IMG/VR virus record: IMGVR_UViG_3300021960_009431
Direction: 5' to 3' (one strand)
Length of the DNA: 64,000 nt
Origin: a virus
Shown here: positions 1 through 64,000 of the stretch, one piece after another
How positions within the stretch are numbered: position 1 is the first letter of the stretch
How the letters are laid out: every line of letters starts with the position of its first letter
Program-made: the position numbers and the translations under genes
Notes under the pieces: generated by a model
Seen by the model: only the letters and a program-made list of their open reading frames with translations
What the model was told of the DNA's origin: nothing
Databases searched by the model: none

Positions 1-561
1 GCATTAGATATAAAAATTACAGGGTTTGGTGGAGCAGGAGCTACGCAAAACGTTTATGCTACTATAACAGGTGATTCAGGATCAACCACCTCTAATGTTG
101 CTAAAGATACACTAACTATTTCAGGAAATAATGGTATTGAAACTTTTGTATCTGGAGACACTTTAAAAGCCCATCTTCATAGATATGAACCTTCTATAGC
201 ATCACTAGAAGTATCAGCTAATGGATCAGCAGGATATTTATTTGGAAGTCATTATCCTACAGCTCTTGGAAACAATCCAACAATATTTGCTATTAGTGGA
301 ACTACATTAGCGATTGATACAAGAGGGTTAAGTGCCCACCCGTTTGCTATACAGGATGCTGGTGGCAATAATTATAGTAATAATTTAATTTATGTTGCTG
401 GTAACGGTGCAGTTAGTGAAGGTGCAGCTGCTCAAGGTAAATACGGTGGAATTCTTTATTGGAGAATCCCGTACAATGTAACCGGTAATTTTAAGTATGT
501 GTGTACCGCTCACCCTGCTATGAACGGCGTAATAACAATAAAAAATATTGCTTCTATTTAA
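1..561 (+). CDS. C-terminal part of a virion structural/fibre protein ending in a cupredoxin-like domain (5' truncated by window)
   Basis: Frame 1 is open from base 1 to TAA at 559-561; ends SAHPF...YVCTAHPAMNGVITI (His...Cys-x2-His-x2-Met). Confidence 0.75.
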   Translation, partial: ALDIKITGFGGAGATQNVYATITGDSGSTTSNVAKDTLTISGNNGIETFVSGDTLKAHLHRYEPSIASLEVSANGSAGYLFGSHYPTALGNNPTIFAISGTTLAIDTRGLSAHPFAIQDAGGNNYSNNLIYVAGNGAVSEGAAAQGKYGGILYWRIPYNVTGNFKYVCTAHPAMNGVITIKNIASI

Positions 562-569
562 TATAAATA
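562..569 (+). promoter_or_regulatory. T4-type late promoter (TATAAATA)
   Basis: Exact gp55-dependent consensus upstream of gp8. Confidence 0.75.
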
Positions 570-597
570 GATAAAAATATATTCGGAGAACAAACAG

Positions 598-2133
598 ATG
601 CCAGGTATTGTAACCAAACGATTTAGAATTCATAATGCTGAACAGTTTCAGGAAGCATTTAGTGAAGCTGTAGATACAAAAATGTATCTTTTTATTGCTC
701 GTGTTAATACATGGGATAATGGAGACACTGAACCCACACCAGTTGATACTATTAGAGAGTCAAGATTTGAGCCGTGGCGGCAGATGATTGCAGCAAAACG
801 TGTTCAAGAATCTGATGTATCTTTTTGTGTGCCTCGTTATAACTGGACGTCCGGTACTGTATATTCCGAATATAGCGATACTGATAGTGGTATGTACGGT
901 AATCAGTTTTATGTCATGACCACTGATTTTAATGTGTATAAATGTTTGTTTAATGATAGAGGTGCAGCATCTACAGTAAAGCCAACTGGTACTAGCACTT
1001 CTATATTCCGTACATCTGATGGTTACAAATGGAAATTTATGTATTCTGTGTCAGCAGCTGATGTTCTCAAGTTTGTTACAACATCATTTATTCCTGTAAA
1101 AACATTGACAGCAGATGATGGTACTACACAATGGGATATTCAGCAAGCTGCTACTAATAATTCTATTGATATTATTGATGTTACTGCTAATGGTTCAGGT
1201 TATGCATATAGAGCAAATACTTTTGGTAGTGTAACTAACTCGTCTGTAGTTGTTCTTGATTCAAGTGCTAGTGCAGTTGATGAAGCTTACACTGGCTCAG
1301 CTATCTATATTTCAGCAGGTTTAGGATCAGGTCAGCTTGCTAATGTTTCAGCATATATTGGTTCATCTAAAACATTAACTTTATCACCAGCATTTACTAC
1401 TACTCCAAACAGTACAAGCTCCTACCATATTGGTCCAAAAATTCTAATTACTGGAGATGGTGTACCGGATAGTGCAAAAGCTTATGCTAATGCAAGTAGT
1501 GGTCAAATTTCTCATATCAATATGATAAGTGTAGGATCTGGTTTCTCTAAAGCTAACGTTCAAATTTCTGGCACAGGTGGTACCGGCGGTAAAGGTGTTG
1601 CAAGATTGTCTCCTCCAGGCGGTCATGGATCAGACCCAGTTGGTGAATTAGGTGGCTTTAATGTAATGTTAAATGTACGTTTAGAAGGTACAGAGGGTGG
1701 TAATTTTCCGACAAATAATGACTTCCGCACAATCGGAATTCTAAAAGACCCGTTAACTGCTAATGATATTGCAGCTAATGCAGCTGCTTATGATACTACA
1801 ACTAAACTCACTGTAACAAGTATAGCAAGTGGGCCGTTCTTCCAAGATGAAATTGTAAGAGGTACTGCTAACGGTGCTATAGGAAGAGTAGTAGAGTTTG
1901 CTAATACTAACGCTGCTGGTACCGCAGGTGTACTTAAAATAACTGATGTGGCTGGTACATTTGAAACAGAAACTATTACTGGTAATACTACATCAGCTAC
2001 TGCTACTATAGCATCAATTACTAGCAGTGAATTAAAAGCTTACTCAGGGGACATAATCTACAGAGAAAATCGGTCAGTGACAAGTAGATCATCTGATCAG
2101 GTTGAAGATATTAAGATTGTTGTCCGCTACTAA
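598..2133 (+). CDS. gp8: Baseplate wedge subunit gp8
   Basis: Motifs PRYNWTSG, FYVMTTDFNVYKCL, DGYKWKFMY, NDFRTIGIL, C-terminal RSSDQVEDIKIV. Confidence 0.9.
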   Translation: MPGIVTKRFRIHNAEQFQEAFSEAVDTKMYLFIARVNTWDNGDTEPTPVDTIRESRFEPWRQMIAAKRVQESDVSFCVPRYNWTSGTVYSEYSDTDSGMYGNQFYVMTTDFNVYKCLFNDRGAASTVKPTGTSTSIFRTSDGYKWKFMYSVSAADVLKFVTTSFIPVKTLTADDGTTQWDIQQAATNNSIDIIDVTANGSGYAYRANTFGSVTNSSVVVLDSSASAVDEAYTGSAIYISAGLGSGQLANVSAYIGSSKTLTLSPAFTTTPNSTSSYHIGPKILITGDGVPDSAKAYANASSGQISHINMISVGSGFSKANVQISGTGGTGGKGVARLSPPGGHGSDPVGELGGFNVMLNVRLEGTEGGNFPTNNDFRTIGILKDPLTANDIAANAAAYDTTTKLTVTSIASGPFFQDEIVRGTANGAIGRVVEFANTNAAGTAGVLKITDVAGTFETETITGNTTSATATIASITSSELKAYSGDIIYRENRSVTSRSSDQVEDIKIVVRY

Positions 2134-2151
2134 ACTAAAGGTTGAATAATA

Positions 2152-5100
2152 ATGGCACGAGCTAACACTGCCTCTCTAGATACGAATTTTAATGTAGATC
2201 CGTATTACGACGACTTTGATGAAACAAAAAACTTTCACAGAGTTTTATATCGTCCCGGGTTTGCTGTTCAAGCTAGAGAGCTTACACAAATGCAAACTAT
2301 TTTGCAAAATCAAATCGATAGATTTGGTGAGCATATATTTAGAGAAGGAAGTGTAGTATCCGGTTTAGAAGTTAATTATGATGATGAATATAACTTTGTT
2401 AAAGTAAGAGACGGTGATAATACAGGTAACACTTTAGTATTATCTGATGGTGTTGGAAAATATATTACTGGTGCTACTTCTAATGTTACAGCTATTGTTA
2501 TTGATACTATTGATGGTTCAGAAGCAGATAGTCCTAATACAAAAACTCTTTATGTAAAATATATTGATACTGGTACTCAAGGTACATCAGGTAATACTAC
2601 TTTTTCTTCTGGTGAAAGATTAATTGCTAATAGTGGTAGTTTTACCGCTAATGTTATTAGTTCAGGTGTAACTACTGGTTCAGGTAGTCATATTAAAATT
2701 GAAGAAGGTATTATCTTTGCAAAAGATCATTTCATAAAAATACCATCAGCTAATCTTTTATTAGGTAGATACTCTTCTAATGTAAGCTATAAAATAGGAT
2801 TTAATATAGCAGAAGAAATAGTAACTTCAGCAGGAGATACTTCTCTTTTAGATCCATCTCAAGGTTCATTTAACTATACAGCACCTGGTGCAAATAGATT
2901 AAAATTAAATCCATCAGTAGCAAAATATGAATTAACTGCTAATACTGGCGATGATTTTGTAGAAATTTACAGAGTACAAGAAGCGCACACTGCTCTTAAT
3001 AATGAAAAACCAAGATATTCAGAAATAAGAGATTATTTTGCACAAAGAACTCATGACATTAACGGTGATTTTATTGTAAAAGGTCTTGGTGTACGTTTAA
3101 GAGAGCATTTAGAGCAAGCTAATAATCAAGGTGTTTATTCTGTTGCAAATGGCGGAGATAGTACAAAATTAGTTGTAGATATTGATCCAGGTAAAGCTTA
3201 CGTTGGTGGTTATGATATCGAAAACTTAATTACAGCTCATGTAAATACAACTAAATCAACTGATTTTAATTCTATTGAAGCTTCAACTGTATCTGCTAAC
3301 TATGGTAATTATGTGGTAGTAAAAGAAGTTTCCGGTGCATGGGATGTTAACACTCATGACATAGTTAACTTACATAAAGGTTTTGCACGGTCAGTTTCTA
3401 ACACACTTTACTCTACATCTGCACCAGCTGGTGATTTATTAGGTACTGCTCGAGTAAGAGCTTTAGAATATGTTTCTGGTACTAAAGGCGATTCTGAAGC
3501 AAAATATAATATGTATTTGTATGACGTCAAAACTACAGCTAATACATTTAGTGAAGTAAGATCAATAAGAATAGATAATTCAGCAGGAAGTCAAGCTAAT
3601 GGTATTGCTGATGTTATAGTAAGCTCTGCTAATACTGCTTCGTTTAACGAAAACACTTTTAATAGAGCAGTTTTTAGATTGCCTGCAAAAGCAGTTAAAA
3701 GACTAAGAGATACTACAGGTAATATTGATACTAATTTTCAATTCTTAAAAAGCTTTGATGTTACTATTGCGGCGGATGGTACATTCAGTGTTGCTACTGG
3801 AGCAGCAGATGAGACATATCCATTTTCAGCAGGTGCATTAAATGCAACACAGAAAAACGCAGGTTTTTATGTAGTACTTAATGCTAATACAGCTAGTACA
3901 AGCACTGTAGATACGGGTTCTATGGCTAATATGGCCAATACTGTAACCGGTCTTACCTCAGCGGCAACTAAATTTAATGTTGGTGATAGAATTCAACTAG
4001 CTGATTATGCTAATAATTTTACTGTATCATCTGTTTCTTCTACATCGTTAACTACTTTAGAACCTGCTCTTGCAGCAATTTCTTCTAAAGGTGTTGTCAA
4101 AAAGTTTAATAAAGGTCAAGTTATTGACATGTCGGGTGTTGGAGGAGATAATGGTTCAAGAACAGTGACGATTGCTTCAGCAACTTCTGCTACTTTTGAT
4201 ATACAAGAAACTTTGACAGGTACTGCTACTGCTACTGTTATAACGGAATTGACTAAAGTAGATGGTAGAGAGATCGCTAAAAACTTTAACTCTAACCGTT
4301 TTGTAGAAGTTACAGTTAATGCGTCTGATGGAACAACCAATACAACCGGTCCTTGGAATCTCGGTCTTTCTGATATTCACGAAATAACTGAAGTAAGAAA
4401 ACAAACAGGTAATACAGCATTTACTGCAGTAACTCAAGGTACAGATGTGACTGCTAACTTTTTACTCGATAACGGGCAAAAAGATAATATGTATGATCAT
4501 GGTAAATTAAAATTAAAACCAGGTTCGTCAGCATCAGCTGGTGATGTTTATCTAGTAAAATTAAATTACTTTACTCATGATACATCGCAAGGTGTTGGAT
4601 ACTTTTCTGTAGATTCTTATCCTATTGACGATGTATTAGTTTCTAATACAACTGCAATTACTACACAAGAAATACCTTTATTTGTATCACCAGCAAGCGG
4701 CAATCTTCTTGATCTAAGAGACTGTATTGATATTAGACCAAGAATTACAGATACAGCTGCAGATGCAACATCTGTAGGTGCAGCAACTACAAACCCTGCT
4801 ACAAGTACTACTATTGTCTCACCTTCAGGTGGTTTGAGATTTATGGCTCCTAATGAAAATCTAACTGCAGATTTAGATTATTATCTAGGAAGAAATGATA
4901 AAATTTCACTATCACCGTCAGGAGATATTAGAGTTACTAAAGGTAAATCATCAATTAACCCAGTAACACCAGAAGAGCCAAGCGGACATCTACCTCTTGC
5001 AACTGTATATGTGCAACCATTTCCATCTCTTGCACCTGATACAGCTAAAAACTTTAATAGATATGATCTTTCTGCATATATTGAACCGATTAAATCTAGA

Positions 5101-8100
5101 CGATTTACAATGCAAGATATTGGTAACATAAAAACTCGTTTAGATAAAGTAGAATATTATACTAGATTATCTTTAGCAGAGCAAGAAGCTAAAAATTTAA
5201 ATTTTGCTGACGGTAATGGTATAGATAGATTTAAAAATGGAATGATAGTTGATACCTTCACTGGTCATAATATTGGTGATGTTGGTAATCCAGATTATGC
5301 TGCTGCTATTGATAAATTAAAAGGTGAATTGAGACCTCAGTTTAAATTAAATAGTATACAACTTGATTCTCAAACAGCTAATAGTTCTAATTTAGTATTA
5401 GGACCAAGTGATGCTACTTTAACAGTTAGTGGTACAGCTACTTTTACAGTTGGTGAAACTATTACCGCCGGCGCTGCATCAGGTAAGCTAGTCTATCAGG
5501 TAGGTCGTAAACTTTACTTAGAACAAGTATCTGGTACATTTTCTACATCTACAACAGCATCTGGTGGTTCAAGTTCTTCGAGTGGAGCAATATCAGCAGT
5601 TTCAACCTCAGGTAATGGTTTACTAGCTACACTACCTTATACTCATTTATCAGTTATTGATCAACCTTCTGCTACAACAACACGAAATGCCGCTGGTTTA
5701 TTCTGGTCATTTATTGGTAATATTTCACTTTCTCCAGATACTGATATGTGGGTTGATACTACAACAGCTCCAGATATTCAGCTTAATTTTGAGTCTAATT
5801 TAGATAACTGGCCTGGATTAGAAAACTCCTGGCAAACAGAATGGAATAACTGGCAAACTACAGGTACAGGTGTAAGTTCAAGTTCTTTTAATTCTACAAG
5901 AGAGACAAGAGTACGTAGTGCAACTGGGTTGCCAGCTGGAGGAAATAGAGTAGCTGATGTAGATACTATTTTTCGAGAAACTACAACCAACCAAGTGCGT
6001 AGTGTAACTACAAGTCAATCTCGTACAGGTATATCAACTGGTATTGAAATTCAATCTCAAACAGAACGCACTGGTCCTAGAGTAATTGATACTAATTTAA
6101 TTCCGTTTATGAGATCTAGAATTGTTCAAGTAACAGGTAGAGGTTTTAAACCTAATACTAAATTATATTCTTTCTTTGATGGTACCGATGTTTCAGCATT
6201 TGTTACACCAACAACATCTGCATTTGCAAATACTGCAGTTGAAGGAGGAAGCTTATTCTCTAATAGTGAAGGTGATGTTTATGCAGAGTTTAGAATACCT
6301 GCAAGTGGCAATTTAAGATTTAAAGTTGGTGATAGATTATTTCGTTTAACTGATAATGTTACAAATGCTTCTGGTGCCGGTTTAACTACAACATCTGGTG
6401 AAGCTTTATATTCAGCTAGAGGTTTAAGTCAGACTGTACAAGATACAGTTATATCAACTAGATTGCCTCAGCTAGCAACTAGAACTGTTTCTGAATCAAG
6501 AAGCTTTACTTCAAGCGCTGTAGTTTCAAGTCAATTAACTGCTAGAGAACCTGTAAGAAACGAAGTTACTTGGAGACAAGTTCCTCGACCTCGACCACGT
6601 GACCCAATTGCGCAAACATTTATTATAGATAATAGTGCAAGAGGTGTTTCATCAAGTGGAGCATTTCTATCTAAAATAGATCTATTCTTTGGTTCAAAAG
6701 ATAGTTCCCGTCCAGTTTTTATTGAAATAAGAGAAGTAGATCCTACATCATCATTTATTACTAATAAAATTGTTCCATTTTCTGAAGTTATAATAGAAGC
6801 AGCTGATATTAATACAAGCTCAGACGGCTCATCACCAACACCAGTTAATTTTAAAACACCTATTCACTTGAAAGATCAAACTGAATATGCTGTAGTAATT
6901 AAACCAGGTGCAGATAATCCTGATACTACTCTTTTTGTATCACGTTTAGGTGGTAATGATTTAATTACAGGGGAAAGAATAGTTAAACAGCCATATGTTG
7001 GTACAATGTATGCTTCTTCTAATAACAAAGCTTGGAATGCTATTCAAGAAGAAGATCTTAAATTTAAACTATATATTGCTCAATTTACTACAGGCACAAC
7101 TGCAGCTACTGTATTTAAAAACAAAGATATTGATTTTATGAAGATCAATAATGGTGCTAATACATTTAATACGATTGGAGAGAGTATTCATGGCGAGACA
7201 ACTCTTACATTAAGTAATGGTATAACAGTAAATTCAAATATGGTTCTTGTTGGTAATACATCTGGAGCAAATTGTGTGGTTACTTCTAATAACTCAGGAA
7301 CAACTTCAATAAGAGTGAAAGATGTATCATTAACTAAATTTACTACAGGTGAGCATATTAATGTAAAAATTAATAATGTAAAACAAGCAGATTTTGGTAC
7401 TATTAGCGGACAGTCAACCGCTACAGGTAAGATAGCTTACTATGATAGAGTAAACGAATCTGGTAATACTATTATTCATGTTGATAATGTTTCTGGAACA
7501 TTTACTAATGGACATCAAATAAAAGGTCAAACAAATAGTAAAACTGCTACTATTGAAAGTATAGATGTTCTTGAAGTAGATACTTTACATCTTAATTCAA
7601 GTTATGTATCATTTGATAATACGACAGTATCACCTTTTATAAAATTAAATACTTCAAAAACAGCTAGAGATAGTGCTTTTAGAAGAATTGAAGATAATGA
7701 AAATGAGGAATTTACTACACCTAGATTTGTACTTTCTAAATCAATAGAAAATGCAAATATTAGTGGAGAAAAATCTGCAGAATTTAAATATGAATTTAGT
7801 ACTACTGATCCTAATTTATCTCCAATGTTTGATATTGAAAGAGTTCAAGCTATTGTAGTAAATAATAAAATTAACAACGATTCTACAGGTGAAACCTCAG
7901 CCTCAGGTGGTAATGCTGAAGCTAGATATATGACAAGAATACTAGAATTAGCAGATGGCCAAGATGCTGAAGATATTAAAGTAAAACTTAATGCATATAA
8001 ACCTTCAGGTACTGATGTAAAAGTTTATTATAAAATACTTCATAAGGATGACAGTGACTTTTTTGATGATCGAAGCTGGGTAGCTATGGGTCAAGATACT

Positions 8101-8331
8101 ACTTCAACGGTTATATCAAGTAGTGAAAATAACGAAGACTTTAAAGTATATGATTTTAGTATACCTTCAGCTGAATTATCTGGTCCTTTAAGTCAAGTTC
8201 AATATACTAATAGTGACGGTATTATATATACTGGTTTTAAGTATATGTCAATTAAAATAGTTTTAACTTCTTCTAATCAAGGTTTAGTACCTAGAGTTAA
8301 AGATTTAATGGCAATAGCACTACAAATTTAA
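2152..8331 (+). CDS. Large virion structural protein (DUF4815/VrlC-like)
   Basis: N-terminal NVDPYYDDFD...VLYRPGFAVQARELTQMQTILQNQI; DRFKNG.IVD.F; DPIAQTF; typical position after gp8 in marine T4-like phages. Confidence 0.85.
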   Translation: MARANTASLDTNFNVDPYYDDFDETKNFHRVLYRPGFAVQARELTQMQTILQNQIDRFGEHIFREGSVVSGLEVNYDDEYNFVKVRDGDNTGNTLVLSDGVGKYITGATSNVTAIVIDTIDGSEADSPNTKTLYVKYIDTGTQGTSGNTTFSSGERLIANSGSFTANVISSGVTTGSGSHIKIEEGIIFAKDHFIKIPSANLLLGRYSSNVSYKIGFNIAEEIVTSAGDTSLLDPSQGSFNYTAPGANRLKLNPSVAKYELTANTGDDFVEIYRVQEAHTALNNEKPRYSEIRDYFAQRTHDINGDFIVKGLGVRLREHLEQANNQGVYSVANGGDSTKLVVDIDPGKAYVGGYDIENLITAHVNTTKSTDFNSIEASTVSANYGNYVVVKEVSGAWDVNTHDIVNLHKGFARSVSNTLYSTSAPAGDLLGTARVRALEYVSGTKGDSEAKYNMYLYDVKTTANTFSEVRSIRIDNSAGSQANGIADVIVSSANTASFNENTFNRAVFRLPAKAVKRLRDTTGNIDTNFQFLKSFDVTIAADGTFSVATGAADETYPFSAGALNATQKNAGFYVVLNANTASTSTVDTGSMANMANTVTGLTSAATKFNVGDRIQLADYANNFTVSSVSSTSLTTLEPALAAISSKGVVKKFNKGQVIDMSGVGGDNGSRTVTIASATSATFDIQETLTGTATATVITELTKVDGREIAKNFNSNRFVEVTVNASDGTTNTTGPWNLGLSDIHEITEVRKQTGNTAFTAVTQGTDVTANFLLDNGQKDNMYDHGKLKLKPGSSASAGDVYLVKLNYFTHDTSQGVGYFSVDSYPIDDVLVSNTTAITTQEIPLFVSPASGNLLDLRDCIDIRPRITDTAADATSVGAATTNPATSTTIVSPSGGLRFMAPNENLTADLDYYLGRNDKISLSPSGDIRVTKGKSSINPVTPEEPSGHLPLATVYVQPFPSLAPDTAKNFNRYDLSAYIEPIKSRRFTMQDIGNIKTRLDKVEYYTRLSLAEQEAKNLNFADGNGIDRFKNGMIVDTFTGHNIGDVGNPDYAAAIDKLKGELRPQFKLNSIQLDSQTANSSNLVLGPSDATLTVSGTATFTVGETITAGAASGKLVYQVGRKLYLEQVSGTFSTSTTASGGSSSSSGAISAVSTSGNGLLATLPYTHLSVIDQPSATTTRNAAGLFWSFIGNISLSPDTDMWVDTTTAPDIQLNFESNLDNWPGLENSWQTEWNNWQTTGTGVSSSSFNSTRETRVRSATGLPAGGNRVADVDTIFRETTTNQVRSVTTSQSRTGISTGIEIQSQTERTGPRVIDTNLIPFMRSRIVQVTGRGFKPNTKLYSFFDGTDVSAFVTPTTSAFANTAVEGGSLFSNSEGDVYAEFRIPASGNLRFKVGDRLFRLTDNVTNASGAGLTTTSGEALYSARGLSQTVQDTVISTRLPQLATRTVSESRSFTSSAVVSSQLTAREPVRNEVTWRQVPRPRPRDPIAQTFIIDNSARGVSSSGAFLSKIDLFFGSKDSSRPVFIEIREVDPTSSFITNKIVPFSEVIIEAADINTSSDGSSPTPVNFKTPIHLKDQTEYAVVIKPGADNPDTTLFVSRLGGNDLITGERIVKQPYVGTMYASSNNKAWNAIQEEDLKFKLYIAQFTTGTTAATVFKNKDIDFMKINNGANTFNTIGESIHGETTLTLSNGITVNSNMVLVGNTSGANCVVTSNNSGTTSIRVKDVSLTKFTTGEHINVKINNVKQADFGTISGQSTATGKIAYYDRVNESGNTIIHVDNVSGTFTNGHQIKGQTNSKTATIESIDVLEVDTLHLNSSYVSFDNTTVSPFIKLNTSKTARDSAFRRIEDNENEEFTTPRFVLSKSIENANISGEKSAEFKYEFSTTDPNLSPMFDIERVQAIVVNNKINNDSTGETSASGGNAEARYMTRILELADGQDAEDIKVKLNAYKPSGTDVKVYYKILHKDDSDFFDDRSWVAMGQDTTSTVISSSENNEDFKVYDFSIPSAELSGPLSQVQYTNSDGIIYTGFKYMSIKIVLTSSNQGLVPRVKDLMAIALQI

Positions 8332-8332
8332 T

Positions 8333-8554
8333 ATGAAATACACAAAAGTAGAAAATGAACCTAATTTTATTAGAGATAATAGTAGTAGAGGTATATTAAA
8401 TACTGACAACAGTGGTTTAATTGCGTATAAAATGCAAAAAAAAACGAGGTTAAATCAAGACAGTAAAATAAATAAATTAACAGAAGATGTAGATGAGTTA
8501 AAAAGTAATATTTCAGAAATCAAAAATCTTTTAGTTTCTCTTTTAGATAAATAA
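8333..8554 (+). CDS. Small conserved coiled-coil protein
   Basis: 73-aa ORF (RD..S.GILNTD; C-terminal heptads) that commonly follows the DUF4815 gene. Confidence 0.7.
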   Translation: MKYTKVENEPNFIRDNSSRGILNTDNSGLIAYKMQKKTRLNQDSKINKLTEDVDELKSNISEIKNLLVSLLDK

Positions 8555-8596
8555 ATAGGAATATAGCTCTTTAATTAAAAAGATAGGAATAGACAT

Positions 8597-9919
8597 ATGC
8601 CATTATACAATTCAGGAACACTTATTGCCGACGTGCAATTAACAGACACGTTTAACACCTGGCGTACACGGTTTAACAACGCATTGGCTGATGCATCAGG
8701 TATTACAGCGAATAACACTTTTACTGGTCAATTAAATACATTTACAAAAAATGTAGATATAGACGGGCCATTGAATGCTCCTATTCTCACATCTAATAAC
8801 GCTGTTATTCAGAGCCTTAATGCTTCGTTTTTTGATCTCGATGGAGATATGACAGCTGATGTTATTACAGCAAACAGCGTAGCAGGCACTCTCACAACAG
8901 CAGCTCAAGGAAATATTACTTCTCTTGGCACACTAACTACACTTACAGTAGACAACGTAATAGTAAATGGTACTACAATAGGTCATACTAGTGATACTGA
9001 TCTAATGACTTTAGCTTCTGGTGTAGTAACAGTTGCAGGAGAATTATCTGCTACTACTTTAGATATTGGTGGTACAAATATTTCAGCTACAGCAGCTGAA
9101 ATTAACCAGATTGCAGGTATTACGGATGGTACAGCAGCTGCTAACAAAGCAATGATACCTGATGCTAATATTGATATTACAGCAATTAGAAATCTTACGA
9201 CAACAGGTAATATTGTTGTAGGTGGTAACTTTACTGTTAATGGTACAACTTCAACAGTATCTTCAACCAATACAGTAGTTAGCGATAACTTAATTGAATT
9301 AAATAACGGTGCATCGTCTAACGCAAATGATTCAGGTATTGTTATTGAACGTGGTTCAACTGGTGATAACGCATTTATTGGTTGGGATGAATCAGCTGAT
9401 AGATTTATTGTAGGTACAACGACTGCTACTGGAGCTGATACTGGTAACCTTTCGATTACTAAAGGAACACTTAATGCAGATCTTGCTGGTGATGTAACTG
9501 GTACTATTCAAACTGCAGCTCAAGCTAACATTACATCTGTTGGTACATTAACAAGTTTGACTTTAGGTGGTACTTTGAACATGGGAGGCAATTCTCTTCA
9601 AAACGCCACATATACAGATTTACACCCTACTACTCATGTCCTTTCTAACAGTGATTTAGCAATTGACTTTTCTATTCCGCTTAACAAAATGGTAATGGAT
9701 TCTGCTAGAACATTTACAGAAGAAAATAAAGCAGCGGGTAGAATGATTACTATGTTGTTGGATACGTCAACATCAGATCATGACCCAACGTTTTCATCTA
9801 ATATAAAATGGCATGGTGCAGAAACACCGACATGGGATGACTATCGGTATTGGATTATCAGTATGGTTTGTCTAGATTCAACTACTGTATTTGCTTCTGC
9901 AACAGGTCATGATACTTAA
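8597..9919 (+). CDS. Tail fibre / virion fibre protein
   Basis: N-terminal DTFNTWRTRFN anchor motif; repeated TAAQxNITSxGTLT; NFTVNGTT..V.S.N.VVSDNLIELN; Thr/Gly rich. Confidence 0.75.
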   Translation: MPLYNSGTLIADVQLTDTFNTWRTRFNNALADASGITANNTFTGQLNTFTKNVDIDGPLNAPILTSNNAVIQSLNASFFDLDGDMTADVITANSVAGTLTTAAQGNITSLGTLTTLTVDNVIVNGTTIGHTSDTDLMTLASGVVTVAGELSATTLDIGGTNISATAAEINQIAGITDGTAAANKAMIPDANIDITAIRNLTTTGNIVVGGNFTVNGTTSTVSSTNTVVSDNLIELNNGASSNANDSGIVIERGSTGDNAFIGWDESADRFIVGTTTATGADTGNLSITKGTLNADLAGDVTGTIQTAAQANITSVGTLTSLTLGGTLNMGGNSLQNATYTDLHPTTHVLSNSDLAIDFSIPLNKMVMDSARTFTEENKAAGRMITMLLDTSTSDHDPTFSSNIKWHGAETPTWDDYRYWIISMVCLDSTTVFASATGHDT

Positions 9920-9934
9920 TAAGGAGAATTAACT

Positions 9935-10759
9935 ATGAGTTTACCGCACTCTTTTTTAGCTGGAAGAACTGGTCTAGGTGGTGTTGATGTAGTAACAACA
10001 TCAAATTTTAGCACATATTGGTCCAAAACTCAAGGCGACACTGGCGCCAGTCATGGGCTTACCACATCTAATGGTATAGTTAATCAAATCCAGCAGAACG
10101 GAGAATACAATGGTGTAGGTGGAACTTGGGATATGGATTCTTCGGTTGCCACGGGCGATAATTTCCGCGTATGGGTTCAAGGTGGAGGTGGTTCTACTGT
10201 TAGTGTTTGGGGTGGCGGCCCAGGTGGCGGCGGTGGCTATATGGATTTTACATATAATGGTGGACAAGCTACATGGAAAGCAGGTGGGGCTGAAGGTGGC
10301 TGGCCAAGTTACAGCGTACCGCAAATAACCGATTCTCAATTCAGTTTAGGTGGTAATTCCTTAACAGCTACCCGGGGTCGAGGCCAAACAGGTGGCGCCG
10401 GTTCGGCAACAACATCTGGAACAGTTTCTGGTAGCCACGGTGGCGGCGCAACGGTTGGCAGCCAAAGCACTTGGGGTGGCGGAGGAGGGGGTGGTACCTC
10501 TCAGACTGGTGGTCAAGCATTTAATTGGGGCGGCGGTGGCGGCGGTGGCAACTATGGCGCCGGTGGCGGTCAATCTGGTTATGGAGCTGGCGGTACCGGC
10601 GGAGGTGCACCGCGCGGAGGCGGTTCTGGCGGCTATGGAGGTGGTGGCGCTGGTATGGATCTCGGTGGCGGTGGTCCTGGCCGTCTCATAATCCAATGGA
10701 ATCCTTCAGGCGCTCAAGATGCTCGACAGACACCACACAATGTTTCAATTAATGCTTAA
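9935..10759 (+). CDS. Glycine-rich virion protein (probable fibre tip/receptor-binding domain)
   Basis: Strong SD AAGGAG; long GGGG/GxGGG tracts; GC-rich relative to flanks. Confidence 0.7.
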   Translation: MSLPHSFLAGRTGLGGVDVVTTSNFSTYWSKTQGDTGASHGLTTSNGIVNQIQQNGEYNGVGGTWDMDSSVATGDNFRVWVQGGGGSTVSVWGGGPGGGGGYMDFTYNGGQATWKAGGAEGGWPSYSVPQITDSQFSLGGNSLTATRGRGQTGGAGSATTSGTVSGSHGGGATVGSQSTWGGGGGGGTSQTGGQAFNWGGGGGGGNYGAGGGQSGYGAGGTGGGAPRGGGSGGYGGGGAGMDLGGGGPGRLIIQWNPSGAQDARQTPHNVSINA

Positions 10760-10778
10760 AAATATATAATGGTTTATT

Positions 10779-11162
10779 ATGTTACACAAACAATATGCTG
10801 CGAGAAGTGAAGATTTTTTCACTGAAGTAAAAGTTCAAGATTGTTATAATTTAGTTAATACAAAAAAATATTGTATATTTGTGTTATATGATTTTGAACA
10901 AGAATGGCACAATTCCACATATCACATAAGAGAAGCATCTGAAGATTATCTTAGTGCTATAGAAAGATTATCTGTAATATTTAATAAAGACTGGCATTAT
11001 TATAAAATTGATTTTAATAAAATAGAAACTGTACTTTTTGAGCCCTTGCATTTACCTGCAGCTTATGCTTTTATAAATGGAGAGCGAAAAGCCAGTTTTG
11101 GCGGACAAATGCCTTCTGATGAATCTATAATTAAATATTTTAAAACTCTTGAAAATGGATAA
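10779..11162 (+). CDS. Hypothetical protein, possible thioredoxin-like fold lacking CxxC
   Basis: C-terminal YKIDF...LPAAYAFINGERKASFGG resembles the thioredoxin cis-Pro/beta-hairpin end. Confidence 0.5.
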   Translation: MLHKQYAARSEDFFTEVKVQDCYNLVNTKKYCIFVLYDFEQEWHNSTYHIREASEDYLSAIERLSVIFNKDWHYYKIDFNKIETVLFEPLHLPAAYAFINGERKASFGGQMPSDESIIKYFKTLENG

Positions 11163-11167
11163 CCAGA

Positions 11168-12145
11168 GTGAATATATTAGTAAATGGTTACAATATTGAC
11201 AGTGTTGTATTTAATGTTATACTCAATAATGTACATATTGATTTAATTGATAATAAAAATAGAGAGTTAAATGGTTTTGAGATAGTACCTGACTTTTTAT
11301 TTAATGAATTCTGTGAAATATCTAATCTAGATAAAAACAAATTTTTTAAACAAGAAAATTTTTATATTATAGATAAATTAGAATTATTTGAAAAAATAAT
11401 TAATAATAGTCAATACAACATAGTTAATAATTATGATTTAAATAAATATGATATTCTTGTTGAATGTGAAAATGAAAAAACTATTTTTAATATTAGTAGT
11501 TCATCTATAAATGAAAAAAATATATTTTTTGATTTTTTAGCATCATATAATGGAGCGATAGATTTAAAGAATCAACTTATCTATGAAAAAAATATATATG
11601 GTATAATTAAAACTATAATATACAATAATAAAATTAATTTAGAGCTTTTCTACAGTAGTTATCTTACTACACCTAAATTAATTAAAAGCGAAATAAAAAA
11701 TTATTTAAAAAAACAATTCTCTATTCATATTCAAGATAATGATATAAACTGGTTACACAGTTTGTCTAAAAATACAAGCACAGTTTTTAATAATAATATT
11801 TTTAAATTAAATAATGATGTTTTATTCACTCCATTCAGTCGTTACAGCAAATTAACATATATTATTATAATTGCATTAAACTTTAAAAAAATACTTAATG
11901 AATTTAAAAACGTAGGGGATATTCGTAAACTAATTAATTTAAGTAATATGAATTTACATTCAAATGTAGATAACTATCATCTTGCTTATTTTAAAAATAA
12001 AAATTATAACAGTGAATTCTGGAATCTATATGACCAAGTTTCTTTCACTGAATATCTCAATTGTATTAAAACTAAAGAAAATTTTAATTTTTTAACTAAA
12101 AATAACCCGTTATATACATCTGCTGATTTTAAAAATATTATATAA
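11168..12145 (+). CDS. Very AT-rich hypothetical protein, possibly a divergent tryptophan-halogenase-like protein
   Basis: 325-aa ORF; N-terminal MNILVNG (Rossmann-like start) and C-terminal HLAYF...NSEFW. Confidence 0.45.
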   Translation: MNILVNGYNIDSVVFNVILNNVHIDLIDNKNRELNGFEIVPDFLFNEFCEISNLDKNKFFKQENFYIIDKLELFEKIINNSQYNIVNNYDLNKYDILVECENEKTIFNISSSSINEKNIFFDFLASYNGAIDLKNQLIYEKNIYGIIKTIIYNNKINLELFYSSYLTTPKLIKSEIKNYLKKQFSIHIQDNDINWLHSLSKNTSTVFNNNIFKLNNDVLFTPFSRYSKLTYIIIIALNFKKILNEFKNVGDIRKLINLSNMNLHSNVDNYHLAYFKNKNYNSEFWNLYDQVSFTEYLNCIKTKENFNFLTKNNPLYTSADFKNII

Positions 12146-12148
12146 TTT

Positions 12149-12197
12149 AACCCCTTAGATTGCTTGCTTATAAATATAGGTAAACAACTAAGGGGTT
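12149..12197 (+). promoter_or_regulatory. Hairpin with late promoter TATAAATA (12169-12176) at its apex and the gp13 RBS in its 3' arm
   Basis: AACCCCTTAG (12149-58) pairs with CTAAGGGGTT (12188-97); inner TTGCTTATA/TATAGGTAA. Confidence 0.7.
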
Positions 12198-12201
12198 TCC
12201 T

Positions 12202-12945
12202 ATGGCTCTACCAACTACACGTGAAGAACTAAAATCTTACTGTCTTCGTAATCTCGGTGCCCCAGTCATCGATATTAATGCTGATGCAGAGCAGCTTGAA
12301 GATAGAATAGATGAAGCAATAGAATACTATAGAGACTATCATTTTGATGGTACAGAAAGAATATTCTATAAGCACCAAGCAACAGCAGATGATATAGCAA
12401 ATGGTTATCTAACTGTGCCTGACTCTATATATGGAGTAACGGGCTGTTTTACTCTAGGTGGTACTTACTCAGTAAATAATCTATTTAATGTTCGTTATCA
12501 GATTCACTTAAACGATTTATACGACATGCTTCAATCATCTATTGTTCCATATCAAATGGCGATGACTCATATTAATATGCTTGAAGAAACATTTGTCGGT
12601 AAGCAACCAATTCGTTATAACAGACATACTAATAAAGTTTATATTGATACTGATTGGTCAGCTAAGATTCCAGTTGATTCATATATAATATTAGATTCTT
12701 ATCAAATTATAGACCCTGATATAAATTCAGATATGTATAGAGATAGATGGTTGTTAAGATATACCACTCAGCTTTTTAAACGTCAATGGGGTGAAAATTT
12801 AAAGAAATTTGAAGGTTTACAAATGCCTGGTGGATTAACTTTTAACGGTCAAAAAATCTATGAAGAAGCTATGGAAGAAATTCGTAAACTAGAAGATGAA
12901 ATGATTTCAAGCTACTCACTTCCAGTTCATGACATGATAGGTTAA
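12202..12945 (+). CDS. gp13: Neck protein gp13
   Basis: YCLRNLGAPVIDIN...QLEDRIDEAI; KRQWGENLKKFEGLQMPGG. Confidence 0.95.
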   Translation: MALPTTREELKSYCLRNLGAPVIDINADAEQLEDRIDEAIEYYRDYHFDGTERIFYKHQATADDIANGYLTVPDSIYGVTGCFTLGGTYSVNNLFNVRYQIHLNDLYDMLQSSIVPYQMAMTHINMLEETFVGKQPIRYNRHTNKVYIDTDWSAKIPVDSYIILDSYQIIDPDINSDMYRDRWLLRYTTQLFKRQWGENLKKFEGLQMPGGLTFNGQKIYEEAMEEIRKLEDEMISSYSLPVHDMIG

Positions 12946-12947
12946 CC

Positions 12948-13799
12948 ATGGCTACTAACAAGTATTTTAATAACTTTAGTTATGGTCGAGAACAAGATTT
13001 AGTTGAAGATTTAACGATCGAAGCAATTAAAATTTACGGTCATAATATAAAATATTTACCTCGTACTCGAGTTAACACTGATAATTTATTCGGTGAAGAT
13101 ACTTTGTCCTCGTTTGACGAAGGTATCGATATTGAAATGTATATTAAAAATACTGAAGGGTTCGAAGGTGAAGGTGATTTACTTTCACGTTTTGGTTTAG
13201 AGATTAGAGATAGTGTTACATTTACTGTAGCTCGTAAACGTTTCGATCAATCTATTACATCACCTAAAATTTTAACTGAAGTAGGTTATAATATGATATT
13301 CGAAGATGGTAGTACAACCACTCCATCAAGACAGTATCTATCTGGTTCTCAAGACACCGATGCGTTTATGCTAGAAGGCGATGATTATCTTAATACTATA
13401 AACAGACCTCAAGAAGGAGATTTAATTTACTTTCCTATGGTTGGTAAATTATTTGAGATTAAATTTGTAGAGCATGAACAAATATTTTATCAAACTGGTA
13501 GACTTCAGACATATGATGTTCGTTGTGAATTATTTGAATACAGTTCAGAACGAATTGATACAGGTGATAGTACAATTGATGCTATAGAAGATAGATATAC
13601 TCTTAATACCCTCGGGTACGAGTTCGTCCTGGAAGATCAATCAGGAGTTGTTAATCTTGAAGGCGGTGGTTCATTACTACAAGAATATACTATTGAGACA
13701 ATAGACAAATCAGCTAATAATTCTTACTTCCAACTTGAATCAGAAAGTATTTTAGACTTTAGTGAGACTAATCCGTTCTCAGAGATTGATAGGTATTAA
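12948..13799 (+). CDS. gp14: Neck protein gp14
   Basis: EQDLVEDLTIEAIKIYG; RPQEGDLIYFP; FEIKFVEHE; DFSETNPF. Confidence 0.95.
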   Translation: MATNKYFNNFSYGREQDLVEDLTIEAIKIYGHNIKYLPRTRVNTDNLFGEDTLSSFDEGIDIEMYIKNTEGFEGEGDLLSRFGLEIRDSVTFTVARKRFDQSITSPKILTEVGYNMIFEDGSTTTPSRQYLSGSQDTDAFMLEGDDYLNTINRPQEGDLIYFPMVGKLFEIKFVEHEQIFYQTGRLQTYDVRCELFEYSSERIDTGDSTIDAIEDRYTLNTLGYEFVLEDQSGVVNLEGGGSLLQEYTIETIDKSANNSYFQLESESILDFSETNPFSEIDRY

Positions 13800-13801
13800 A
13801 C

Positions 13802-14599
13802 ATGTTTGGTAGAACTTTTTATCACGGTACATTAAGAAAGTTTGTAGTAGTATTTGGGAATATGTTCAACGGAATATATGTTCAGAGATTTAATTCAAGT
13901 AATGAAAGAGTGCAAACTTTAAAAATACCTATCTCATATGGTCCTAAAGAAAAATTTCTTATACGTTTGGCTCAAGATCCCAATTTAGATCAAGATGTAG
14001 CTATATCTCTCCCAAGAATGGGATTTGAAATGGTAGGGCTAAATTATGCAGCTAATAGAAAATTACCTTCTTCAATAAAACATTCTAAAGTTAATAGAGA
14101 AGATAACAATAATTTAACTACACAACGTATTCCTGTACCTTATGATATTCAATTTACTTTAAGTATATTTGTAAAAAATGCTGATGATGGTACACAAATA
14201 TTAGAACAGATATTACCTTATTTTCAACCTGAGTGGACTAATAGCGTAAGACTTCAGCCAGAATTAGATTTAGTTTATGATGTACCTGTAATACTAAACG
14301 ATGTAAATGTAGAAGATACTTATGAAGGTGATTTTGCTGCACGGAGAGCATTAATTTGGAATTTAAATTTTACTATGAAAGGTTTTATGTTTGGTCCTAT
14401 ATCTACTACAGGTGTTATTAGAAGATCTATAATCGACTTAGGTAATTTAAATAACACAACAGCATTAGAAAGAGTAAATTCGCAGCCAGGTTTAAAAGCT
14501 GATGGTACACCTACATCTAATAATGCACTATCAGTACCTATCAGTGATATTGATGCAGATGATGATTATGGAATTTCAACGGATATAAATGATGTCTAA
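13802..14599 (+). CDS. gp15: Tail sheath stabilizer/terminator gp15
   Basis: PISYGPKEKFL; LPRMGFEM; QILEQILPYFQP. Confidence 0.95.
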   Translation: MFGRTFYHGTLRKFVVVFGNMFNGIYVQRFNSSNERVQTLKIPISYGPKEKFLIRLAQDPNLDQDVAISLPRMGFEMVGLNYAANRKLPSSIKHSKVNREDNNNLTTQRIPVPYDIQFTLSIFVKNADDGTQILEQILPYFQPEWTNSVRLQPELDLVYDVPVILNDVNVEDTYEGDFAARRALIWNLNFTMKGFMFGPISTTGVIRRSIIDLGNLNNTTALERVNSQPGLKADGTPTSNNALSVPISDIDADDDYGISTDINDV

Positions 14600-15008
14600 A
14601 AAATCAAAGTTTGAAAATAATTTCGAAAATATATTTAATTTACCTGATAGTCCACCTTTAGTAAAAGATGTAGAGCTTGTAAAGCCTGATACAACTAAAG
14701 ATGATATTGAAAGCGATTATAAGTATGCAAGAGAAAATCTTTATAATGCTATTGAGAGAGGTTCAGATGCCTTAGAAGAGCTAGTAGAGTTAGCTAAACA
14801 AAGTCAAAGTCCTAGAGCGTTTGAAATTGTTGGTCAGATGATTAAAACTTTAACTGATTCAAATAAAGATTTGTTAGAGATTCAGAAAAAAGTAAAAGAT
14901 TTAAAACGTGAAGAGAAATCTAAAGGTCCTAATAATGTAACTAATGCATTATTTGTAGGAAATACAGCTGAGCTTCAAAAAATGTTAAAGGATAATAGTG
15001 ATGTATGA
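14589..15008 (+). CDS. gp16: Terminase small subunit gp16
   Basis: DYKYARENLY; SPRAFEIVGQMIK; NALFVGNTAELQKML. Confidence 0.93.
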   Translation: MMSKKSKFENNFENIFNLPDSPPLVKDVELVKPDTTKDDIESDYKYARENLYNAIERGSDALEELVELAKQSQSPRAFEIVGQMIKTLTDSNKDLLEIQKKVKDLKREEKSKGPNNVTNALFVGNTAELQKMLKDNSDV

Positions 15009-15411
15009 GTATAGATGTAAATTGAGAAAAGTAGTAGACGGTGATACAGTAGATATTGATGTTGATTTAGGTTTCGGTGTTTGGTTACAAGATGAAAGAG
15101 TTAGATTGTATGGTATTGATACCCCCGAATCAAGAACTCGCGATTTAGAAGAAAAAAAATACGGCTTAGCCGCAAAAGAATATGTTGAGAATTTTCTGGA
15201 TGATGAGTGGTTGACTCTTAAAACAAAAGAGTATGACTCTAAGGGTAAGTTTGGTAGAATATTAGGAGAACTGTGGAGAACCTCTAGTTATGCTGATAAG
15301 TCATTAAACGATTATCTAGTTGAAAAACATCACGCCGTCCCTTATCTAGGACAGTCTAAAGAAGATATCGCTGAGCAGCATTTACTAAATAGATCTAAAC
15401 TAAATCTATAA
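15001..15411 (+). CDS. Thermonuclease (SNase) family nuclease
   Basis: VVDGDT, VRLYGIDTPE and GKFGRILG motifs. Confidence 0.88.
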   Translation: MYEYRCKLRKVVDGDTVDIDVDLGFGVWLQDERVRLYGIDTPESRTRDLEEKKYGLAAKEYVENFLDDEWLTLKTKEYDSKGKFGRILGELWRTSSYADKSLNDYLVEKHHAVPYLGQSKEDIAEQHLLNRSKLNL

Positions 15412-15431
15412 CCTTAAACAACTACACGTTG

Positions 15432-15460
15432 ATTATAGTATAATATGAAAAGAAGTGCAA
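15432..15460 (-). promoter_or_regulatory. Antisense sigma70-type promoter TTGCAC-N17-TATAAT
   Basis: Minus strand reads CAGTTGCAC-ttcttttcatattatac-TATAAT-caacgtgtagt, the same architecture as the + strand early promoters. Confidence 0.65.
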
Positions 15461-15467
15461 CTGATAA

Positions 15468-17090
15468 ATGCCAGAAATTTACTTAGGAAATCAAAATTTA
15501 AAAGCTGCCGGCGTTCAAGTTGAGTTTACTCAAGATAGCGTTATGGAGTATCTTAAGTGTGCTCGTGATCCTATTTACTTTATAAAAAAACATTTACAAA
15601 TTGTAAGTATTGATGAAGGTCTTGTACCATTTGAGCTCTGGGATTTCCAAGAGACGATGGTAAAAACATTTGAAGATAATCGATTTAGTATATGTAAGTT
15701 ACCTAGACAGGTTGGTAAAACCACAACTGTAGCAGCTTATATTTTATGGAAGGTATTATTTACTGAGCAATACTCAGTTGCTATTCTTGCGAATAAAATG
15801 GCTCAAGCAAGAGAAATACTTGGGCGTATACAATTAATGTATGAGCATCTACCTAAATGGATGCAACAAGGTATCGTAGAATGGAACAAAGGTAATATTA
15901 GATTAGAAAATGGTTCTGAAATACTTGCTTCTGCTACTTCATCAAGTGCTATTCGAGGTACATCTCAAAACTTAATTTATCTTGATGAGTTTGCATTTGT
16001 ACCTAATAATTTACAAGAAGAGTTTTTCACATCAGTATTTCCTACTATTTCATCTGGTAAGTCGTCTAAAGTATTAATTACATCTACCCCAAATGGAATG
16101 AATATGTTCTATAAATTATGGGTAGATAGTGAAGAAAATAGAAATGATTATGAAAGGGTAGAAATTCACTGGTCTAATGTTCCAGGTAGAGATGAAAAAT
16201 GGCGAGAAGAAACTATTCGAGCCACATCTGAAGAGCAGTTTAGACAAGAGTTTGAGACAGAATTTTTAGGAAGTACTAATACTTTAATTCATCCTACTGT
16301 ACTAAAACGGTTAGTATTTAAATCACCTCTATATAAGAAAAATGGGTTTGATTGTTATCATGAACCAGAACCAAAAAGAAATTATATAGTAGTCTGTGAT
16401 GTCTCTAGAGGTGTAGGTATGGATTATTCTGCATTTATTGTTTTTGATATTACTGAATATCCATACAGAGCAGTAGGTAAATATAGAAGTAAAGAAATAT
16501 CTCCTATGATTTACCCTAATGTAATCTACGACACGGCTCGAAAATATAATAATGCATTTGTATTAGTAGAAGTTAATGATATTGGTGAACAAGTTTCTAA
16601 TATATTATATCAAGATTTAGAATATGAGAATATGTTAAGTACTGTGTATAGAAGTGGAACACAACATATATCAGCTGGTTTTGCTGGAAGACAGCAAATG
16701 GGAGTTAGAACTACAAAAGCTGTTAAGCGCGTAGGGTGTTCAACTCTTAAAGATATGGTAGAACAAGATAAGCTTATAATTGAAGATTATGATTATATAT
16801 TTGAACTGTCTAACTTTGTATCACGTAAAGAAAGTTATGAAGCTGAAGAAGGAATGCATGATGATTTAGTTATGTGTTCAGTTTTATTTGCTTGGTTAGT
16901 TCGTCAAGAATATTTTAAGGATATAACAAATGATGATTTGAGAAAAAGACTTTATGAAGAAAATCAGCGAATGATTGAAGAAGATATACTTCCTTTTGGT
17001 TTTTATGACGATGGACAAGAAGAAGAAGGTATTATAAATATTGATGAAAGAAGAATCGGCTGGTCTTTGCCAGACAACCGTGATTTGTGA
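15468..17090 (+). CDS. gp17: Terminase large subunit gp17
   Basis: PRQVGKTT Walker A; IYLDEFAF Walker B; STPNG; HDDLVM nuclease motif. Confidence 0.97.
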   Translation: MPEIYLGNQNLKAAGVQVEFTQDSVMEYLKCARDPIYFIKKHLQIVSIDEGLVPFELWDFQETMVKTFEDNRFSICKLPRQVGKTTTVAAYILWKVLFTEQYSVAILANKMAQAREILGRIQLMYEHLPKWMQQGIVEWNKGNIRLENGSEILASATSSSAIRGTSQNLIYLDEFAFVPNNLQEEFFTSVFPTISSGKSSKVLITSTPNGMNMFYKLWVDSEENRNDYERVEIHWSNVPGRDEKWREETIRATSEEQFRQEFETEFLGSTNTLIHPTVLKRLVFKSPLYKKNGFDCYHEPEPKRNYIVVCDVSRGVGMDYSAFIVFDITEYPYRAVGKYRSKEISPMIYPNVIYDTARKYNNAFVLVEVNDIGEQVSNILYQDLEYENMLSTVYRSGTQHISAGFAGRQQMGVRTTKAVKRVGCSTLKDMVEQDKLIIEDYDYIFELSNFVSRKESYEAEEGMHDDLVMCSVLFAWLVRQEYFKDITNDDLRKRLYEENQRMIEEDILPFGFYDDGQEEEGIINIDERRIGWSLPDNRDL

Positions 17091-17102
17091 AAGACATAAT
17101 AT

Positions 17103-17110
17103 TATAAATA
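17103..17110 (+). promoter_or_regulatory. Late promoter (second copy at 17033-17040)
   Basis: TATAAATA upstream of gp18. Confidence 0.75.
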
Positions 17111-17147
17111 AAAAGAGAATTAAAAGCCTCATTAAAGGAGAATAATC

Positions 17148-19070
17148 ATGCCATTTCAAGTATCACCGGGCATCAATGTCAGTGAAATTGATCTTACTGC
17201 GGTTGTTCCTGCTGTTTCTACAACTACTGCAGGCATCGCTGGTCATTATCGTTGGGGGCCTGTTAATACGGCCACATTGATATCCTCAGAAGATAACCTG
17301 GTTAGTCAATTTGGAAAACCAGTGACAGCGACCGCAACAGACTTTTTTACTGCAGCCAACTTTTTAGCATACGGTAATGCATTGTTTGTTACACGTGCTG
17401 AAAATGCAACAATGTCAAACGCACATTGTAACGCAGCTAATACAGTTGTAACAAGAATAGATAGTGATGAAGATTATGATAATAATCATGCGTCAGGAAC
17501 GTCTAATGTAGGACGATTTATTGCTAAATTCCCAGGTGAGTTAGGTAACTCACTAAAAGTATCAGTGTGTGCTTCAGCTGCTGCATATAAATCAACATTG
17601 ACTGGAACATTTAGTGTAACATCGAATACAACTACTATTACATTTTCTGCTAACCAATCATCTGCAATTGCAGCAGGTGATTTGCTAGAAATTGGTTCAT
17701 CTACAGGTGCAAAACAAACACGTAAAATTGAATCAGTAGCTGCAAACGGTACCTCAGCAACGCTATCCTCACGCTATACAGGGGATACGTTGTCAGCTAA
17801 TACATCACTTACACGTAAGTGGGAATATGCTGTAAATACAGATAGAGCGCCAGGTACATCACAATCAGCGACTAATGCAGGTGCATCTGCTGATGAACTT
17901 CATATTGTAGTTGCAGATGAAGACGGACTATGGACTGGTACTAAAGGTCAAGTGCTGGAAGTATTTCAAAACCTATCTATGGCTTCAGATGCAAGAACAG
18001 ATGAAGGCGCAGGTAACTTTTACAAAACAGTAATTAATAATAATTCTAGATATCTATGGTGGGCTGCACACACCAGTGTAGGTACAAATGCAGGTACATC
18101 AGTAAATGGTGGAACTACATATACAGGCTCGACTACTCCATTAACTGATTCATTAGTCAATGGCGTCGACGGTTCAGCACCTACTAACGCAAACCTAATT
18201 ACAGCTTATGATAACTTTAAATCATCAGAAGATATCGATTTATCCTTTGTACTAGGTTCTGGTAACGGTCAAACAGTAGCAACTCATATTATTGATAATA
18301 TAGCTAACACAAGAAAAGATTTGCTAGCTGTTATTTCACCACCTAGAAGTGCTGTAGTTAATAATAGCACATATGAAGGTAAAGAACAAGCAGATATTAT
18401 TGCATATCGCGATACACTAACATCATCTTCTTATGTAACACTGGATTCTGGTTGGAAATATCAATACGACAAATATAATGATGTATACAGATATGTTCCA
18501 GCTAATGGAGATACAGCAGGTCTAATGGTCCGTGCTGATTCAACTAATGATCCATGGTTCTCACCAGCTGGTTTTAGTCGTGGTCAGATGAAAAATGTTA
18601 TTAAACTTGCTTATAACCCGAGTAAAGCTGATAGAGACGAATTGTATAAGAACGGTATTAACCCTGTAGTTACTTTCCCAGGACAAGGTACTGTATTGTA
18701 CGGCGACAAAACAATGCTTGCTGCACCAAGTGCGTTTGATAGAATTAATGTAAGAAGACTATTCATTGTTCTAGAAAAAGCAATTACACTTGCATCTCAA
18801 TCAACCTTATTCGAATTCAATGATGAATTTACAAGATCTCAATTTAGAAATCTGGTAGAACCATTCCTTAGAGAAGTACAAGGACGAAGAGGTATCTCAG
18901 ACTTTAAAGTAGTTTGTGATGGTACTAACAACACCGGAGAAGTAATAGATAGAAATGAATTTGTAGGTGATATTTACATTAAACCTGCACGTTCTATCAA
19001 CTTTATCCAATTAAACTTCGTAGCAGTAAGAACTGGGGTAGAATTCTCAGAAATCGTTGGTCAAGTATAA
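17148..19070 (+). CDS. gp18: Tail sheath protein gp18
   Basis: SPGINVSEID; PWFSPAG; FDRINVRRLF; IKPARSINFI. Confidence 0.97.
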   Translation: MPFQVSPGINVSEIDLTAVVPAVSTTTAGIAGHYRWGPVNTATLISSEDNLVSQFGKPVTATATDFFTAANFLAYGNALFVTRAENATMSNAHCNAANTVVTRIDSDEDYDNNHASGTSNVGRFIAKFPGELGNSLKVSVCASAAAYKSTLTGTFSVTSNTTTITFSANQSSAIAAGDLLEIGSSTGAKQTRKIESVAANGTSATLSSRYTGDTLSANTSLTRKWEYAVNTDRAPGTSQSATNAGASADELHIVVADEDGLWTGTKGQVLEVFQNLSMASDARTDEGAGNFYKTVINNNSRYLWWAAHTSVGTNAGTSVNGGTTYTGSTTPLTDSLVNGVDGSAPTNANLITAYDNFKSSEDIDLSFVLGSGNGQTVATHIIDNIANTRKDLLAVISPPRSAVVNNSTYEGKEQADIIAYRDTLTSSSYVTLDSGWKYQYDKYNDVYRYVPANGDTAGLMVRADSTNDPWFSPAGFSRGQMKNVIKLAYNPSKADRDELYKNGINPVVTFPGQGTVLYGDKTMLAAPSAFDRINVRRLFIVLEKAITLASQSTLFEFNDEFTRSQFRNLVEPFLREVQGRRGISDFKVVCDGTNNTGEVIDRNEFVGDIYIKPARSINFIQLNFVAVRTGVEFSEIVGQV

Positions 19071-19101
19071 TAAATACATATAAAGGTTAAGGAGAAAAAC
19101 T

Positions 19102-19653
19102 ATGGCTTTTAACATTAACGATTTCAGAGGGGAACTTGAGTTTGGAGGAGCCCGCTCCTCCCTCTTTGAAGTCACAATGACAAATCCGCTAAACGCGGCT
19201 GGGGACAGCAAGTTTAGATTTCTTTGTCGTGCTGCACAAGTTCCAGCGGCTACAGTAGGGGTTGTAACGACCCCTTACTTCGGTCGTCAGGTAAAGCACG
19301 CTGGAAACAGAACTTTCGATCCATGGACAGTAACTATTATTAATGATGAAGATTTTCTTATTCGAAATGCTTTAGAGCAATGGAATACTGAAATTAACAC
19401 ATTAGAAGGTAACGTAAGAACACCGTCTGCTGGCGTAGCTACATATAAGACAGGCGCTGCTGATGTTATTCAATATAGCAAAGCAGGTGGTGCAATTAGA
19501 TCTTATAAGTTTGTAGGTATGTGGTGTTCAGATCTATCAGCGATGGATTTGAGCTGGGATTCTGAAGCAATTCAAGAATTCACTGCTACTTTCCAATATG
19601 ATTATTGGGTTCCAGGAACTATTGGATCTACAACCGCTTCGGCAGTAGTATAA
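19102..19653 (+). CDS. gp19: Tail tube protein gp19
   Basis: GGARSSLFEV; GNRTFDPWTVTIINDEDF; F.ATFQYDYW. Confidence 0.95.
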   Translation: MAFNINDFRGELEFGGARSSLFEVTMTNPLNAAGDSKFRFLCRAAQVPAATVGVVTTPYFGRQVKHAGNRTFDPWTVTIINDEDFLIRNALEQWNTEINTLEGNVRTPSAGVATYKTGAADVIQYSKAGGAIRSYKFVGMWCSDLSAMDLSWDSEAIQEFTATFQYDYWVPGTIGSTTASAVV

Positions 19654-19673
19654 CAGAAACGAGGTAGTATATT

Positions 19674-20081
19674 ATGGCTAACCAGCTATATCCTAAAGCA
19701 AAAGAGGATTTTCTTGCAGGTAATTTGAATTTATCTAGTAATACTGTAACAATTGCATTAATAGATACTGATGTTTACACATTTAGTAGTGCACATGAGG
19801 ACAGGGCAGATATTCCTAACTCAGCAGTTGTTTCAACATCAGCTTTAGCTAATAAAGCTATTACTAATGGTGTTTTTGATGCAGATGACGCTACTTTTAG
19901 CTCAGTATCTGGTGCGAACTGTGAGGCATTAATCCTTTACCATACCGACGCAGAAGGCGGTAATGCAACATCGAGATTAATCGCTTATATTGACACTGCT
20001 ACAGGTCTTCCAATCCTACCTAACGGTGGTGATATTACTGTACGATTCTCGAGTGGTGCAAGTAAAATCTTTGCTCTTTAA
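19674..20081 (+). CDS. Hypothetical virion protein
   Basis: 135-aa ORF with SD GAGG; FDADD.TF...LIAYID...PNGGDITV.F pattern seen in phage tail proteins. Confidence 0.6.
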   Translation: MANQLYPKAKEDFLAGNLNLSSNTVTIALIDTDVYTFSSAHEDRADIPNSAVVSTSALANKAITNGVFDADDATFSSVSGANCEALILYHTDAEGGNATSRLIAYIDTATGLPILPNGGDITVRFSSGASKIFAL

Positions 20082-20107
20082 CTGAGTAACACCTGAAAAC
20101 CTAGGAG

Positions 20108-20140
20108 AGGGGGTACTATAAATATAGTATACCCCCTTTT
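20108..20140 (+). terminator. Palindromic hairpin/terminator enclosing late promoter TATAAATA (20117-20124)
   Basis: AGGGGGTA...TACCCCCT followed by TTT; inner TACTATA/TATAGTA. Confidence 0.65.
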
Positions 20141-20157
20141 CTATATCGAGGATAAAA

Positions 20158-21795
20158 ATGGAACTATTTGGGTTTGAGATAAAGAGAGCTGATCAAAACG
20201 AAAGAGAGCAGCTCCAAGCTATCGTGCCGCAAACACATGAAGATGGTGCAACTGAGGTTTCTACCAATGCAGCAGGTGTGTTTGGTGGTACATATGGAAC
20301 TTATGTTGATATTGAAGGTAAAGCTAAAGATGAAGCTGACCTTGTTACAAAATATCGACAAATGGCATTACAGCCAGAATGTGATTTTGCAATTGAAGAT
20401 ATTATCAATGATGCTATTATCATGGATGATAATGTTTACCCGGTTGAACTTGTACTAGATGAGACCGATCTTCCTAATAGAGTAAAAAAGCTAGTAAGAG
20501 AAGAATTTAATAGACTTCTCTACACATTAGATTTTGGTAATAAAGCTTACGAAATTTTCAGACGTTGGTATGTAGATGGCCGTCTATATTATCAAATTGT
20601 CATAGATGAAAAAGATGTGCGTGACGGAATAAAAGAGTTGCGTTATATTGATCCCCGTAAAATTAAAAAAATTAGAAAACAGAATAAAAAGAAAGATCCT
20701 AAATCAGGAGCAACTTTATATACTAGTACTGATGAATTTTATTTTTATAATCCTAAAGGAATGGCATCACAAGATAAAGGTGTACGAATTGCAAAAGATA
20801 GTATTTGCCATGTAACATCTGGGCTTGTAGATCCTATGAATAAGCTTACACTAGGACATTTACATAAAGCAATTAAACCTATGAACCAGTTGCGAATGCT
20901 TGAAGATGCAACTGTAATCTATCGTTTATCAAGAGCACCTGAACGTCGAATTTTCTATATTGACGTAGGTAACCTTCCTAAAGCAAAAGCTGAACAATAT
21001 CTTCGTGATATGATGGTTAAGCATAAAAATAAATTAGTTTATGATGCTAATACTGGTGAAGTAAGAGATGATAGACGTCATATGACAATGCTCGAAGATT
21101 TCTGGTTACCACGAAGAGAAGGTGGTAGAGGGACAGAAATTACTACCTTACCTGGCGGACAAAACTTAGGTGAGTTAGATGATGTTTTATATTTTCAGAA
21201 AAAACTTTATAAGTCATTAAATGTACCTGTTAGTAGACTAGAAGCCGAAGTTAATTTTAATATTGGCAGATCTACTGAAATTTCTAGAGATGAAATTAAA
21301 TTTCAAAAATTTATTAATAGAATAAGAAATAAATTTGCTGTTTTATTTGATAATTTATTAGAAACCCATTTAGTGCTTCGTGGCATTATGACTAAAACAG
21401 AATGGGAACAAATACGTAATAATATTACATACGATTTTGTTAATGATAACCACTTTGAAGAGCTCAAAGAGGGTGAAATCATGGCAGAGAGGTTAAGAAT
21501 TTTAGGTGAAGTAGACCCACTTGTAGGTAAATATTTTTCTTTATCCTGGGTACGTAAAAACGTGCTAAGAATGACAGAAGAAGAAATTGATACTATGCAG
21601 AGAGAGATTGATTTAGAATCTGAAGAAAATCCAGAAGAAGATATATCAATTGAAGAACCACAAGAGGAAGAAATATTTCCAGAGTATAAACCTGAAAAAG
21701 ACCTAACTGAGGAAGAAAAACGTCTTGTAGAAAGTATGACTAAATTCTATGACTCTTTCTCATCTCAGGAAGACATAGATAATGGATCAAGTTGA
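20158..21795 (+). CDS. gp20: Portal protein gp20
   Basis: WYVDGRLYY; IYRLSRAPERRIFYIDVGNLP; EDFWLPRREGGRGTEI. Confidence 0.97.
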   Translation: MELFGFEIKRADQNEREQLQAIVPQTHEDGATEVSTNAAGVFGGTYGTYVDIEGKAKDEADLVTKYRQMALQPECDFAIEDIINDAIIMDDNVYPVELVLDETDLPNRVKKLVREEFNRLLYTLDFGNKAYEIFRRWYVDGRLYYQIVIDEKDVRDGIKELRYIDPRKIKKIRKQNKKKDPKSGATLYTSTDEFYFYNPKGMASQDKGVRIAKDSICHVTSGLVDPMNKLTLGHLHKAIKPMNQLRMLEDATVIYRLSRAPERRIFYIDVGNLPKAKAEQYLRDMMVKHKNKLVYDANTGEVRDDRRHMTMLEDFWLPRREGGRGTEITTLPGGQNLGELDDVLYFQKKLYKSLNVPVSRLEAEVNFNIGRSTEISRDEIKFQKFINRIRNKFAVLFDNLLETHLVLRGIMTKTEWEQIRNNITYDFVNDNHFEELKEGEIMAERLRILGEVDPLVGKYFSLSWVRKNVLRMTEEEIDTMQREIDLESEENPEEDISIEEPQEEEIFPEYKPEKDLTEEEKRLVESMTKFYDSFSSQEDIDNGSS

Positions 21796-23692
21796 ACACG
21801 CTAAATTACTTGCAGCTCTTTTAGGAGTTCTTAAAAAAGAAAGTAGTAAGGTAAAAAGTGCTTTACTCGAAGAACTTCATTCTGAACTACAAAAAATTGA
21901 ACCTCCTGAACCTATTTTAGTAGAAGGGCCTGAGGGTCCTCAAGGTGAGATAGGTCCAGAAGGTCCTCGTGGTTTTATTGGTGAGCAAGGTATAAAGGGT
22001 ATACAAGGTCTTGTTGGAGAAACTGGTCCTAAAGGTGAGCAAGGCTTGCCTGGTAAACATATCACAGAAGCACAATTAAACGAAAACGGTCATTTATTTC
22101 TTTATCGTGATGACGGTGTACAATTTCCTATTGGCAACGTTATTGGTGAACAGGGACTAACAGGTCCAATAGGGCCCCAAGGCGAAAAAGGAGATGTAGG
22201 TGAAACCGGGATTCAGGGCGAGCAGGGTATTCCAGGCGAGGTCGGGCCGAAGGGAGATAGAGGAGTGGATGGTCTACAAGGACCAGTCGGACCTCAAGGT
22301 GAAAGTGGAGAAAAAGGTGAACAAGGAATCGTTGGTCCGAAAGGCGATAAAGGCGATACTGGGTTAACCGGACCAAAAGGTGATCGTGGTGAAACGGGTT
22401 TACCAGGTCCAGCTGGTTTACAAGGACCTAAAGGTGATAAAGGTGATCCAGGAGAGCAAGGTCCGCAAGGTGATCCTGGTATGGATGGTGAAACACCAGA
22501 TATAGAACCTTATCTTAAAAAAGTAACCGATGAACAGAAAAAATTTCAAGATAATATTAGACGCACTATTACAAGATCTTCATTTGGAAGTTCATCCGGT
22601 GGAGGTGAAGTACGTTTAGAATTTTTAGATGATGTTGATAGAGACACTGCAAAAGTAAATAATAAGTTTTTAAAATATGATAGTGCATCTGGAAAATGGG
22701 TCGGTGCAGATGCTGCTAGTGGCTCCACTGATGCTGACACAGTTTCATTTGCTGTAAAAAATGGTTCTGGAGTAACTCTTGCAAAAGGTACACCTGTTTA
22801 TGCAAATACAGCATTAGGTGCTTCGGGTAAAACTGTAGTAGGTGCAGCTGATGCTGCTATTTCAGGTAGAATGCCTGCTATTGGTGTATTATCACAAGAA
22901 TTAGCTAATAACGGTGAAGGTGATCTTCTCGTAGTTGGTGTCATGGAAAATCTAGACACATCATCATTTAACGTCGGTCAAGTTTTATATGTTGCTCCAG
23001 GTGGTACAGGACTAACAACTACAAGACCATCTGATCCCAATCATTTAATACAAAACGTAGCAAAGGTTACAAGAAGCCAATCTCATACTGGGCAAATACT
23101 TGTTGAAGGCTCAGGCCGTACAAATGATATTCCAAACGGATTTACTGTCACAGGTAATATTACAGCAAATAACGTAAAAACATTAGTAGCTGGAGATAAT
23201 ATTACGTTAACCAAAAACTCCTCTTCTATAGTTATTGCTTCTACTGCTTCAGGTGGAGGAGGTGGCAGTGGTTCTGCTAATCTATTAAACGTTACAACTA
23301 ATATAATACCTACATCAAATAATACGCTAGATATAGGTACTACTACTAAAAGATTTCGCGATTTATTTTTGTCTGGCCAGACTATTAATCTTGGAGGAGC
23401 TACTATTTCCTCAGATGGTACTGGGCAAATAGCTATTTCAGGAACAGGAGCTACTCTACCTGCTAATTCAAGAGTGCAAGTTTCCGGTTCAGAAAAAACT
23501 ATTGCTACGGTAAGTGAGACCGGTGTGGTTGAACAATTAGTTCCGTTATTTACACAAGCTAGTGGATTAACTGCTCCTGCTAATACATTCGTTTTTAGAG
23601 CTGATGCTACTACGAGAGTCTTTTCTTCATTTGTCCTAAATAATGGTAGTACAATTGGTGCAACCGATAAAGAAGCACTATTTTTATTTTAA
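21782..23692 (+). CDS. Collagen-like (Gly-X-Y) fibre protein
   Basis: Two Gly-X-Y tracts, followed by GGGEVRLEFLDDVD and beta-rich domains. Confidence 0.8.
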   Translation: MDQVEHAKLLAALLGVLKKESSKVKSALLEELHSELQKIEPPEPILVEGPEGPQGEIGPEGPRGFIGEQGIKGIQGLVGETGPKGEQGLPGKHITEAQLNENGHLFLYRDDGVQFPIGNVIGEQGLTGPIGPQGEKGDVGETGIQGEQGIPGEVGPKGDRGVDGLQGPVGPQGESGEKGEQGIVGPKGDKGDTGLTGPKGDRGETGLPGPAGLQGPKGDKGDPGEQGPQGDPGMDGETPDIEPYLKKVTDEQKKFQDNIRRTITRSSFGSSSGGGEVRLEFLDDVDRDTAKVNNKFLKYDSASGKWVGADAASGSTDADTVSFAVKNGSGVTLAKGTPVYANTALGASGKTVVGAADAAISGRMPAIGVLSQELANNGEGDLLVVGVMENLDTSSFNVGQVLYVAPGGTGLTTTRPSDPNHLIQNVAKVTRSQSHTGQILVEGSGRTNDIPNGFTVTGNITANNVKTLVAGDNITLTKNSSSIVIASTASGGGGGSGSANLLNVTTNIIPTSNNTLDIGTTTKRFRDLFLSGQTINLGGATISSDGTGQIAISGTGATLPANSRVQVSGSEKTIATVSETGVVEQLVPLFTQASGLTAPANTFVFRADATTRVFSSFVLNNGSTIGATDKEALFLF

Positions 23693-23701
23693 GGTAATAA
23701 A

Positions 23702-25276
23702 ATGGCAATTAAAGTTCCTATAAGAACAGTCTTTGATTCATCTGACAACGCTATTGGTTTGTCTGAGTTTCAACCAGGTGATGCTGTAGGTACCACACAT
23801 GGCGGTACTGGACTTACAAGTTTAGGTTCAGCTGGCCAGGTTTTACAGGTAAATTCAGGTGGTAACGGTTTTGAATTTGGTTCTAAAACATTAGTAAACC
23901 TTGATCCTTATTTGCAAGTAGCAAATGCTAATGTAAATTTTGTTACTAAAGCTACTGCTTTAACTACTAATAACGCTATAATTAATTTAATTAATGATAG
24001 AATGCAAGTTGCAAATGTTAGTAGTTTAGTTACTACTGAGGTAAATGCATTAGTAGATAGTGCTCCAGGAGCATTAAATACATTAAATGAGTTAGCTGCT
24101 GCTTTAGGTGATGATGCTAATTTTTCTACTACTATTACAAATAATCTCGCAACTAAAGCTTCAAATACATATGTTAATGCACAAATAGGTGCTTCTAACA
24201 CTAGTATAAGAAATTATACAAATACAACATTTGAAACTAAAGCTGTAGCTTTAGCGTCTAATAATGCTTTAATTAGTTTAATTAATGATAGACTACAAGT
24301 TGCAAATGCTGCAGCATTATATCAAACTATAGCTATTGAAAGAGCTGCTCTTGCCAACACTAATACTAGATTAAATGTTTTAGAAGCAGGTGGCGCATTA
24401 GCGACAAATACATATATTGTTGCAAACTATCTTCAAAAAACAAGTACTGCTTCACAAAGTACGCAAGCTGAATTGAGAATAGATAGTACTTCAGATACTA
24501 CTGGTGTACATATTAACGATGGTTCTATTGAATTATTTACTAATACTGGCTCAGAAGCTTTTGTAGATTTTTATTGTGAAGTAAATAATGCTCATAGAAC
24601 AAGATTAAAATCAGCTGCTCACACAGATTATACAGGAAACATAGATTTAGTCTTACCAGTGACTAACGGTGTGCTAGCTACCCAAGAGTATGCAGCGTCT
24701 AACTCTTATGTAAACACTACATTTGAAACTAAAGCGGTTGCACTAGCTTCAAATACAGCAATGAAAAATCTTGTTGATGATAGACTACAAGTAGCGAATG
24801 CTGCTATACTTTATGAGACAAAAGCAACCGCATTAACTTCAAATAATAATCTATTATCATTAATTAACGACCGTATTCAAGTTGCAAACGTAGCTTCATC
24901 TATTAGACCTGGAGTTTCTACCGTTACTTCAAATACAACTGTAGATGCAACTGATCACAACAATGCTATTATAATTAATAGTTCTGACACTATAGTAATT
25001 ACTATAGCCGTGTCAAGCAGCCTAACAGTAGGTGACACATTTAAATTTTATCCAGTTGGATCAGGTGATATTCAGATAAATCTAAATTCTAGTGATCAAT
25101 TTCTTGGAACCACTCTATCTACAACTACAATTAGTGCATATTCAGATGTACAAGTAAATGCATTACAAAGCACTGCAATTCAAGATGGATCATTTAGAGA
25201 CTTTGTCTCTACTGGATTATATACAAAAGTAGAATTGTTATATGCTGGTAGTGGAAATTTTGTTCTAACAAAATAA
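23702..25276 (+). CDS. Fibre-like protein with LxxDRLQVAN repeats
   Basis: About five (L)INDR(L/M/I)QVAN-like repeats plus the tail-fibre motif LVDSAPGALNTLNELAAALGDD. Confidence 0.75.
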   Translation: MAIKVPIRTVFDSSDNAIGLSEFQPGDAVGTTHGGTGLTSLGSAGQVLQVNSGGNGFEFGSKTLVNLDPYLQVANANVNFVTKATALTTNNAIINLINDRMQVANVSSLVTTEVNALVDSAPGALNTLNELAAALGDDANFSTTITNNLATKASNTYVNAQIGASNTSIRNYTNTTFETKAVALASNNALISLINDRLQVANAAALYQTIAIERAALANTNTRLNVLEAGGALATNTYIVANYLQKTSTASQSTQAELRIDSTSDTTGVHINDGSIELFTNTGSEAFVDFYCEVNNAHRTRLKSAAHTDYTGNIDLVLPVTNGVLATQEYAASNSYVNTTFETKAVALASNTAMKNLVDDRLQVANAAILYETKATALTSNNNLLSLINDRIQVANVASSIRPGVSTVTSNTTVDATDHNNAIIINSSDTIVITIAVSSSLTVGDTFKFYPVGSGDIQINLNSSDQFLGTTLSTTTISAYSDVQVNALQSTAIQDGSFRDFVSTGLYTKVELLYAGSGNFVLTK

Positions 25277-25279
25277 AAT

Positions 25280-25298
25280 TATAAATAATGTATAAATA
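25280..25298 (+). promoter_or_regulatory. Tandem late promoters
   Basis: TATAAATA at 25280-87 and 25291-98. Confidence 0.75.
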
Positions 25299-25316
25299 TA
25301 TGAAAAGGAGCTTATA

Positions 25317-25544
25317 ATGCCTTATGAAGTTGCAGATGCTATTAGAGCATCAACAGATGATAATACATCTGTATTCCAAGATGCTGTAAATAGTATCTTA
25401 GCTGATAAATTACGTGAACGTATCGGTGTTGAAAAAGTTGCAGTGTCGCAATCTATGTTTGCAGAACCTGACTTTGAATCTGATGAAGCTTCAGAAGAAG
25501 AATTAGAAACAGAAATAGACGGAGAATCAGATGAAAACATTTAA
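25317..25544 (+). CDS. Prohead core protein (gp67-like)
   Basis: Small acidic protein located between portal and gp21. Confidence 0.6.
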   Translation: MPYEVADAIRASTDDNTSVFQDAVNSILADKLRERIGVEKVAVSQSMFAEPDFESDEASEEELETEIDGESDENI

Positions 25545-25860
25545 AGAACTTATGGAAGCTCCGGGCTCACCAGCACAAGATAATAAAGGTGAAAAAGATG
25601 ATGAGAAAGAGGTAAAAGGTTATAAACCTCGTTCTAAAGGTGAAGAAGATTTTGCTAAAGCACATACTGTAGATATAACAGGACACCCTGTTGCTACAGT
25701 AGCTCAGTTTAAAGGAACTACTGATGGTGGTGACCCTGAAAAAACTCATAAAGGTGGTAAACAGCATCCAGGAGAAAAAAATCCTGTAATGCAAGGCTCG
25801 TCAAAAGTTAGAGAAAACTTTTCTAATTTTGTAAAGGTAGAAGATCATGGCGACAATTAA
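25531..25860 (+). CDS. Hypothetical prohead-region protein
   Basis: MKTFKEL N-terminus typical of internal head proteins; SD GGAG. Confidence 0.6.
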   Translation: MKTFKELMEAPGSPAQDNKGEKDDEKEVKGYKPRSKGEEDFAKAHTVDITGHPVATVAQFKGTTDGGDPEKTHKGGKQHPGEKNPVMQGSSKVRENFSNFVKVEDHGDN

Positions 25861-26110
25861 ACTACTAGGAAATTCAACAGCTCTTGGCTCAGCTACTAAT
25901 CTTGGCAGCGCTACTATGGTACGCGTTGTTAATACAAACGCTGCTGAGCAAACAGTTACTGTAGCTAATACCGTAGGTCCAGCAAATGGCGGTGGTATTG
26001 GTGGTACTGTAGTAATTGAAGCAGGGCAATCAGAAATAATTGTAAAAGAACCTACCGATACTATTCAATCTGTTGCAACAGTATTAGGTACAAAGGTAGC
26101 AAGGTACTAA
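25847..26110 (+). CDS. Small virion protein upstream of gp21
   Basis: 87-aa beta-rich ORF tightly coupled to gp21. Confidence 0.6.
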   Translation: MATIKLLGNSTALGSATNLGSATMVRVVNTNAAEQTVTVANTVGPANGGGIGGTVVIEAGQSEIIVKEPTDTIQSVATVLGTKVARY

Positions 26111-26111
26111 C

Positions 26112-26756
26112 ATGAAACTCATATGCGAAGTAAACGAAGAGCTAGAGTATATTGCTGAAGATGCTAGTGAAGGTAAAACTCACAAGATAAAAGGTATCTT
26201 TATGCAAGGAGATATTACGAACCGTAATGGTCGTAGATACCCTATGCAAACTTTAATTAAAGAAGTAAAAAGATATCAAAAAGAGTATATCGATAAAAAG
26301 CGTGCTTTCGGCGAGTTGGGTCACCCCCAGGGTCCAACAATCAATTTAGACCGTGTATCGCATATGATTACTAATCTTACACCAGAAGGATCTAATATTA
26401 TTGGTGAAGCTAAAATTTTAGACACGCCAATGGGTAATATTGTAAAGAACCTTATGAATGAAGGAGCTACTATTGGTGTTTCTTCTCGTGGTATGGGTTC
26501 TTTAAAAGAGAAGAACGGTGTAGCAGAAGTACAAAAAGATTTCTATCTAGCAACAGCAGCTGATATTGTTGCAGATCCTTCCGCTCCTAATGCATTTGTA
26601 GAAGGTATTATGGAAGGTAAAGAATGGGTTTGGGAAAATGGTATTCTTCGTGAGAAGACTATCAACGACTACAAACAAATAATCGAAAAGACCTCATCTA
26701 AAGACTTAGCAGAAACTAAAATGCGTGTCTTTGAGGACTTCATCTCAAAACTTTAA
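26112..26756 (+). CDS. gp21: Prohead protease gp21
   Basis: NRNGRRYP; GELGHP; GVSSRGMGSL; DIVADPSAP. Confidence 0.97.
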   Translation: MKLICEVNEELEYIAEDASEGKTHKIKGIFMQGDITNRNGRRYPMQTLIKEVKRYQKEYIDKKRAFGELGHPQGPTINLDRVSHMITNLTPEGSNIIGEAKILDTPMGNIVKNLMNEGATIGVSSRGMGSLKEKNGVAEVQKDFYLATAADIVADPSAPNAFVEGIMEGKEWVWENGILREKTINDYKQIIEKTSSKDLAETKMRVFEDFISKL

Positions 26757-26759
26757 TAT

Positions 26760-26767
26760 TATAAATA
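26760..26767 (+). promoter_or_regulatory. Late promoter
   Basis: TATAAATA before gp22. Confidence 0.75.
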
Positions 26768-26800
26768 ATAGAGAATAATCCATCAAAGGAGAAAATAACG

Positions 26801-27934
26801 ATGTCTGATCAAGATCTACAAATGAGAGAAGAAGACCTCGTCGTTGCAGAAGAAGAGCAATTAGATGAGTTCAAAGCTTCTATGGGTGATCCATCTGAGG
26901 TTCCTGGACCTACTGGTTCAAAAGCCAAAGCGCCTGGAAAATCTAAAAATGTTACAGATGATCCAGCAGATTCACCAACTGCGGTTAAACCAGAAAAAGG
27001 TCAAGAACCTAAAACTAAAATGGGTATGATCCAAGCAATGGTTGATCGTATGAATGGTATGAAGAAAGCTGATCTTCAAGCTTCATATGGTAAAATGAAT
27101 GCTGCTATGATGCATAAAGAAGATTTGGATACTGAAGATACAGTTGAAGAAAATGTAGAAGTAGTTAAAGCTGGTCATAAAATTACAGCAGATGATATTG
27201 ATATTCAAGAAGATATCAAAGCTGTATTTTCTAATGACGAAGAGCTTTCAGAAGAGTTTAAAGAAGCTGCTACTACTATTTTCGAAGCCGCTGTTGTATC
27301 AAAAGTAAACGAACAACTAGAAAAATATGTTGTTGACATTGAGTCAGAGCTTAACGAAGAAAAGACAAAACTTGAAGAAGAGATGTCTGCTAAACTAGAC
27401 CAGTATTTAGACTACGTAGTAGAAAACTGGATGGAAGAAAATCGTTTAGCTGTTGAATCAGGTGTAAAATCAGAACTAGTAGATGATTTCATTACTGGAC
27501 TAAAAGATCTATTTAATGAGCACTATATTGAAATTCCAGACGATAAAGTAGATGTCGTTGAAGAATTAGCTGCTCGTGCTGAAGATCTAGAAAATCGTCT
27601 AGATGAAGAAATTAAAAAGAATGCTGCTTTTAATGCTCAAATTTCAGAGCATGCGAGAGCCGACTTATTCGCAGAAGCTTGCGAATCCTTGACAGAGACT
27701 CAAAAAGAAAAGTTTAAGACTCTGTCTGAAGGTATTGAATTCGTTAATGAAGAAACGTACGTTGAAAAACTAGAAACTCTGAAGAAAAGCTATTTTAGCG
27801 AATCAGTTGAGTCAACAGCATCAACAAGTGACTTTGATGACGCTGAGCCCCTTGAAGAGGAAGCTAAAGAGCCTCGAATTGAGCCAGAAATGTCCGCTTA
27901 TGTCAATGCCATTTCAAGATCACTGAAAAAATAA
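26801..27934 (+). CDS. gp22: Prohead core scaffold gp22
   Basis: LSEEFKEAATTIFEAAV; YLDYVVENWMEEN; acidic coiled coil. Confidence 0.95.
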   Translation: MSDQDLQMREEDLVVAEEEQLDEFKASMGDPSEVPGPTGSKAKAPGKSKNVTDDPADSPTAVKPEKGQEPKTKMGMIQAMVDRMNGMKKADLQASYGKMNAAMMHKEDLDTEDTVEENVEVVKAGHKITADDIDIQEDIKAVFSNDEELSEEFKEAATTIFEAAVVSKVNEQLEKYVVDIESELNEEKTKLEEEMSAKLDQYLDYVVENWMEENRLAVESGVKSELVDDFITGLKDLFNEHYIEIPDDKVDVVEELAARAEDLENRLDEEIKKNAAFNAQISEHARADLFAEACESLTETQKEKFKTLSEGIEFVNEETYVEKLETLKKSYFSESVESTASTSDFDDAEPLEEEAKEPRIEPEMSAYVNAISRSLKK

Positions 27935-27938
27935 AAAT

Positions 27939-27946
27939 TATAAATA
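27939..27946 (+). promoter_or_regulatory. Late promoter
   Basis: TATAAATA before gp23. Confidence 0.75.
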
Positions 27947-27981
27947 ATATTAGATTTGGAAAACCTTAAAGGAGAAATCAA

Positions 27982-29376
27982 ATGCAATATGTATCTGAAG
28001 AACTAATGCAGAAGTGGCAACCGGTTCTTGAGCATAACGATCTTCCAGAGATCAAAGACGCTCATCGTCGTTCTGTCACAGCTACATTGTTAGAAAACCA
28101 AACCCGTGCTTCAAGAGAAGCTGCACAGGGTTCAGGTGGCTACTCAATGCCATCGCTCTTGGGCGAGGCAGCACCTACAAACGCAATGGGTGCATCATCT
28201 TCTACAGCCGGAGACGGTAGCGTAGATATTTTTGACCCAGTACTGATCTCACTAGTACGTAGATCAATGCCAAACCTTATCGCTTATGATATTGCTGGTG
28301 TTCAGCCTATGACTGGACCAACTGGTCTTATTTTTGCGATGCGTGCACGTTACTCAGGTCAAGCTGGTACCGAAGCAATGTACAACGAAGCAGACACAGA
28401 CTTTTCTAAGTCAGCTGCTGGTAACACACTATCTGGTTTTGCTCTTGATGAGTCAACTGGTGACGGTGTAACAACTGGTCAGACAGGTTCTGATCCAACA
28501 GCTCGCGCATCTGCTAACGGCTACACAGTAGCACAAGGTATGTCAACAGCACAAGCAGAAGCCATGGGTGATGCAGGTAACAATGCATTCCAAGAGATGG
28601 CCTTCTCAATTGAGAAAGTATCTGTAACAGCAGTTTCACGTGCTCTTAAAGCTGAGTACACAATGGAACTTGCACAAGATCTTAGAGCAGTACACGGCCT
28701 TGATGCTGAAACTGAACTAGCAAATATCTTGTCAGCTGAAATTCTTGCTGAGATCAACAGAGAAGTAGTTAGAACTATTAACTATACTGCTACTGCTGGT
28801 GCACAAGACAACACAGCAACTGCTGGTACATTTAACCTTGACGTTGATTCAAACGGCCGTTGGTCAGTTGAAAGATTTAAAGGTATGATTTTCCAAATCG
28901 AGCGTGAAGCGAATCAAATCGCAAAAGACACTCGTAGAGGGAAAGGTAACATGCTAATTTGTTCTTCAGACGTTGCGTCTGCTTTGCAAATGGCTGGTGT
29001 ACTAGATTATACTCCTGCTCTATCTGCTAGCTTGAATGTAGATGATACAGGTAATACATTTGCAGGTATCTTGAACGGTCGTATTAGAGTATACATCGAT
29101 CCATACTTCTCAAGTGCATCTGGTAACCATTACATGACAGTAGGTTATAAAGGTTCTAGCGCATTCGATGCTGGTCTTTTCTACTGCCCATATGTACCAC
29201 TACAGATGGTAAGAGCCGTTGGCGAAAATACTTTCCAACCAAAAATCGGGTTTAAAACTCGTTACGGTATGGTTGCTAATCCATTCGCTAAAGGTGCTTC
29301 TGCTGGTAACGGTTCTATCGCATTTGCTGATAAGAACGTATACTACAGATTGGTTTCAGTCGCAAACCTAATGTAA
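27982..29376 (+). CDS. gp23: Major capsid protein gp23
   Basis: GVQPMTGPTGLIFAMR; SRALKAEYTMELAQDL; FQPKIGFKTRYG. Confidence 0.98.
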   Translation: MQYVSEELMQKWQPVLEHNDLPEIKDAHRRSVTATLLENQTRASREAAQGSGGYSMPSLLGEAAPTNAMGASSSTAGDGSVDIFDPVLISLVRRSMPNLIAYDIAGVQPMTGPTGLIFAMRARYSGQAGTEAMYNEADTDFSKSAAGNTLSGFALDESTGDGVTTGQTGSDPTARASANGYTVAQGMSTAQAEAMGDAGNNAFQEMAFSIEKVSVTAVSRALKAEYTMELAQDLRAVHGLDAETELANILSAEILAEINREVVRTINYTATAGAQDNTATAGTFNLDVDSNGRWSVERFKGMIFQIEREANQIAKDTRRGKGNMLICSSDVASALQMAGVLDYTPALSASLNVDDTGNTFAGILNGRIRVYIDPYFSSASGNHYMTVGYKGSSAFDAGLFYCPYVPLQMVRAVGENTFQPKIGFKTRYGMVANPFAKGASAGNGSIAFADKNVYYRLVSVANLM

Positions 29377-29405
29377 TAATAAGAGTAGGGTTAACCTACC
29401 TCCAC

Positions 29406-29432
29406 AAGGGCCTCTTCGGAGGCCCTTTTTTT
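29406..29432 (+). terminator. Rho-independent terminator with cUUCGg tetraloop
   Basis: AAGGGCCTC-TTCG-GAGGCCCTT followed by a T run. Confidence 0.92.
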
Positions 29433-29466
29433 ATGCCTAAATATACAAAACAACTGAGGTATTAAA

Positions 29467-29997
29467 ATGGCTGAACAAGGCGCATTATATCAACAACCTG
29501 ATAATAAAAATTTATTATCACCTACAGGTTTTAGATTTCAATTAAACCGTACTCCTAATGTAAACTATTTTACATATAGTGTACCTATACCTACTCTAAC
29601 CCTTGGAGAGATCGATACTGAGAACCCTAACGTTAGATTACCATTTCCTGGTGATAAGATACGTTTTGAACCTTTGTCTATTAGATTTAGAGTAGATGAA
29701 GATTTAGAAAATTACTTAGAAATACATAATTGGTTAATAAGTTTAGGTTACCCAGAAGATATTTCCAACTCTGGTTATGGTAAGGGAGCTTATAATACTA
29801 GTGGTGCAGTTTTTTCAGATGGTAGTTTGTTAATTCTCTCTAGTCATCAAAATACTAATTTAAGAATTAATTTTAAAAACTTATTTCCTATTTCTTTAAC
29901 TGAGTTGAACTTTGATGCCTCTTTAACTGATATAGAATATTTAGAAGCTACTGCTACTTTTAGATATGGTTTATATGAAATAGAAAAAGTACAATAA
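29467..29997 (+). CDS. gp3: Tail tube terminator/completion protein gp3
   Basis: NLLSPTGFRF; F.VDEDLENYLEIHNW; F.NLFPISL. Confidence 0.9.
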   Translation: MAEQGALYQQPDNKNLLSPTGFRFQLNRTPNVNYFTYSVPIPTLTLGEIDTENPNVRLPFPGDKIRFEPLSIRFRVDEDLENYLEIHNWLISLGYPEDISNSGYGKGAYNTSGAVFSDGSLLILSSHQNTNLRINFKNLFPISLTELNFDASLTDIEYLEATATFRYGLYEIEKVQ

Positions 29998-30002
29998 AAC
30001 AG

Positions 30003-30031
30003 TTGCACTACCGGGATTTTAAGCCTATAAT
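30003..30031 (+). promoter_or_regulatory. Sigma70-type promoter TTGCAC-N17-TATAAT before uvsY
   Basis: TTGCAC 30003-08, TATAAT 30026-31. Confidence 0.75.
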
Positions 30032-30068
30032 AAACGTGTAGTGTTTTTAAGACTGGATAATATATATT

Positions 30069-30509
30069 ATGAATATTGAAGAGATCATGGATATGTGGAC
30101 TCAAGATGCTAGGATCGATGATGTTGATCTAGATCGTGAAAGTTTAGGAGTACCTAACCTCCATGCCAAGTACTTAAAGGTACTTTATCAACAGAAGCTT
30201 AAGCTTCGTAAATTAAACATTCAGAAAAAAACGTTAGTGAAGGTACTCGGTGAGTACTATAAGGGTGATCTTAATAACCCTGAGGATCTTAAGGACATCC
30301 AGCGAGAACCATGGTCTCGCACCATTCTTAAGGCAGATATAAATAGTTATGTAGATAGTGATGAAGAAATGATTAAACTCCTTACTAAGCTTGCTTATCA
30401 AGAGGAGGTGGTGTTGTTATTGGAAGATATAATGAAGAATATTAATAATAGGACCTTCCATATAAAAAATGCAATCGAGTGGAGAAAGCTTACCAACTTC
30501 GGTATTTAG
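30069..30509 (+). CDS. uvsY: Recombination mediator UvsY
   Basis: PNLHAKYL; NRTFHIKNAIEWRK. Confidence 0.93.
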   Translation: MNIEEIMDMWTQDARIDDVDLDRESLGVPNLHAKYLKVLYQQKLKLRKLNIQKKTLVKVLGEYYKGDLNNPEDLKDIQREPWSRTILKADINSYVDSDEEMIKLLTKLAYQEEVVLLLEDIMKNINNRTFHIKNAIEWRKLTNFGI

Positions 30510-30513
30510 AGAA

Positions 30514-31959
30514 TTGATTACATTATCCAAAGTGAATGAAACATATTTAAGAGTTGAAGGCTCTGGCGGCGTACGACGTGAATTGAATGAATTCTTTTCT
30601 TTCTATGCTCCAGGGTATAAATTTATGCCTGCTTATCGTAACAAATTTTGGGATGGTAAGATAAGGTTATTTGATGGTAATAAAAATACAACATATCTCG
30701 GTCTACTACCTTATATAAAAGCTTTTTGTAAAGATAGAGATTATGATATAGAGTTTGATGAAGAGTTAGAATATTGTAATGAATGCTCTCTTTCTGAAGT
30801 AGATGAATTTGCATCTACATTAAATTTACCTTTCCAGCCTAGAGAATATCAAACAGAAGCGGTTGCTCACTGTATTCGTGAGAATAGAGCAATGATACTA
30901 TCACCTACAGCTTCTGGTAAGTCTCTTATTATATACTTACTTACACAATTTTATCAAGAACATAAAACATTAATTATTGTACCAACTGTATCTCTTGTTA
31001 CACAGATGGCTGGAGACTTTAAAGACTATGGTTATAAAGGTAATTGTAAGTTAATTACAGCTGGTGTTGATAAACATAATATAGACGAACGTATTACTGT
31101 TACTACTTGGCAGTCAATATATAAAATGCCTAAAGCTTGGTTTGATCAATTTGAAGTAGTTGTAGGTGATGAAGCTCATTTATTTAAAGCTAAATCTCTT
31201 ACCTCTATTATGACTAAGCTTACAGACTGTAAATATCGTTTTGGATTTACAGGTACATTAGATGGTACTGAAACTCATAAATTAGTATTAGAAGGTTTAT
31301 TTGGTACTGTAAAAAGCTTTGTAAAAACAAAAGATCTAATTGAATCTGGTACAGTAGCAGATTTAAAAATTAAAATTTTAGTCTTGAAATATGCTGAAGA
31401 AACAGCTAAAATTAATAAAGATAATAAATTTCAAGATGAAATGGATTTTATTGTAAGAAATGAAAAACGTAATAAATTTATTACTAATCTAGCTAAATCA
31501 TTAAACGGTAATACTCTTATACTATTTCAATACGTTGAGAAGCATGGTAAGGAATTATATGCACAGATTGAGAGATCCCTAAATACTAGTAGAAAAGTAT
31601 TTTTTGTTTTTGGTGGTGTTGATGCTGAGACACGAGAAAGTGTTAGACAAATCGCAGAACGTGAAGACGATGCAGTCATTATTGCATCTTATGGAACGTT
31701 TAGTACCGGTGTCAACATTAAAAATTTACACAATGTTATATTTGCGTCCCCGTCCAAATCTCGAATTAGAAATTTACAATCTATTGGTCGAGGCCTCAGA
31801 AAATCCGAAACAAAAGAGGCAATGACATTATATGATATTGCTGATGATTTGCAATATAAGAAAAAAGTAAATTATACTCTCAGACATCTATATGAGAGAG
31901 TAAAAATATATAACGAAGAACAATTCCAATATAAAATTTATAAAATAAAATTGGAGTAG
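30514..31959 (+). CDS. uvsW: RNA-DNA/DNA-DNA helicase UvsW (likely TTG start at 30514)
   Basis: WDGKIRLF; SPTASGKS; GDEAH; QSIGRGLR. Confidence 0.95.
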   Translation: MITLSKVNETYLRVEGSGGVRRELNEFFSFYAPGYKFMPAYRNKFWDGKIRLFDGNKNTTYLGLLPYIKAFCKDRDYDIEFDEELEYCNECSLSEVDEFASTLNLPFQPREYQTEAVAHCIRENRAMILSPTASGKSLIIYLLTQFYQEHKTLIIVPTVSLVTQMAGDFKDYGYKGNCKLITAGVDKHNIDERITVTTWQSIYKMPKAWFDQFEVVVGDEAHLFKAKSLTSIMTKLTDCKYRFGFTGTLDGTETHKLVLEGLFGTVKSFVKTKDLIESGTVADLKIKILVLKYAEETAKINKDNKFQDEMDFIVRNEKRNKFITNLAKSLNGNTLILFQYVEKHGKELYAQIERSLNTSRKVFFVFGGVDAETRESVRQIAEREDDAVIIASYGTFSTGVNIKNLHNVIFASPSKSRIRNLQSIGRGLRKSETKEAMTLYDIADDLQYKKKVNYTLRHLYERVKIYNEEQFQYKIYKIKLE

Positions 31960-31961
31960 AT

Positions 31962-32309
31962 ATGCATCAAGGTCTCAAAGTACTAAAATTAACTTCCGGT
32001 GATACTATCGTAGGTCATTGCACTACAAGAAAATCAAGCTCTATCATACAGGTAAATGATCCTGTACAGTTCACAATGATGTATAGAGGAGATAGTTCAG
32101 GCACATTAGTAGCTCAACAATGGTTAGAAACTGATGAGAAATCTTTTTCTATACATAAAATGCAAATTGTAGCAGTTGCTGAACCTAATGATATGTTAAA
32201 AGAGTATTATTTAAATAGTTTAGAAGATCTATCACAAATATATGAAGAAGATTATGAAGATATAGAAGAACTAGTTAACTTCGATATAGATAAACAAACT
32301 ATTCATTAG
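31962..32309 (+). CDS. Conserved hypothetical protein (Sm-like) upstream of gp55
   Basis: VLKLTSGDTIVG N-terminal pattern; conserved position. Confidence 0.65.
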   Translation: MHQGLKVLKLTSGDTIVGHCTTRKSSSIIQVNDPVQFTMMYRGDSSGTLVAQQWLETDEKSFSIHKMQIVAVAEPNDMLKEYYLNSLEDLSQIYEEDYEDIEELVNFDIDKQTIH

Positions 32310-32338
32310 TTGCATTTTAATAAAAAGTATTATATAAT
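32310..32338 (+). promoter_or_regulatory. Sigma70-type promoter TTGCAT-N17-TATAAT
   Basis: Upstream of gp55. Confidence 0.7.
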
Positions 32339-32366
32339 ATAATTGTATTCTTAACAAGGTATAATA

Positions 32367-32930
32367 ATGGCTAAACGTAAAAGAAATGAATATGTAAATA
32401 ATAAAGATTTTTTAGCAGCATTAATTAAGTACCGTGATGATGTAAGGGAAGCAGAAGCTTCTAATAAATCTAGACCACGCGTCCCTAATTATGTAGGTGA
32501 GTGTATAATGAAAATTGCAACTCATTTAGCACGCAAACCTAACTTTATAAATTATACATTTAAAGATGATATGATATCAGACGGTATTGAAAATTGTTTG
32601 CAGTACATCGATAATTTTAATCCAGATAAATCAAATAACCCGTTTGCTTATTTTACTCAAATTATATGGTTTGCATTTTTACGTAGAATTCAGAAAGAGA
32701 AAAAATTATTATATGTAAAATATAAAATGACTGAAAACGTAAATATGATGGAGATGACGTCAGATCGACAAGGCCATGATATTGGTGGTAACTTTAATGA
32801 TAGTATTAAAATGAGTGAATGGTCAACCGAGTATATGAGTAATTTTATAAATGACTTCGAAGAGACAAAGCGTCGCAAAGTCAATAAACGTGAGCAGAAA
32901 AAAATAGATGAAAATAGCGCTAGTAACTGA
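32367..32930 (+). CDS. gp55: Late transcription sigma factor gp55
   Basis: YVNNKDFL; NFINYTFKDDMISDGIENC; NPFAYFTQI. Confidence 0.96.
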   Translation: MAKRKRNEYVNNKDFLAALIKYRDDVREAEASNKSRPRVPNYVGECIMKIATHLARKPNFINYTFKDDMISDGIENCLQYIDNFNPDKSNNPFAYFTQIIWFAFLRRIQKEKKLLYVKYKMTENVNMMEMTSDRQGHDIGGNFNDSIKMSEWSTEYMSNFINDFEETKRRKVNKREQKKIDENSASN

Positions 32931-33978
32931 TACGCACTTTGGTGCTCGTAATGATAATACAGCGTTTGCAGACTATTTCGGAAAATTTTATACAGATATT
33001 TTCTTTCCATATCTAAAAGAGAATAATATTGATACTATTATTCATCTAGGCGATATCGTAGATAGACGCAAATATATTAATTACCAAACCCAAGCTCATA
33101 TGCAAAAAGCTTTCATTGATCCTGTCATTGAAAACAATTACACTATGCATGTGATTATTGGTAATCATGATACGTATTATAAAAATACTAATGAAATAAA
33201 CTCAATGCAGCAGTTATATGGTACTACTGGGTATGAGAAAATTAAATGGTATGATAATAATCCAGCAGTAATAAATTTTGACGGTTGTGATATTATGCTT
33301 CTACCTTGGTTGTGTAGTAATAATATTGAGCCTTTTATGAAAGAAGTAGATAAAACTACAGCTCAAGTATTATTCGGTCATCTTGAGCTTAAAGGTTTTG
33401 AGATGTATAGAGGTGCAATTAATGATCACGGTTTTGATAGTTCTCTTTTCAATAAGTTTGATATTGTATGCTCTGGACATTTTCACCATAAAAGTACAGT
33501 CGGCAATATTAACTATCTCGGCTCTCCTTACGAAATTACTTGGTCGGACTTTGATGATCCTCGCGGCTTTCATATTTTTGATACTGATAGTAGGGCAATA
33601 GAGTTCGTTAAAAATCCATATACAATGTTTAATAAAATATTCTATGATGATGAAAATCAGACTATGGAATATGTTGTTAATCAAAACTATGAGCGTTTAG
33701 CAAATAGTTATGTTAAAGTGATTATTAAGAATAAAACTAATCCTTATTGGTTTGACATGTTTATGGAGAAGCTTGAAAAAGTAAATCCTATTCATATTCA
33801 AGTTGTAGAAGATCATTTGAATCTCGATCTAGAATCAGATGATGATATTGTAAGTGAAGCAGAAGATACTATGACTATTCTGCACAAGTATATTGATAAT
33901 CTAGAAGTTAATGTAAATAAGACACAACTAGAGACAACAATAAAAGATTTATATTCTGAAGCACTATCGGTGAGTTAA
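32908..33978 (+). CDS. gp47: Recombination endonuclease subunit gp47 (Mre11-like)
   Basis: DTHFG, HLGD, GNHD and SGHFH phosphoesterase motifs. Confidence 0.96.
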   Translation: MKIALVTDTHFGARNDNTAFADYFGKFYTDIFFPYLKENNIDTIIHLGDIVDRRKYINYQTQAHMQKAFIDPVIENNYTMHVIIGNHDTYYKNTNEINSMQQLYGTTGYEKIKWYDNNPAVINFDGCDIMLLPWLCSNNIEPFMKEVDKTTAQVLFGHLELKGFEMYRGAINDHGFDSSLFNKFDIVCSGHFHHKSTVGNINYLGSPYEITWSDFDDPRGFHIFDTDSRAIEFVKNPYTMFNKIFYDDENQTMEYVVNQNYERLANSYVKVIIKNKTNPYWFDMFMEKLEKVNPIHIQVVEDHLNLDLESDDDIVSEAEDTMTILHKYIDNLEVNVNKTQLETTIKDLYSEALSVS

Positions 33979-35693
33979 TGATCTATTTTAAATATCTTCG
34001 TTGGAAGAATTTTCTTTCAACTGGAAATGTATTTACTGAATTAAAATTAGATAAAGCAAAATCTACTCTTGTAGTAGGTGAAAATGGTGCTGGTAAAAGT
34101 ACTATGCTCGACGCTTTGTCCTTTGCTCTGTATGGTAAACCGTTTCGTAAAATTAATAAACCTCAACTTATGAATACTATTAACCAAAAAGGTTTAGAAG
34201 TGCAAGTTGAGTTTCGTGTTGGTAAAAAAGAATATATGATCGTACGAGGTGTCAAACCTAATAAGTTTGAGATTTATGAGAACGATAAAATTATTAATCA
34301 AGATGCAGCAGCTAGAGATTATCAAGAAGTCTTAGAAAAAAATATTCTTAAACTTAATCATAAATCCTTTAGTCAGATTGTTGTACTAGGTAGTAGTACG
34401 TTTGTTCCTTTTATGCAACTTCCTTCAATGCATCGTAGAGAAGTTATTGAAGACTTACTTGATATTCAAATTTTCTCTACGATGAACACTCTTTTAAAAG
34501 ATAAAGTAAATAATAATAAATCTGAAATTCTTGATAACGACTATAATATTAATCTTGCTGAAGAAAAGATTAAAATGCAGCACCAGTATATTAATGAGTT
34601 AAAGCAAAACACTGAGAAGCGCGTTAATGAAGCTAAGGTAAAAGTAGTCAAAGCAGAAAAAGAAAAACAAGAATATAATACGTTAATAGATACTCTTCAA
34701 GATCAAGTTAATATATTACAAGAAAGTATTTCTGATTTTGAAAGCTTAACTAAAAAGAAATCTAAGGTAGAGCAGCTAGAATATAAACTTCAAGAAAAAA
34801 TTAAAAAGCTTGAACATGATATTGAGTTCTATCAAGATCATGATAACTGTCCTGTGTGTAAGCAAGACATCGAAGAAGACTTTAAAGATCAGACGATTGA
34901 AGAAAAAGAAACTTCATTAAATGAGACTGTAAATGGTTTTAATCAGTTAAGAGAAGAATGGCAATCGATTAATAATCGTATACAAGAAATCTCTGAAGTA
35001 CAGTTAGATATTTCGTCTAAGCAGAATGAAATTAGCAGTAACAATTCTCACATCAATGCTTTAAATAAACTTATTGACAGTATTAATGAAGATATTACCA
35101 GTATTGATGATAGCGATAAATCAGATAAGTCAGATAAAAAGAAATTAGAGACATTAGAAAAAGCTTTAGTTAAACTACAATCTTATAAAGAAGAAATAAT
35201 AAATGAGCGATCTGTTTTAGATATTGCATCGATGATTCTTAAAGATTCTGGTATTAAAACTCGTATTATTAAACAATATATTCCAGTAATGAATAAACTT
35301 ATTAATAAGTATCTTGCTGCAATGGATTTCTTTGTTGACTTTCAGCTTGATGAAAACTTTAATGAAACTATAAAGAGTAGGTTCCGAGATGTATTTTCCT
35401 ATGCTTCCTTCTCAGAAGGTGAAAAGATGCGTATTGATCTTGCGTTATTGTTTACTTGGAGAGCTGTATCAAAGTTACGTAACTCAGTAAGTACTAATCT
35501 TCTTATTATGGATGAAGTATTTGACTCATCTTTAGATAATACTGGTACAGAAGAGTTTTTAAAGATACTAAATGACTTGACTTCTGATACAAATGTCTTT
35601 ATAATAAGTCATAAAGGTGATCAACTCTATGATAAATTTCATAGTGTTATTCGTTTTGAGAAGCATAAAAACTTTAGTAGGGTTGCAGCATGA
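33978..35693 (+). CDS. gp46: Recombination endonuclease subunit gp46 (Rad50-like)
   Basis: GENGAGKST; CPVC zinc hook; FSEGEKMR; MDEVFD. Confidence 0.97.
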   Translation: MIYFKYLRWKNFLSTGNVFTELKLDKAKSTLVVGENGAGKSTMLDALSFALYGKPFRKINKPQLMNTINQKGLEVQVEFRVGKKEYMIVRGVKPNKFEIYENDKIINQDAAARDYQEVLEKNILKLNHKSFSQIVVLGSSTFVPFMQLPSMHRREVIEDLLDIQIFSTMNTLLKDKVNNNKSEILDNDYNINLAEEKIKMQHQYINELKQNTEKRVNEAKVKVVKAEKEKQEYNTLIDTLQDQVNILQESISDFESLTKKKSKVEQLEYKLQEKIKKLEHDIEFYQDHDNCPVCKQDIEEDFKDQTIEEKETSLNETVNGFNQLREEWQSINNRIQEISEVQLDISSKQNEISSNNSHINALNKLIDSINEDITSIDDSDKSDKSDKKKLETLEKALVKLQSYKEEIINERSVLDIASMILKDSGIKTRIIKQYIPVMNKLINKYLAAMDFFVDFQLDENFNETIKSRFRDVFSYASFSEGEKMRIDLALLFTWRAVSKLRNSVSTNLLIMDEVFDSSLDNTGTEEFLKILNDLTSDTNVFIISHKGDQLYDKFHSVIRFEKHKNFSRVAA

Positions 35694-36226
35694 TAATGAA
35701 TTTAGTGAAATCAAATGATCCAATATTAAAACAGAAATGTGAAATGTTTGATTTTGATAATCCACCGATGGATCCATTAAAATTAGCGCTTGACTTAAGA
35801 GAGAGTATGATATATCATAAGGGTATTGGTTTATCTGCTTGTCAGGTTGGTATACCATATAGAGTATTTGTTGCTGGTGATCCAGGTGATATTGATAATA
35901 TTAAAGTATTTTTTAATCCGAGAGTAGTTGATGCATCGGATCAAAAAGTTTTGATAGAGGAAGGATGCTTATCTTTCCCTGGTTTGTTTATGAAGGTAAA
36001 ACGTCCAGCCACAGTACGACTTCGATTTGCTGATCCTAGAGGTACAATAGCTACAGAGACATATGAAGGTGTACCAGCACGAGCTATTCTACATGAATAT
36101 GATCATATGGATGGTATATTGTTTCATAATCGTGCTAATTCATATCATAGAGATCAAGCAAAAAAACAGAAAAAAAAGTTAGATAGGCTTCGCGAAGCTA
36201 ATAAAAAGAAGCTAAGTAAAGTATAA
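35690..36226 (+). CDS. def: Peptide deformylase
   Basis: GIGLSACQVG, EEGCLS, HEYDHMDG. Confidence 0.93.
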   Translation: MIMNLVKSNDPILKQKCEMFDFDNPPMDPLKLALDLRESMIYHKGIGLSACQVGIPYRVFVAGDPGDIDNIKVFFNPRVVDASDQKVLIEEGCLSFPGLFMKVKRPATVRLRFADPRGTIATETYEGVPARAILHEYDHMDGILFHNRANSYHRDQAKKQKKKLDRLREANKKKLSKV

Positions 36227-36227
36227 T

Positions 36228-36264
36228 CAGTAGTGCCCTTCCACTGCTTAACTAAAACTAGGAG
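36228..36264 (+). ncRNA. Candidate SD-sequestering pseudoknot (preQ1-I-like) in queE leader
   Basis: Stem AGTAGTG/CACTGCT, loop CCCTTC complementary to SD GGAG, A-rich linker TTAACTAAAACTAG. Confidence 0.45.
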
Positions 36265-36270
36265 TTCTAA

Positions 36271-37212
36271 ATGTCCCCGAAAGAATATACGTATTCTGAG
36301 ATCTTTCATTCTATTCAAGGTGAAGGTCATTATACCGGTGTTCCAACTGCATGGATAAGATTTTTCTTATGTAATTTACAGTGCGATGGATTCGGTCAAG
36401 ATCATCCAACTAAACCAGAAACCTGGGATCTACCATATAAAGATTTTGATTCTCACTCTGTAACAAGAGTAGAGGATTTACCGGTATGGTCAAAGGGTTG
36501 TGATTCTTCTTATACCTGGTCTAAAAAGTTTAGACATTTAATGGGTAAAGCTACAGGAGCTGAACTAGCTCAAAAGCTAGTCAATATTATGAAGAATGAG
36601 CATAACCCTGAAGGTTGGTTCTTACACCCGTTATCTAAACAGCATAACCATTTATGTATTACAGGTGGTGAACCTCTAATGCGTCATGCTCAATTGGCGT
36701 TTATAGACATATATAAAACTTTAGAAGAAATGCCAGGTGGTCCATTACCTGATACTCATTTTTACTCTCCTAATAATTTACCTGCAAGTATAACTTGGGA
36801 AACTAATGGTACTCAACCATTAACAGAAGATTTCAAAAATCTTGTAGATAGTCCTTTATTTAGACCTGAAGCTTTCTTTTCCGTATCTCCTAAACTCTGG
36901 ACTGTAGCAGGAGAACAACGAAAGAAAGCAATTAAACCTGAAACTGTAAAAGAATATTATGATATTTCTAAAAACGGTCAGCTTAAATTTGTAGTAGGTC
37001 AAACTAAAGAAGAGTGGGAAGAGTTAGACGAAGTAGTTAATTTGTTTAGAGACGCAGGAGTTAAATATCCTGTATGGATCATGCCTGTAGGAGCAAGATC
37101 AGAAGAGCAAGAAGCCACTGCTGGTGATGTAGCTAAAATGGCATTCGAAAGAGGTTATAATGTCTCTGGAAGAATGCATGTTTATTTATTTGGAAACGCA
37201 ATAGGAACATAA
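36271..37212 (+). CDS. queE: 7-carboxy-7-deazaguanine synthase (radical SAM)
   Basis: EIFHSIQGEG; CNLQC...GCDS; ITGGEPL; ETNGT; SVSPKL. Confidence 0.92.
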   Translation: MSPKEYTYSEIFHSIQGEGHYTGVPTAWIRFFLCNLQCDGFGQDHPTKPETWDLPYKDFDSHSVTRVEDLPVWSKGCDSSYTWSKKFRHLMGKATGAELAQKLVNIMKNEHNPEGWFLHPLSKQHNHLCITGGEPLMRHAQLAFIDIYKTLEEMPGGPLPDTHFYSPNNLPASITWETNGTQPLTEDFKNLVDSPLFRPEAFFSVSPKLWTVAGEQRKKAIKPETVKEYYDISKNGQLKFVVGQTKEEWEELDEVVNLFRDAGVKYPVWIMPVGARSEEQEATAGDVAKMAFERGYNVSGRMHVYLFGNAIGT

Positions 37213-37213
37213 C

Positions 37214-37657
37214 ATGGCATATTATAGTACAAAAACTTACGGACATAATATCGGGCTTTCTGCTGTCTTTAGACAACCTAAAGCTCATTCTCATTGTAAA
37301 TTTTTACATGGGTATAGCTTAGCATTTAAGTTTACTTTTGGTGCTAGTAATTTAGACGAAAGAAACTGGGTAGTAGATTTTGGAGGTTTAAAAACTCTAA
37401 AAAAATGGCTAGAAGACAGCTTTGATCATAAACTAGTATTAGATAGAGATGATCCAATGATGTATAAGTTTGCTGAATTAGAAAATGCTGGTCTAGCTGA
37501 GATTACTGTTTTAGATGGTGTGGGTGTAGAAAGGTTTGCTGAGCATGCATGGAAGTTTGCAGACGATCTTGTAACAGAAGCTTCCGATGGTAGATGTTGG
37601 TGTGAGTCAGTAGAATGTTCAGAACATGGCGCTAATAGTGGAATATATAGGAGATAA
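37214..37657 (+). CDS. queD: 6-carboxy-5,6,7,8-tetrahydropterin synthase
   Basis: HC..LHGY; WVVDFG; FDH; C-terminal E..NS. Confidence 0.9.
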   Translation: MAYYSTKTYGHNIGLSAVFRQPKAHSHCKFLHGYSLAFKFTFGASNLDERNWVVDFGGLKTLKKWLEDSFDHKLVLDRDDPMMYKFAELENAGLAEITVLDGVGVERFAEHAWKFADDLVTEASDGRCWCESVECSEHGANSGIYRR

Positions 37658-37659
37658 AA

Positions 37660-38343
37660 ATGAAGCACAGCGAAGTTATTAAACAACGTATTGAAGAAGC
37701 TGGTATTAGATATTGGGCTGGTGATAACATTAGTGATGTATTACAAGATGGTGATAAAGAATTAATTATTGAAGAAGCTACAAAAGCTTTCGAAAATGTG
37801 CTTGACTCTTTACTAATAGATCGTTATAATGATCCTAATAGTATGGATACAGGTAGACGGTTAGCTAAGATGTATGTAAATGAAGTCATGAGCGGAAGAT
37901 ATAATATAATGCCTAAAGTATCAGCTTTTCCTAATGAAGGAGAAGATCGATATACAGGTATGCTAGTTATACGTTCTGAAGTAAAAAGTATGTGTTCTCA
38001 CCATCATCAACCAGTTACAGGGGTTGCTTATATTGGTGTTATACCTGGTCAAAAAGTAATAGGACTTTCTAAGTATACTCGTATTGCTCAATGGTGTGCA
38101 CGTAGAGGTACATTGCAGGAAGAACTATGTAATGACATTGCTCGTGAGATCCGTAAAGCTACTGACAGTGAAGATGTAGCTGTTTATGTACAAGCTACTC
38201 ACGGGTGCTGTGAGAATAGAGGTATTATGGCTCATAGTTCTCTAACTCAAACTACTGTATTACATGGAGAATTTAATAACGGAGATGTTAAAAAAGAGTT
38301 TTTTGATAATATAAAATTACAGCAGGAGTTTGCTCCAAGATGA
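37660..38343 (+). CDS. folE: GTP cyclohydrolase I
   Basis: SMCSHH; IGLSK..R; LQEEL; HGCCENRG. Confidence 0.95.
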   Translation: MKHSEVIKQRIEEAGIRYWAGDNISDVLQDGDKELIIEEATKAFENVLDSLLIDRYNDPNSMDTGRRLAKMYVNEVMSGRYNIMPKVSAFPNEGEDRYTGMLVIRSEVKSMCSHHHQPVTGVAYIGVIPGQKVIGLSKYTRIAQWCARRGTLQEELCNDIAREIRKATDSEDVAVYVQATHGCCENRGIMAHSSLTQTTVLHGEFNNGDVKKEFFDNIKLQQEFAPR

Positions 38344-38501
38344 ATCATATGAATGTATCTTTTGTAAAAAGTGGTATACGAATAGGAGCTTGTATTTTAG
38401 GAATAACACTTCAAAGTATAACAGCGTTATGTTTTTTCTTGCTATTTGCCGAAATATTAGGTATAATAGAAGAAGTTGTAGATAAACGTGAGGAGAAATA
38501 A
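38340..38501 (+). CDS. 53-aa membrane protein (not in ORF track)
   Basis: MNHMNVSFVKSGIRIGACILG...FFLLFAEILGIIEEVVDKREEK; ATGA overlap with folE and TAATG overlap with the next gene. Confidence 0.7.
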   Translation: MNHMNVSFVKSGIRIGACILGITLQSITALCFFLLFAEILGIIEEVVDKREEK

Positions 38502-39283
38502 TGAAAATAGCGCATGAAGCTCCATTAAGTATCTTTGATCAAGTACAGGAGTTAACTGATTATGATTATGCTCTTGTACATCTATTTGAAGAGAATGATG
38601 ATTATTTTAATAAATTTATAGAAGCAAGAGATAAAGGTAGAGAGATCATTCTTGATAATTCTATCTTTGAACTCGGTACAGCATGGGATAGTGATAGATT
38701 TGCTTACTGGGTAGAGAAACTAAAACCTGATTGGTATATTGTACCTGATGTATTAGATAATAAAGACGCTACAATTGATAGCTTTGATGCGTTCATAGAA
38801 AAGTATCCTAACTTACCTGGAAAACGTATTGCTGTCGCTCAAGGTACTACTTATGAAGAGTTAGTTGATTGCTACGAATATCTTGCATATCATAATAAAG
38901 TAGATAAGATTGGTTTATCATTTAACCATCCGTTTTTTCAAGAATTAAATTTGCATAACAAATACTTTAATATGATGTTTGGAAGACAGATGACTCTAAC
39001 ATCAATGCTAGAAGATAAAATTATTAATAAAGATAAACCGCATCATCTATTAGGATGTGGTCTACCTCAGGAGTTTAGAGACTATGTAGACTATAAATGG
39101 ATTGATTCTATTGATACATCTAATCCTGTTATGCACGGTATTAAAAATGTACGTTACTTAGAGCATGGTTTAGAAGATAAAGAATCAGTAAAAATGTTTA
39201 CTATAATGGACGATAATGTTCTTGCATCTTGGGACGATATAGCTTATAATATAGAGAAGTTTAGAGGTTTCTGTAGTGGATAG
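38501..39283 (+). CDS. dpdA: TGT/DpdA-family 7-deazaguanine transglycosylase (DpdA3-like)
   Basis: TIM-barrel TGT-like motifs ILDNS.FE, IVPDVL, VAQG, HHLLG, SIDTS; embedded in the que cluster. Confidence 0.75.
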   Translation: MKIAHEAPLSIFDQVQELTDYDYALVHLFEENDDYFNKFIEARDKGREIILDNSIFELGTAWDSDRFAYWVEKLKPDWYIVPDVLDNKDATIDSFDAFIEKYPNLPGKRIAVAQGTTYEELVDCYEYLAYHNKVDKIGLSFNHPFFQELNLHNKYFNMMFGRQMTLTSMLEDKIINKDKPHHLLGCGLPQEFRDYVDYKWIDSIDTSNPVMHGIKNVRYLEHGLEDKESVKMFTIMDDNVLASWDDIAYNIEKFRGFCSG

Positions 39284-39806
39284 ATGGATTGCTTTATTTT
39301 CTCAAACTGGTTCTGAAATAGTAGATATAGCAAATCAGCTGGGAGTTTGGCCAGATCGTATTTTTACTGATAATAAAAATATAGAAGATATAAACGTTAA
39401 GCTTAAAAATAAAATAGTGGTAATGTCTCATAATGGTATAGAAGAGACACTACAATATACAAGTGATATGACAGGTAATACTTTAGTTACTCTTCATGGT
39501 TATCTACGTATATTAAGTCCTAAAACATGTAATGTAGGTCTATCAATTTATAACGGTCATCCAGCTTATATCTCTAAACATCCAGAACTTAAAGGAAAAG
39601 ATCCTCAAGAGATGATTTGGAGTGATAGAGATAATTATGATTTTATTGGCTCTACGGTTCATAGAGTGATTGCTGACGTAGATGCTGGAGCTATTGAAGA
39701 AGAAAGTATAAGGAAAAATACTTGCAATTCTAAAGAAGAGCTGTATAATACATTAAGAAAAACATCTTTAGATGCTTGGATTAATTTTTTAAAGGATAAA
39801 TTATGA
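39276..39806 (+). CDS. dpdN: PurN-like formyltransferase (DpdN-like preQ1 formyltransferase)
   Basis: LFSQTGS, LHGYLRIL, IYNGHPA, KGKDP, GSTVHRV..VDAG; adjacent to the dpdA-like gene. Confidence 0.75.
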   Translation: MDRWIALFSQTGSEIVDIANQLGVWPDRIFTDNKNIEDINVKLKNKIVVMSHNGIEETLQYTSDMTGNTLVTLHGYLRILSPKTCNVGLSIYNGHPAYISKHPELKGKDPQEMIWSDRDNYDFIGSTVHRVIADVDAGAIEEESIRKNTCNSKEELYNTLRKTSLDAWINFLKDKL

Positions 39807-40138
39807 GTAAAAAAGATAAAAGCTTTTTTGAAACGTTGACTGTGTCTGTAGATAATACTGATGTTGAACCTACAATTACTTTAGGTGAAATTGATGAAGA
39901 TGGTGAGCCTCGTCCTAATCATTATAGTCAAGATCCTAATTCTATAGAATGTATTGAAGTTATTAAGCAGTTGTGTAAGGAACATCAGAACGATCCTTTT
40001 ACTGACTATAATAGATATCAAGCGTTCAAATATCTTTGGCGTATGGGTAAGAAAGATGATGTATTGTTTGATTTAAATAAAGCTATTACATTTTTGGAGT
40101 TTGCAAGGAAAGCATTAGAGGATGAACGTAATGGATGA
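39803..40138 (+). CDS. DUF3310 (T7 gp1.7-like nucleotide kinase family) protein
   Basis: PNHY...IECIEVI...KYLWRMGKK...DLNKA. Confidence 0.8.
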   Translation: MSKKDKSFFETLTVSVDNTDVEPTITLGEIDEDGEPRPNHYSQDPNSIECIEVIKQLCKEHQNDPFTDYNRYQAFKYLWRMGKKDDVLFDLNKAITFLEFARKALEDERNG

Positions 40139-41063
40139 AATTGAAAAAATTGCTAGTAAGGTATTAGGTAAAACGTCTGACGGATCTACTATGATGCGTT
40201 ATGAAACACCAGATGATATAGATGCTTCTTTACTCGTAGGCGTACCTAGACATCTCAATCGCACTGGTTACGGTATTAGTAATGACGGTTCAGAGTTATT
40301 TCATGGTATTGATGCTTGGAACGGTTATGAGTTTAGTTGTTTATTAGATAATGGATTTCCTGTTTCAGGTCTTCTTAAATGGAACTACCCTTCAGATTCA
40401 GAATGTATTGTTGAATCTAAATCTGCTAAGTTATATCTCAACTCTTTTAATATGGTTAAGATGGGGAAAACAGTTGAAGAAGCTATAGCTAATGTAGAAC
40501 AGAAAATTGATGAAGATATGGCACCTGTACTTGGTATTAGTGATGAATGGGACTTAAATGTATGTCTACATATGAATGAGGATCATACATCACGTCCTAT
40601 TTCAGGAACATTTATTCCACTTGAAGAAATTGTAGATGTAGCATCTATTGAATTTGATCATTATAATGAAGATCCAGAAATTATTAAATTAGAAGTAAAT
40701 GAAGATTATAGAGATATTAAATATCAATCTAAATCTCTTCGCTCTAATTGTCGAGTAACTAACCAGCCTGACTGGGGTGATATCTTTATTCATATAAAAG
40801 GTGATCGTATTCCTACACCTGAATCTTTATTGCAATATATTGTAAGTATGCGTAAAGAAAATCATTTCCATGAGGAAATATGTGAGTGTGTTTATAAACG
40901 TTTACATGATCTTTGTGGTCCAGAAGAATTAGTGGTTGCATGTCTATATACACGTCGTGGTGGTATTGATATTAATCCAGTAAGAGCAAGTAGTCCTCAA
41001 TTACTTACTCAACATCCGATCACCGACGCATTTAATATGTGTGATAAAACTATGCGTCAGTAA
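40131..41063 (+). CDS. queF: NADPH-dependent preQ0 reductase, bimodular type
   Basis: ESKSAKLYLNSFN; SNCRVTNQPDWG; FHEEICE; YTRRGGIDINP. Confidence 0.93.
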   Translation: MDEIEKIASKVLGKTSDGSTMMRYETPDDIDASLLVGVPRHLNRTGYGISNDGSELFHGIDAWNGYEFSCLLDNGFPVSGLLKWNYPSDSECIVESKSAKLYLNSFNMVKMGKTVEEAIANVEQKIDEDMAPVLGISDEWDLNVCLHMNEDHTSRPISGTFIPLEEIVDVASIEFDHYNEDPEIIKLEVNEDYRDIKYQSKSLRSNCRVTNQPDWGDIFIHIKGDRIPTPESLLQYIVSMRKENHFHEEICECVYKRLHDLCGPEELVVACLYTRRGGIDINPVRASSPQLLTQHPITDAFNMCDKTMRQ

Positions 41064-41115
41064 GTGGTTCATGAAAGCTAACCACTTTAAAAAACATACC
41101 GCTTTCATATTGGAG
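41062..41115 (+). ncRNA. preQ1-I riboswitch-like H-type pseudoknot (variant) in queC leader
   Basis: AAGTGG-TTCATG-AAAGCTAA-CCACTT-TAAAAAA-CATA, then GCTTTCAT complementary to loop ATGAAAGC, just before SD GGAG. Confidence 0.65.
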
Positions 41116-41121
41116 AACTAA

Positions 41122-41937
41122 ATGAAAAATATCGTTGTATCATTATCTGGAGGAATGGACTCCTCTACTCTACTGTTGCGCGCTATCAAAGAGGTAGGTG
41201 CAAGTAATGTAACAGCTTTGTCATTTGATTATGGACAGAAGCACGTTTGTGAATTAGAACGTGCTAAAGAAATAGTAAACTATCTTGCAGTACATGGGCA
41301 TACAATCAGGTATCAAGTTATTAAACTTGATGGTATTACTGAGTTGTTATCTTCAGCCCTTGTATCTGGAGGTGCAGATGTGCCTGAAGGTCATTATGCA
41401 GAAGATAATATGAAGCAGACGGTTGTACCTAATCGTAATAAAATCTTTGCTTCATTAGTTCAAGCTGTTGCTTTATCTGTAGTAAAAAATACTGAACAAG
41501 AAACAGCTATTGCATTAGGTATTCATGCCGGTGATCATGCAATTTACCCTGATTGTCGTCAAGAGTTTCGTGATGCAGATGATGAAGCATTTCGAATTGG
41601 TAACTGGGATGCTGATAAAGTAACTTATTTTACTCCTTATCTTGAAGGTGATAAGTTCGATATTCTAAAAGACGGTGAAGTACTTTGCGAGCAGCTAGGT
41701 TTAGACTTTGATGAAGTTTATTCTCGTACAAACACCTCATACAAACCTTTACAGATTGATGGAGTGTGGTTCTCTGATTATAAGAGTTCTTCTTCTGTCG
41801 AACGTCTGGAAGCGTTTATTAAACTAGGACGTCCTGATCCTGTCGCATATGCTGACGAAACAGGTCCTGTTCCTTATGAGATAGCTAGAGCACATGCTCA
41901 GCTAGTACTCAAGGAATATCAAAGTAACGCAGCATGA
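41122..41937 (+). CDS. queC: 7-cyano-7-deazaguanine synthase
   Basis: SLSGGMDS PP-loop; YGQKH; VPNRN; YPDCR. Confidence 0.93.
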   Translation: MKNIVVSLSGGMDSSTLLLRAIKEVGASNVTALSFDYGQKHVCELERAKEIVNYLAVHGHTIRYQVIKLDGITELLSSALVSGGADVPEGHYAEDNMKQTVVPNRNKIFASLVQAVALSVVKNTEQETAIALGIHAGDHAIYPDCRQEFRDADDEAFRIGNWDADKVTYFTPYLEGDKFDILKDGEVLCEQLGLDFDEVYSRTNTSYKPLQIDGVWFSDYKSSSSVERLEAFIKLGRPDPVAYADETGPVPYEIARAHAQLVLKEYQSNAA

Positions 41938-41948
41938 AAGGATAATAA

Positions 41949-42557
41949 ATGCTGAAACAAATGTTTAATCTCGAAGCAGTAGATCGATCTCTATTGTGGA
42001 AACTGGTACTTACACATCTAGTAATCATTGCTGCTTCAAACTATATTGTTCAATTTAGTGGTATGATTTTTGGTTACCACTTTACATGGGCAATGTTTAT
42101 CTTCCCACTTGTAGTGATTGCTACTGACTTAACTATCCGATTAACTAATAAGTATCAAGCTCGAATGGTAGTAGCTATTGCTTTTATTCCAGCTATTTTT
42201 ATTAGCTCTTATATTGCTACTCCAATGATTGGATTAGCTAGTGCTCTTGCATATCTAGTAGGTCAGTTATTTGATGTATCTGTCTTTCAGAAAATTAGAG
42301 AAGCATTTACAGAACGTTGGTGGGTAGCACCTGCAGTATCAACGTTTGTTGCTAATATTGTTGATACCTATCTATTCTTCTGGGCAGCATTCGCATATGG
42401 CAATGATGAGTTTATGGCAGCTAATTGGTTAGAAATTGCTACTGTAGATGTAATCTTTAAAATTATCGTATCATTTGTAATGTTCTTACCTATATACGGT
42501 GTACTACTTCGATATCTACGTACACGTATGGAAGTAGGTACAGGTGGAACTTATTAA
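41949..42557 (+). CDS. yhhQ: Queuosine-precursor (preQ0/preQ1) transporter, YhhQ/Vut_1 family
   Basis: ASNY, FP....TD, AY.VGQ.FDV.VF, S.FVANIVDT.LFF; about six TM helices. Confidence 0.88.
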   Translation: MLKQMFNLEAVDRSLLWKLVLTHLVIIAASNYIVQFSGMIFGYHFTWAMFIFPLVVIATDLTIRLTNKYQARMVVAIAFIPAIFISSYIATPMIGLASALAYLVGQLFDVSVFQKIREAFTERWWVAPAVSTFVANIVDTYLFFWAAFAYGNDEFMAANWLEIATVDVIFKIIVSFVMFLPIYGVLLRYLRTRMEVGTGGTY

Positions 42558-42572
42558 AAATAAGGTTATATA

Positions 42573-43079
42573 ATGACAATGATTAATATCGGAGGCAGTA
42601 ATGCTGCCTCCTCTTTAACTAACGTTCAAGAAAAAGACGTTCAACCTAATGCAGTTGATTTGCGGGTTGATAAAATTCTAAAGATTCTCGGTAATGATTT
42701 TACTATTGACGAGGATCAAAAAGTTCATAGAGGATCAGAAGAACTAGAGCCTGATAAAGATGGTTACTTTCATCTTGAACCAGGTGCTTATGAAGTATTA
42801 ATGGAAAATATTATTACTATTGGTCATGGAGAAGCTGGTTGGGTTATTCCTCGTTCTACTTTAAATCGTAATGGTGTATTTCTAACTTCTGGATTATATG
42901 ATTCAGGTTATAAAGGTGTTATGGCTAGTGTAATGCATGTTACTACAGGTACAATGCATATTGCTAAAGGTACACGTATCGGTCAATATCTTAACTTTCA
43001 AGCAGAGACATTATCTATGTATGACGGTGATTATGGTATTGGTAAAGAGTTTGACAAAAAAAATTATGAGGGGAAATGA
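42573..43079 (+). CDS. Trimeric dUTPase / dCTP-deaminase-fold protein
   Basis: QPNAVDLR; PRSTLNRNG; YDSGYKG; RIGQ. Confidence 0.85.
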   Translation: MTMINIGGSNAASSLTNVQEKDVQPNAVDLRVDKILKILGNDFTIDEDQKVHRGSEELEPDKDGYFHLEPGAYEVLMENIITIGHGEAGWVIPRSTLNRNGVFLTSGLYDSGYKGVMASVMHVTTGTMHIAKGTRIGQYLNFQAETLSMYDGDYGIGKEFDKKNYEGK

Positions 43080-43930
43080 TGCCGCAAGTTGAAGTTAAAA
43101 TCTCTACTGAAGAGTTACGTAAACGTAAAATTATGGTTGCTACACCAATGTATGGTGGCCAGTGTGCTGGTATATATACAAAATCTTGTACTGATTTAGT
43201 TAAAGTGTGTGCTAATCATGGAGTGCAAGTCGATTTCTTTTACCTGTTTAATGAGTCATTAATTACTAGAGCTCGCAACTATCTTGTAGATGAGTTTATG
43301 AGGTCTGAACATACACACCTTATGTTTATTGATAGCGATATTGGTTTTGATCCAATGGATGTTCTTGCATTAGCTGCTTTAGCGGATGAGAGTGAAGATA
43401 GAGAGATTGTCTGCGGCCCATATCCTAAGAAAGCTATTTCATGGGAAAAAATTAAACGTGCTGTTGATAAAGGCTTTGCTGATGAAAATCCTAATATATT
43501 AGAGAAGTATGTTGGTGATTATGTTTTTAATCCAGCTGGTGAATCAGGTAATCAAATTAGATTAGACCAACCTGTAGAAGTGCTTGAAGGCGGTACAGGA
43601 TTTATGTGTGTAACTAAAAGTGCATTTGAAAAATATGAGAAAGCATATCCTGAATTTCATTATAAACCTGATCATGTACGTACAAAAAACTTTGATGGAT
43701 CTCGTGAGATTATGGCATACTTTGATTGTGTAATTGATCCTGAAACAAAACGTTATCTATCAGAAGATTATATGTTTTGTCAGTGGTCGCGTAAAGCAGG
43801 TGTTAAGGTATGGATGTGCCCATGGATGAAATTGACTCATATGGGCTCATATATGTTTGGTGGCAGTTTAGTTGATCTTGCTCAGATTGGTGCATCTGCT
43901 ACTGTGGGAAATGATTTTAAAGTTAAATAA
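43076..43930 (+). CDS. GT-A fold glycosyltransferase-like protein
   Basis: VATPMYGG; ESLITRARN; LMFIDSDI (DxD); GTGFM; LSEDY.FC. Confidence 0.75.
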   Translation: MMPQVEVKISTEELRKRKIMVATPMYGGQCAGIYTKSCTDLVKVCANHGVQVDFFYLFNESLITRARNYLVDEFMRSEHTHLMFIDSDIGFDPMDVLALAALADESEDREIVCGPYPKKAISWEKIKRAVDKGFADENPNILEKYVGDYVFNPAGESGNQIRLDQPVEVLEGGTGFMCVTKSAFEKYEKAYPEFHYKPDHVRTKNFDGSREIMAYFDCVIDPETKRYLSEDYMFCQWSRKAGVKVWMCPWMKLTHMGSYMFGGSLVDLAQIGASATVGNDFKVK

Positions 43931-43947
43931 ATTGGATATATTATATT

Positions 43948-44616
43948 ATGAAACTAACCGCAAAAACCTTTCAGGTACTAAAGAACTTTTCTTCTATTAA
44001 TCAGTCTATTTACTTTACTCAAGGTAATAAGATTCGTACTATTTCACCTATGAAGACTATTATGGCTGAAGCAGAAGTACAAGAAATGTTTCCTCGTGAC
44101 TTTGGTATCTATGATCTTAATCAGTTTCTTGGAGTGCTTAGTCTCTTTGAAGAACCTGATCTAGATTTTGATACATCATACTTAACTATCAATAGTGAAG
44201 ATAAAGCACAGAGTGATTACTTCTATGCTGATAAATCTATGATTGTAGTTCCTCCAGAAAAGCAACTGGAACTACCAGATACATCTATTAGCTTTACTAT
44301 TAGCGATAGTGTACTTAAACGAGTACAACAAGCTGCTAATGTACTTCAACTTCCTGAAGTAGTGGTAAAAGGTGATGGTGAAGAAATTTCGTTCCGTGCA
44401 ATGAATACAAAAAACTCCTCCTCTAACTCTTTTCATTATAAAGTTGGTGTAACTGATAAAGTCTTCTCTATGGTGTTTAAAGTAGAAAATCTTAAGTTGC
44501 TTCTAGGCTCATATGATGTTACAATTAGTAGTAAAGGTATTTCTCAGTTTAAATCTACTGACGGTAACCTAAATTATACTATTGTAAATGAAGCTTCGTC
44601 ATCGTATGAGGGATAA
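43948..44616 (+). CDS. gp45: Sliding clamp gp45
   Basis: VLKNFSSINQSI; FGIYDLNQFL; FKVENLKL. Confidence 0.95.
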   Translation: MKLTAKTFQVLKNFSSINQSIYFTQGNKIRTISPMKTIMAEAEVQEMFPRDFGIYDLNQFLGVLSLFEEPDLDFDTSYLTINSEDKAQSDYFYADKSMIVVPPEKQLELPDTSISFTISDSVLKRVQQAANVLQLPEVVVKGDGEEISFRAMNTKNSSSNSFHYKVGVTDKVFSMVFKVENLKLLLGSYDVTISSKGISQFKSTDGNLNYTIVNEASSSYEG

Positions 44617-44617
44617 A

Positions 44618-45187
44618 ATGTATGTTGATGAATACATATATGTAAAACGTAAATTCTTAACAGAAGACGAATGTGATAAACTATTTAAAACATCTTCTAT
44701 TTACAAAGAAAGAGATTTAAGCTATTTTGGTGAAAAAGAAAACAAACCAAAAAACTATCCTAATAGTGGATTGTTAAATGAAGAAACACTACTTAATCAT
44801 AATGAAACATTTAATGATAAGATAAAAAAATTAGCACAAGAGTATTATAATAGATATACAAACAATTTACTATCATTAACTGATTTATCAGATGGTCTAA
44901 TTCATTACTATGGTAAAGGAACGTCTTTTGATGATCATATAGATGACATACATGGATTATTTGATGGTGAAAAAAAAGGTGTGCCTCAATTATCTACAAT
45001 CACATCTCTCTCAAGTGATTATGAAGGAGGTGAAATAGTATTTAATTATCCAGGCTCTACAAATGAAAATAATTTTAAATTAAATTGCGGTGATGTTATT
45101 ATTTTTCCAAGCTGTTTTATATATAAACATTACATAAAAACTATTACTGATGGTTATAGATGTACAATTGTAAAATGGTTATGGTAA
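44618..45187 (+). CDS. 2OG-Fe(II) oxygenase
   Basis: HID; YEGGE; GDVIIFPS..Y.H.I..ITDGYR. Confidence 0.85.
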   Translation: MYVDEYIYVKRKFLTEDECDKLFKTSSIYKERDLSYFGEKENKPKNYPNSGLLNEETLLNHNETFNDKIKKLAQEYYNRYTNNLLSLTDLSDGLIHYYGKGTSFDDHIDDIHGLFDGEKKGVPQLSTITSLSSDYEGGEIVFNYPGSTNENNFKLNCGDVIIFPSCFIYKHYIKTITDGYRCTIVKWLW

Positions 45188-45200
45188 GTGAGGTTATATT

Positions 45201-46136
45201 ATGGAAGAATTTTTATGGGTGGAAAAATATCGACCTAAGTCGATAAATGACTGTATACTGCCCGACAGTCTTAAACTAACGTTTCAAGAGTTTATAAATC
45301 AAGACAATATTCCTAATTTACTTTTAACTGGTGGCCCTGGTGTAGGTAAAACTACAGTAGCTAAAGCTATGTTAAATGAAATAAATGCAGATTATATTGT
45401 TATTAATGGTAGTATGAATGGCAACATTGATACTTTGCGTAACGAAATAAAAGACTTTGCATCTACTATGTCTTTTACTAATACTCGTAAGTATGTTATT
45501 CTTGACGAAGCTGATTATCTGAACCCTCAATCTACTCAACCTGCTCTTCGAAACTTTATGGAAGAGTTTAGTAAAAACTGTGGTTTTATTCTTACTTGTA
45601 ATTTTAAAAATAGAATTATTGAACCGCTGCATTCCCGTTGTAGTGTAGTAGAGTTTAATGTTCCTAAACAAGATCGACCTAAAGTAGCGTCTCAATTCTT
45701 TAAACGTGTATGTAATATTCTTAAAGAAGAAAACGTTCAATATGATTTGAGTGTTGTTGCTAAAATGGTTGAAAGTTATTTTCCTGACTTTCGTAGAGTG
45801 TTAAACGAATTACAACGTTATGGTGCAGCAGGGAAAATAGATACAGGTATACTTGCAAGCAATAGTGATGCATCTATAGAAGAACTATTAAGTTATTTAC
45901 AAAAAAAATCTTTTAGTGAAATGCGTAAATGGGTAGCACAAAATAGTGATGTAGACACATCATCAATGTTGCGTAAAATTTACGATAATGCAAATGAAAA
46001 AATGAAACCACATTCAGTAGCTCAATTAGTATTAATTATAGCTGACTATCAGTATAAAGCTGCATTTGTTGCTGATCAAGAAATTAATATGGTAGCCTGT
46101 ATGACAGAGATAATGGCTAATTGTGAGTTTGAATAA
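45201..46136 (+). CDS. gp44: Clamp loader large subunit gp44
   Basis: LWVEKYRP; GPGVGKTT; ILDEAD; PL.SRC. Confidence 0.97.
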   Translation: MEEFLWVEKYRPKSINDCILPDSLKLTFQEFINQDNIPNLLLTGGPGVGKTTVAKAMLNEINADYIVINGSMNGNIDTLRNEIKDFASTMSFTNTRKYVILDEADYLNPQSTQPALRNFMEEFSKNCGFILTCNFKNRIIEPLHSRCSVVEFNVPKQDRPKVASQFFKRVCNILKEENVQYDLSVVAKMVESYFPDFRRVLNELQRYGAAGKIDTGILASNSDASIEELLSYLQKKSFSEMRKWVAQNSDVDTSSMLRKIYDNANEKMKPHSVAQLVLIIADYQYKAAFVADQEINMVACMTEIMANCEFE

Positions 46137-46531
46137 TGAATCCGTTTGATTATGTAAACGATATAAATTATGGTAAGAAAAATATAATTAATAATTCAGA
46201 AAATCCTGAATTAGCTGAAAAATTATACCCATCTTATTTAGTAAATAAAGCGTTTTCTCAATTTTCAGATACAGTTCGACTAGCTAATGAAATGAATATC
46301 CACCATCAACTTGATAAAAAGCTCCAATTCGATTTTCTTATAAATATTATTCGTAATAAGAAGCGATTTAGTAAATGGGCTAAAAAGCAAGATGATGAGA
46401 ATCTTGAACTTGTAATGCAACATTATGGCTATAGCTATGAAAAAGCTAAACAAGTTCTACCTCTACTTAGTGATGATCAAATTATAACAATAAAGAAAAA
46501 AAGATTTGAAGGTGGATTAAATGGCAGTTGA
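46136..46531 (+). CDS. gp62: Clamp loader small subunit gp62
   Basis: ANEMN...LQFDFL; KRFSKWAK; YGYS.EKA. Confidence 0.93.
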   Translation: MNPFDYVNDINYGKKNIINNSENPELAEKLYPSYLVNKAFSQFSDTVRLANEMNIHHQLDKKLQFDFLINIIRNKKRFSKWAKKQDDENLELVMQHYGYSYEKAKQVLPLLSDDQIITIKKKRFEGGLNGS

Positions 46532-46919
46532 TATTAACTCGATGATAGAAGTTGAGCTGAATAATGAAGATGATTTTTTGAAAGTTAGAGAAACACTTAC
46601 AAGAATTGGCATCGCATCTCGTAAAGACATGACATTATATCAATCATGTCACATTCTTCACAAACAAGGTAAATACTATATTGTACACTTTAAAGAGTTG
46701 TTTGCTCTCGATGGCAAACCTACAAACTTTGCTGAGGCTGATATATCTAGACGCAACACTATTGCTAATCTTATTGCTGAGTGGGGTTTGGTTAAGCTAG
46801 TAAACCCAAGCAAAACTGAAGAACCTACCTCACCTCTCAGTCAAATTAAAGTATTACCGTTTAAAGATAAAGACGGATGGAATTTGGTAGCAAAATACAA
46901 CATTGGTCGTAAAAAATAA
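46521..46919 (+). CDS. regA: Translational repressor RegA
   Basis: DFLKVRETLTRIGIAS; LYQSCHILHKQGKYYIVHFKELF. Confidence 0.97.
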   Translation: MAVDINSMIEVELNNEDDFLKVRETLTRIGIASRKDMTLYQSCHILHKQGKYYIVHFKELFALDGKPTNFAEADISRRNTIANLIAEWGLVKLVNPSKTEEPTSPLSQIKVLPFKDKDGWNLVAKYNIGRKK

Positions 46920-47588
46920 ATGTATGTTTTAGATAATGAATTAATGAGTCAGGTAGTAGAAAGTTATGAAAAAAACGGCTTTGTACATATACAAGAATTA
47001 ATATCTAGTGATCTAGTAAATTTTTTGTTGAATACATTTAAGTTAGCTATTGAAACAACAAAAGTTGATTCAGAAGAAAATATTTTAAGAATAAAAGAAG
47101 AGCCACCAGAACTTGGTGATAAACATTCTATTGTAAGTGATGTTGAAACTAACCCTTCTCTAGGATCATATGGTAATATACTTAGTGATTCACTATTACA
47201 TCTATTAACACCATTTGTTTCAACAATTGCAGCAAGGCCTTTATATCCAACCTACAGTTATATACGAAGATATTCTAAATATCAAAAATTAAAAACGCAT
47301 CTTGATAGACCTGAAAATATGCATACAATGTCTATAGATATTGATATTTGTAATTCGAATGATATTTGGCCATTATATATTGAATCAAATAATAAAGTAG
47401 AAGAGATAAATTTAAAACCAACTGATATTGTCTTATTTAAAGGACAGGAATTAAAACACTGGCGCAACACTTTAGAAAATAAAGATGAAAGCTTTCATGT
47501 TTATCTAGCATGGTCAGAAAACCCATTGCATCTATTTGATTATAGAAAATTTTTAAGTTTTCCACATGTAAATAGCTTGCAATCATAG
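46920..47588 (+). CDS. 2OG-Fe(II) oxygenase-like protein
   Basis: PTYSY.R.Y; HLDR; WPLYI; D.VLFKG..L.HWR. Confidence 0.8.
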   Translation: MYVLDNELMSQVVESYEKNGFVHIQELISSDLVNFLLNTFKLAIETTKVDSEENILRIKEEPPELGDKHSIVSDVETNPSLGSYGNILSDSLLHLLTPFVSTIAARPLYPTYSYIRRYSKYQKLKTHLDRPENMHTMSIDIDICNSNDIWPLYIESNNKVEEINLKPTDIVLFKGQELKHWRNTLENKDESFHVYLAWSENPLHLFDYRKFLSFPHVNSLQS

Positions 47589-47613
47589 ATTAAGGCATTA
47601 TATAATATAAATA
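47577..47613 (+). promoter_or_regulatory. Overlapping sigma70-like (TTGCAA-N18-TATAAT) and late (TATAAATA 47606-13) promoters for hsp20
   Basis: Both motifs read directly from the sequence. Confidence 0.6.
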
Positions 47614-47677
47614 GAAATGTAAGCGCGGATAGTCCGGCTTACGTTCTTTCTTGCTTGGAATAAAGGAGAAAAATATG
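47614..47677 (+). ncRNA. ROSE-type RNA thermometer in hsp20 5' UTR
   Basis: 5' hairpin AATGTAAGC.../GCTTACGTT, then TTTCTTGCTT paired with AAGGAGAAA with the bulged G of the U(U/C)GCU motif. Confidence 0.8.
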
Positions 47678-48145
47678 ACAGGCTTACAAACACTATTCCC
47701 TCGTTCATCTTTTGTAGGATTTGATCATCTATTCAACGAACTTGAATGGACAGCTAAACATGCACAAGATCATTATCCCCCACATAATATTATTAAAGCT
47801 GGAGATCAAGAATACTTGATTGAACTAGCAATTGCTGGGTTTACACAGGATGAAATATCTGTAGAAGTTAAAGATAGAACCTTGACTGTTACAGGGGAAC
47901 ATGTCTCTAAAGGTAGAGAGTTTATCCATCGTGGCATTTCGACAAAGAAATTTAAACGAACCTTTAGGCTGTCCGAACATGTAAATGTAAACGGAGCAGA
48001 TATTCAGGATGGCATCTTGGCAATCGAATTGCAATATGTTATTCCAGAAGAAATGCGTCCTCGTAAAATCAATATTGGTCAAACGAGGAAACAAAATGAC
48101 ACAAGCAATACTAACAGCCCACAATTACTCAACGAGAGCAATTGA
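47675..48145 (+). CDS. hsp20: Small heat-shock protein Hsp20 (IbpA-like)
   Basis: FVGFD.LF; YPPHNI; IELAIAGF; HRGIS..KF.RTF.L; DGIL.I.L; IPEE.RPRKI.I. Confidence 0.95.
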   Translation: MTGLQTLFPRSSFVGFDHLFNELEWTAKHAQDHYPPHNIIKAGDQEYLIELAIAGFTQDEISVEVKDRTLTVTGEHVSKGREFIHRGISTKKFKRTFRLSEHVNVNGADIQDGILAIELQYVIPEEMRPRKINIGQTRKQNDTSNTNSPQLLNESN

Positions 48146-48350
48146 ACTAATTATCGATGCATTGAAAAGCATTAATAATAATCGAATTGAACGTAAAGCA
48201 ATTCGTGAAACTGAAAAGGCTTTAAGCAAACTATCTGACTATGATTTAGCAGACATTGGAATTAGCCGCGGCGAGATCTACGAAATCGCTAGAGCTAAAG
48301 CAACTATTGAACACGTCAAAGCAAACCAAAATTTGCAGGGGTGGGTTTAA
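48096..48350 (+). CDS. DUF1127 (YjiS-like) small protein
   Basis: RETEKALSKLSDYDLADIGISRGEI; SD GAGG at 48085; overlaps the hsp20 3' end by 50 nt. Confidence 0.85.
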   Translation: MTQAILTAHNYSTRAIELIIDALKSINNNRIERKAIRETEKALSKLSDYDLADIGISRGEIYEIARAKATIEHVKANQNLQGWV

Positions 48351-48520
48351 TGACAACAGCAGTAATGTCTACTATATTCTCGCCCTTATCGGGTTTGTGG
48401 TCTTCACTCGATCACTATACCCAAGTGGTGGGTTACTCGAGGGCAGCGGCCGAACTGGCACGATGTGGTTACCACGAGGAAGCGAAACGTTGTATGATGG
48501 AACTTAAAAACTTGAGATAG
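48350..48520 (+). CDS. 56-aa small protein (not in ORF track)
   Basis: MTTAVMSTIFSPLSGLWSSLDHYTQVVGYSRAAAELARCGYHEEAKRCMMELKNLR; TAATG coupling to the DUF1127 gene. Confidence 0.7.
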   Translation: MTTAVMSTIFSPLSGLWSSLDHYTQVVGYSRAAAELARCGYHEEAKRCMMELKNLR

Positions 48521-48591
48521 GGTCACTACTTAATAAGTGCGCGAGGGGCCATGGTTAGCTCCTCACCAACACACACATACAGGAGGTTCTT

Positions 48592-48798
48592 ATGAACGAA
48601 TATATGACTAATATGTTGATTGATACAATCCAAAATGCAAAAAAGAGCTGGGTAGATACTTGGTTCAAAGACGAGACACTAAACAAACCACTACATACGT
48701 TTGTTGATGCTCAAACAATTTTCACAAAAACAGCAATGAAACAAACAAACGAGTTTGCTAACTCTGCTGGTGAAGCTATGGCAAAGGTAGTTAAATAA
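48592..48798 (+). CDS. Small helical protein (phasin-like composition)
   Basis: Strong SD AGGAGG; FVDAQT.FTK amphipathic helix. Confidence 0.65.
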   Translation: MNEYMTNMLIDTIQNAKKSWVDTWFKDETLNKPLHTFVDAQTIFTKTAMKQTNEFANSAGEAMAKVVK

Positions 48799-49016
48799 TG
48801 GCAAAAAATCCTTTTGAAATTCGCGCTGAGATGGTTCAGCTAGCAAAAGAATATATGGATAAGCAACAAGATATGAATGTCCAGTTTGCTAAGGATATGT
48901 TTGAGCAAGGTAAAATGCAAATGGAGCAGTTTCAAGAAACTTGCAAAATGTATTCCATGGAAGACATGATGACAAAAGCTCAAGAAATGTATACTTTTGT
49001 ATCAAAAAAAGATTGA
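48798..49016 (+). CDS. Small conserved phage protein (KNPFEIR family)
   Basis: MAKNPFEIRAEMVQLAK...KAQEMYTFVSKK; TAATG coupling. Confidence 0.7.
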   Translation: MAKNPFEIRAEMVQLAKEYMDKQQDMNVQFAKDMFEQGKMQMEQFQETCKMYSMEDMMTKAQEMYTFVSKKD

Positions 49017-49041
49017 CTTCTATAAAGAAGTATATTATAAT
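49013..49041 (+). promoter_or_regulatory. Sigma70 promoter TTGACT-N17-TATAAT
   Basis: Near-consensus promoter upstream of the gp43 operon. Confidence 0.75.
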
Positions 49042-49067
49042 AAGAGAGTCTTTCGAGGCTCTCTTTT
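49042..49067 (+). terminator. Rho-independent terminator
   Basis: AAGAGAGTCT-TTCG-AGGCTCTCTT followed by TT. Confidence 0.8.
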
Positions 49068-49083
49068 CATTTAAAGGTTTATT

Positions 49084-49383
49084 ATGGCGAATATAAAATA
49101 TATCCGGATGCAATCAGGCGAAGATGTGGTTGCAGAAATTGTAGGTCCTGAAAAAGGATCTCAAGTTATTACAATTAAAAATGCTATTGTAGCTGTGCCT
49201 ACCGGTCAAGGACAACTTGGTTTTGCTCCCTGGGCTCCTATCTTGCATAAGTCAAAAAATGAGCTTGAAATTAAACATAGCTTTATTGTTTTTATTGCTG
49301 AGGTAGATGATGATATTGCTAACCAATATAAAAGTATGTATGGTGGTGTAGTAACTCCTCCTTCTTCTAAACTAATCGTATAG
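49084..49383 (+). CDS. Conserved hypothetical protein upstream of gp43
   Basis: IRMQSGEDVVAE; LGFAPWAP; QY..M.GG..TP. Confidence 0.7.
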   Translation: MANIKYIRMQSGEDVVAEIVGPEKGSQVITIKNAIVAVPTGQGQLGFAPWAPILHKSKNELEIKHSFIVFIAEVDDDIANQYKSMYGGVVTPPSSKLIV

Positions 49384-49389
49384 GTATAA

Positions 49390-51900
49390 ATGTCTACTTT
49401 TTATACATGTGTAGATCGTTATAGTAACGATATACTTTTCCGTGGTTATAAGGATGGTAAGCCTATCAGTGAACGTATACAGTATAAACCTACTATGTAC
49501 ATTCCTGGTAAAGCTGAATCTCCTTATAAAACTCTTGAAGGTAAACCTGTAGAGCCAGTTAATCCTGGTACTATGCGGGATACTCGTAATTTTATTGATG
49601 AGTATAAGTATGTAGATAATTTTAAGATATACGGTAATACTAATTATATACATCAGTTTATTTCTGATGCTTTTCTTGAACGTGGTGTTGAATTTCAACG
49701 AGATAAGATTAATGTAACTACTATAGATATCGAGGTTCAGTCTGATCAAGGCTTTCCAACCCCAGATGAAGCTCGATTTCCTATTACAGCTATTTGTCTT
49801 AAAAATAATATTGACAATATGTTTTATGTGTGGGGTTTGGGTGAATGGAAAGATCATAAGTCTGAATTGTCTAAAGACTTATCTGATCGAGTAGTATATG
49901 TTCAATGTGATAAAGAAGCTGGTTTGCTTATGAAGTTTCTTGATCACTGGTGTAAAAATTACCCTGATGTACTTACTGGTTGGAACTCTCGTTTATTTGA
50001 TACTACGTATATTGTAAATCGAATTGCTATGATCCTCGGAGAGGATATGAAAAAGAAACTCTCTCCTTGGAAAATAATTAACGAGCGTAATATTGATATT
50101 GCTGGACGTAAACATCAAGCTTTTGAAATCTACGGATTACAGCAGTTAGACTATATGGATTGTTTTAAGAAGTTTGGTTATACGTATGGTACTCAGGCAT
50201 CTTATAAGTTAGATAACATTGCACACGTTGTACTAGGAGAACGTAAGCTCTCCTACGATGAGTATGGTTCTCTGCACGCTTTATACGATCAGAACCATCA
50301 AAAGTTTATAGATTATAATATTAGAGATGTTGATATTGTTGATCGATTAGAAGATAAGATGGGTCTTATTACTCTATCGATGACTGTAGCTTATAAAGGT
50401 TTAGTTAATTATTCAGATGCATTTGGTTCTGTTGGTGTATGGGATGCTATACTTTTTAACGAATTGCGTAAACGAGGTATAGTTGTACCTCCTAAAGTGT
50501 CTAGAGAAAAAGAAAGAAAGATTGAAGGTGCTTACGTAAAAGATCCTCAAACTGGTGCTCATGAATGGGTTATGTCTTTTGATTTAAACTCTCTATATCC
50601 TCATATTATTATGCAATATAATATGTCTCCTGAGACTGTTGTAAATGATATGCAGTATGAAGCTAATGTAGAGGATTTACTAAAACGAACTGAATATAAA
50701 ATACCTGAAAAGTATTGTATGACTGGTACTGGCCAGTATTTTGATAAATCTAGAAAAGGTATTGTGCCTGAGATTATTCAAAAATTATATGATGAACGTT
50801 CAGTTGTTAAACGTAAGATGCTTACTGCACAGCAGAGAGGTCAAGATGAAGGTAGTTCATATGAGATCGAAAAAGAAATAACTACTCTTGATAATCAGCA
50901 AATGGCTGTAAAGATTCTTATGAATTCTCTTTATGGCGCTTTATCTAATGAGCATTTTAGATATTATGATATGAGAGTAGCTGAATCGATTACTGTATCA
51001 GGTCAATTAACTATTCGGTGGGCTGAAGATACTATTAATAGATATATGAATAAAGTACTTAAGACTGATAATGAAGACTATATTATTGCTATTGATACTG
51101 ATTCATTATATGTAAGAATGAGTAAACTTGTTGAACAAGTCAATCCTAAAGATCCTATTAAGTTCTTAGATAAAGTAGGTCAAGAGAAATTAGAACCTCT
51201 TATGATTGAAGCTTATGATGAGTTATATAACTATATGAATGCTTATGAGCAAAAAATGGTTATGGCTCGAGAAGTTATTGCTGATAAAGGTATATGGACT
51301 GGTAAGAAGCATTATGCTCTTAACGTGTATAATAACGAAGGTGTTCAATATAAAGAACCTAAATTAAAGATTATGGGTATTGAGGTTGTACGATCTTCTA
51401 CCCCTCAACCTTGTAGAGACTTTCTTCGTGATACTATTAAAGTTATTATGAACAAAGATGAAGACGCTACGCAAAAGTTTATTGAAGAATGTAGAACTAA
51501 ATTTATGAGTTTACCTGCTGAAGATATTGCTTTTCCTCGTGGTGTAAGTGATATGAATAAATGGAAAGATCGTGCTAGCTTATATAAGAAAGGTACTCCT
51601 ATACATGTTAGAGGTGCTCTTCTATATAACTATCACCTAAATAAAAATGGACTAGTACAAAAGTATGAAAGCATTTTTTCTGGAGAGAAGATTAAATTCT
51701 GTTACTTGAAAATGCCTAATTATATACAAGAAAACGTAATTGCTTTTAATAGTGTTATCCCTGATGAATTTAGTATTAGAGAGTTCGTAGATTATGAGAA
51801 GCAATTTGATAAAGCTTATATTGAACCTCTTAAAAATATACTAGATGTTATTGGATGGAGTACTGAAAAGCGAATGACCCTGGAGGATTTTTTTGCATGA
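49390..51900 (+). CDS. gp43: DNA polymerase gp43 (family B)
   Basis: IDIEV exonuclease motif; SFDLNSLYP; KILMNSLYG; IDTDS; C-terminal TLEDFF clamp-binding motif. Confidence 0.98.
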   Translation: MSTFYTCVDRYSNDILFRGYKDGKPISERIQYKPTMYIPGKAESPYKTLEGKPVEPVNPGTMRDTRNFIDEYKYVDNFKIYGNTNYIHQFISDAFLERGVEFQRDKINVTTIDIEVQSDQGFPTPDEARFPITAICLKNNIDNMFYVWGLGEWKDHKSELSKDLSDRVVYVQCDKEAGLLMKFLDHWCKNYPDVLTGWNSRLFDTTYIVNRIAMILGEDMKKKLSPWKIINERNIDIAGRKHQAFEIYGLQQLDYMDCFKKFGYTYGTQASYKLDNIAHVVLGERKLSYDEYGSLHALYDQNHQKFIDYNIRDVDIVDRLEDKMGLITLSMTVAYKGLVNYSDAFGSVGVWDAILFNELRKRGIVVPPKVSREKERKIEGAYVKDPQTGAHEWVMSFDLNSLYPHIIMQYNMSPETVVNDMQYEANVEDLLKRTEYKIPEKYCMTGTGQYFDKSRKGIVPEIIQKLYDERSVVKRKMLTAQQRGQDEGSSYEIEKEITTLDNQQMAVKILMNSLYGALSNEHFRYYDMRVAESITVSGQLTIRWAEDTINRYMNKVLKTDNEDYIIAIDTDSLYVRMSKLVEQVNPKDPIKFLDKVGQEKLEPLMIEAYDELYNYMNAYEQKMVMAREVIADKGIWTGKKHYALNVYNNEGVQYKEPKLKIMGIEVVRSSTPQPCRDFLRDTIKVIMNKDEDATQKFIEECRTKFMSLPAEDIAFPRGVSDMNKWKDRASLYKKGTPIHVRGALLYNYHLNKNGLVQKYESIFSGEKIKFCYLKMPNYIQENVIAFNSVIPDEFSIREFVDYEKQFDKAYIEPLKNILDVIGWSTEKRMTLEDFFA

Positions 51901-52322
51901 GTAACTGGGTAGATGATTTTGGCTTTAATGCCGTAGATGTAATGCCAACAACAGAGGTGAAGATTGATTCGTCACCTATTAAAGATGATGTTGAAGGTAT
52001 TAATGATAACGTAATACGTATTGAAAAGTCGGTACTGGCATTTCAAACATTACTTAACTCACTTAACAAAAAGCTTGACAGTCTTATTACAACAGACGAA
52101 GAGAATGAAGAAATAATTAAACAGCGTAAATATTATCAAGATGTTTTAGCTGATAAAAAAGTAAAAGCAATGGCTGATATTTTAGGACCTCTTTTACAAA
52201 GTCTATATCGCACTCAAAATCAAGCTTATATTCACTGGCCTAATAGAGGACCTGTTATCCAAGAACAAGTAGATAAAATGAAAGCTATTCTAGACGGTAC
52301 AGCATTTGAGGATAAAAAATGA
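51897..52322 (+). CDS. Hypothetical coiled-coil protein
   Basis: DFGFNAVD...PLLQSL...YIHWPNR pattern. Confidence 0.7.
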   Translation: MSNWVDDFGFNAVDVMPTTEVKIDSSPIKDDVEGINDNVIRIEKSVLAFQTLLNSLNKKLDSLITTDEENEEIIKQRKYYQDVLADKKVKAMADILGPLLQSLYRTQNQAYIHWPNRGPVIQEQVDKMKAILDGTAFEDKK

Positions 52323-52483
52323 AAAAATGGATTAATGAAAGATTAAATGAAAGAACAACAATAGATGGTGCTGTATTAGTTGCAGCTGGTATTGCTTTTC
52401 TTATCTTTAAACCAATTGCATCTTTAGTAGCGTACGCTGCAATTGCTTATGGTGCTTGGACTATTTGGAAAAAAGAAACTTGA
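52319..52483 (+). CDS. 54-aa two-TM membrane protein (not in ORF track)
   Basis: MKKWINERLNERTTIDGAVLVAAGIAFLIFKPIASLVAYAAIAYGAWTIWKKET; SD GAGG; ATGA overlap. Confidence 0.75.
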   Translation: MKKWINERLNERTTIDGAVLVAAGIAFLIFKPIASLVAYAAIAYGAWTIWKKET

Positions 52484-52508
52484 CTTCTTAAGCATTCTAT
52501 ACTATAAT
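52480..52508 (+). promoter_or_regulatory. Sigma70 promoter TTGACT-N17-TATAAT
   Basis: Upstream of uvsX. Confidence 0.75.
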
Positions 52509-52531
52509 ATATTTTTAACTATGAGGTGATT

Positions 52532-53608
52532 ATGTCTGATTTTTTTCGAACTATGGTGAAGGATCTTAATGACGAAAATACTACTATTGCAGAAGATGGG
52601 CTTAACAGCTCTGAGTTTTCTGGAACAGTTGATACCGGTTGCTATATTCTTAATGCTGCTCTTAGTGGCTCTTTATATGGTGGGGTTCCTAATAATAAAA
52701 TAACTGCATTTGCAGGTGAGTCTGCTACTGGTAAGACGTTTTTCGTTATGGGTGTTGTCAAGCAGTTTCTTAATGATAATCCAGATGCTGCTGTATTTTA
52801 CTTTGATACTGAAGCTGCAGTAACTAAAGAAATGATGAAGTCTCGAGGTATTGACACTAATCGAGTTATTATTTCTGAACCAGAAACTATTCAAAAGTTT
52901 CGTCATACAGCATTACAAATTATTGATAATTATTCTAAGACTTCAGAGAAGCAACGTCCTCCTATGATGATGGTACTCGATTCTCTTGGCCAGTTATCTA
53001 CTACTAAAGAAGTAGAGGATACTGCATCAGGTTCTGAGACAAAGGATATGACCAAAGCTGCTGTACTTAAAGCTACCTTTAGAGTACTCAATCTTAAACT
53101 CGCTAAAATAAATGTGCCGCTACTTGTAACTAATCATGTATATGATGTAGTAGGTTCTTATATACCTATGAAAGAGATGTCTGGTGGTTCAGGTCTTAAA
53201 TATACTGCTTCTCAAATTGTTTTCTTAGGTAAGAAGAAAGAGAAAGACGGTACTGATGTTGTAGGTAATATTATTAAAATTAATATGATGAAGTCTCGCT
53301 TTACTAAAGAGAATAAAAAGATTGAAGTTCTTTTAACTTATGATAAAGGTCTTGATCGTTACTATGGGCTCTTGCAATTAGCTGAAAAGTATAATATTAT
53401 TAAAAAGGTATCAACGCGTTATGAGATGCCTGACGGTGCTAAAGTATTCGGTAAAGCTATCAATAAGAACCCTGAGAAATATTTTACTGATGATATTATG
53501 GCGCAGCTAGAAGAAGCAGCCCAAAAAGAGTTTATGTACGGGTCACCAGAGACGTTACAAGAAGTTGAAGAACTCTCTTCAATTGAAGAAGAAATGTATA
53601 GTGAGTGA
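52532..53608 (+). CDS. uvsX: RecA-like recombinase UvsX
   Basis: AGESATGKT; FDTEAA; VLDSLG; MSGGSGLKY. Confidence 0.96.
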   Translation: MSDFFRTMVKDLNDENTTIAEDGLNSSEFSGTVDTGCYILNAALSGSLYGGVPNNKITAFAGESATGKTFFVMGVVKQFLNDNPDAAVFYFDTEAAVTKEMMKSRGIDTNRVIISEPETIQKFRHTALQIIDNYSKTSEKQRPPMMMVLDSLGQLSTTKEVEDTASGSETKDMTKAAVLKATFRVLNLKLAKINVPLLVTNHVYDVVGSYIPMKEMSGGSGLKYTASQIVFLGKKKEKDGTDVVGNIIKINMMKSRFTKENKKIEVLLTYDKGLDRYYGLLQLAEKYNIIKKVSTRYEMPDGAKVFGKAINKNPEKYFTDDIMAQLEEAAQKEFMYGSPETLQEVEELSSIEEEMYSE

Positions 53609-53626
53609 TATAGAAAGCTAAACTTA

Positions 53627-54307
53627 ATGTACTATATACCACATACTATTGTTGATGGTTTTTTTGATAATCCAGATGAAGTTAGAAAATATGCATTAAT
53701 GCAGGATTATAAACCTGACTCAGAAAATAGATACCCTGGTGTACGTTCTAATCATCTACCTAATATAAATATGCCGTTAGCTAGAACAATAGTTCATAAA
53801 ATAGGTTTGTTATTTGATAGAGAAGATGAAGTTCAAAGAAAAACTGATACTATATTAAATATAAGAATGCAGTTTCAAAAAGTACCATCAGTATATAATA
53901 ATGGATGGGTTCACAGTGATCATGGTTCTACAGTAACCGGTTTAATTTATTTAACACCTAATAATACTAATAATAGCGGAACATCTTTATTTCATAAAAA
54001 ATATGAAGCAATTGATTTAAGTGAAATAGAAGACATTAAAAAAAATCATTTTTCTGAAATAGTTGATAATAAACTGTCAAAAGCGAACGAAGAAGTTAAT
54101 AGTTTAAAAGATAAATTCGACAGTCAATTTAATAAAGTAGTTGATGTGAAAGATGTGTATAATAGATTATTTTTATTTGACTCTTACCATTATCATTCTG
54201 CAAATAAATTTGATACTACATCAGAAGAAAGACTTACATTAGTATTGTTTTTTAATGATTGGCCGTTTACTAAGCCGATTGAAAAATTAAGGACAACTTT
54301 TCTATGA
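53627..54307 (+). CDS. 2OG-Fe(II) oxygenase-like protein (DUF6445-type)
   Basis: IVDGFFDNPD.VR; YPG.RS; WVHSD; IYLTP..SGTSLF; YNRL.LFD...HSA; RLTLVLF. Confidence 0.8.
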   Translation: MYYIPHTIVDGFFDNPDEVRKYALMQDYKPDSENRYPGVRSNHLPNINMPLARTIVHKIGLLFDREDEVQRKTDTILNIRMQFQKVPSVYNNGWVHSDHGSTVTGLIYLTPNNTNNSGTSLFHKKYEAIDLSEIEDIKKNHFSEIVDNKLSKANEEVNSLKDKFDSQFNKVVDVKDVYNRLFLFDSYHYHSANKFDTTSEERLTLVLFFNDWPFTKPIEKLRTTFL

Positions 54308-54567
54308 GTAAAAGATTTAAAATTATATTAAATGATAGAGCTGAATCAGGTAACATTTATATAGAGCTTGTAAATAGTCGAGTAGAAGGTTTTAAGTATC
54401 TAGTAAAAAATATAGTACCTCTTAATGAAAATAATAAAAAAATAAACTATGATTATGAATTAATTGAATACCCAGATAATTATGTGTTTAGAGAAGAAGA
54501 CGCTGAAGTACTTCAAAATTCTTTAAATGAAGCTTTTAAAGAGGTTTTAAATGTCAATAGCGAATGA
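54304..54567 (+). CDS. Hypothetical protein
   Basis: 87-aa ORF overlapping its neighbours; resembles the next ORF. Confidence 0.55.
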   Translation: MSKRFKIILNDRAESGNIYIELVNSRVEGFKYLVKNIVPLNENNKKINYDYELIEYPDNYVFREEDAEVLQNSLNEAFKEVLNVNSE

Positions 54568-54895
54568 ACCTAATGATGTAACAGGAATGTATGAAGTTCT
54601 TTTTAATACAGAAAATGATACAGCACCTGTCAGGGTATTAGAAGGCACGTTTAAAGATTTTGTTTATAAGTATGGTGCTATTCAAGTTGGAGAGTTTGAA
54701 GGTGACCCTTCAGATGTCCCATTAAAATACGAATATACATTATTGGAAGCACCAGAGAGCTATACAACAGAAGATGAAGATGCAGAACAATTGCAATTTG
54801 AACAGTTGATTGGTGACATACTTTATAATATAATAGTGAATTCAGATACGGTGAGAGAAGCATTAGATGGCAATAGAAACAACGATCCTAAGTAG
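54551..54895 (+). CDS. Conserved hypothetical protein upstream of gp41
   Basis: G.FKDFVYKYG.I...LKYEY...FEQLIGDIL. Confidence 0.7.
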   Translation: MSIANEPNDVTGMYEVLFNTENDTAPVRVLEGTFKDFVYKYGAIQVGEFEGDPSDVPLKYEYTLLEAPESYTTEDEDAEQLQFEQLIGDILYNIIVNSDTVREALDGNRNNDPK

Positions 54896-56264
54896 TATAG
54901 TAAAAGACGAACAATACGCGCGTAAAGTAGTACCTTTCTTAAAAGAAGATTATTTTCAAAATGTAGCAGAACGAATTATACTCAAGAAGATTAATGAGTA
55001 TATGGATAGCTATAATAAAGCCCCTACCTCTGACACTCTTTTAATTGAACTTGGTAATGATACATCTTTAGTAGAGTCTGACTATACAAATAGTATCGCA
55101 TTAGTAAATACATTCTCTGAATATAGCGAAGACCATGATAGAGATTGGCTTGTAGATAAGACAGAAGAGTTCTGTCAAGAGAAAGCTATCTATAATGCTA
55201 TTATGGAATCGATTCATATTATTGATGGTAAGTCAAAGAATAAAGCTAAGGATGCTATTCCTTCTGTATTATCAGATGCATTAAGTGTTGGGTTTGATAA
55301 TAATATAGGTCATGACTTTCTCGAAGATTGGGTTGCACGATACGACTTTTATCATGCCGTTGAAGAAAAGATTCCTTTTGATATTGAGTATCTGAATAAG
55401 ATTACTAAAGGTGGCGTATCTCGTAAATCGTTAAATATTATACTTGCTGGTACTGGTGTCGGTAAGTCTCTTGCTATGTGTCACTTTGCAGCTAATAATC
55501 TGATGGAAGGTAAAAACGTTCTTTATATTACTATGGAGATGGCAGAAGAAAAGATTGCCGAACGTATTGATGCTAATCTTCTAAACGTTACCATGGATGA
55601 GTTAGAAGATTTACCTAAGATGATGTATGATAAAAAAATTAGTAAGCTAAGAGATAGGACTGCTGGTAAATTAATTGTAAAAGAGTTTCCTACCGCATCT
55701 GCTCATGCAGGTCATTTCAGACATTTAGTAAATGAGTTAAAGATAAAGAAAGGTTTTGTACCTGATATTATCTATGTTGACTACCTGAATATTTGTGCTT
55801 CATCTCGTATGAAAGGTATTGGTGGTTCAGTCAATACTTATAGTTATGTTAAATCTATTGCTGAAGAATTAAGAGGGCTTGCTGTTGAAAAAGACGTTCC
55901 GATCTTCTCTGCAACGCAGACGACGCGTTCAGGTTATACTAATTCAGATGTTGGGCTTGAAGATACGTCCGAGTCTTTTGGACTACCCGCTACAGCTGAC
56001 TTAATGTTTGCTGTTATTAGTACAGAAGAATTAGAAGCTCTTAATCAAGTTATGATAAAGCAGCTTAAGAATCGTTATAATGATCCTACTCAAAATAAAC
56101 GTTTTGTTGTAGGTATTGATAGAGCTCGTATGCGATTGTATGATGCGGAAGAATCAGCACAATATGATGTAATGGATGGGCCTGCTATTACCGCAGATGT
56201 TCCTGTATTTGATAAAGGTGTAAATAAGTTTGAACAAAAAGATTTTAAGGAACTCTTTACTTAA
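54867..56264 (+). CDS. gp41: Replicative helicase gp41
   Basis: LAGTGVGKS; YITMEMAEE; VDYLNIC; SATQTTR; KQLKNRY. Confidence 0.97.
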   Translation: MAIETTILSSIVKDEQYARKVVPFLKEDYFQNVAERIILKKINEYMDSYNKAPTSDTLLIELGNDTSLVESDYTNSIALVNTFSEYSEDHDRDWLVDKTEEFCQEKAIYNAIMESIHIIDGKSKNKAKDAIPSVLSDALSVGFDNNIGHDFLEDWVARYDFYHAVEEKIPFDIEYLNKITKGGVSRKSLNIILAGTGVGKSLAMCHFAANNLMEGKNVLYITMEMAEEKIAERIDANLLNVTMDELEDLPKMMYDKKISKLRDRTAGKLIVKEFPTASAHAGHFRHLVNELKIKKGFVPDIIYVDYLNICASSRMKGIGGSVNTYSYVKSIAEELRGLAVEKDVPIFSATQTTRSGYTNSDVGLEDTSESFGLPATADLMFAVISTEELEALNQVMIKQLKNRYNDPTQNKRFVVGIDRARMRLYDAEESAQYDVMDGPAITADVPVFDKGVNKFEQKDFKELFT

Positions 56265-57745
56265 TGAAGCTATTAGCTCTTCGCTTATGTAGTCACGATT
56301 CAAACATTTGCTACTATGATGAAAATAAAGTACACTACATAAAGTCTGAAAGACATAAACAAATAAAACATCACGCTTTCAATAATCTTTGGGAGTGGCG
56401 ATTAGCTATTAAACATTTCTGGGATATAGAATATACAGATATAGATCAAATAGGAATTGTTATTGATCCATGGCAGCATAATATTGTCAATACAGAATTA
56501 AATTCTCTAATACAAGACTATGATTTATTTCCTGCAGCATGTAAAGTACATAGAATAGATCATCATTATGCTCATTCTTTAAGCTCTTGGATGTTGACTG
56601 ATCATTCTGATGTAGATATAGTTATAGATGGGTTTGGTGAAGAAGATGTAACATGGTCAATTTTTAAAAATAGTAAGCTCTTAGAAAAAGGCTCTGTTCA
56701 AGATAGCGGCTCATTAGGAATTGAAATGGCCAACGCCGGTCAATCTATGGATATAAATTATTTTGATGTACATGATATAGCTGGTAAATTAATGGGTTTG
56801 CAATCATACGGTAAGATTGATAAAAACTTTAAAAAAATTATAACCGGTTATGATATGTATAATATTAAATCTATATTTAATTTTGATAAATGGGTTCAGT
56901 ATAAAGGAGATGAGCTTCTTGCACTACATACTCGTTTAGATTGGATAGCCACTGTGCATGATTATGTTGGTGATGTGCTAATAAACTTTTTTAAAAAGTT
57001 CGCTAAAAAAAATGATACAATAACGTATACTGGTGGTGTAGCACAAAATGTAATTTGGAACACCAAACTAAAAAAGCATTTTAAAAATTTAATCATACCT
57101 CCACATTGTGCTGATGATGGTCTTTCTCTTGGCATAATAGAAGCATTAAGAATAAAAAATAATTTAGATAAAATAAATGTAAGTTCTTTTCCTTATATAC
57201 AAAATGATATTTCAACAGATATACCAACAGATGAAACTATTACTAAAGCAGCGGAGTTATTAGCAGACGGCAAAGTTGTAGCTTGGTATCAGGGTAATGG
57301 TGAGGTTGGTCCAAGAGCTTTAGGTAACAGATCAATATTAATGTCACCTCTAATTAAAAATGCTAAGACAGTAATTAATGAAATAAAAAATAGAGAAAAT
57401 TATAGACCGTTTGGTGGTGTAGTATTAGATGAAGATAGAGAGGAATATTTTGATTTAAAATTTGAAAATCCTTATATGTTATATGTCGCAAAAATTAAAG
57501 ACAAAAGATTAAAATGTATTACACATATAGATAAAACTTGTCGTATTCAAACTATTAATAAATCAGATAATCCGATACTTAGATCACTTATGATAAAATT
57601 TAAAGAGTTGACTGGTTGTTCGGTATTGTTAAATACTAGTTTAAATGATAATGGAAAGCCAATAGCTGGTAAACCAGAAGATGCAATATCTCTTAAAGAA
57701 AATTCTAATTTAGATTATTTAATTATAGGAAATAAATTTTATTGA
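56264..57745 (+). CDS. Carbamoyltransferase (NodU/CmcH/TobZ family)
   Basis: HDS; IDHHYAH; IDG.GE; GKLMGL; TGGVAQN; E.GPRALGNRS; RPFG; LLNTSLN..G.PI. Confidence 0.92.
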   Translation: MKLLALRLCSHDSNICYYDENKVHYIKSERHKQIKHHAFNNLWEWRLAIKHFWDIEYTDIDQIGIVIDPWQHNIVNTELNSLIQDYDLFPAACKVHRIDHHYAHSLSSWMLTDHSDVDIVIDGFGEEDVTWSIFKNSKLLEKGSVQDSGSLGIEMANAGQSMDINYFDVHDIAGKLMGLQSYGKIDKNFKKIITGYDMYNIKSIFNFDKWVQYKGDELLALHTRLDWIATVHDYVGDVLINFFKKFAKKNDTITYTGGVAQNVIWNTKLKKHFKNLIIPPHCADDGLSLGIIEALRIKNNLDKINVSSFPYIQNDISTDIPTDETITKAAELLADGKVVAWYQGNGEVGPRALGNRSILMSPLIKNAKTVINEIKNRENYRPFGGVVLDEDREEYFDLKFENPYMLYVAKIKDKRLKCITHIDKTCRIQTINKSDNPILRSLMIKFKELTGCSVLLNTSLNDNGKPIAGKPEDAISLKENSNLDYLIIGNKFY

Positions 57746-58296
57746 TGAGATCTTTCATTTATATAGACAGCATTAATGTAAAAGCTATTTCTAATCAATT
57801 TTTAAAATACAATGATTGGGACAACTCTTATACAAGAAATAGAATAAACGCATTTGAAGTTCATAAAGACACAGCTGTAATACCTTTAATGTGGTCTATG
57901 AATTCAATCTCATCAGATCCTAAAGAACCTGCACCAAGAACAGAGTATTGGGATCGTTATTTTGAAGTAAATTTTTTTGAAGAATTACATAAAAAAATTT
58001 ACAATTATTGTAAAGGATATCCTATAAGAGTATTATTTACTTTACTTAAAGCAAATGGTAAAATACCATTACATGAAGACACAGGTCCGTCTCTCACTGT
58101 AAATAAAAGAATACATATACCAATTGTTACAAGTAACAAGGTAATCTTTAAAATAGATGAAGAAGAAAAAAATATAAAAACTGGTGAAATATATGAAATA
58201 AATAATCAAGGAAGACATGGAGTCTTTAACAATTCTGATAAAGATAGAATACATTTAATAGTGGATTGGCATGAAACAAACACCTATTATAGATAA
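57745..58296 (+). CDS. Aspartyl/asparaginyl beta-hydroxylase-like 2OG-Fe(II) oxygenase
   Basis: IPLHED; RIHIPI.T; GEIYEINN...H.V.N.S..DRIHLIVD. Confidence 0.87.
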   Translation: MRSFIYIDSINVKAISNQFLKYNDWDNSYTRNRINAFEVHKDTAVIPLMWSMNSISSDPKEPAPRTEYWDRYFEVNFFEELHKKIYNYCKGYPIRVLFTLLKANGKIPLHEDTGPSLTVNKRIHIPIVTSNKVIFKIDEEEKNIKTGEIYEINNQGRHGVFNNSDKDRIHLIVDWHETNTYYR

Positions 58297-58429
58297 AGAT
58301 GGTACAGTACATGATAAATGTGGTACACCAGAATGCTGTGGAAAATGTGCAACAGCTGGTGAATATACACATAATCATGAAGAAGATAATAAAAAAACTG
58401 TAAAAAAAGACCAAATAATTGAAATTTAA
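58271..58429 (+). CDS. 52-aa Cys/His-rich peptide (not in ORF track)
   Basis: MKQTPIIDKDGTVHDKCGTPECCGKCATAGEYTHNHEED... Confidence 0.6.
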   Translation: MKQTPIIDKDGTVHDKCGTPECCGKCATAGEYTHNHEEDNKKTVKKDQIIEI

Positions 58430-58441
58430 TTAAAAAAACAG

Positions 58442-58470
58442 TTGCACTTAGTTTCTCTAGTGACTATAAT
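58442..58470 (+). promoter_or_regulatory. Early promoter TTGCAC-N17-TATAAT with A-tract UP element
   Basis: Preceded by TTAAAAAAACAG. Confidence 0.75.
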
Positions 58471-58496
58471 ATATACATCAAATGAGGAGATATATT

Positions 58497-58859
58497 ATGA
58501 CTAAGTTCAATAGAGACGACTTTACTTATCATGGTGGATATTTAGAGTATAAAGGACCTTATGAAGGTCAACCAACATATGATGAAGTGTATGGTGCTGA
58601 TAAAATTCATCCTTCACGTATCGGTATGCCAATGGAACTTTTCATTGCTCGCTTTAAGTATAAAGGTCCTATTACTAAAGCTAAATTCCTAACTGAACTA
58701 ATTAAATCTTTTACTGTAGAAGAGTATGTAGAAGCTCGTAGTAAAGATGGTATTGATAGTTCTCCTCTTGGAATACTTGCTAATAAGAATCCTGCATGGT
58801 ATGAAAATATTATGGATGAAGCATTCTCCCGGAGAATGAGAGGTGTTGCTAATGCTTAA
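58497..58859 (+). CDS. Hypothetical early protein
   Basis: SD GAGGAG; F.Y.GGYL.Y...FIARFKY...F.VEEY. Confidence 0.7.
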   Translation: MTKFNRDDFTYHGGYLEYKGPYEGQPTYDEVYGADKIHPSRIGMPMELFIARFKYKGPITKAKFLTELIKSFTVEEYVEARSKDGIDSSPLGILANKNPAWYENIMDEAFSRRMRGVANA

Positions 58860-59082
58860 TGTAATTACTATGGTTAATAAGGAAGTTGTTAAAAAAGTTT
58901 CTTTTGATGAAAAGCAAGATGATGATGCAATGAAGAAGGCTCTAGTCGAATGCGACCGAGCCATCTGGGATAATTCAAAAAACGATACTTCTTTTCTTGT
59001 TGCTCTTATGCAAGATAAAAAAGTACTTCGTTATATGAACGGTACAGAATGGTATACCCCTCGTACTAGTATTTACGAATAA
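58852..59082 (+). CDS. Hypothetical protein
   Basis: SD GAGGTG; overlaps the previous ORF. Confidence 0.55.
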   Translation: MLNVITMVNKEVVKKVSFDEKQDDDAMKKALVECDRAIWDNSKNDTSFLVALMQDKKVLRYMNGTEWYTPRTSIYE

Positions 59083-59088
59083 AAGAAT

Positions 59089-59165
59089 CTCCGCTTAGCT
59101 CAGCTGGATAGAGCAAGTGCCTTCTAAGCACTAGGTCGGGGGTTCGAATCCCTCAGCGGAGGCCA
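59089..59165 (+). tRNA. tRNA-Arg(TCT)
   Basis: Acceptor CTCCGCT/AGCGGAG; anticodon arm AGTGC-CTTCTAA-GCACT; TTCGAAT loop; encoded CCA. Confidence 0.95.
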
Positions 59166-59168
59166 TAA

Positions 59169-59243
59169 AAGGGTGAAGTGTTAACGGCTGCACGTCGGAT
59201 TCCAAATCCGAAAGATAGGGTTCGACTCCTTACACCTTTGCCA
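59169..59243 (+). tRNA. tRNA-Trp(CCA)
   Basis: Acceptor AAGGGTG/CACCTTT; TCGGA-TTCCAAA-TCCGA; G discriminator; CCA. Confidence 0.9.
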
Positions 59244-59253
59244 CACTGTTTAA

Positions 59254-59330
59254 GCTCTCGTAGCTCAATTGGTTAGAGCGCCCCGCTCATAACGGGTCGG
59301 TTGCAGGTTCGAGTCCTGCCAGGAGCACCA
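59254..59330 (+). tRNA. tRNA with CAT anticodon, probably Ile2 (lysidine) rather than Met
   Basis: G1-C72 paired; CCCG-CTCATAA-CGGG; GCAGGTTCGAGTCCTGC T-arm resembling alphaproteobacterial Ile2; CCA. Confidence 0.85.
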
Positions 59331-59348
59331 TATTAAAGAAAGATAAAA

Positions 59349-59459
59349 ATGAATCGTAATTATAAAAAAACTTCTATTGGTTTGAAAAATATTAAACGTT
59401 CTTCTATGAACAAATCTAAAAAACGATCTTATAAAAAATATAGAGGTCAAGGTAAATAA
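59349..59459 (+). CDS. 36-aa highly basic peptide (not in ORF track)
   Basis: MNRNYKKTSIGLKNIKRSSMNKSKKRSYKKYRGQGK. Confidence 0.7.
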   Translation: MNRNYKKTSIGLKNIKRSSMNKSKKRSYKKYRGQGK

Positions 59460-59467
59460 ATATAAGC

Positions 59468-60112
59468 ATGGATGACGATGATGCTTATTTAAAATATCCA
59501 AAGTATAGAAATTGGTTTAATAAACTATGGGTCGCAGAAAAGTTAGAACACAACTGCGGTCCTTCTGGTGTTGCACCTGAAGAAACTTTAGAATGTATTG
59601 TACGCCCAATATACAATTTAGCTGGTATGGGTGTAGGTGCAAGATTTCAAACTATTGAAGCAGGTGATTGTAGAGCCACTAAACCTGGTTATTTTTGGTG
59701 TGAAAGGTTTTATGGGAGACATATATCAGCTTGTTATAGATTCCAGAGCAGTTATAAACCTTTATGGATACCAATAAAAGTGTATGAAGGGTTTCAAAAT
59801 AAAAATGAAACTCTTTCTCAATTTTCAGAATGGAAAAGACTGTCTTTAGATGAAGCTCCAATAGTACCTAGAGAGTTAAACGATCTTTCCTTTATACCAA
59901 TAATTAATGTAGAGTTTATAGATAATAAAGTAATTGAAGTACACTTAAGAAGCTCTCCTGATCCTAATTATGATCATATCATTCCTGTATGGGCTCATGA
60001 TTTAGGAAAGAAGAAATGGTATATGGAGCAAAATCAATATAACTTTATAGAATCATTTGATGATGCAGACGGTCATTTAGATAATCCAAGAGTTGGATTT
60101 TTAGTAAAATAA
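59468..60112 (+). CDS. Hypothetical protein, ATP-grasp-like
   Basis: IVRPIYNLAGMG.GA; YFWCE.F.G.H.S; INVEFI...VIEVHLR. Confidence 0.6.
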   Translation: MDDDDAYLKYPKYRNWFNKLWVAEKLEHNCGPSGVAPEETLECIVRPIYNLAGMGVGARFQTIEAGDCRATKPGYFWCERFYGRHISACYRFQSSYKPLWIPIKVYEGFQNKNETLSQFSEWKRLSLDEAPIVPRELNDLSFIPIINVEFIDNKVIEVHLRSSPDPNYDHIIPVWAHDLGKKKWYMEQNQYNFIESFDDADGHLDNPRVGFLVK

Positions 60113-60125
60113 TTTAAAAAAACAG

Positions 60126-60154
60126 TTGCATTTATAGTCAACAGCGCCTATATT
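60126..60154 (+). promoter_or_regulatory. Early promoter TTGCAT-N17-TATATT with A-tract
   Basis: Same TTAAAAAAACAGTTGCA context as the promoter at 58442. Confidence 0.7.
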
Positions 60155-60181
60155 ATATAGTATAGGAAATGGAGATATGCT

Positions 60182-60772
60182 ATGAATGTAGAACGTTTTA
60201 TACCTATCGTAAAAGCTAACCTTGTTCTTCTTAATCAAGGTTATCGTACCGAAGATGTCGCTCGTATTTTAATGCTCTCATACGGGGACGTAAAAACTAA
60301 ATCTTCTGGTTATGTGTCTAAAGCTTTAGTTAACCATCATGAACCTACTAATCAGTATTACCGTAAAGGTAGGTTTACTGAAGAGCATTTCAATACCCGT
60401 ACATCAACATGCCGTGCAATTTGTGATCATTATCTAGACGGAAGTTTAGATGATGATTTTTTGTATTCCTTGCTTGATAATGGACGCAAAGTACATTATA
60501 CTACAGAAGAAGAAAATGTACGTTTAAGAGTCTATCAGCAAGATAAAGAAAATTATCCAACATGGCAATCTCAATATGAAGCAGCAGGTATTGAGTTAGT
60601 AGAAGATCCTGGTATGTTTGGTAACTCGAAGTACTATTATGAGATTGATGGGGAAGTATATAGGAACGTAAACGAAGCAGCAAAAGGTAAAGGTGTAATT
60701 GCAGCTACGATTAAAAGACGCAGTCATAATTCAAAGTTTCCTAGATATGTAGAAGTGGAGTATGCGATATGA
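60182..60772 (+). CDS. Hypothetical protein; possible HNH-like nuclease with C-terminal NUMOD1-like HTH
   Basis: TEEH...VHYTTEEEN; C-terminal YEIDGEVY.NVNEAAK..GV...TIKRR. Confidence 0.5.
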   Translation: MNVERFIPIVKANLVLLNQGYRTEDVARILMLSYGDVKTKSSGYVSKALVNHHEPTNQYYRKGRFTEEHFNTRTSTCRAICDHYLDGSLDDDFLYSLLDNGRKVHYTTEEENVRLRVYQQDKENYPTWQSQYEAAGIELVEDPGMFGNSKYYYEIDGEVYRNVNEAAKGKGVIAATIKRRSHNSKFPRYVEVEYAI

Positions 60773-60984
60773 GTAGAATGGGTCAACATGTTATAGAAAT
60801 GCAAGAGAGAGAGCAAGAAATTGAAATGGCTATCTCTGAGGCTAAAAGTTTAAATATGGGTAACACAGTCCCTATTGCAACTATTATCTCGCAAGCAGCT
60901 AAGCTTGCAAGAGTTGAAGAACGTGAAGTAGAAACTTTTTATTATAATGGAGCAAAATATAATGTCGAATCAACGCCCTGGTAA
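60769..60984 (+). CDS. Hypothetical protein
   Basis: MSRMGQHVIEMQE N-terminus; SD GGAG. Confidence 0.6.
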   Translation: MSRMGQHVIEMQEREQEIEMAISEAKSLNMGNTVPIATIISQAAKLARVEEREVETFYYNGAKYNVESTPW

Positions 60985-61180
60985 ACGTAAACCTGCATCT
61001 ATGACTGATGCTTTCTATACCGGTCCTATGAAGCAGTTAGAGTTTTTTAAAAGTTGTAAAGAAGTTCTCGAGCGAGAAGGTCAAGAAGATGCCGCTTTTT
61101 ACTTTGAGCAGATTGAAGATTGGTTGCGTGAAGGGAAAGACTTGTATAAAGATCCTCCTGGTAGAATTCTAGGTCTCTAA
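60962..61180 (+). CDS. Hypothetical protein
   Basis: SD GGAG; QRPGK...EDAAFYFEQIEDWLR. Confidence 0.6.
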   Translation: MSNQRPGKRKPASMTDAFYTGPMKQLEFFKSCKEVLEREGQEDAAFYFEQIEDWLREGKDLYKDPPGRILGL

Positions 61181-61188
61181 TAAAAGAT

Positions 61189-61220
61189 AAATAGTCGGTA
61201 GAAATATCGACTATTTTTTT
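61189..61220 (+). terminator. Rho-independent terminator overlapping a late-like promoter (GATAAATA 61186-93)
   Basis: AAATAGTCGGTA-GAAA-TATCGACTATTT followed by TTTT. Confidence 0.8.
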
Positions 61221-61236
61221 GTTCAGAGGAAAAACA

Positions 61237-61959
61237 ATGAGTGCAGCTTCAGATAAGTTTGAAAATGATGTAGCAGCTAACATTAATGCTATTCAAGGCG
61301 TATCTGCTACACGTCCTACAGTAGGTACGCAATATTCAGATGTTAAAATGACATTTAAGAATCGTTCTACTTGGTTAGAAGTAAAAATGAATCATACAGA
61401 TAATCTTTCTAACCCTCGAGTGTATTATAAAAGTGGTAGATGGGGTACAACATATACAACACCTGCCGCTAAAGCAGCTGTAGATATATTAAACCAGTCT
61501 ACACAAACAAAAGCTTTTCTTCGTGACATAGCTAAATTTTCTGGTATACCATTTAACACATTAAAAATTCCAACTACAAAAGGTGGGTTAAAAGAAGAAG
61601 GTGCTGTACCACTTCACATTATGAAAATGTTTTTTGAGCAGCCGGGTATCAACCGTTACATCGCTAATGATGAAAATAGAGACTTAGGTAAATTAGTTAC
61701 CGAGCATTACACTATTGGTAAAGCAGAGCCTGCTTATTATATGCAAGCAGCAGATGATTTTTATAAAATCTCACAAAACAATCCTTTCGGTTTAAACTCA
61801 AGAATTCCTTTATTAAAAGGTAGAGGCGATTTTAAAGTTCGTATTGCGACTCGCAGTGAGTTTTACGAGGTACAAGCAGAGATTAAAATAAAAGATATGG
61901 GTAATAGTCAATTTTCCCTTGCTCCAGGTACAAGAAAATTAAACCCGTTTACAATATAA
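61237..61959 (+). CDS. PD-(D/E)XK-family nuclease-like protein
   Basis: N-terminal FE..VA helix; YSDV...WLEVKM catalytic-type motif. Confidence 0.6.
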   Translation: MSAASDKFENDVAANINAIQGVSATRPTVGTQYSDVKMTFKNRSTWLEVKMNHTDNLSNPRVYYKSGRWGTTYTTPAAKAAVDILNQSTQTKAFLRDIAKFSGIPFNTLKIPTTKGGLKEEGAVPLHIMKMFFEQPGINRYIANDENRDLGKLVTEHYTIGKAEPAYYMQAADDFYKISQNNPFGLNSRIPLLKGRGDFKVRIATRSEFYEVQAEIKIKDMGNSQFSLAPGTRKLNPFTI

Positions 61960-61962
61960 TAG

Positions 61963-61991
61963 TTGCTTTTTGTCACGAGAGCGGTTATAAT
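61963..61991 (+). promoter_or_regulatory. Early promoter TTGCTT-N17-TATAAT
   Basis: Upstream of the ORF at 62017. Confidence 0.65.
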
Positions 61992-62016
61992 ATGAGTATA
62001 AATTAAAGGAAAACAA

Positions 62017-63243
62017 ATGCAAAAGTTAAGTACATTTATTGCTGAGCAAAAAAATACTCATATGGAGCACCTAGAGGATATGATCTTCAATGATGGTGTT
62101 GACGGTGCTCGTTTGGCTATTAATAGCTTACAGAATCTTCGTGATATGTTGGCTGGTCGTGGTAAGAGTAAAGTGAATGTGACAGTTAAGTGGGACGGTG
62201 CTCCTGCTATCTTTGCAGGTGTTGATCCTGCAGATGGAAAATTCTTTGTGGCTAAGAAAGGTATCTTTAATGTCAATCCGCAACTATTTAAGTCTCAAGC
62301 TGATATCAATGCGGCTCTATCTGGTGAGCTTAAGACTAAGTTTAGCATCGCGCTTAGAGAGTTTGCAAAACTCGGTATCCGAAAAGGTGTATACCAGGGC
62401 GACCTTATGTTCACCAAAGGAGATGTTAAAGTCGCTACCGTCGCTGGTGAAAAATATTATACTTTCCAGCCTAATACTATTGTATATGCTGTTCCTGTTA
62501 AGTCTAACTTGGGCGCTCAAATCAAGCGTGCGTCAATCGGCGTCGTCTGGCACACAACGTATGAAGGACGAGAAATTAGTAAAATGAAAGCTTCGTTTGG
62601 CAAAGATATTGTCAAGAAGTTTCGTAAGTCTAATTCAATCTGGATGGATGATGCTACGTATCGAGATGTATCTGGTAATGCAACTTTTACTGCTAAAGAA
62701 ACAGAAGAAGTAACTGCATTGTTATCTCAAGCTGGCAAGCGGTTTAATACTATCGATGGAGACGTACTGCGTACTATCCGTGATGATGATGAACTAAAGC
62801 AGAAGATTAAGACATATAACAACACGTTTGTACGTGCTGGTGAACCTTTCCCTGATGTAGACTCTCATGTTAAAGGTTTGTATCAGTATATCATGGATTG
62901 GTATCAGAAAGAGATAGATAAAAAGAAAACTGAGAAGGGTAAAGAAACCTGGACTGCAAGACGTGATAGAGTTGCTACTATTGTGTTTGCTAATGTTCTT
63001 CAATTAAAACGTATTTTCGAGCTAATGAATCTTATCGTCCAAGCAAAGCAGATGGTCATTAATAAAATGAACCGTGCTTCTTCTCTTGGTACATTCTTAC
63101 GTACTTCTAAAGGTTTTGAAACTACGGAGCAAGAAGGATATGTTGCGATTGATCGGATCGGACAAGCAGTAAAGATTGTTGATCGTCTTGAATTCTCTAA
63201 AGCAAACTTTTCACCTGATGTGTTAAAAGGTTGGCAAAAATAA
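62017..63243 (+). CDS. Conserved T4-like phage protein (DUF6267-type; KxDG ligase/nucleotidyltransferase-like motif)
   Basis: KNTHMEHLED; TVKWDGAPAI; YQGDLMF; EGYVA; VKIVDRLEFS. Confidence 0.75.
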   Translation: MQKLSTFIAEQKNTHMEHLEDMIFNDGVDGARLAINSLQNLRDMLAGRGKSKVNVTVKWDGAPAIFAGVDPADGKFFVAKKGIFNVNPQLFKSQADINAALSGELKTKFSIALREFAKLGIRKGVYQGDLMFTKGDVKVATVAGEKYYTFQPNTIVYAVPVKSNLGAQIKRASIGVVWHTTYEGREISKMKASFGKDIVKKFRKSNSIWMDDATYRDVSGNATFTAKETEEVTALLSQAGKRFNTIDGDVLRTIRDDDELKQKIKTYNNTFVRAGEPFPDVDSHVKGLYQYIMDWYQKEIDKKKTEKGKETWTARRDRVATIVFANVLQLKRIFELMNLIVQAKQMVINKMNRASSLGTFLRTSKGFETTEQEGYVAIDRIGQAVKIVDRLEFSKANFSPDVLKGWQK

Positions 63244-63248
63244 AATAT

Positions 63249-63256
63249 TATAAATA
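63249..63256 (+). promoter_or_regulatory. Late promoter
   Basis: TATAAATA before the cytidyltransferase-like gene. Confidence 0.7.
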
Positions 63257-63286
63257 GTATTGAAGTTAAGTCTAAGGAAAACCTTC

Positions 63287-64000
63287 ATGAAAAAAGCAGT
63301 AATCGCCTGGGGTCGTATGAACCCTGTGACATCAGGTCACGAACAATTAGTAAATAAAGTGAAATCTGTGGCAAGGCGAGAACGCGGTGAACCTCAGATT
63401 TATCTTTCCCATACTCAAAATGCTAAAAAAGACCCATTGCAATATAAAGATAAGATTGCAATGACTAAGAAAGCATTTGGTTCAGTAATGAAGCAATCTG
63501 CTTCACGAACACTTATCCAATTAATGCAAGAATTACAAAAAGCTGGCTTTACCGAAATAACAATGGTAGCTGGCTCTGATCGTGTGTCTGAATATAATAC
63601 ATTATTAAATAAATATAATGGTAAAGACTATACGTTTGATAAAATAAAAGTAGTATCAGCTGGTCAAAGAGATCCTGATGCAGAAGGTACAGCGGGTATG
63701 TCTGCTACTAAGTTAAGACAAGCAGCTGTAGATGGTGATGAGAAAACTTTTACAAGTGGTGTTCCATCATCTCTCTCTAAACCTGATACAAAAAAATTAT
63801 ACAAACTTGTAAGGAAGGGCTTACTAGTGGAAGAAATAGAAAGTATATTAGAAGAAGAATTAGAAGACTTTACTGATGAAGAGTTAGAAGAGTTTGTTAA
63901 TGAAGTTGAAGACTGGGAAGAGCTAGATGAAGAGTATATTGAAGAGCGTGCTCCTTTAACTTTACAACAACGAATCAAAAAAGCAAGAATAATGAAACGT
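63287..64000 (+). CDS. Cytidyltransferase-like (HIGH superfamily) protein, 3' truncated by window
   Basis: Translated manually: WGRMNPVTSGH, VAGSDR, RDPDAEG..GMSATKLR; open to the window end. Confidence 0.85.
   Translation, partial: MKKAVIAWGRMNPVTSGHEQLVNKVKSVARRERGEPQIYLSHTQNAKKDPLQYKDKIAMTKKAFGSVMKQSASRTLIQLMQELQKAGFTEITMVAGSDRVSEYNTLLNKYNGKDYTFDKIKVVSAGQRDPDAEGTAGMSATKLRQAAVDGDEKTFTSGVPSSLSKPDTKKLYKLVRKGLLVEEIESILEEELEDFTDEELEEFVNEVEDWEELDEEYIEERAPLTLQQRIKKARIMKR

Follow-up and report, generated by a model that had tools for sequence, protein, structure and literature searches.

The DNA of Flavobacterium phage immuto has its guanine (G) fully replaced by fdPreQ1 (PMC10516641). DpdA3 was not reconstituted in E. 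coli by the authors, and the function of DpdN is a prediction; the DpdA enzymes characterized so far all act on DNA, and a post-replicative route is favored (PMC10516641). We found no paper joining DpdA, a riboswitch, and a phage, and the regulation of base flux by phages is apparently unpublished. Full replacement of a DNA base demands a metabolic flux far above that needed for tRNA queuosine. Here, we describe a 7-deazaguanine cassette of an uncultured T4-like phage. It is likely a self-contained cassette of the DpdA3/DpdN (formyl-preQ1) type that includes its own regulation, although its chemistry, the ligand of its leaders, and whether these switch expression on or off are inferred.

RESULTS

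A compact 7-deazaguanine cassette in a T4-like phage

The window analyzed here is the whole 64,000-nucleotide (nt) stretch of record IMGVR_UViG_3300021960_009431; cassette genes and leader elements lie on its plus strand. The cassette spans positions 36271 to 42557 and comprises ten ORFs, from QueE to YhhQ. It is flanked by a gp46-like ORF (33978-35693) and a deformylase gene (def, 35690-36226) on one side and by a GT-like ORF (43076-43930), gp45 (43948-44616), and gp44 (45201-46136) on the downstream side. A first-pass annotation had proposed a tightly coupled series from queE to yhhQ between gp46/def and gp45, and the ORFs were found where it had placed them. Its statement that there are only two sizeable intergenic gaps also held: 44 nt precede queE and 58 nt precede queC, while all other junctions overlap or measure at most 15 nt. 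Both exceptional gaps contain RNA structures that are conserved across related contigs. When the 6.9-kb region was compared by megablast with 50,697 phage records, zero matches were obtained.

Precursor pathway genes

The first gene encodes a QueE-like radical SAM enzyme (CDG synthase; 36271-37212; phrog_2076, 1.8e-51). NCBIfam QueE models matched only its N-terminus, and its cysteines form the non-canonical motif C34-x3-C38-x38-C77. It is followed by QueD (CPH4 synthase, PTPS; 37214-37657; PF01242, 1.3e-15), which is 37% identical to immuto QueD and shares CxxxHGY with it, and by FolE (GTP cyclohydrolase I; 37660-38343; PF01227, 9.6e-39). Further downstream are a two-domain preQ0 reductase QueF (40122-41063; TIGR03138, 1.6e-65) with the QueF_N and QueF Pfam domains, the ESKSAK motif, and 47% identity to immuto QueF, and a QueC of the preQ0 synthase type (41122-41937; PF06508, 2.1e-36). 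The latter is 70% identical to immuto QueC and has the SGGMDS motif; the C-terminal Cys cluster is absent. The last gene encodes a queuosine-precursor transporter of the YhhQ family (41949-42557). Its earlier assignment was supported by the curated NCBIfam cutoff, which was exceeded (TIGR00697, 110.5 versus 50.95 bits); with the stricter PRK11212 the protein scored 1.9e-57 and 194 bits, under the cutoff of 252. By this gene content, GTP would be converted to preQ0 via FolE, QueD, QueE, and QueC, and QueF would reduce preQ0 to preQ1. YhhQ could import preQ0 or preQ1.

DpdA3 and DpdN

The ORF at 38501-39283 encodes a DNA guanine transglycosylase of the DpdA3 type with a TGT fold (phrog_19058, 9.8e-54; no Pfam match). 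By tblastn, the protein is 53.6% identical to immuto DpdA, 41% to the Campylobacter CP220 group, and 26% to Cellulophaga phiST. Its AF2 model has a pLDDT of 91.4, and the top 50 Foldseek matches of this model in the PDB were all tRNA-guanine transglycosylases (E of approximately 1e-8, TM of approximately 0.6). A profile of the protein gave nothing meaningful against PDB sequences, and only the fold comparison worked. The dpdA-like label of the first-pass annotation was thus borne out by the TGT barrel fold and the identity to immuto DpdA.

Immediately 3′ of dpdA3, as in almost all of the 80 relatives from metagenomes, lies a gene for a DpdN-type (PurN-like) formyltransferase (39276-39806). Its proposed PurN likeness was substantiated by PF00551 (31.1 bits, cutoff 26.1) and by 41.5% full-length identity to immuto DpdN (YP_010114479). 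The only matches to DpdN among the 50,697 phage records were in immuto. NGHPA (residues 93 to 97) and DAG (136 to 138) align with formyltransferase motifs, so that the catalytic Asn, His, and Asp of PurN are kept. The nearest relatives of FolE, QueD, QueF, DpdA3, and DpdN of the window are all in immuto; the link between DpdA3, DpdN, and fdPreQ1, which the annotation had stated, is correct, and the window proteins are the nearest relatives of those genes. In the proposed pathway, the TGT-fold DpdA3 would exchange guanine for the deazaguanine base, and DpdN would add a formyl group to its aminomethyl moiety. Virion DNA would then contain fdPreQ1, probably in place of most G residues or, as in immuto, of all of them.

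A product other than fdPreQ1 is conceivable, such as another 7-deazaguanine (e.g., unformylated dPreQ1 or a further derivative), or the module could mainly boost host tRNA queuosine. The merely predicted function of DpdN (PMC10516641), the modest identity of the window DpdN to its immuto counterpart, and the non-canonical motifs of QueE, QueD, and QueC leave room for this. We nevertheless give it little weight: the non-canonical QueD and QueC types are shared with immuto, which makes fdPreQ1, and the window DpdN retains the catalytic PurN motifs N-x-H and D. As to tRNA, the module lacks tgt and queA, and its DpdA3 has 260 amino acids (aa) and no Cys/His zinc cluster. We retain fdPreQ1 as the expected product.

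Accessory genes and the route of incorporation

Between folE and dpdA3, a hydrophobic (membrane) peptide of 53 aa is encoded (38340-38501) and is conserved in related modules. Searches of Pfam, NCBIfam, and PHROGs assigned no family to it, and the Atlas gave unnamed clusters only. A DUF3310 protein follows DpdN (39803-40138; PF11753, 4.1e-9; phrog_1689 and phrog_236). It matches the C-terminal part of PHROGs labeled "nucleotide kinase," and its position in the module is kept in relatives. After yhhQ, a protein of the dCTP-deaminase/dUTPase fold is encoded (42573-43079; PF22769, 1.6e-15). This gene had been counted as part of the module. It is indeed present, and some relatives carry it after yhhQ or queC, but it is not constant: it is absent from the closest relatives, L003 and L005. 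Its membership is doubtful, and it was not retained as part of the module.

These genes bear on a pre-replicative route, in which the TGT-like or other module proteins would act on nucleotides, the kinase-like and dUTPase-fold proteins would shape the dNTPs, and a polymerase would incorporate the modified base. Such a route would be in line with the completeness of G replacement in immuto (PMC10516641), with a gene annotated as a kinase that separates dpdN from queF in immuto (thymidylate-kinase-like) as well as in the window (DUF3310), and with the dUTPase-fold gene after the module in many relatives. It is nonetheless unlikely, since every characterized DpdA acts on DNA and the post-replicative route was argued for by the authors (PMC10516641), DUF3310 has no demonstrated activity here, and the closest relatives do without the dUTPase-fold gene. 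Exchange of the base in DNA remains our preferred reading.

A pseudoknot-like leader upstream of queE

The queE-type leader (36229-36264) was detected by CM R1, a model derived from the queE motif, with 55.7 bits as the only copy in the window. Stem P1 (36229-36235 with 36242-36248) encloses the 6-nt loop CCCUUC (36236-36241) and is followed by an A-rich linker (36249-36259). In the proposed P2, CCU of the loop (36237-36239) pairs with AGG (36260-36262) of the SD sequence AGGAG. The motif was found on 107 IMG/VR contigs. Of its 96 non-redundant copies, every one stands at the start of a queE/queD/folE (deazaguanine) operon, and dpdA and dpdN follow in 34 and 30, respectively, of the 38 copies with 5 kb of downstream sequence. 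In 26 copies, the first gene 3′ of the motif is a homolog of the 53-aa peptide. A search of 185,579 prokaryote genomes yielded two copies, both on phage-like contigs.

P1 is supported by covariation. The pair adjoining the core is canonical in 100% of cases (AU 18, CG 16, GC 15, and UA 10), and the four outer P1 pairs covary with a score of 0.349 versus 0.074 after shuffling (0/500). The length of the linker scales with that of the stem (rho 0.71), which lends P2 indirect support. P2 and the core were fixed by the search pattern and provide no covariation evidence; every copy has CCU complementary to AGG, but both were preset. The leader is identical to that of L005 at 43 of 44 nt, even though the QueE proteins are just 51% identical.

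Directly 5′ of the leader we read a −10-like hexamer, TATAAT (36222-36227), which has no −35 partner. In 45 of 120 copies of the motif, a TAnAAT precedes the core by exactly 5 nt. A scan for sigma-70 promoters and terminators revealed no excess over the shuffled background.

In comparison with preQ1-I riboswitches, C36241 occupies the position of the specificity base, immediately 5′ of the P1 3′ strand, and its UC context is that of type I. On the other hand, neither UU nor UC follows the P1 5′ strand, and the loop measures 6 nt rather than 9 to 12. The queE gap gave no Rfam hit at E<10 beyond chance. CM R1 misses the type III aptamer of E. coli, and the kinship of the queE leader with preQ1-I thus rests on layout and not on score. 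A G-variant of the mini-leader reached 25.9 bits on Rfam PreQ1. In such variants (L146, L140, and L134/135), G replaces the first loop C, and a G-C pair closes the putative pocket, which is as compatible with a structure without ligand as with a mimic of the ligand. Judged by sequence and layout alone, the leader looks like a stripped-down preQ1-I riboswitch. Among the matches listed from a generic preQ1-I pattern scan of IMG/VR, most were due to chance, and the scan was set aside.

We propose that the leader forms a miniature preQ1-I-like knot from the covarying stem, the loop CCCUUC, the A-rich linker, and the tail AACUAGGAG, with the loop CCU pairing with AGG of the ribosome-binding site. 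The knot would most likely be stabilized by a 7-deazaguanine base (e.g., preQ1) paired with the C immediately preceding the P1 3′ strand, and this would shut off translation from queE to queF.

A second leader upstream of queC

The queC-type leader (41063-41108) matched Rfam PreQ1 (RF00522) with 21.4 bits and an E value of 0.011 on 111 nt, below the gathering score of 39 bits. P1 (41063-41069 with 41080-41086) begins within the queF stop codon. P2 comprises 6 bp between GAAAGC (41073-41078) and GCUUUC (41101-41106), and L3 (41087-41100) is A-rich; the SD sequence GGAG (41112-41115) lies outside P2. The canonical preQ1-I P2 (AUG with CAU) was rejected, as the variants do not preserve it but do preserve GAAAGC/GCUUUC. 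The 24 variants were 99.4% paired, and the support for each helix amounts to one compensatory change. The leader was present upstream of every W-type queC found. Its specificity position, A41081, is A and not C in 24/24 variants.

In the minimum-free-energy fold (z of −2.45), an alternative hairpin is formed (41103-41127), in which UUUCAU pairs with AUGAAA at the start of queC. This predicted hairpin and P2 are mutually exclusive. P2 would hence compete with the burial of the queC start codon, and formation of the knot may open translation of queC-yhhQ; the queC leader may switch on rather than off, a direction that is inferred.

Do the leaders need a ligand at all? They could instead act as a stabilizing 5′ hairpin with an SD-masking knot that holds translation at a constant low level, as a site for a phage RNA-binding protein, or in translational coupling of queF and queC. 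The G-variants would then simply be closed tetraloop hairpins without a free pocket, and the specificity C is missing from the queC leader. Moreover, terminating ribosomes must melt the queC P1, as it starts in the queF stop codon, and the TATAAT right before the queE hairpin would place this hairpin at the 5′ end of a transcript. Still, a general stability or translation element would be expected before other genes too, whereas the queE motif occurs solely before deazaguanine operons and once in the 64-kb window. Its tail AACUAGGAG and its P1/A-rich layout match preQ1-I, and it is not accompanied by any conserved candidate for an RNA-binding protein. On balance, we find ligand independence doubtful and return to a model in which the leaders respond to a ligand.

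DISCUSSION

Probable regulation of the DNA-base supply

The structured leaders posited by the first-pass annotation are real: both are conserved motifs, specific to this pathway, that show features of preQ1-I, with the pseudoknot of the queE leader being a proposal. In translation, the cassette would fall into two coupled blocks, both headed by a small leader of the H-type pseudoknot kind. The phage thereby probably monitors and limits the supply of its own modified base, although ligand binding is inferred. As a tentative possibility, the leaders are two phage-specific riboswitches derived from preQ1-I and wired oppositely, a 36-nt off-switch and an A-variant on-switch, again with binding being an inference. 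If so, the 36-nt mini-aptamer would be the smallest of its kind and would stop the early pathway when free base accumulates, and the A-variant before queC would sense a 7-deazaguanine at lower affinity or another pathway intermediate. This two-sensor circuit would be adapted to the very high flux of base required for replacing every genomic G.

If the leaders bind a ligand, they would represent metabolite-sensing RNAs dedicated to DNA hypermodification, would provide an unusually small aptamer useful for RNA engineering, and would serve as a sequence tag for phages of the fdPreQ1 type in metagenomes. The cassette adds T4-like marine phages to the Flavobacterium phages in which the DpdA3/DpdN system is known, which bears on restriction evasion and on sequencing artifacts at G.

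Comparison with known systems

The closest characterized system is that of immuto. The window and immuto share FolE, QueD, QueE, QueC, QueF, DpdA3, and DpdN, with identities of 37 to 70%, including the unusual QueD (HGY) and QueC types. In both, dpdN lies next to dpdA3 or close to it, and a kinase-like gene and queF come after the pair. They differ in that the window cassette is compact and organized in two coupled blocks, whereas the immuto genes are interspersed with unrelated ORFs. The window phage is T4-like and adds YhhQ and the 53-aa membrane peptide, its QueE is of another subtype without a BLAST match to immuto QueE, and its leader RNAs are not those of immuto.

Among preQ1-I riboswitches, type III (E. 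coli yhhQ leader, PDB 8FZA; PMC10622847) resembles the queE leader in its short pyrimidine-rich loop, which includes CCCU, and in its A-rich linker of variable length. The likeness extends to the small H-type pseudoknot with a P2 of CCU and the SD AGG, as proposed for the queE leader, and to the control of queuosine-precursor genes, which is inferred for that leader. In contrast to type III, the queE loop has 6 nt instead of 9, UC instead of AC precedes the P1 3′ strand, and a conserved GUG/CAC stem top takes the place of three G-C pairs. The absence of UU after the P1 5′ strand distinguishes the queE leader from types I and III alike. Type III belongs to Pseudomonadota, and the queE leader belongs to phages; Rfam RF00522 detects neither this leader nor the type III aptamer of E. 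coli, although the latter is validated.

Type II (B. subtilis queC and T. tengcongensis; RF00522) is the counterpart of the queC leader, which has a P1 of AGUGG/CCACU followed by UUC, the tail U-UAAAAAAC, and a site upstream of queC; the tail AACUAGGA of the queE leader also agrees with type II. The queC leader departs from this type by AA instead of AC before the P1 3′ strand, by a relocated P2 of 6 bp in which the loop GAAAGC pairs with GCUUUC 15 nt downstream, and by an SD outside the knot. The enzyme set is already known from immuto, and the leaders are new variants.

Genomic setting of the modification module

ORF mapping and family scans bore out the gene list and coordinates of the first-pass annotation, giving the order queE, queD, folE, an ORF for a 53-aa hydrophobic peptide, genes for a 260-aa protein, a PurN-like formyltransferase and a DUF3310 protein, queF, queC, yhhQ, and a dCTP-deaminase/dUTPase-fold ORF. 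The module is flanked by gp46-like and deformylase genes on one side and by a GT-like ORF, gp45, a 2OG oxygenase gene, and gp44 on the other. Its genes overlap or are separated by at most 15 nt; the only larger gaps precede queE (44 nt) and queC (58 nt). Structured RNA had been proposed at these two gaps, and both were found to contain pseudoknot-like leaders (36229-36264 and 41063-41108, respectively), with stems that covary or are compensated in relatives. The dUTPase-fold gene, previously included in the module, is present in some loci of DpdA3 relatives and missing from the closest relatives; it was therefore left out.

A strong 9-bp hairpin (GGAGGCAG UAAU GCUGCCUCC, then UCUUU; 42590-42611) lies just 3′ of yhhQ, within the opening codons of the DCD-like ORF, and gave a sub-threshold Rfam match to STnc290. 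This hairpin may act as a terminator; alternatively, the start of the ORF may be miscalled. The GT-like ORF (43076-43930; phrog_1574, function unknown) is conserved between the module and gp45, and the 2OG-Fe(II) oxygenase gene (44588-45187) lies between gp45 and gp44.

Enzymes and likely DNA product

The 260-aa protein (38501-39283) had no Pfam match in the family scan, and its profile found nothing among PDB sequences. It shares 53.6% identity with the "DNA guanine transglycosylase" of Flavobacterium phage immuto_2-6A, 41% with Campylobacter CP220-group proteins, and 26% with Cellulophaga phiST-group proteins; DpdA3 is defined by these three groups (PMC10516641). With 33 relatives as input, AlphaFold gave a model with a pLDDT of 91.4, whose top 50 PDB matches were all tRNA-guanine transglycosylase. 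The protein has three cysteines and lacks the zinc-cluster motif. A metagenome scan yielded 490 DpdA3 relatives. Among the best 80 of these, dpdA3 is followed directly by dpdN in nearly every case, and the T4-like frame gp46-def...gp45-gp44 recurs in several loci.

The PurN-like protein (39276-39806) passed PF00551, retains the N-x-H and D motifs, and is 41.5% identical to immuto DpdN over its whole length, its only match among 50,697 phage records. Identities to immuto are 47% for QueF, 40% for FolE, 37% for QueD, and 70% for QueC. QueD (37214-37657) is noncanonical, with CxxxHGY (HGY in place of HGH), and QueC (41122-41937) lacks the C-terminal Cys cluster; both features recur in immuto. In immuto DNA, fdPreQ1 replaces all dG (PMC10516641). 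The link of DpdA3 and DpdN to fdPreQ1 made in the first-pass annotation is correct. Because the homologues and the odd QueD and QueC features are those of immuto, the cassette is most likely a formyl-preQ1 system. This is an inference from homology, with no measurement behind it, and rival explanations are that the product is another base or that the modified base enters through a pre-replicative nucleotide route.

QueE (36271-37212) has noncanonical cysteines (C34-x3-C38-x38-C77). It is only ~51% identical to QueE of relatives that are otherwise 80-90% identical, a sequence pattern that suggests a gene swap. The 53-aa peptide (38340-38501) belongs to a conserved family (L276 and 25 other loci) ending in AE(I/F)LG(I/V)(I/V)EE, with no known family or function assigned.

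A conserved leader upstream of queE

Read 5′ to 3′, the 44-nt queE gap has TATAAT, then the 7-bp stem P1 (36229-36235 with 36242-36248) capped by the loop CCCUUC, and after it an A-rich linker, AACUAGGAG, and the start codon. A relative with only 51% QueE identity matches the gap at 43/44 positions. The core and tail pattern occurs once in the window and matched 107 IMG/VR contigs. Across 185,579 prokaryote genomes, it matched only two contigs, both phage-like def-motif-queE-queD-folE pieces in MAG bins. These are short contigs from a Rhodobacteraceae MAG and a Melainabacteria MAG; the Rhodobacteraceae bin could point weakly to the host or could be an artifact of binning.

All 96 nonredundant copies head an operon opening with queE, queD, folE, the small peptide gene, or a flavodoxin-like gene. 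Where 5 kb was available downstream, dpdA was present in 34/38 copies and dpdN in 30/38. In 26 copies the 53-aa peptide gene opens the operon, directly 5′ of queE. A flavodoxin-like gene does so in six loci (among them L160, from 2254, and L166, from 2249), which fits the reductant need of QueE.

GUG/CAC of the stem was fixed in the search pattern, and covariation was counted outside it. There, the stem covaries (score 0.349 vs 0.074 for shuffles), and the adjoining pair is canonical in 60/60 sequences, with all four Watson-Crick types. Linker length rises with stem length (rho 0.71), as expected if the linker crosses the stem so that the loop CCU pairs with AGG of the ribosome-binding site (SD).

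A second knot upstream of queC

The queC leader gave an Rfam PreQ1 match at 41058-41103 (21.4 bits, E 0.011 on 111 nt). It shares P1, UUC after P1, and a U-UAAAAAAC tail with that consensus. Unlike preQ1-I, it has A before the 3′ strand of P1 in 24/24 variants, and a canonical P2, tried as a candidate, is not kept. Instead, the loop GAAAGC pairs with GCUUUC 15 nt downstream. This helix is GAAUGC/GCAUUC in four sequences, a compensatory change, and P1 is GAGG/CCUC for GUGG/CCAC in two; overall pairing is 99.4%. The leader precedes every QueC of the window's type and does not occur ahead of a second type of QueC, which is extended at the N terminus and abuts queF.

In the minimum-energy fold, a second hairpin pairs UUUCAU with the AUGAAA start of queC. 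Since this hairpin and P2 are mutually exclusive, knot formation could, according to the predicted fold, free the start codon.

Proposed regulation

Our best reading is that the cassette comprises two blocks, each translationally coupled. Stabilization of the SD-masking mini-knot by a 7-deazaguanine base would repress block 1 (queE to queF). Block 2 (queC-yhhQ) would be controlled by the remodeled knot, with ligand and sign uncertain. Its A could still form a two-hydrogen-bond pair with a guanine-like ligand; we speculate that it lowers affinity to suit a high-flux pathway.

Alternatively, the leaders could be ligand-free structural elements. Some relatives carry G for the first loop C before folE (GG CCUU CC or GG CCUC CC; L146 1291-1322, L140 about 3955-3985, L134 1191-1221, and L135 2311-2349). 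In these variants a G-C pair can close the pocket, which allows two readings: a ligand mimic built into the RNA, or a sign that the ligand is unneeded.

Comparison with known systems

The queE leader had no match in Rfam. The validated and crystallized type III aptamer of E. coli K-12 yhhQ (L360 9178-9215) is also not reported by RF00522 of Rfam 15, even when 241 nt were searched at E<10, so the negative carries little weight, and for short-loop preQ1-I variants the lack of an Rfam match is poorly informative. In a relative, a G-variant of the queE mini-leader reached 25.9 bits on Rfam PreQ1. Rfam has no family for either leader, and we found no paper that connects riboswitches with DpdA systems.

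Immuto, a cultured fdPreQ1 phage, carries a canonical-looking preQ1-I aptamer upstream of folE (GGAG UCGUAGAAC CUCC AUAAAAAC; L001 about 5255-5300), and its queC is preceded by a knot-like leader of a different kind (L363 about 1440-1490).

In the queE leader, as in preQ1-I, a C immediately precedes the 3′ strand of P1, L3 is A-rich, and the tail is AACUAGGA; like type III, it has a short pyrimidine loop putatively paired with the SD. This loop has only 6 nt, without the UU found in types I and III, which counts against preQ1-I membership. Set in a T4-like frame and accompanied by YhhQ, the enzyme set is a new case of the DpdA3/DpdN kind already published.

Follow-up and report, generated by a model that had tools for sequence, protein, structure and literature searches.

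The DNA analysed here, referred to as the window, is a 64,000-nucleotide stretch of AT-rich phage sequence (34% GC) with nearly all of its genes on the + strand. Around the leader of interest the gene order is sbcD/gp47-like, sbcC/gp46-like, def, queE, queD, folE, a small ORF and a gene for a DpdA-like protein of 260 aa. These are followed by genes for a PurN-type formyltransferase, which is DpdN-like, a DUF3310 protein, queF, queC, a yhhQ-like transporter and a protein of the dCTP-deaminase/dUTPase fold (Table 1). Relatives of the queE product carry the QueE annotation in Vibrio and other phages. The gp46 homologue shares around 50% identity with its counterparts in T4-like phages of Stenotrophomonas, Synechococcus, Methylophilales and Sinorhizobium; judged from its sequence, the source is a T4-like, uncultured phage. 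Nucleotide and short-motif BLAST searches against 50,697 cultured-phage records gave no match, and the nearest QueE from an isolate phage is 44% identical to that of the window.

We note some further features of the window. Three tRNA genes are clustered at 59089–59327 (Rfam tRNA, 46–67 bits). Boxes of the type (T)TATAAATA, resembling T4 late promoters, precede several genes (for example upstream of 17148, 25317, 26801 and 27982) and TATAAT-type boxes precede others; the mix suggests T4-like temporal promoter classes. The transporter gene (41949–42557), of the YhhQ/Vut_1 family, sits inside the deazaguanine operon and is limited to the nearest relatives of the window, being found in two of the 26 long loci described below. 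The type III preQ1-I riboswitch of E. coli controls yhhQ, the gene of a preQ0/preQ1 importer.

Table 1 Genes and leader RNA segments at the def–queE locus, in window coordinates
Feature	Position	Strand	Basis and remarks
def (peptide deformylase)	35690–36226	+	ORF; Pfam Pep_deformylase, E = 6e-37
P1 5′ arm, AGUAGUG	36229–36235	+	Outer bases covary; inner GUG invariant, even in the scan leaving GUG free
Pyrimidine loop, CCCUUC	36236–36241	+	Invariant; holds candidate P2 5′ strand (C237 C238 U239) and candidate specificity cytidine C241
P1 3′ arm, CACUGCU	36242–36248	+	Fold and covariation
Variable linker, UAACU	36249–36253	+	First part of L3; sequence variable, length constrained
Conserved A-tract and CU, AAAACU	36254–36259	+	Candidate L3 segment for docking in the P1 minor groove
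Shine-Dalgarno, AGGAG	36260–36264	+	Invariant; A260–G262 candidate P2 3′ strand
queE (7-carboxy-7-deazaguanine synthase homologue)	36271–37212	+	ORF; weak Radical_SAM match; first gene of the operon
Remaining 7-deazaguanine module, queD to dCTP-deaminase/dUTPase-fold gene	37214–43079	+	Pfam matches

The spacer between def and queE is 44 bases long, and the queE ATG is at 36271. The earlier note on this DNA had placed within the spacer a stem, a loop, a linker and a Shine-Dalgarno (SD) sequence. All four are present in the sequence where it had put them, and the minimum-free-energy fold of the spacer is exactly the proposed hairpin. The stem, P1, has seven pairs, one of which is U231·G246 (leader nucleotides carry the last three digits of their window positions). 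The sequence from the A-tract through the SD is AAAACUAGGAG. The blocks GTGCCCTTCCAC and AAAACTAGGAG occur once each in the 64 kb, and the window contains one copy of the whole motif. The fold energy is ordinary within the window (z = −0.34 in a 71 nt context), the hairpin alone contributing −6.8 kcal/mol. As the fold is no better than chance, the case for this leader rests on comparison with other sequences. The TAA stop codon of def (36224–36226) lies 2 nt upstream of the hairpin, so that ribosomes terminating on def must melt P1; its opening in this way may couple the translation of queE to that of def.

It had also been proposed that the loop pairs with the SD through CUUC and GGAG. This complementarity does exist, with one G·U pair, and is weak. 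An alternative register, CCU with AGG, is also available. Isolated duplexes between loop and SD have energies of −0.8 to −2.8 kcal/mol, the best being CCU/AGG at −2.8 kcal/mol, and on average the SD is 82% unpaired in nested folds. Occlusion of the SD would thus need a ligand or tertiary contacts, as it does in preQ1-I riboswitches. Of the two registers we rate the second (C237–G262, C238–G261, U239–A260) as likelier than the one originally proposed, on the analogy with the type III riboswitch (PMC10622847) discussed below and on nearest-neighbour energy. This candidate helix is called P2.

The search for related leaders was protein-guided at the start, the window QueE as query giving 51 viral loci. 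The leader of the window is shared by an identical contig and by two loci (L035 and L051) whose QueE is only about 50% identical. In these two loci the outer stems differ from that of the window, and GUG-CCCUUC-CAC and the tail from A-tract to SD are identical. Pattern scans in which one block at a time was left free enlarged the family. With CCCTTC and the tail fixed, all matches having a stem show GTG/CAC; with GTG-N6-CAC and the tail fixed, real members have no loop other than CCCTTC; and with GTGCCCTTCCAC and AAAAC fixed, CTAGGAG is the sole continuation. Freeing loop positions 2–4 and SD positions 1–3 jointly returned CCU...AGG alone. Loop/SD variants that would show covariation in P2 were sought by these scans, which gave the canonical sequence and chance matches only.

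The family so defined comprises 38 distinct versions on about 100 aquatic phage or metagenome contigs. The strict pattern is carried by 42 viral and 57 metagenome contigs; its chance expectation in the viral collection is, by our own estimate, around 0.03. Two complete or near-complete genomes of about 160 kb have one copy each, scoring 58–64 bits against at most 14.6 bits for the next match. Among 185,579 prokaryote genomes there is a single match (L300; FZLS01000081.1, Rhodobacteraceae bacterium Water_Bin34). It is an 11.6 kb low-coverage metagenome-bin contig with the order def-motif-queE. Probably it is of phage origin and was grouped with a Rhodobacteraceae genome by the binning, which may hint at the host. 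The closest relatives of the window QueE are encoded by genes that are not preceded by the motif, as is the case for most phage queE genes. Searched with a model, loci that lack the motif (48 having a window-type QueE and 78 a subfamily B QueE) showed no divergent copy before queE, the sole weaker relatives being hairpins before folE. The motif is restricted to one group of uncultured phages.

The earlier note had suggested that spacers of related phages be compared for covariation. The comparison was made on an alignment (A3) of 38 rows, one for each distinct version, and it supports the stem. The three outer pairs of P1 each show four to five standard pair types, with 12–17 double changes per pair, and pairing in helix 2 reaches 99.6%. 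The real alignment has a covariation score of 0.352, compared to 0.073 ± 0.015 in shuffled alignments, none of 500 of which reach it, and slid pairing registers all collapse. The compared sequences thus indicate that the P1 hairpin is a real RNA structure. G·U pairs (at least six) outnumber A·C combinations (about one) across the versions, pointing to an RNA read from the + strand.

While the outer pairs vary freely, the top three pairs of P1, the six loop bases and eleven tail bases show no variation. The G235–C242 pair sits atop P1 in 38 of 38 versions; C241, with a U before it, is equally constant, as is AAACU, and C236 and C237 follow the 5′ strand of P1 in every version. The blocks GUGCCCUUCCAC and AAACUAGGAG are thus identical throughout, in carriers whose proteins are as little as 36% (QueE) and 34% (Def) identical to one another, which argues for extreme purifying selection on the leader. 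The distance from CAC to AAAC is 10 nt in 32 of the 38 versions, as a defined tertiary fold would lead one to expect, and the SD is 5–6 nt upstream of the start codon in 34. Conservation of the complementarity between loop and SD had been put forward as a check on the pseudoknot; both partners are invariant in the 38 versions, and covariation therefore neither supports nor refutes this pairing.

The leader had been described as standing at the head of a deazaguanine operon, and this holds for the family: the motif is a conserved, structured and operon-specific leader that overlaps the SD. In every version a 7-deazaguanine operon begins 5–8 nt downstream of it. The first gene encodes QueE in 35 of 38 versions, with QueD, a flavodoxin and a small ORF in one each. 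Where QueD is first (L338), QueE comes next, and QueE likewise follows the small ORF of 54 aa (L351). The flavodoxin gene (Pfam E = 5e-11) is found on a marine TARA contig (L332:592-1125, − strand). QueE, a radical-SAM enzyme, needs a reductant of the flavodoxin type and has flavodoxin as its physiological one, which makes a flavodoxin gene in first place worthy of mention. Twenty-six member loci have at least 6 kb of downstream sequence (the long loci); def lies upstream of the motif in 17 of them, and QueE, QueD, FolE, the DpdA-like protein, the formyltransferase and QueF are present in all 26. The same gene set has been linked to DNA containing 7-(formylamino)methyl-7-deazaguanine (PMC10516641), and formyl-preQ1 DNA is the product predicted for the phage operon.

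Two other leaders were observed in these phages. In the window, positions 41064–41121 before queC contain a second, different preQ1-I-like leader, consisting of a AGUGGUUC...ACCACU stem, an A-rich tail, a GCUUUCA repeat and GGAG. The nearest relatives of the window (L053, L192, L062, L092 and L194) are the sole carriers of the queE motif in which this leader is kept. Phages whose QueE is 75–85% identical to that of the window have no leader before queE, and have instead a hairpin in the queE–folE spacer (L009:3179-3225, L010/L012/L013, L018:796-837, L359 and L362). This hairpin has 7 bp, AUAGAGG-CCUC/CCUU-CCUCUAU, with an A-rich stretch and then CUAGGA(G) between it and folE. It resembles the queE motif with the C·C mismatch replaced by a G–C pair. 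The linker of L018, at 4 nt, is too short for a pseudoknot.

The motif was compared with the known preQ1-I riboswitches. An Rfam search of the window gave no family at threshold except the three tRNAs. The PreQ1 model RF00522 did not match the window version at its gathering threshold, nor at E ≤ 10 when 301 nt or 66 nt were searched. In member records the model gave 21.6, 14.2, 14.2, 12.7 and 10.5 bits on the motif and no match to it in three of eight records; the curated gathering threshold is 39 bits and none of these matches reaches it. The likeness of the tail to preQ1-I tails, pointed out in the earlier note, is borne out in that the motif is the best RF00522 match, albeit sub-threshold, of the entire record in five of the eight. 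These matches arise because the tail UAACAAAACUAGGAG matches the consensus AUAAAAAACUAAGgA, with the model taking the outer 5 bp as P1. The segment from A-tract to SD matches the RF00522 consensus tail AAAAAACUA. The note had also regarded the class as uncertain, the GGUUC signature being absent; we agree, as RF00522 is never at its cut-off and a type III model (below) misses the motif.

Of the three subtypes, type II (T. tengcongensis, B. subtilis queC) is the one represented by the RF00522 consensus. The motif tail, UAAC(U)AAAACUAGGAG, is close to AUAAAAAACUAAGgA, and the SD is at the 3′ end of the putative aptamer as in translational type II examples. The motif differs in lacking both GGUUC and a loop G to pair with the tail C.

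Type III, the smallest subtype, has a pyrimidine-rich loop, a variable linker and four to five conserved adenines, and occurs in the E. coli yhhQ leader and in other Pseudomonadota (PMC10622847, PMC11625349). Its P2 is formed with the SD by C9–G30, C10–G29 and U11–A28, and preQ1 is contacted by U6, C14 and A27 (PMC10622847). Scanning with a pattern built from the published description yielded over 85 genuine type III sequences from bacteria, whose consensus is NNGGG-UUCCCUYAC-CCCNN-linker-AAAAAGG. Against this consensus the motif loop CCCUUC aligns base by base with C8 C9 C10 U11 Y12 C14, and the possible CCU:AGG pairing in the motif equals the type III P2. The small H-type layout, the conserved P1 top, the linker and the A-tract are also shared, as are an SD where the 3′ strand of P2 would lie, a cytidine immediately preceding the 3′ strand of P1 and the placement before preQ1-related genes. 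The differences are substantial. The motif has no counterpart of U6, U7 or A13, its loop being 6 nt rather than 9, and its P1 is 7 bp long, with G–C, U–A and G–C at the top rather than three G–C pairs. Between the A-tract and AGG it has CU, placing U259 where type III has a ligand-contacting adenine. It is also found in phages only, apart from the one Rhodobacteraceae metagenome-bin contig. A model built from 60 bacterial type III sequences (R2) gave no match to the motif at E ≤ 10 in the window and 25 member loci, and the reciprocal search of type III sequences with a model built from the motif (R1) gave no match.

Type I, for which the Carnobacterium antarcticum riboswitch binds two stacked preQ1 molecules, has as signature UC ahead of the 3′ strand of P1 and a tail with AAAACUA (PMC8752633). 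Both are found in the motif, as U240 C241 and as A254–A260, and in both RNAs the tail cytidine (C258 in the motif) has no loop guanine as partner. The UU of L1 in type I is CC in the motif, which also lacks the purine-containing middle of the type I loop (about 6 nt).

Considering the three subtypes together, the motif has a P1 with covariation support, a G–C pair atop P1, a candidate specificity cytidine (C241) and an A-rich L3 before the candidate 3′ strand of P2. The G–C pair forms the floor of the pocket and is invariant in all preQ1-I subtypes (PMC10622847). The CU before AGG is as in types I and II and unlike type III. The gene setting is shared as well, the motif always preceding the first gene of a folE-queD-queE-queC-queF cluster. 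The uridine or uridines of L1 that contact preQ1 in all subtypes are missing or are replaced by cytidine (C236, C237); a U-to-C change at this site of the type III riboswitch from E. coli costs about 35,000-fold in affinity and so abolishes binding (PMC10622847). By sequence, then, the motif is preQ1-I-like in architecture, yet no profile test makes it a member and a defining ligand contact is absent.

Our preferred explanation, to which we give a probability of about one half, is that the leader is a miniature translational riboswitch variant of preQ1-I type that senses a 7-deazaguanine base, the ligand binding being putative. A cis-acting RNA of about 36 nt (36229–36264) would control the initiation of translation of the first gene of the operon. 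P1 would always be formed, with the A-tract of the tail in the minor groove of the invariant P1 top (G233–C244, U234–A243, G235–C242). The 7-deazaguanine base would pair with C241 and stack on the G235–C242 pair; since the operon makes preQ1, this is the most likely ligand. Its binding would stabilise the 3 bp P2 between loop C237 C238 U239 and SD A260 G261 G262, hiding the ribosome-binding site and lowering QueE synthesis. Without ligand the SD would be free and queE translated. We infer the pseudoknot, the ligand and the direction of regulation; what the aptamer reading offers is a joint account of the P1 top, the pyrimidine loop, the A-tract at fixed distance, the SD and the pathway-specific placement. 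Points against it are the altered L1 and U259, the low RF00522 scores, the failure of R1 and R2 to detect each other's family, the pocket that G235 would fill in cis were the outer 5 bp taken as P1, and the restriction of the motif to one phage group, most phage queE genes being without it. A more specific version is that the motif is a fourth, phage-only subtype of preQ1 class I, in which one or two cytidines are all that remains of L1, the ligand contacts pass to C258 and U259, and preQ1 or a phage-specific derivative such as the N-formyl-preQ1 base is sensed. We regard this version as tentative, with the odds against it. If it were true, the motif, with just 23 invariant nucleotides and a 6 nt loop, would be among the smallest natural metabolite sensors and, together with the queC leader, would allow the phage to adjust the flux that goes into replacing all the guanine of its DNA.

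The conserved features could also be those of a translational operator bound by protein. In T4, the hairpin of the gene 43 leader and the pseudoknot of the gene 32 leader are operators that bind their own gene products. Like the motif, they are small and structured and lie over or next to the SD of a gene in a T4-like phage; the motif differs from them in having a sequence that resembles a metabolite aptamer. By analogy, a phage or host protein would bind the top and loop of the hairpin, cover the SD and repress (or activate) queE. An invariant loop with invariant closing pairs on a covarying stem is typical of hairpins recognised by proteins, the phages belong to the T4-like group, known for translational operators, and the departures from the preQ1 pocket (C236 and C237 not U, U259 not A) would be harmless. 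An operator of this kind leaves unexplained the conserved A-tract, the CUA and the exact 10 nt spacing, as well as the likeness to preQ1-I in front of preQ1 genes, and no RNA-binding domain is found among the conserved neighbours; we consider it unlikely. A ligand-independent structured leader, which taken over all its forms we also judge improbable, might be a fossil of a preQ1-I riboswitch that acts as a constitutive attenuator of the SD, its pocket filled in cis by G235–C242 and U234–A243. Taking the outer 5 bp as P1 gives the loop UGCCCUUCCA, which matches type III UUCCCUYAC at seven of nine positions; G235 then pairs with the cytidine equivalent to the specificity base and the pocket would indeed be filled in cis. 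The folE hairpins of related phages, in which a G–C pair closes a CCUY tetraloop (GAGG-CCUC/CCUU-CCUC) ahead of an A-rich stretch and CUAGGA, are in line with such a fossil. Other forms are a 5′ or intercistronic stabiliser and a signal for def–queE processing or coupling, for which the melting of the hairpin by ribosomes terminating on def speaks. A purely structural role should, however, tolerate compensatory change, whereas the P1 top, loop and tail are invariant, and a single copy placed before one pathway argues for a pathway-specific signal.

That the element has no function as RNA, being instead a chance hairpin, a palindrome or operator at the level of DNA, a promoter, a terminator or a small leader ORF, is refuted in practice and we consider it very improbable. 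The unremarkable fold energy would fit such a reading, and each of three signals in the sequence could be taken for it, namely a TATAAT that overlaps the def stop, a terminator-like site called on the minus strand by a consensus scan and a GTG-initiated ORF that begins inside the hairpin. Against it stand the compensatory changes in the 38 versions, with G·U pairs that fit the + strand only, and the excess of strict-pattern contigs over the chance expectation given above. The individual candidates were rejected on their own grounds. As a promoter, TATAAT (36222–36227) is not kept by near relatives, which have TATAAC and TATGAA, and it is probably just def codons. The + strand has no U-tract to make an intrinsic terminator, and the sole terminator-like call is the hairpin itself, read on the gene-free minus strand. 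The GTG frame of the hairpin stops before AAACUAGGAG, in some versions right after VPFH, or shifts in 11 of the 38 versions, so a leader peptide was rejected. Separately, we observed a −10-like box preceding the motif in phages with subfamily B QueE (L214).

In the literature searched no riboswitch is described in phage 7-deazaguanine clusters, and the paper on the phage pathway (PMC10516641) makes no mention of riboswitches. From its sequence the motif looks like an uncatalogued relative of the bacterial preQ1 riboswitch. Even as a protein operator it would mark a conserved control point at the head of the pathway. Whether formylation takes place on the free base or on DNA is a question raised for this pathway (PMC10516641), and the strict link of the motif to operons with QueF, the DpdA-like protein and the DpdN-like formyltransferase provides a handle on it; a sensor specific for formyl-preQ1, if that is what the leader is, would imply a pool of the free base. 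If a ligand is bound, the motif would add a naturally reduced form of the smallest aptamer fold known, and one in which the usual preQ1-contacting uridines are gone, which would make it informative for RNA–ligand recognition and aptamer design. Riboswitch control would then extend from the tRNA-queuosine metabolism of bacteria to the anti-restriction hypermodification of phage DNA.

Follow-up and report, generated by a model that had tools for sequence, protein, structure and literature searches.

The spacer between queF and queC in the viral DNA analysed here (IMG/VR record IMGVR_UViG_3300021960_009431; the whole stretch of 64,000 nucleotides is called the window below) encodes an H-type RNA pseudoknot of about 46 nt. 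Judging from comparisons among related phages, the element is a real and previously undescribed, phage-specific riboswitch candidate. The explanation that best fits the results as a whole, and in which we have slightly better than even confidence, is that such pseudoknots, confined to the queC leaders of phages, would act as riboswitch-type sensors of an intermediate of the 7-deazaguanine pathway. The original prediction had proposed that a pseudoknot precedes queC in a phage DNA-modification operon, and the bases and positions on which it relied (the stem 41062-67/41082-87, the A at 41081, GGAG at 41112-15 and the ATG at 41122) are exact. The parts of the element and the flanking genes are as follows.

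40122-41063, + strand: queF, bimodular NADPH-dependent preQ0 reductase (Pfam QueF_N, 2.9e-23; QueF, 9.2e-19)
41063-41069, + strand: 5' strand of P1, 7 nt (six pairs counted, 99.5% of cells paired)
41070-41072, + strand: L1, a variable linker of 1-3 nt, conserved among relatives in neither sequence nor length
41073-41078, + strand: 5' strand of P2, conserved 6-bp core (complementarity from 41071 in the window)
41079, + strand: L2, a single U at the P1/P2 junction, an invariant column in all three sequence types
41080-41086, + strand: 3' strand of P1, including A41081, which pairs with U41068
41087-41100, + strand: L3, 14 nt, with an A-rich 5' part and columns invariant in relatives
41101-41108, + strand: 3' strand of P2 (conserved core 41101-41106; P2 totals 6-8 bp)
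41112-41115, + strand: Shine-Dalgarno sequence GGAG, 3 nt after P2 and outside the conserved pairing
41122-41937, + strand: queC, 7-cyano-7-deazaguanine synthase (Pfam QueC, 2.1e-36)
41949-42557, + strand: yhhQ-like gene (Vut_1), putative preQ0/preQ1 transporter (Pfam Vut_1, 2.9e-22)

P1 is counted as 7 bp because A41081 and A41080 pair with U41068 and U41069. In the window, an eighth pair is possible between A41062 and U41087. P2 is formed by the hairpin loop and a stretch just upstream of the ribosome-binding site, and positions 41071-72 of L1 can extend it in the window. Within L3 the invariant positions are A41089 and A41090 and, at the 3' end, A41096, Y41097, A41098 and C41099, followed by one pyrimidine.

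The structure was evaluated by comparison with related phages, as the original prediction had suggested, and conserved structure was found in both helices. QueC-baited searches of IMG/VR returned 238 loci, among which about 30 distinct leaders resembled that of the window (type A); these were aligned, a covariance model (R1) was built and its 32 matches were re-aligned. In this model-fitted alignment of related sequences, from which the covariation counts were taken, 97.6% of the cells of P1 and the long P2 were paired, and seven pairs changed on both sides, with 36 such cells among 31 distinct relatives. Three of the pairs in P1 changed on both sides, among them G-C replaced by A-U and U-A replaced by A-U. 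Replacement of G-C by G-U was also seen in P1, and the seventh pair, U41069-A41080, was invariant. In P2, which occurred in 17 different sequence types, 95.7% of the cells were paired and four of the six pairs changed on both sides; the few unpaired cells were rows misaligned by one base by the model. The occurrence of G-U wobble pairs indicates that the folded species is the + strand RNA. When model R1 was run on the 64-kb window, its only match was the queF-queC spacer (73 bits), and more than one copy of the motif per locus was never seen in all fetched DNA and the window.

A chance resemblance in a functionless spacer is already refuted by these data, and we give it practically no weight. 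The one point on its side is that the nested minimum-free-energy fold of the spacer is not unusual (z = -1.63), as would be expected of a pseudoknot. Against it, both helices covary, none of 500 shuffles matched the paired fraction or the covariation score of type A, and pairing registers slid by 1-3 columns were only 30-55% paired. Moreover, more than 130 matches obtained from the motif alone were all followed by queC.

The comparison also changes the way in which the element should be read. The original prediction had described the layout of the preQ1-I riboswitch, with a short P2 (AUG 41071-73 with CAU 41095-97) and with A41081 as an altered, unpaired specificity base, and had proposed a switch between this short P2 and a second, perfect 8-bp register (41071-78 with 41101-08). 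The short P2 was paired in only 59.8% of the cells among the 31 distinct relatives. A41081 turned out to be part of P1, as its position formed a U-A pair in 30 of the 31 relatives and an A-U pair in the remaining one and was unpaired in none. The perfect 8-bp complement is indeed present; it is the real P2, with a covarying core, rather than an alternative state. Since the short P2 is unconserved and the long register is the real P2, there is no evidence for a two-state switch between registers.

The resemblance to preQ1-I is nevertheless real. Both are small H-type pseudoknots with a P1 of roughly 5 bp and of similar sequence, an A-rich L3 along P1, and a P2 formed with a stretch before the ribosome-binding site; both stand 5' of queC/yhhQ-type genes and the ligand class, 7-deazaguanines, is likely the same. 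Bacterial preQ1 riboswitches typically control queC and yhhQ (PMC10622847, PMC11625349). In preQ1-I, a cytosine just 5' of the 3' strand of P1 pairs with preQ1 and is preceded by U or A, so that the specificity base is found as UC in type I and as AC in types II and III (PMC11625349). Changing this C to U reduces the preQ1 affinity of the canonical aptamer about 64,000-fold (PMC10622847). The element described here, in contrast, has no C before the 3' strand of P1, where an invariant U and then a paired A stand instead. The bases at and around the corresponding position are U41079, A41080 and A41081, and both A's are paired. C41082, the first C, has G41067 as its partner. It is replaced by U in six relatives, with G-U in three and A-U in three (two distinct rows), so the pair G41067-C41082, which a preQ1-I reading would take as the floor of the pocket, is variable. 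Further differences from preQ1-I are that P2 has 6-8 bp instead of 3-4, that it is separated from the A-tract by the invariant A-Y-A-C plus one or two nt, that the Shine-Dalgarno sequence lies outside P2, and that the element is known only from phages.

A true preQ1-I variant, in which the ligand-pairing C was changed to A41081 and the RNA toggled between the short P2 and the longer register, is therefore hard to maintain on this pairing evidence, and we regard it as very improbable. It is true that P1 in its sequence, L1 in its U-rich start and L3 in its A-tract resemble the family consensus and that the gene context is typical, and PreQ1 (RF00522), the model with which the original prediction proposed to search, was the best Rfam family on the spacer (41058-41103, E 0.027 on 261 nt with permissive settings). 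However, its score of 21.4 bits compares with a gathering score of 39; the best relative (L054) reached 27.2 bits and every tested member stayed below the threshold. At the gathering threshold Rfam returned only three tRNAs and no PreQ1 on the window (a three-tRNA cluster lies at 59089-59327; Rfam tRNA, 46-67 bits). The likeness in P1 sequence, A-rich L3 and gene context thus stands, while the defining features of the preQ1-I pocket are missing.

Membership of other known families was also considered. The preQ1-II and preQ1-III classes are pseudoknotted sensors of queuosine precursors with translational control, as might be the case for the present candidate, and class III has its expression platform apart from the pocket. 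On the other hand, their HLout pseudoknots contain extra helices and, at about 80-100 nt, are much larger. They occur only in Bacillota, in association with queT, and neither Rfam family matched the spacer in the permissive search. Rfam holds no family for the element, since type A gave sub-threshold PreQ1 matches only and the leaders of the two further sequence types described below gave no Rfam match at all; membership of any Rfam family was consequently rejected.

The topology of type A recurred in other phage queC leaders as two additional sequence types. The immuto type, present in Flavobacterium phage immuto, has a covarying 5-bp P1 and an invariant 3-bp G+C P2; in the intermediate type P2 has 5 bp, three of which covary. 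Across the three types the paired fraction was 97.6-99.6% of the cells and 3-7 pairs showed changes on both sides, and in each none of 500 shuffles matched the paired fraction or the covariation score, although by the number of covarying pairs the sister types were weaker (47 and 33 of 500 shuffles). All three types have U-A as the top pair of P1 and C-G as the P2 pair nearest the junction. They also have an invariant U directly 5' of the second P1 strand, and the last nucleotides of their L3 are A, A/C, A, Y, A and C, with one or two more after these. Model R1, built on type A, does not detect the other two types. We infer that the three types form one family, from their architecture, shared invariants and shared gene and not from one statistical model. 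In all three, the unpaired junction nucleotides are invariant and the helix sequences vary freely. This pattern is typical of binding pockets and makes the junction a candidate for one.

Well over a hundred further phage contigs carry the motif. Its association with queC was assessed by motif-first scans of IMG/VR, i.e., pattern searches without queC as bait. The type A scan gave 89 stretches, and those with a P2 of at least 6 bp were followed at once by QueC wherever the contig allowed a call; three intact copies were located at a contig end with no readable downstream ORF, and matches with a P2 of 3 bp or less never preceded QueC. The immuto-type scan gave at least 120 matches, at least 88 of which had an intact P1 and were all followed by QueC. 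Among the matches listed, seven more had an intact P1 and no callable ORF, 24 had a broken P1 and did not precede QueC, and one (L389), with four of the five P1 pairs, did precede it. Taking both scans, roughly 60 matches with broken helices were not followed by QueC, L389 being the only exception. The link to queC is exclusive among intact copies for which the next gene is readable. Many queC genes of phages do not have the element at all.

In bacteria, a relaxed type A pattern searched against one genome each of 185,579 species gave two matches. One was a chance match in Spongiimicrobium. The other (L325:150-330) was on a 1.9-kb contig in a Melainabacteria MAG, where the motif stood between the end of queF and the start of queC; this contig is probably phage DNA mis-binned into the MAG. 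The immuto-type pattern gave chance matches only in 401 Flavobacteriaceae genomes. A bacterial origin was rejected on these scans, and the family appears to be phage-only within the reach of the patterns used, divergent forms of the motif being those that pattern-based searches of bacteria can miss.

The element is embedded in a tightly packed operon. The module genes are all on the same strand and nearly all abut or overlap, and for this reason the 58-nt queF-queC spacer, the largest intergenic gap noticed, is conspicuous. The gene order is queE, queD, folE, then formyltransferase and queF, then queC and yhhQ. Pfam matches 5' of queF identified a peptide deformylase, a radical-SAM QueE-like protein, QueD (PTPS) and FolE; two ORFs without assignment, a PF00551 formyltransferase and a DUF3310 protein are also located there. 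The peptide deformylase gene (35690-36226) is directly 5' of the 7-deazaguanine module. The yhhQ-like gene starts 11 nt after queC and may be co-regulated with it through coupling. Further 3' are genes for the gp45 clamp and the gp44 clamp loader. A protein of the dCTP-deaminase/dUTPase fold is encoded after yhhQ (42573-43079), and the clamp and clamp-loader genes flank a gene for a 2OG-Fe(II) oxygenase (44588-45187). Both proteins may contribute further nucleotide- or DNA-modification functions.

The source is a T4-like marine phage. Its nearest cultured relatives by the clamp loader are the Methylophilales phage Melnitz group (64.5% identity). The queC DNA points instead to Flavobacterium phage immuto as the nearest (76%), a phage whose DNA contains formyl-preQ1 (preprint 10.1101/2023.04.13.536721). 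Two genes upstream of queF is the PurN-like formyltransferase (PF00551; 39276-39806), which resembles DpdN, the protein proposed for formyl-preQ1 DNA in phage immuto. The 260-aa protein encoded before it (38501-39283) has no Pfam match, belongs to phrog_19058 (unknown function) and could be the DNA transglycosylase of the module.

With respect to the ligand, preQ0 is the product of QueC and CDG is its substrate. Type A always follows queF, the intermediate-type genome G404 has QueF, and the immuto type occurs in QueF-bearing phages (immuto and G413). The immuto type also occurs in four genomes of about 160 kb rated 97-100% complete (G402, G403, G406 and G412, behind loci L063, L070, L075 and L146). 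A search for QueF (PF14489) in these four gave no match, and their phages presumably stop at preQ0-type DNA bases. As one family-wide ligand should suit phages with and without QueF, preQ0 or CDG would be a likelier common ligand than preQ1 or formyl-preQ1, although QueF of the host could blur this argument. The suggestion in the original prediction that the ligand is other than preQ1 could thus hold, and the formyl-preQ1 named among its candidates is less likely family-wide, given the complete sister-motif genomes without QueF.

For the sensor reading, the mechanism could be as follows. An intermediate of the 7-deazaguanine pathway, most parsimoniously preQ0, would bind at the P1/P2 junction in a pocket lined by the invariant uridine of L2, the uppermost pair of P1 (U-A), the terminal C-G pair of P2 and the A-Y-A-C with which L3 closes. 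The pseudoknot, the 3' edge of which is 13 nt before the start codon, would become more stable once the ligand is bound, and this would change the access of the 30S subunit to the start site of queC and possibly of yhhQ. Feedback repression seems the likeliest sign of regulation, which is a guess. In type A relatives P2 ends about 12-22 nt before the start codon; in the immuto type the edge of P2 is about 20-30 nt before the start and there is no Shine-Dalgarno sequence.

No clear expression platform was recognized, because the Shine-Dalgarno sequence lies outside the conserved pairing and a search over 17 P2 types found no conserved alternative (anti-SD or anti-start) structure (mean z -0.32). 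Several candidates were rejected. An ON-switch could be imagined in which the 3' strand of P2 (41103-08) pairs with the start region (41122-27), and this hairpin is predicted in the clade of the window; the complementarity is not retained over the 17 P2 types, as that mean z shows. Pairing of L1 with the Shine-Dalgarno sequence (41068-71 with 41111-14), taken from the nested MFE fold, is incompatible with the conserved pairs at the top of P1 and missing in relatives. A leader-peptide uORF is present in the window and some relatives. In the window it has 16 codons (41071-41121), with its AUG in the 5' strand of P2 and its UAA directly before the AUG of queC, and in L008-type relatives its frame ends with a UGA overlapping the queC start (AUGA). 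It is probably incidental because many variants have no AUG there. A terminator or attenuator was also not found near the element. Since no conserved alternative pairing, family-wide uORF or terminator was found, stabilisation by a ligand at the junction is the best-supported reading.

Two other explanations stay alive because the long P2 of type A (6-8 bp) might fold without a ligand. One of them is a translational operator bound by a protein, QueC or another pathway enzyme, in the manner of T4 gene 32. The T4-like nature of the phage, with its gp45 clamp, gp44 clamp loader and Melnitz relative, would suit it, and so would a P2 stable enough to fold unaided. Like the gene 32 leader of T4 and T2, the queC element is a compact, coaxial H-type pseudoknot with a very short L1 and L2 in the leader of a T4-like phage, followed by an unstructured A/U-rich stretch with the start site, which is clearest in the immuto type. 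In this comparison by architecture, however, the gene 32 leader is an autoregulatory site for an ssDNA-binding protein on its own mRNA, whereas the present element is tied to a single metabolic gene; QueC, and not the gene of a nucleic-acid-binding protein, was downstream in every readable case. In addition, the invariant nucleotides of the queC element are concentrated where the helices meet, as they are in small-molecule pockets, and no candidate protein partner was identified. Some hosts of the motif phages use Shine-Dalgarno sites and the Flavobacterium ones do not, so a trans-acting partner would need to be shared by both groups. An operator of this type is in our opinion unlikely.

The other is a structure that functions independently of any ligand, either by fixing the translation rate of queC in the polycistronic mRNA or as an mRNA protection or processing site. 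It is consistent with the long P2 of type A, with the lack of a conserved alternative fold and with the stop codon of the upstream gene, which abuts P1 in many loci (the queF stop at 41061-63 abuts or overlaps the first P1 base in the window), so that terminating ribosomes must melt the pseudoknot, after which it would refold. On the other hand, such a structure would leave unexplained why single-stranded nucleotides are invariant and why the link to queC is exclusive across host phyla, and the immuto-type P2 of only 3 bp would be marginal without a stabiliser. We judge this possibility to be rather unlikely as well, and a sensor of a 7-deazaguanine intermediate remains the reading that we prefer.

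The literature on phage or queC riboswitches, preQ0 riboswitches or a 'preQ1-IV' class yielded nothing relevant, and no riboswitch is mentioned in the paper on phage 7-deazaguanine pathways (preprint 10.1101/2023.04.13.536721). The riboswitches reported in Melnitz-group phages are glutamine riboswitches (PMC9004378). It is conceivable, at somewhat less than even confidence, that the element represents a fourth and phage-exclusive class of 7-deazaguanine riboswitches, which would recognize preQ0 or CDG through the U of L2 and the A-Y-A-C of L3 and tune queC during the replacement of guanine in phages of at least two host phyla. The hypothesis is directly testable at the bench because the element has only about 46 nt, many natural variants and an obvious panel of candidate ligands.

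To our knowledge, riboswitches are rare in phages and the known ones are borrowed bacterial classes. DNA hypermodification, for which QueC makes preQ0, is an anti-restriction strategy. If the hypothesis is true, it would mean that phages evolve metabolite sensors of their own; it would also provide a new small fold for the recognition of 7-deazapurines, in a family that serves widely in research on RNA ligands and RNA drugs, and a genetic handle on how phages pace the replacement of guanine.
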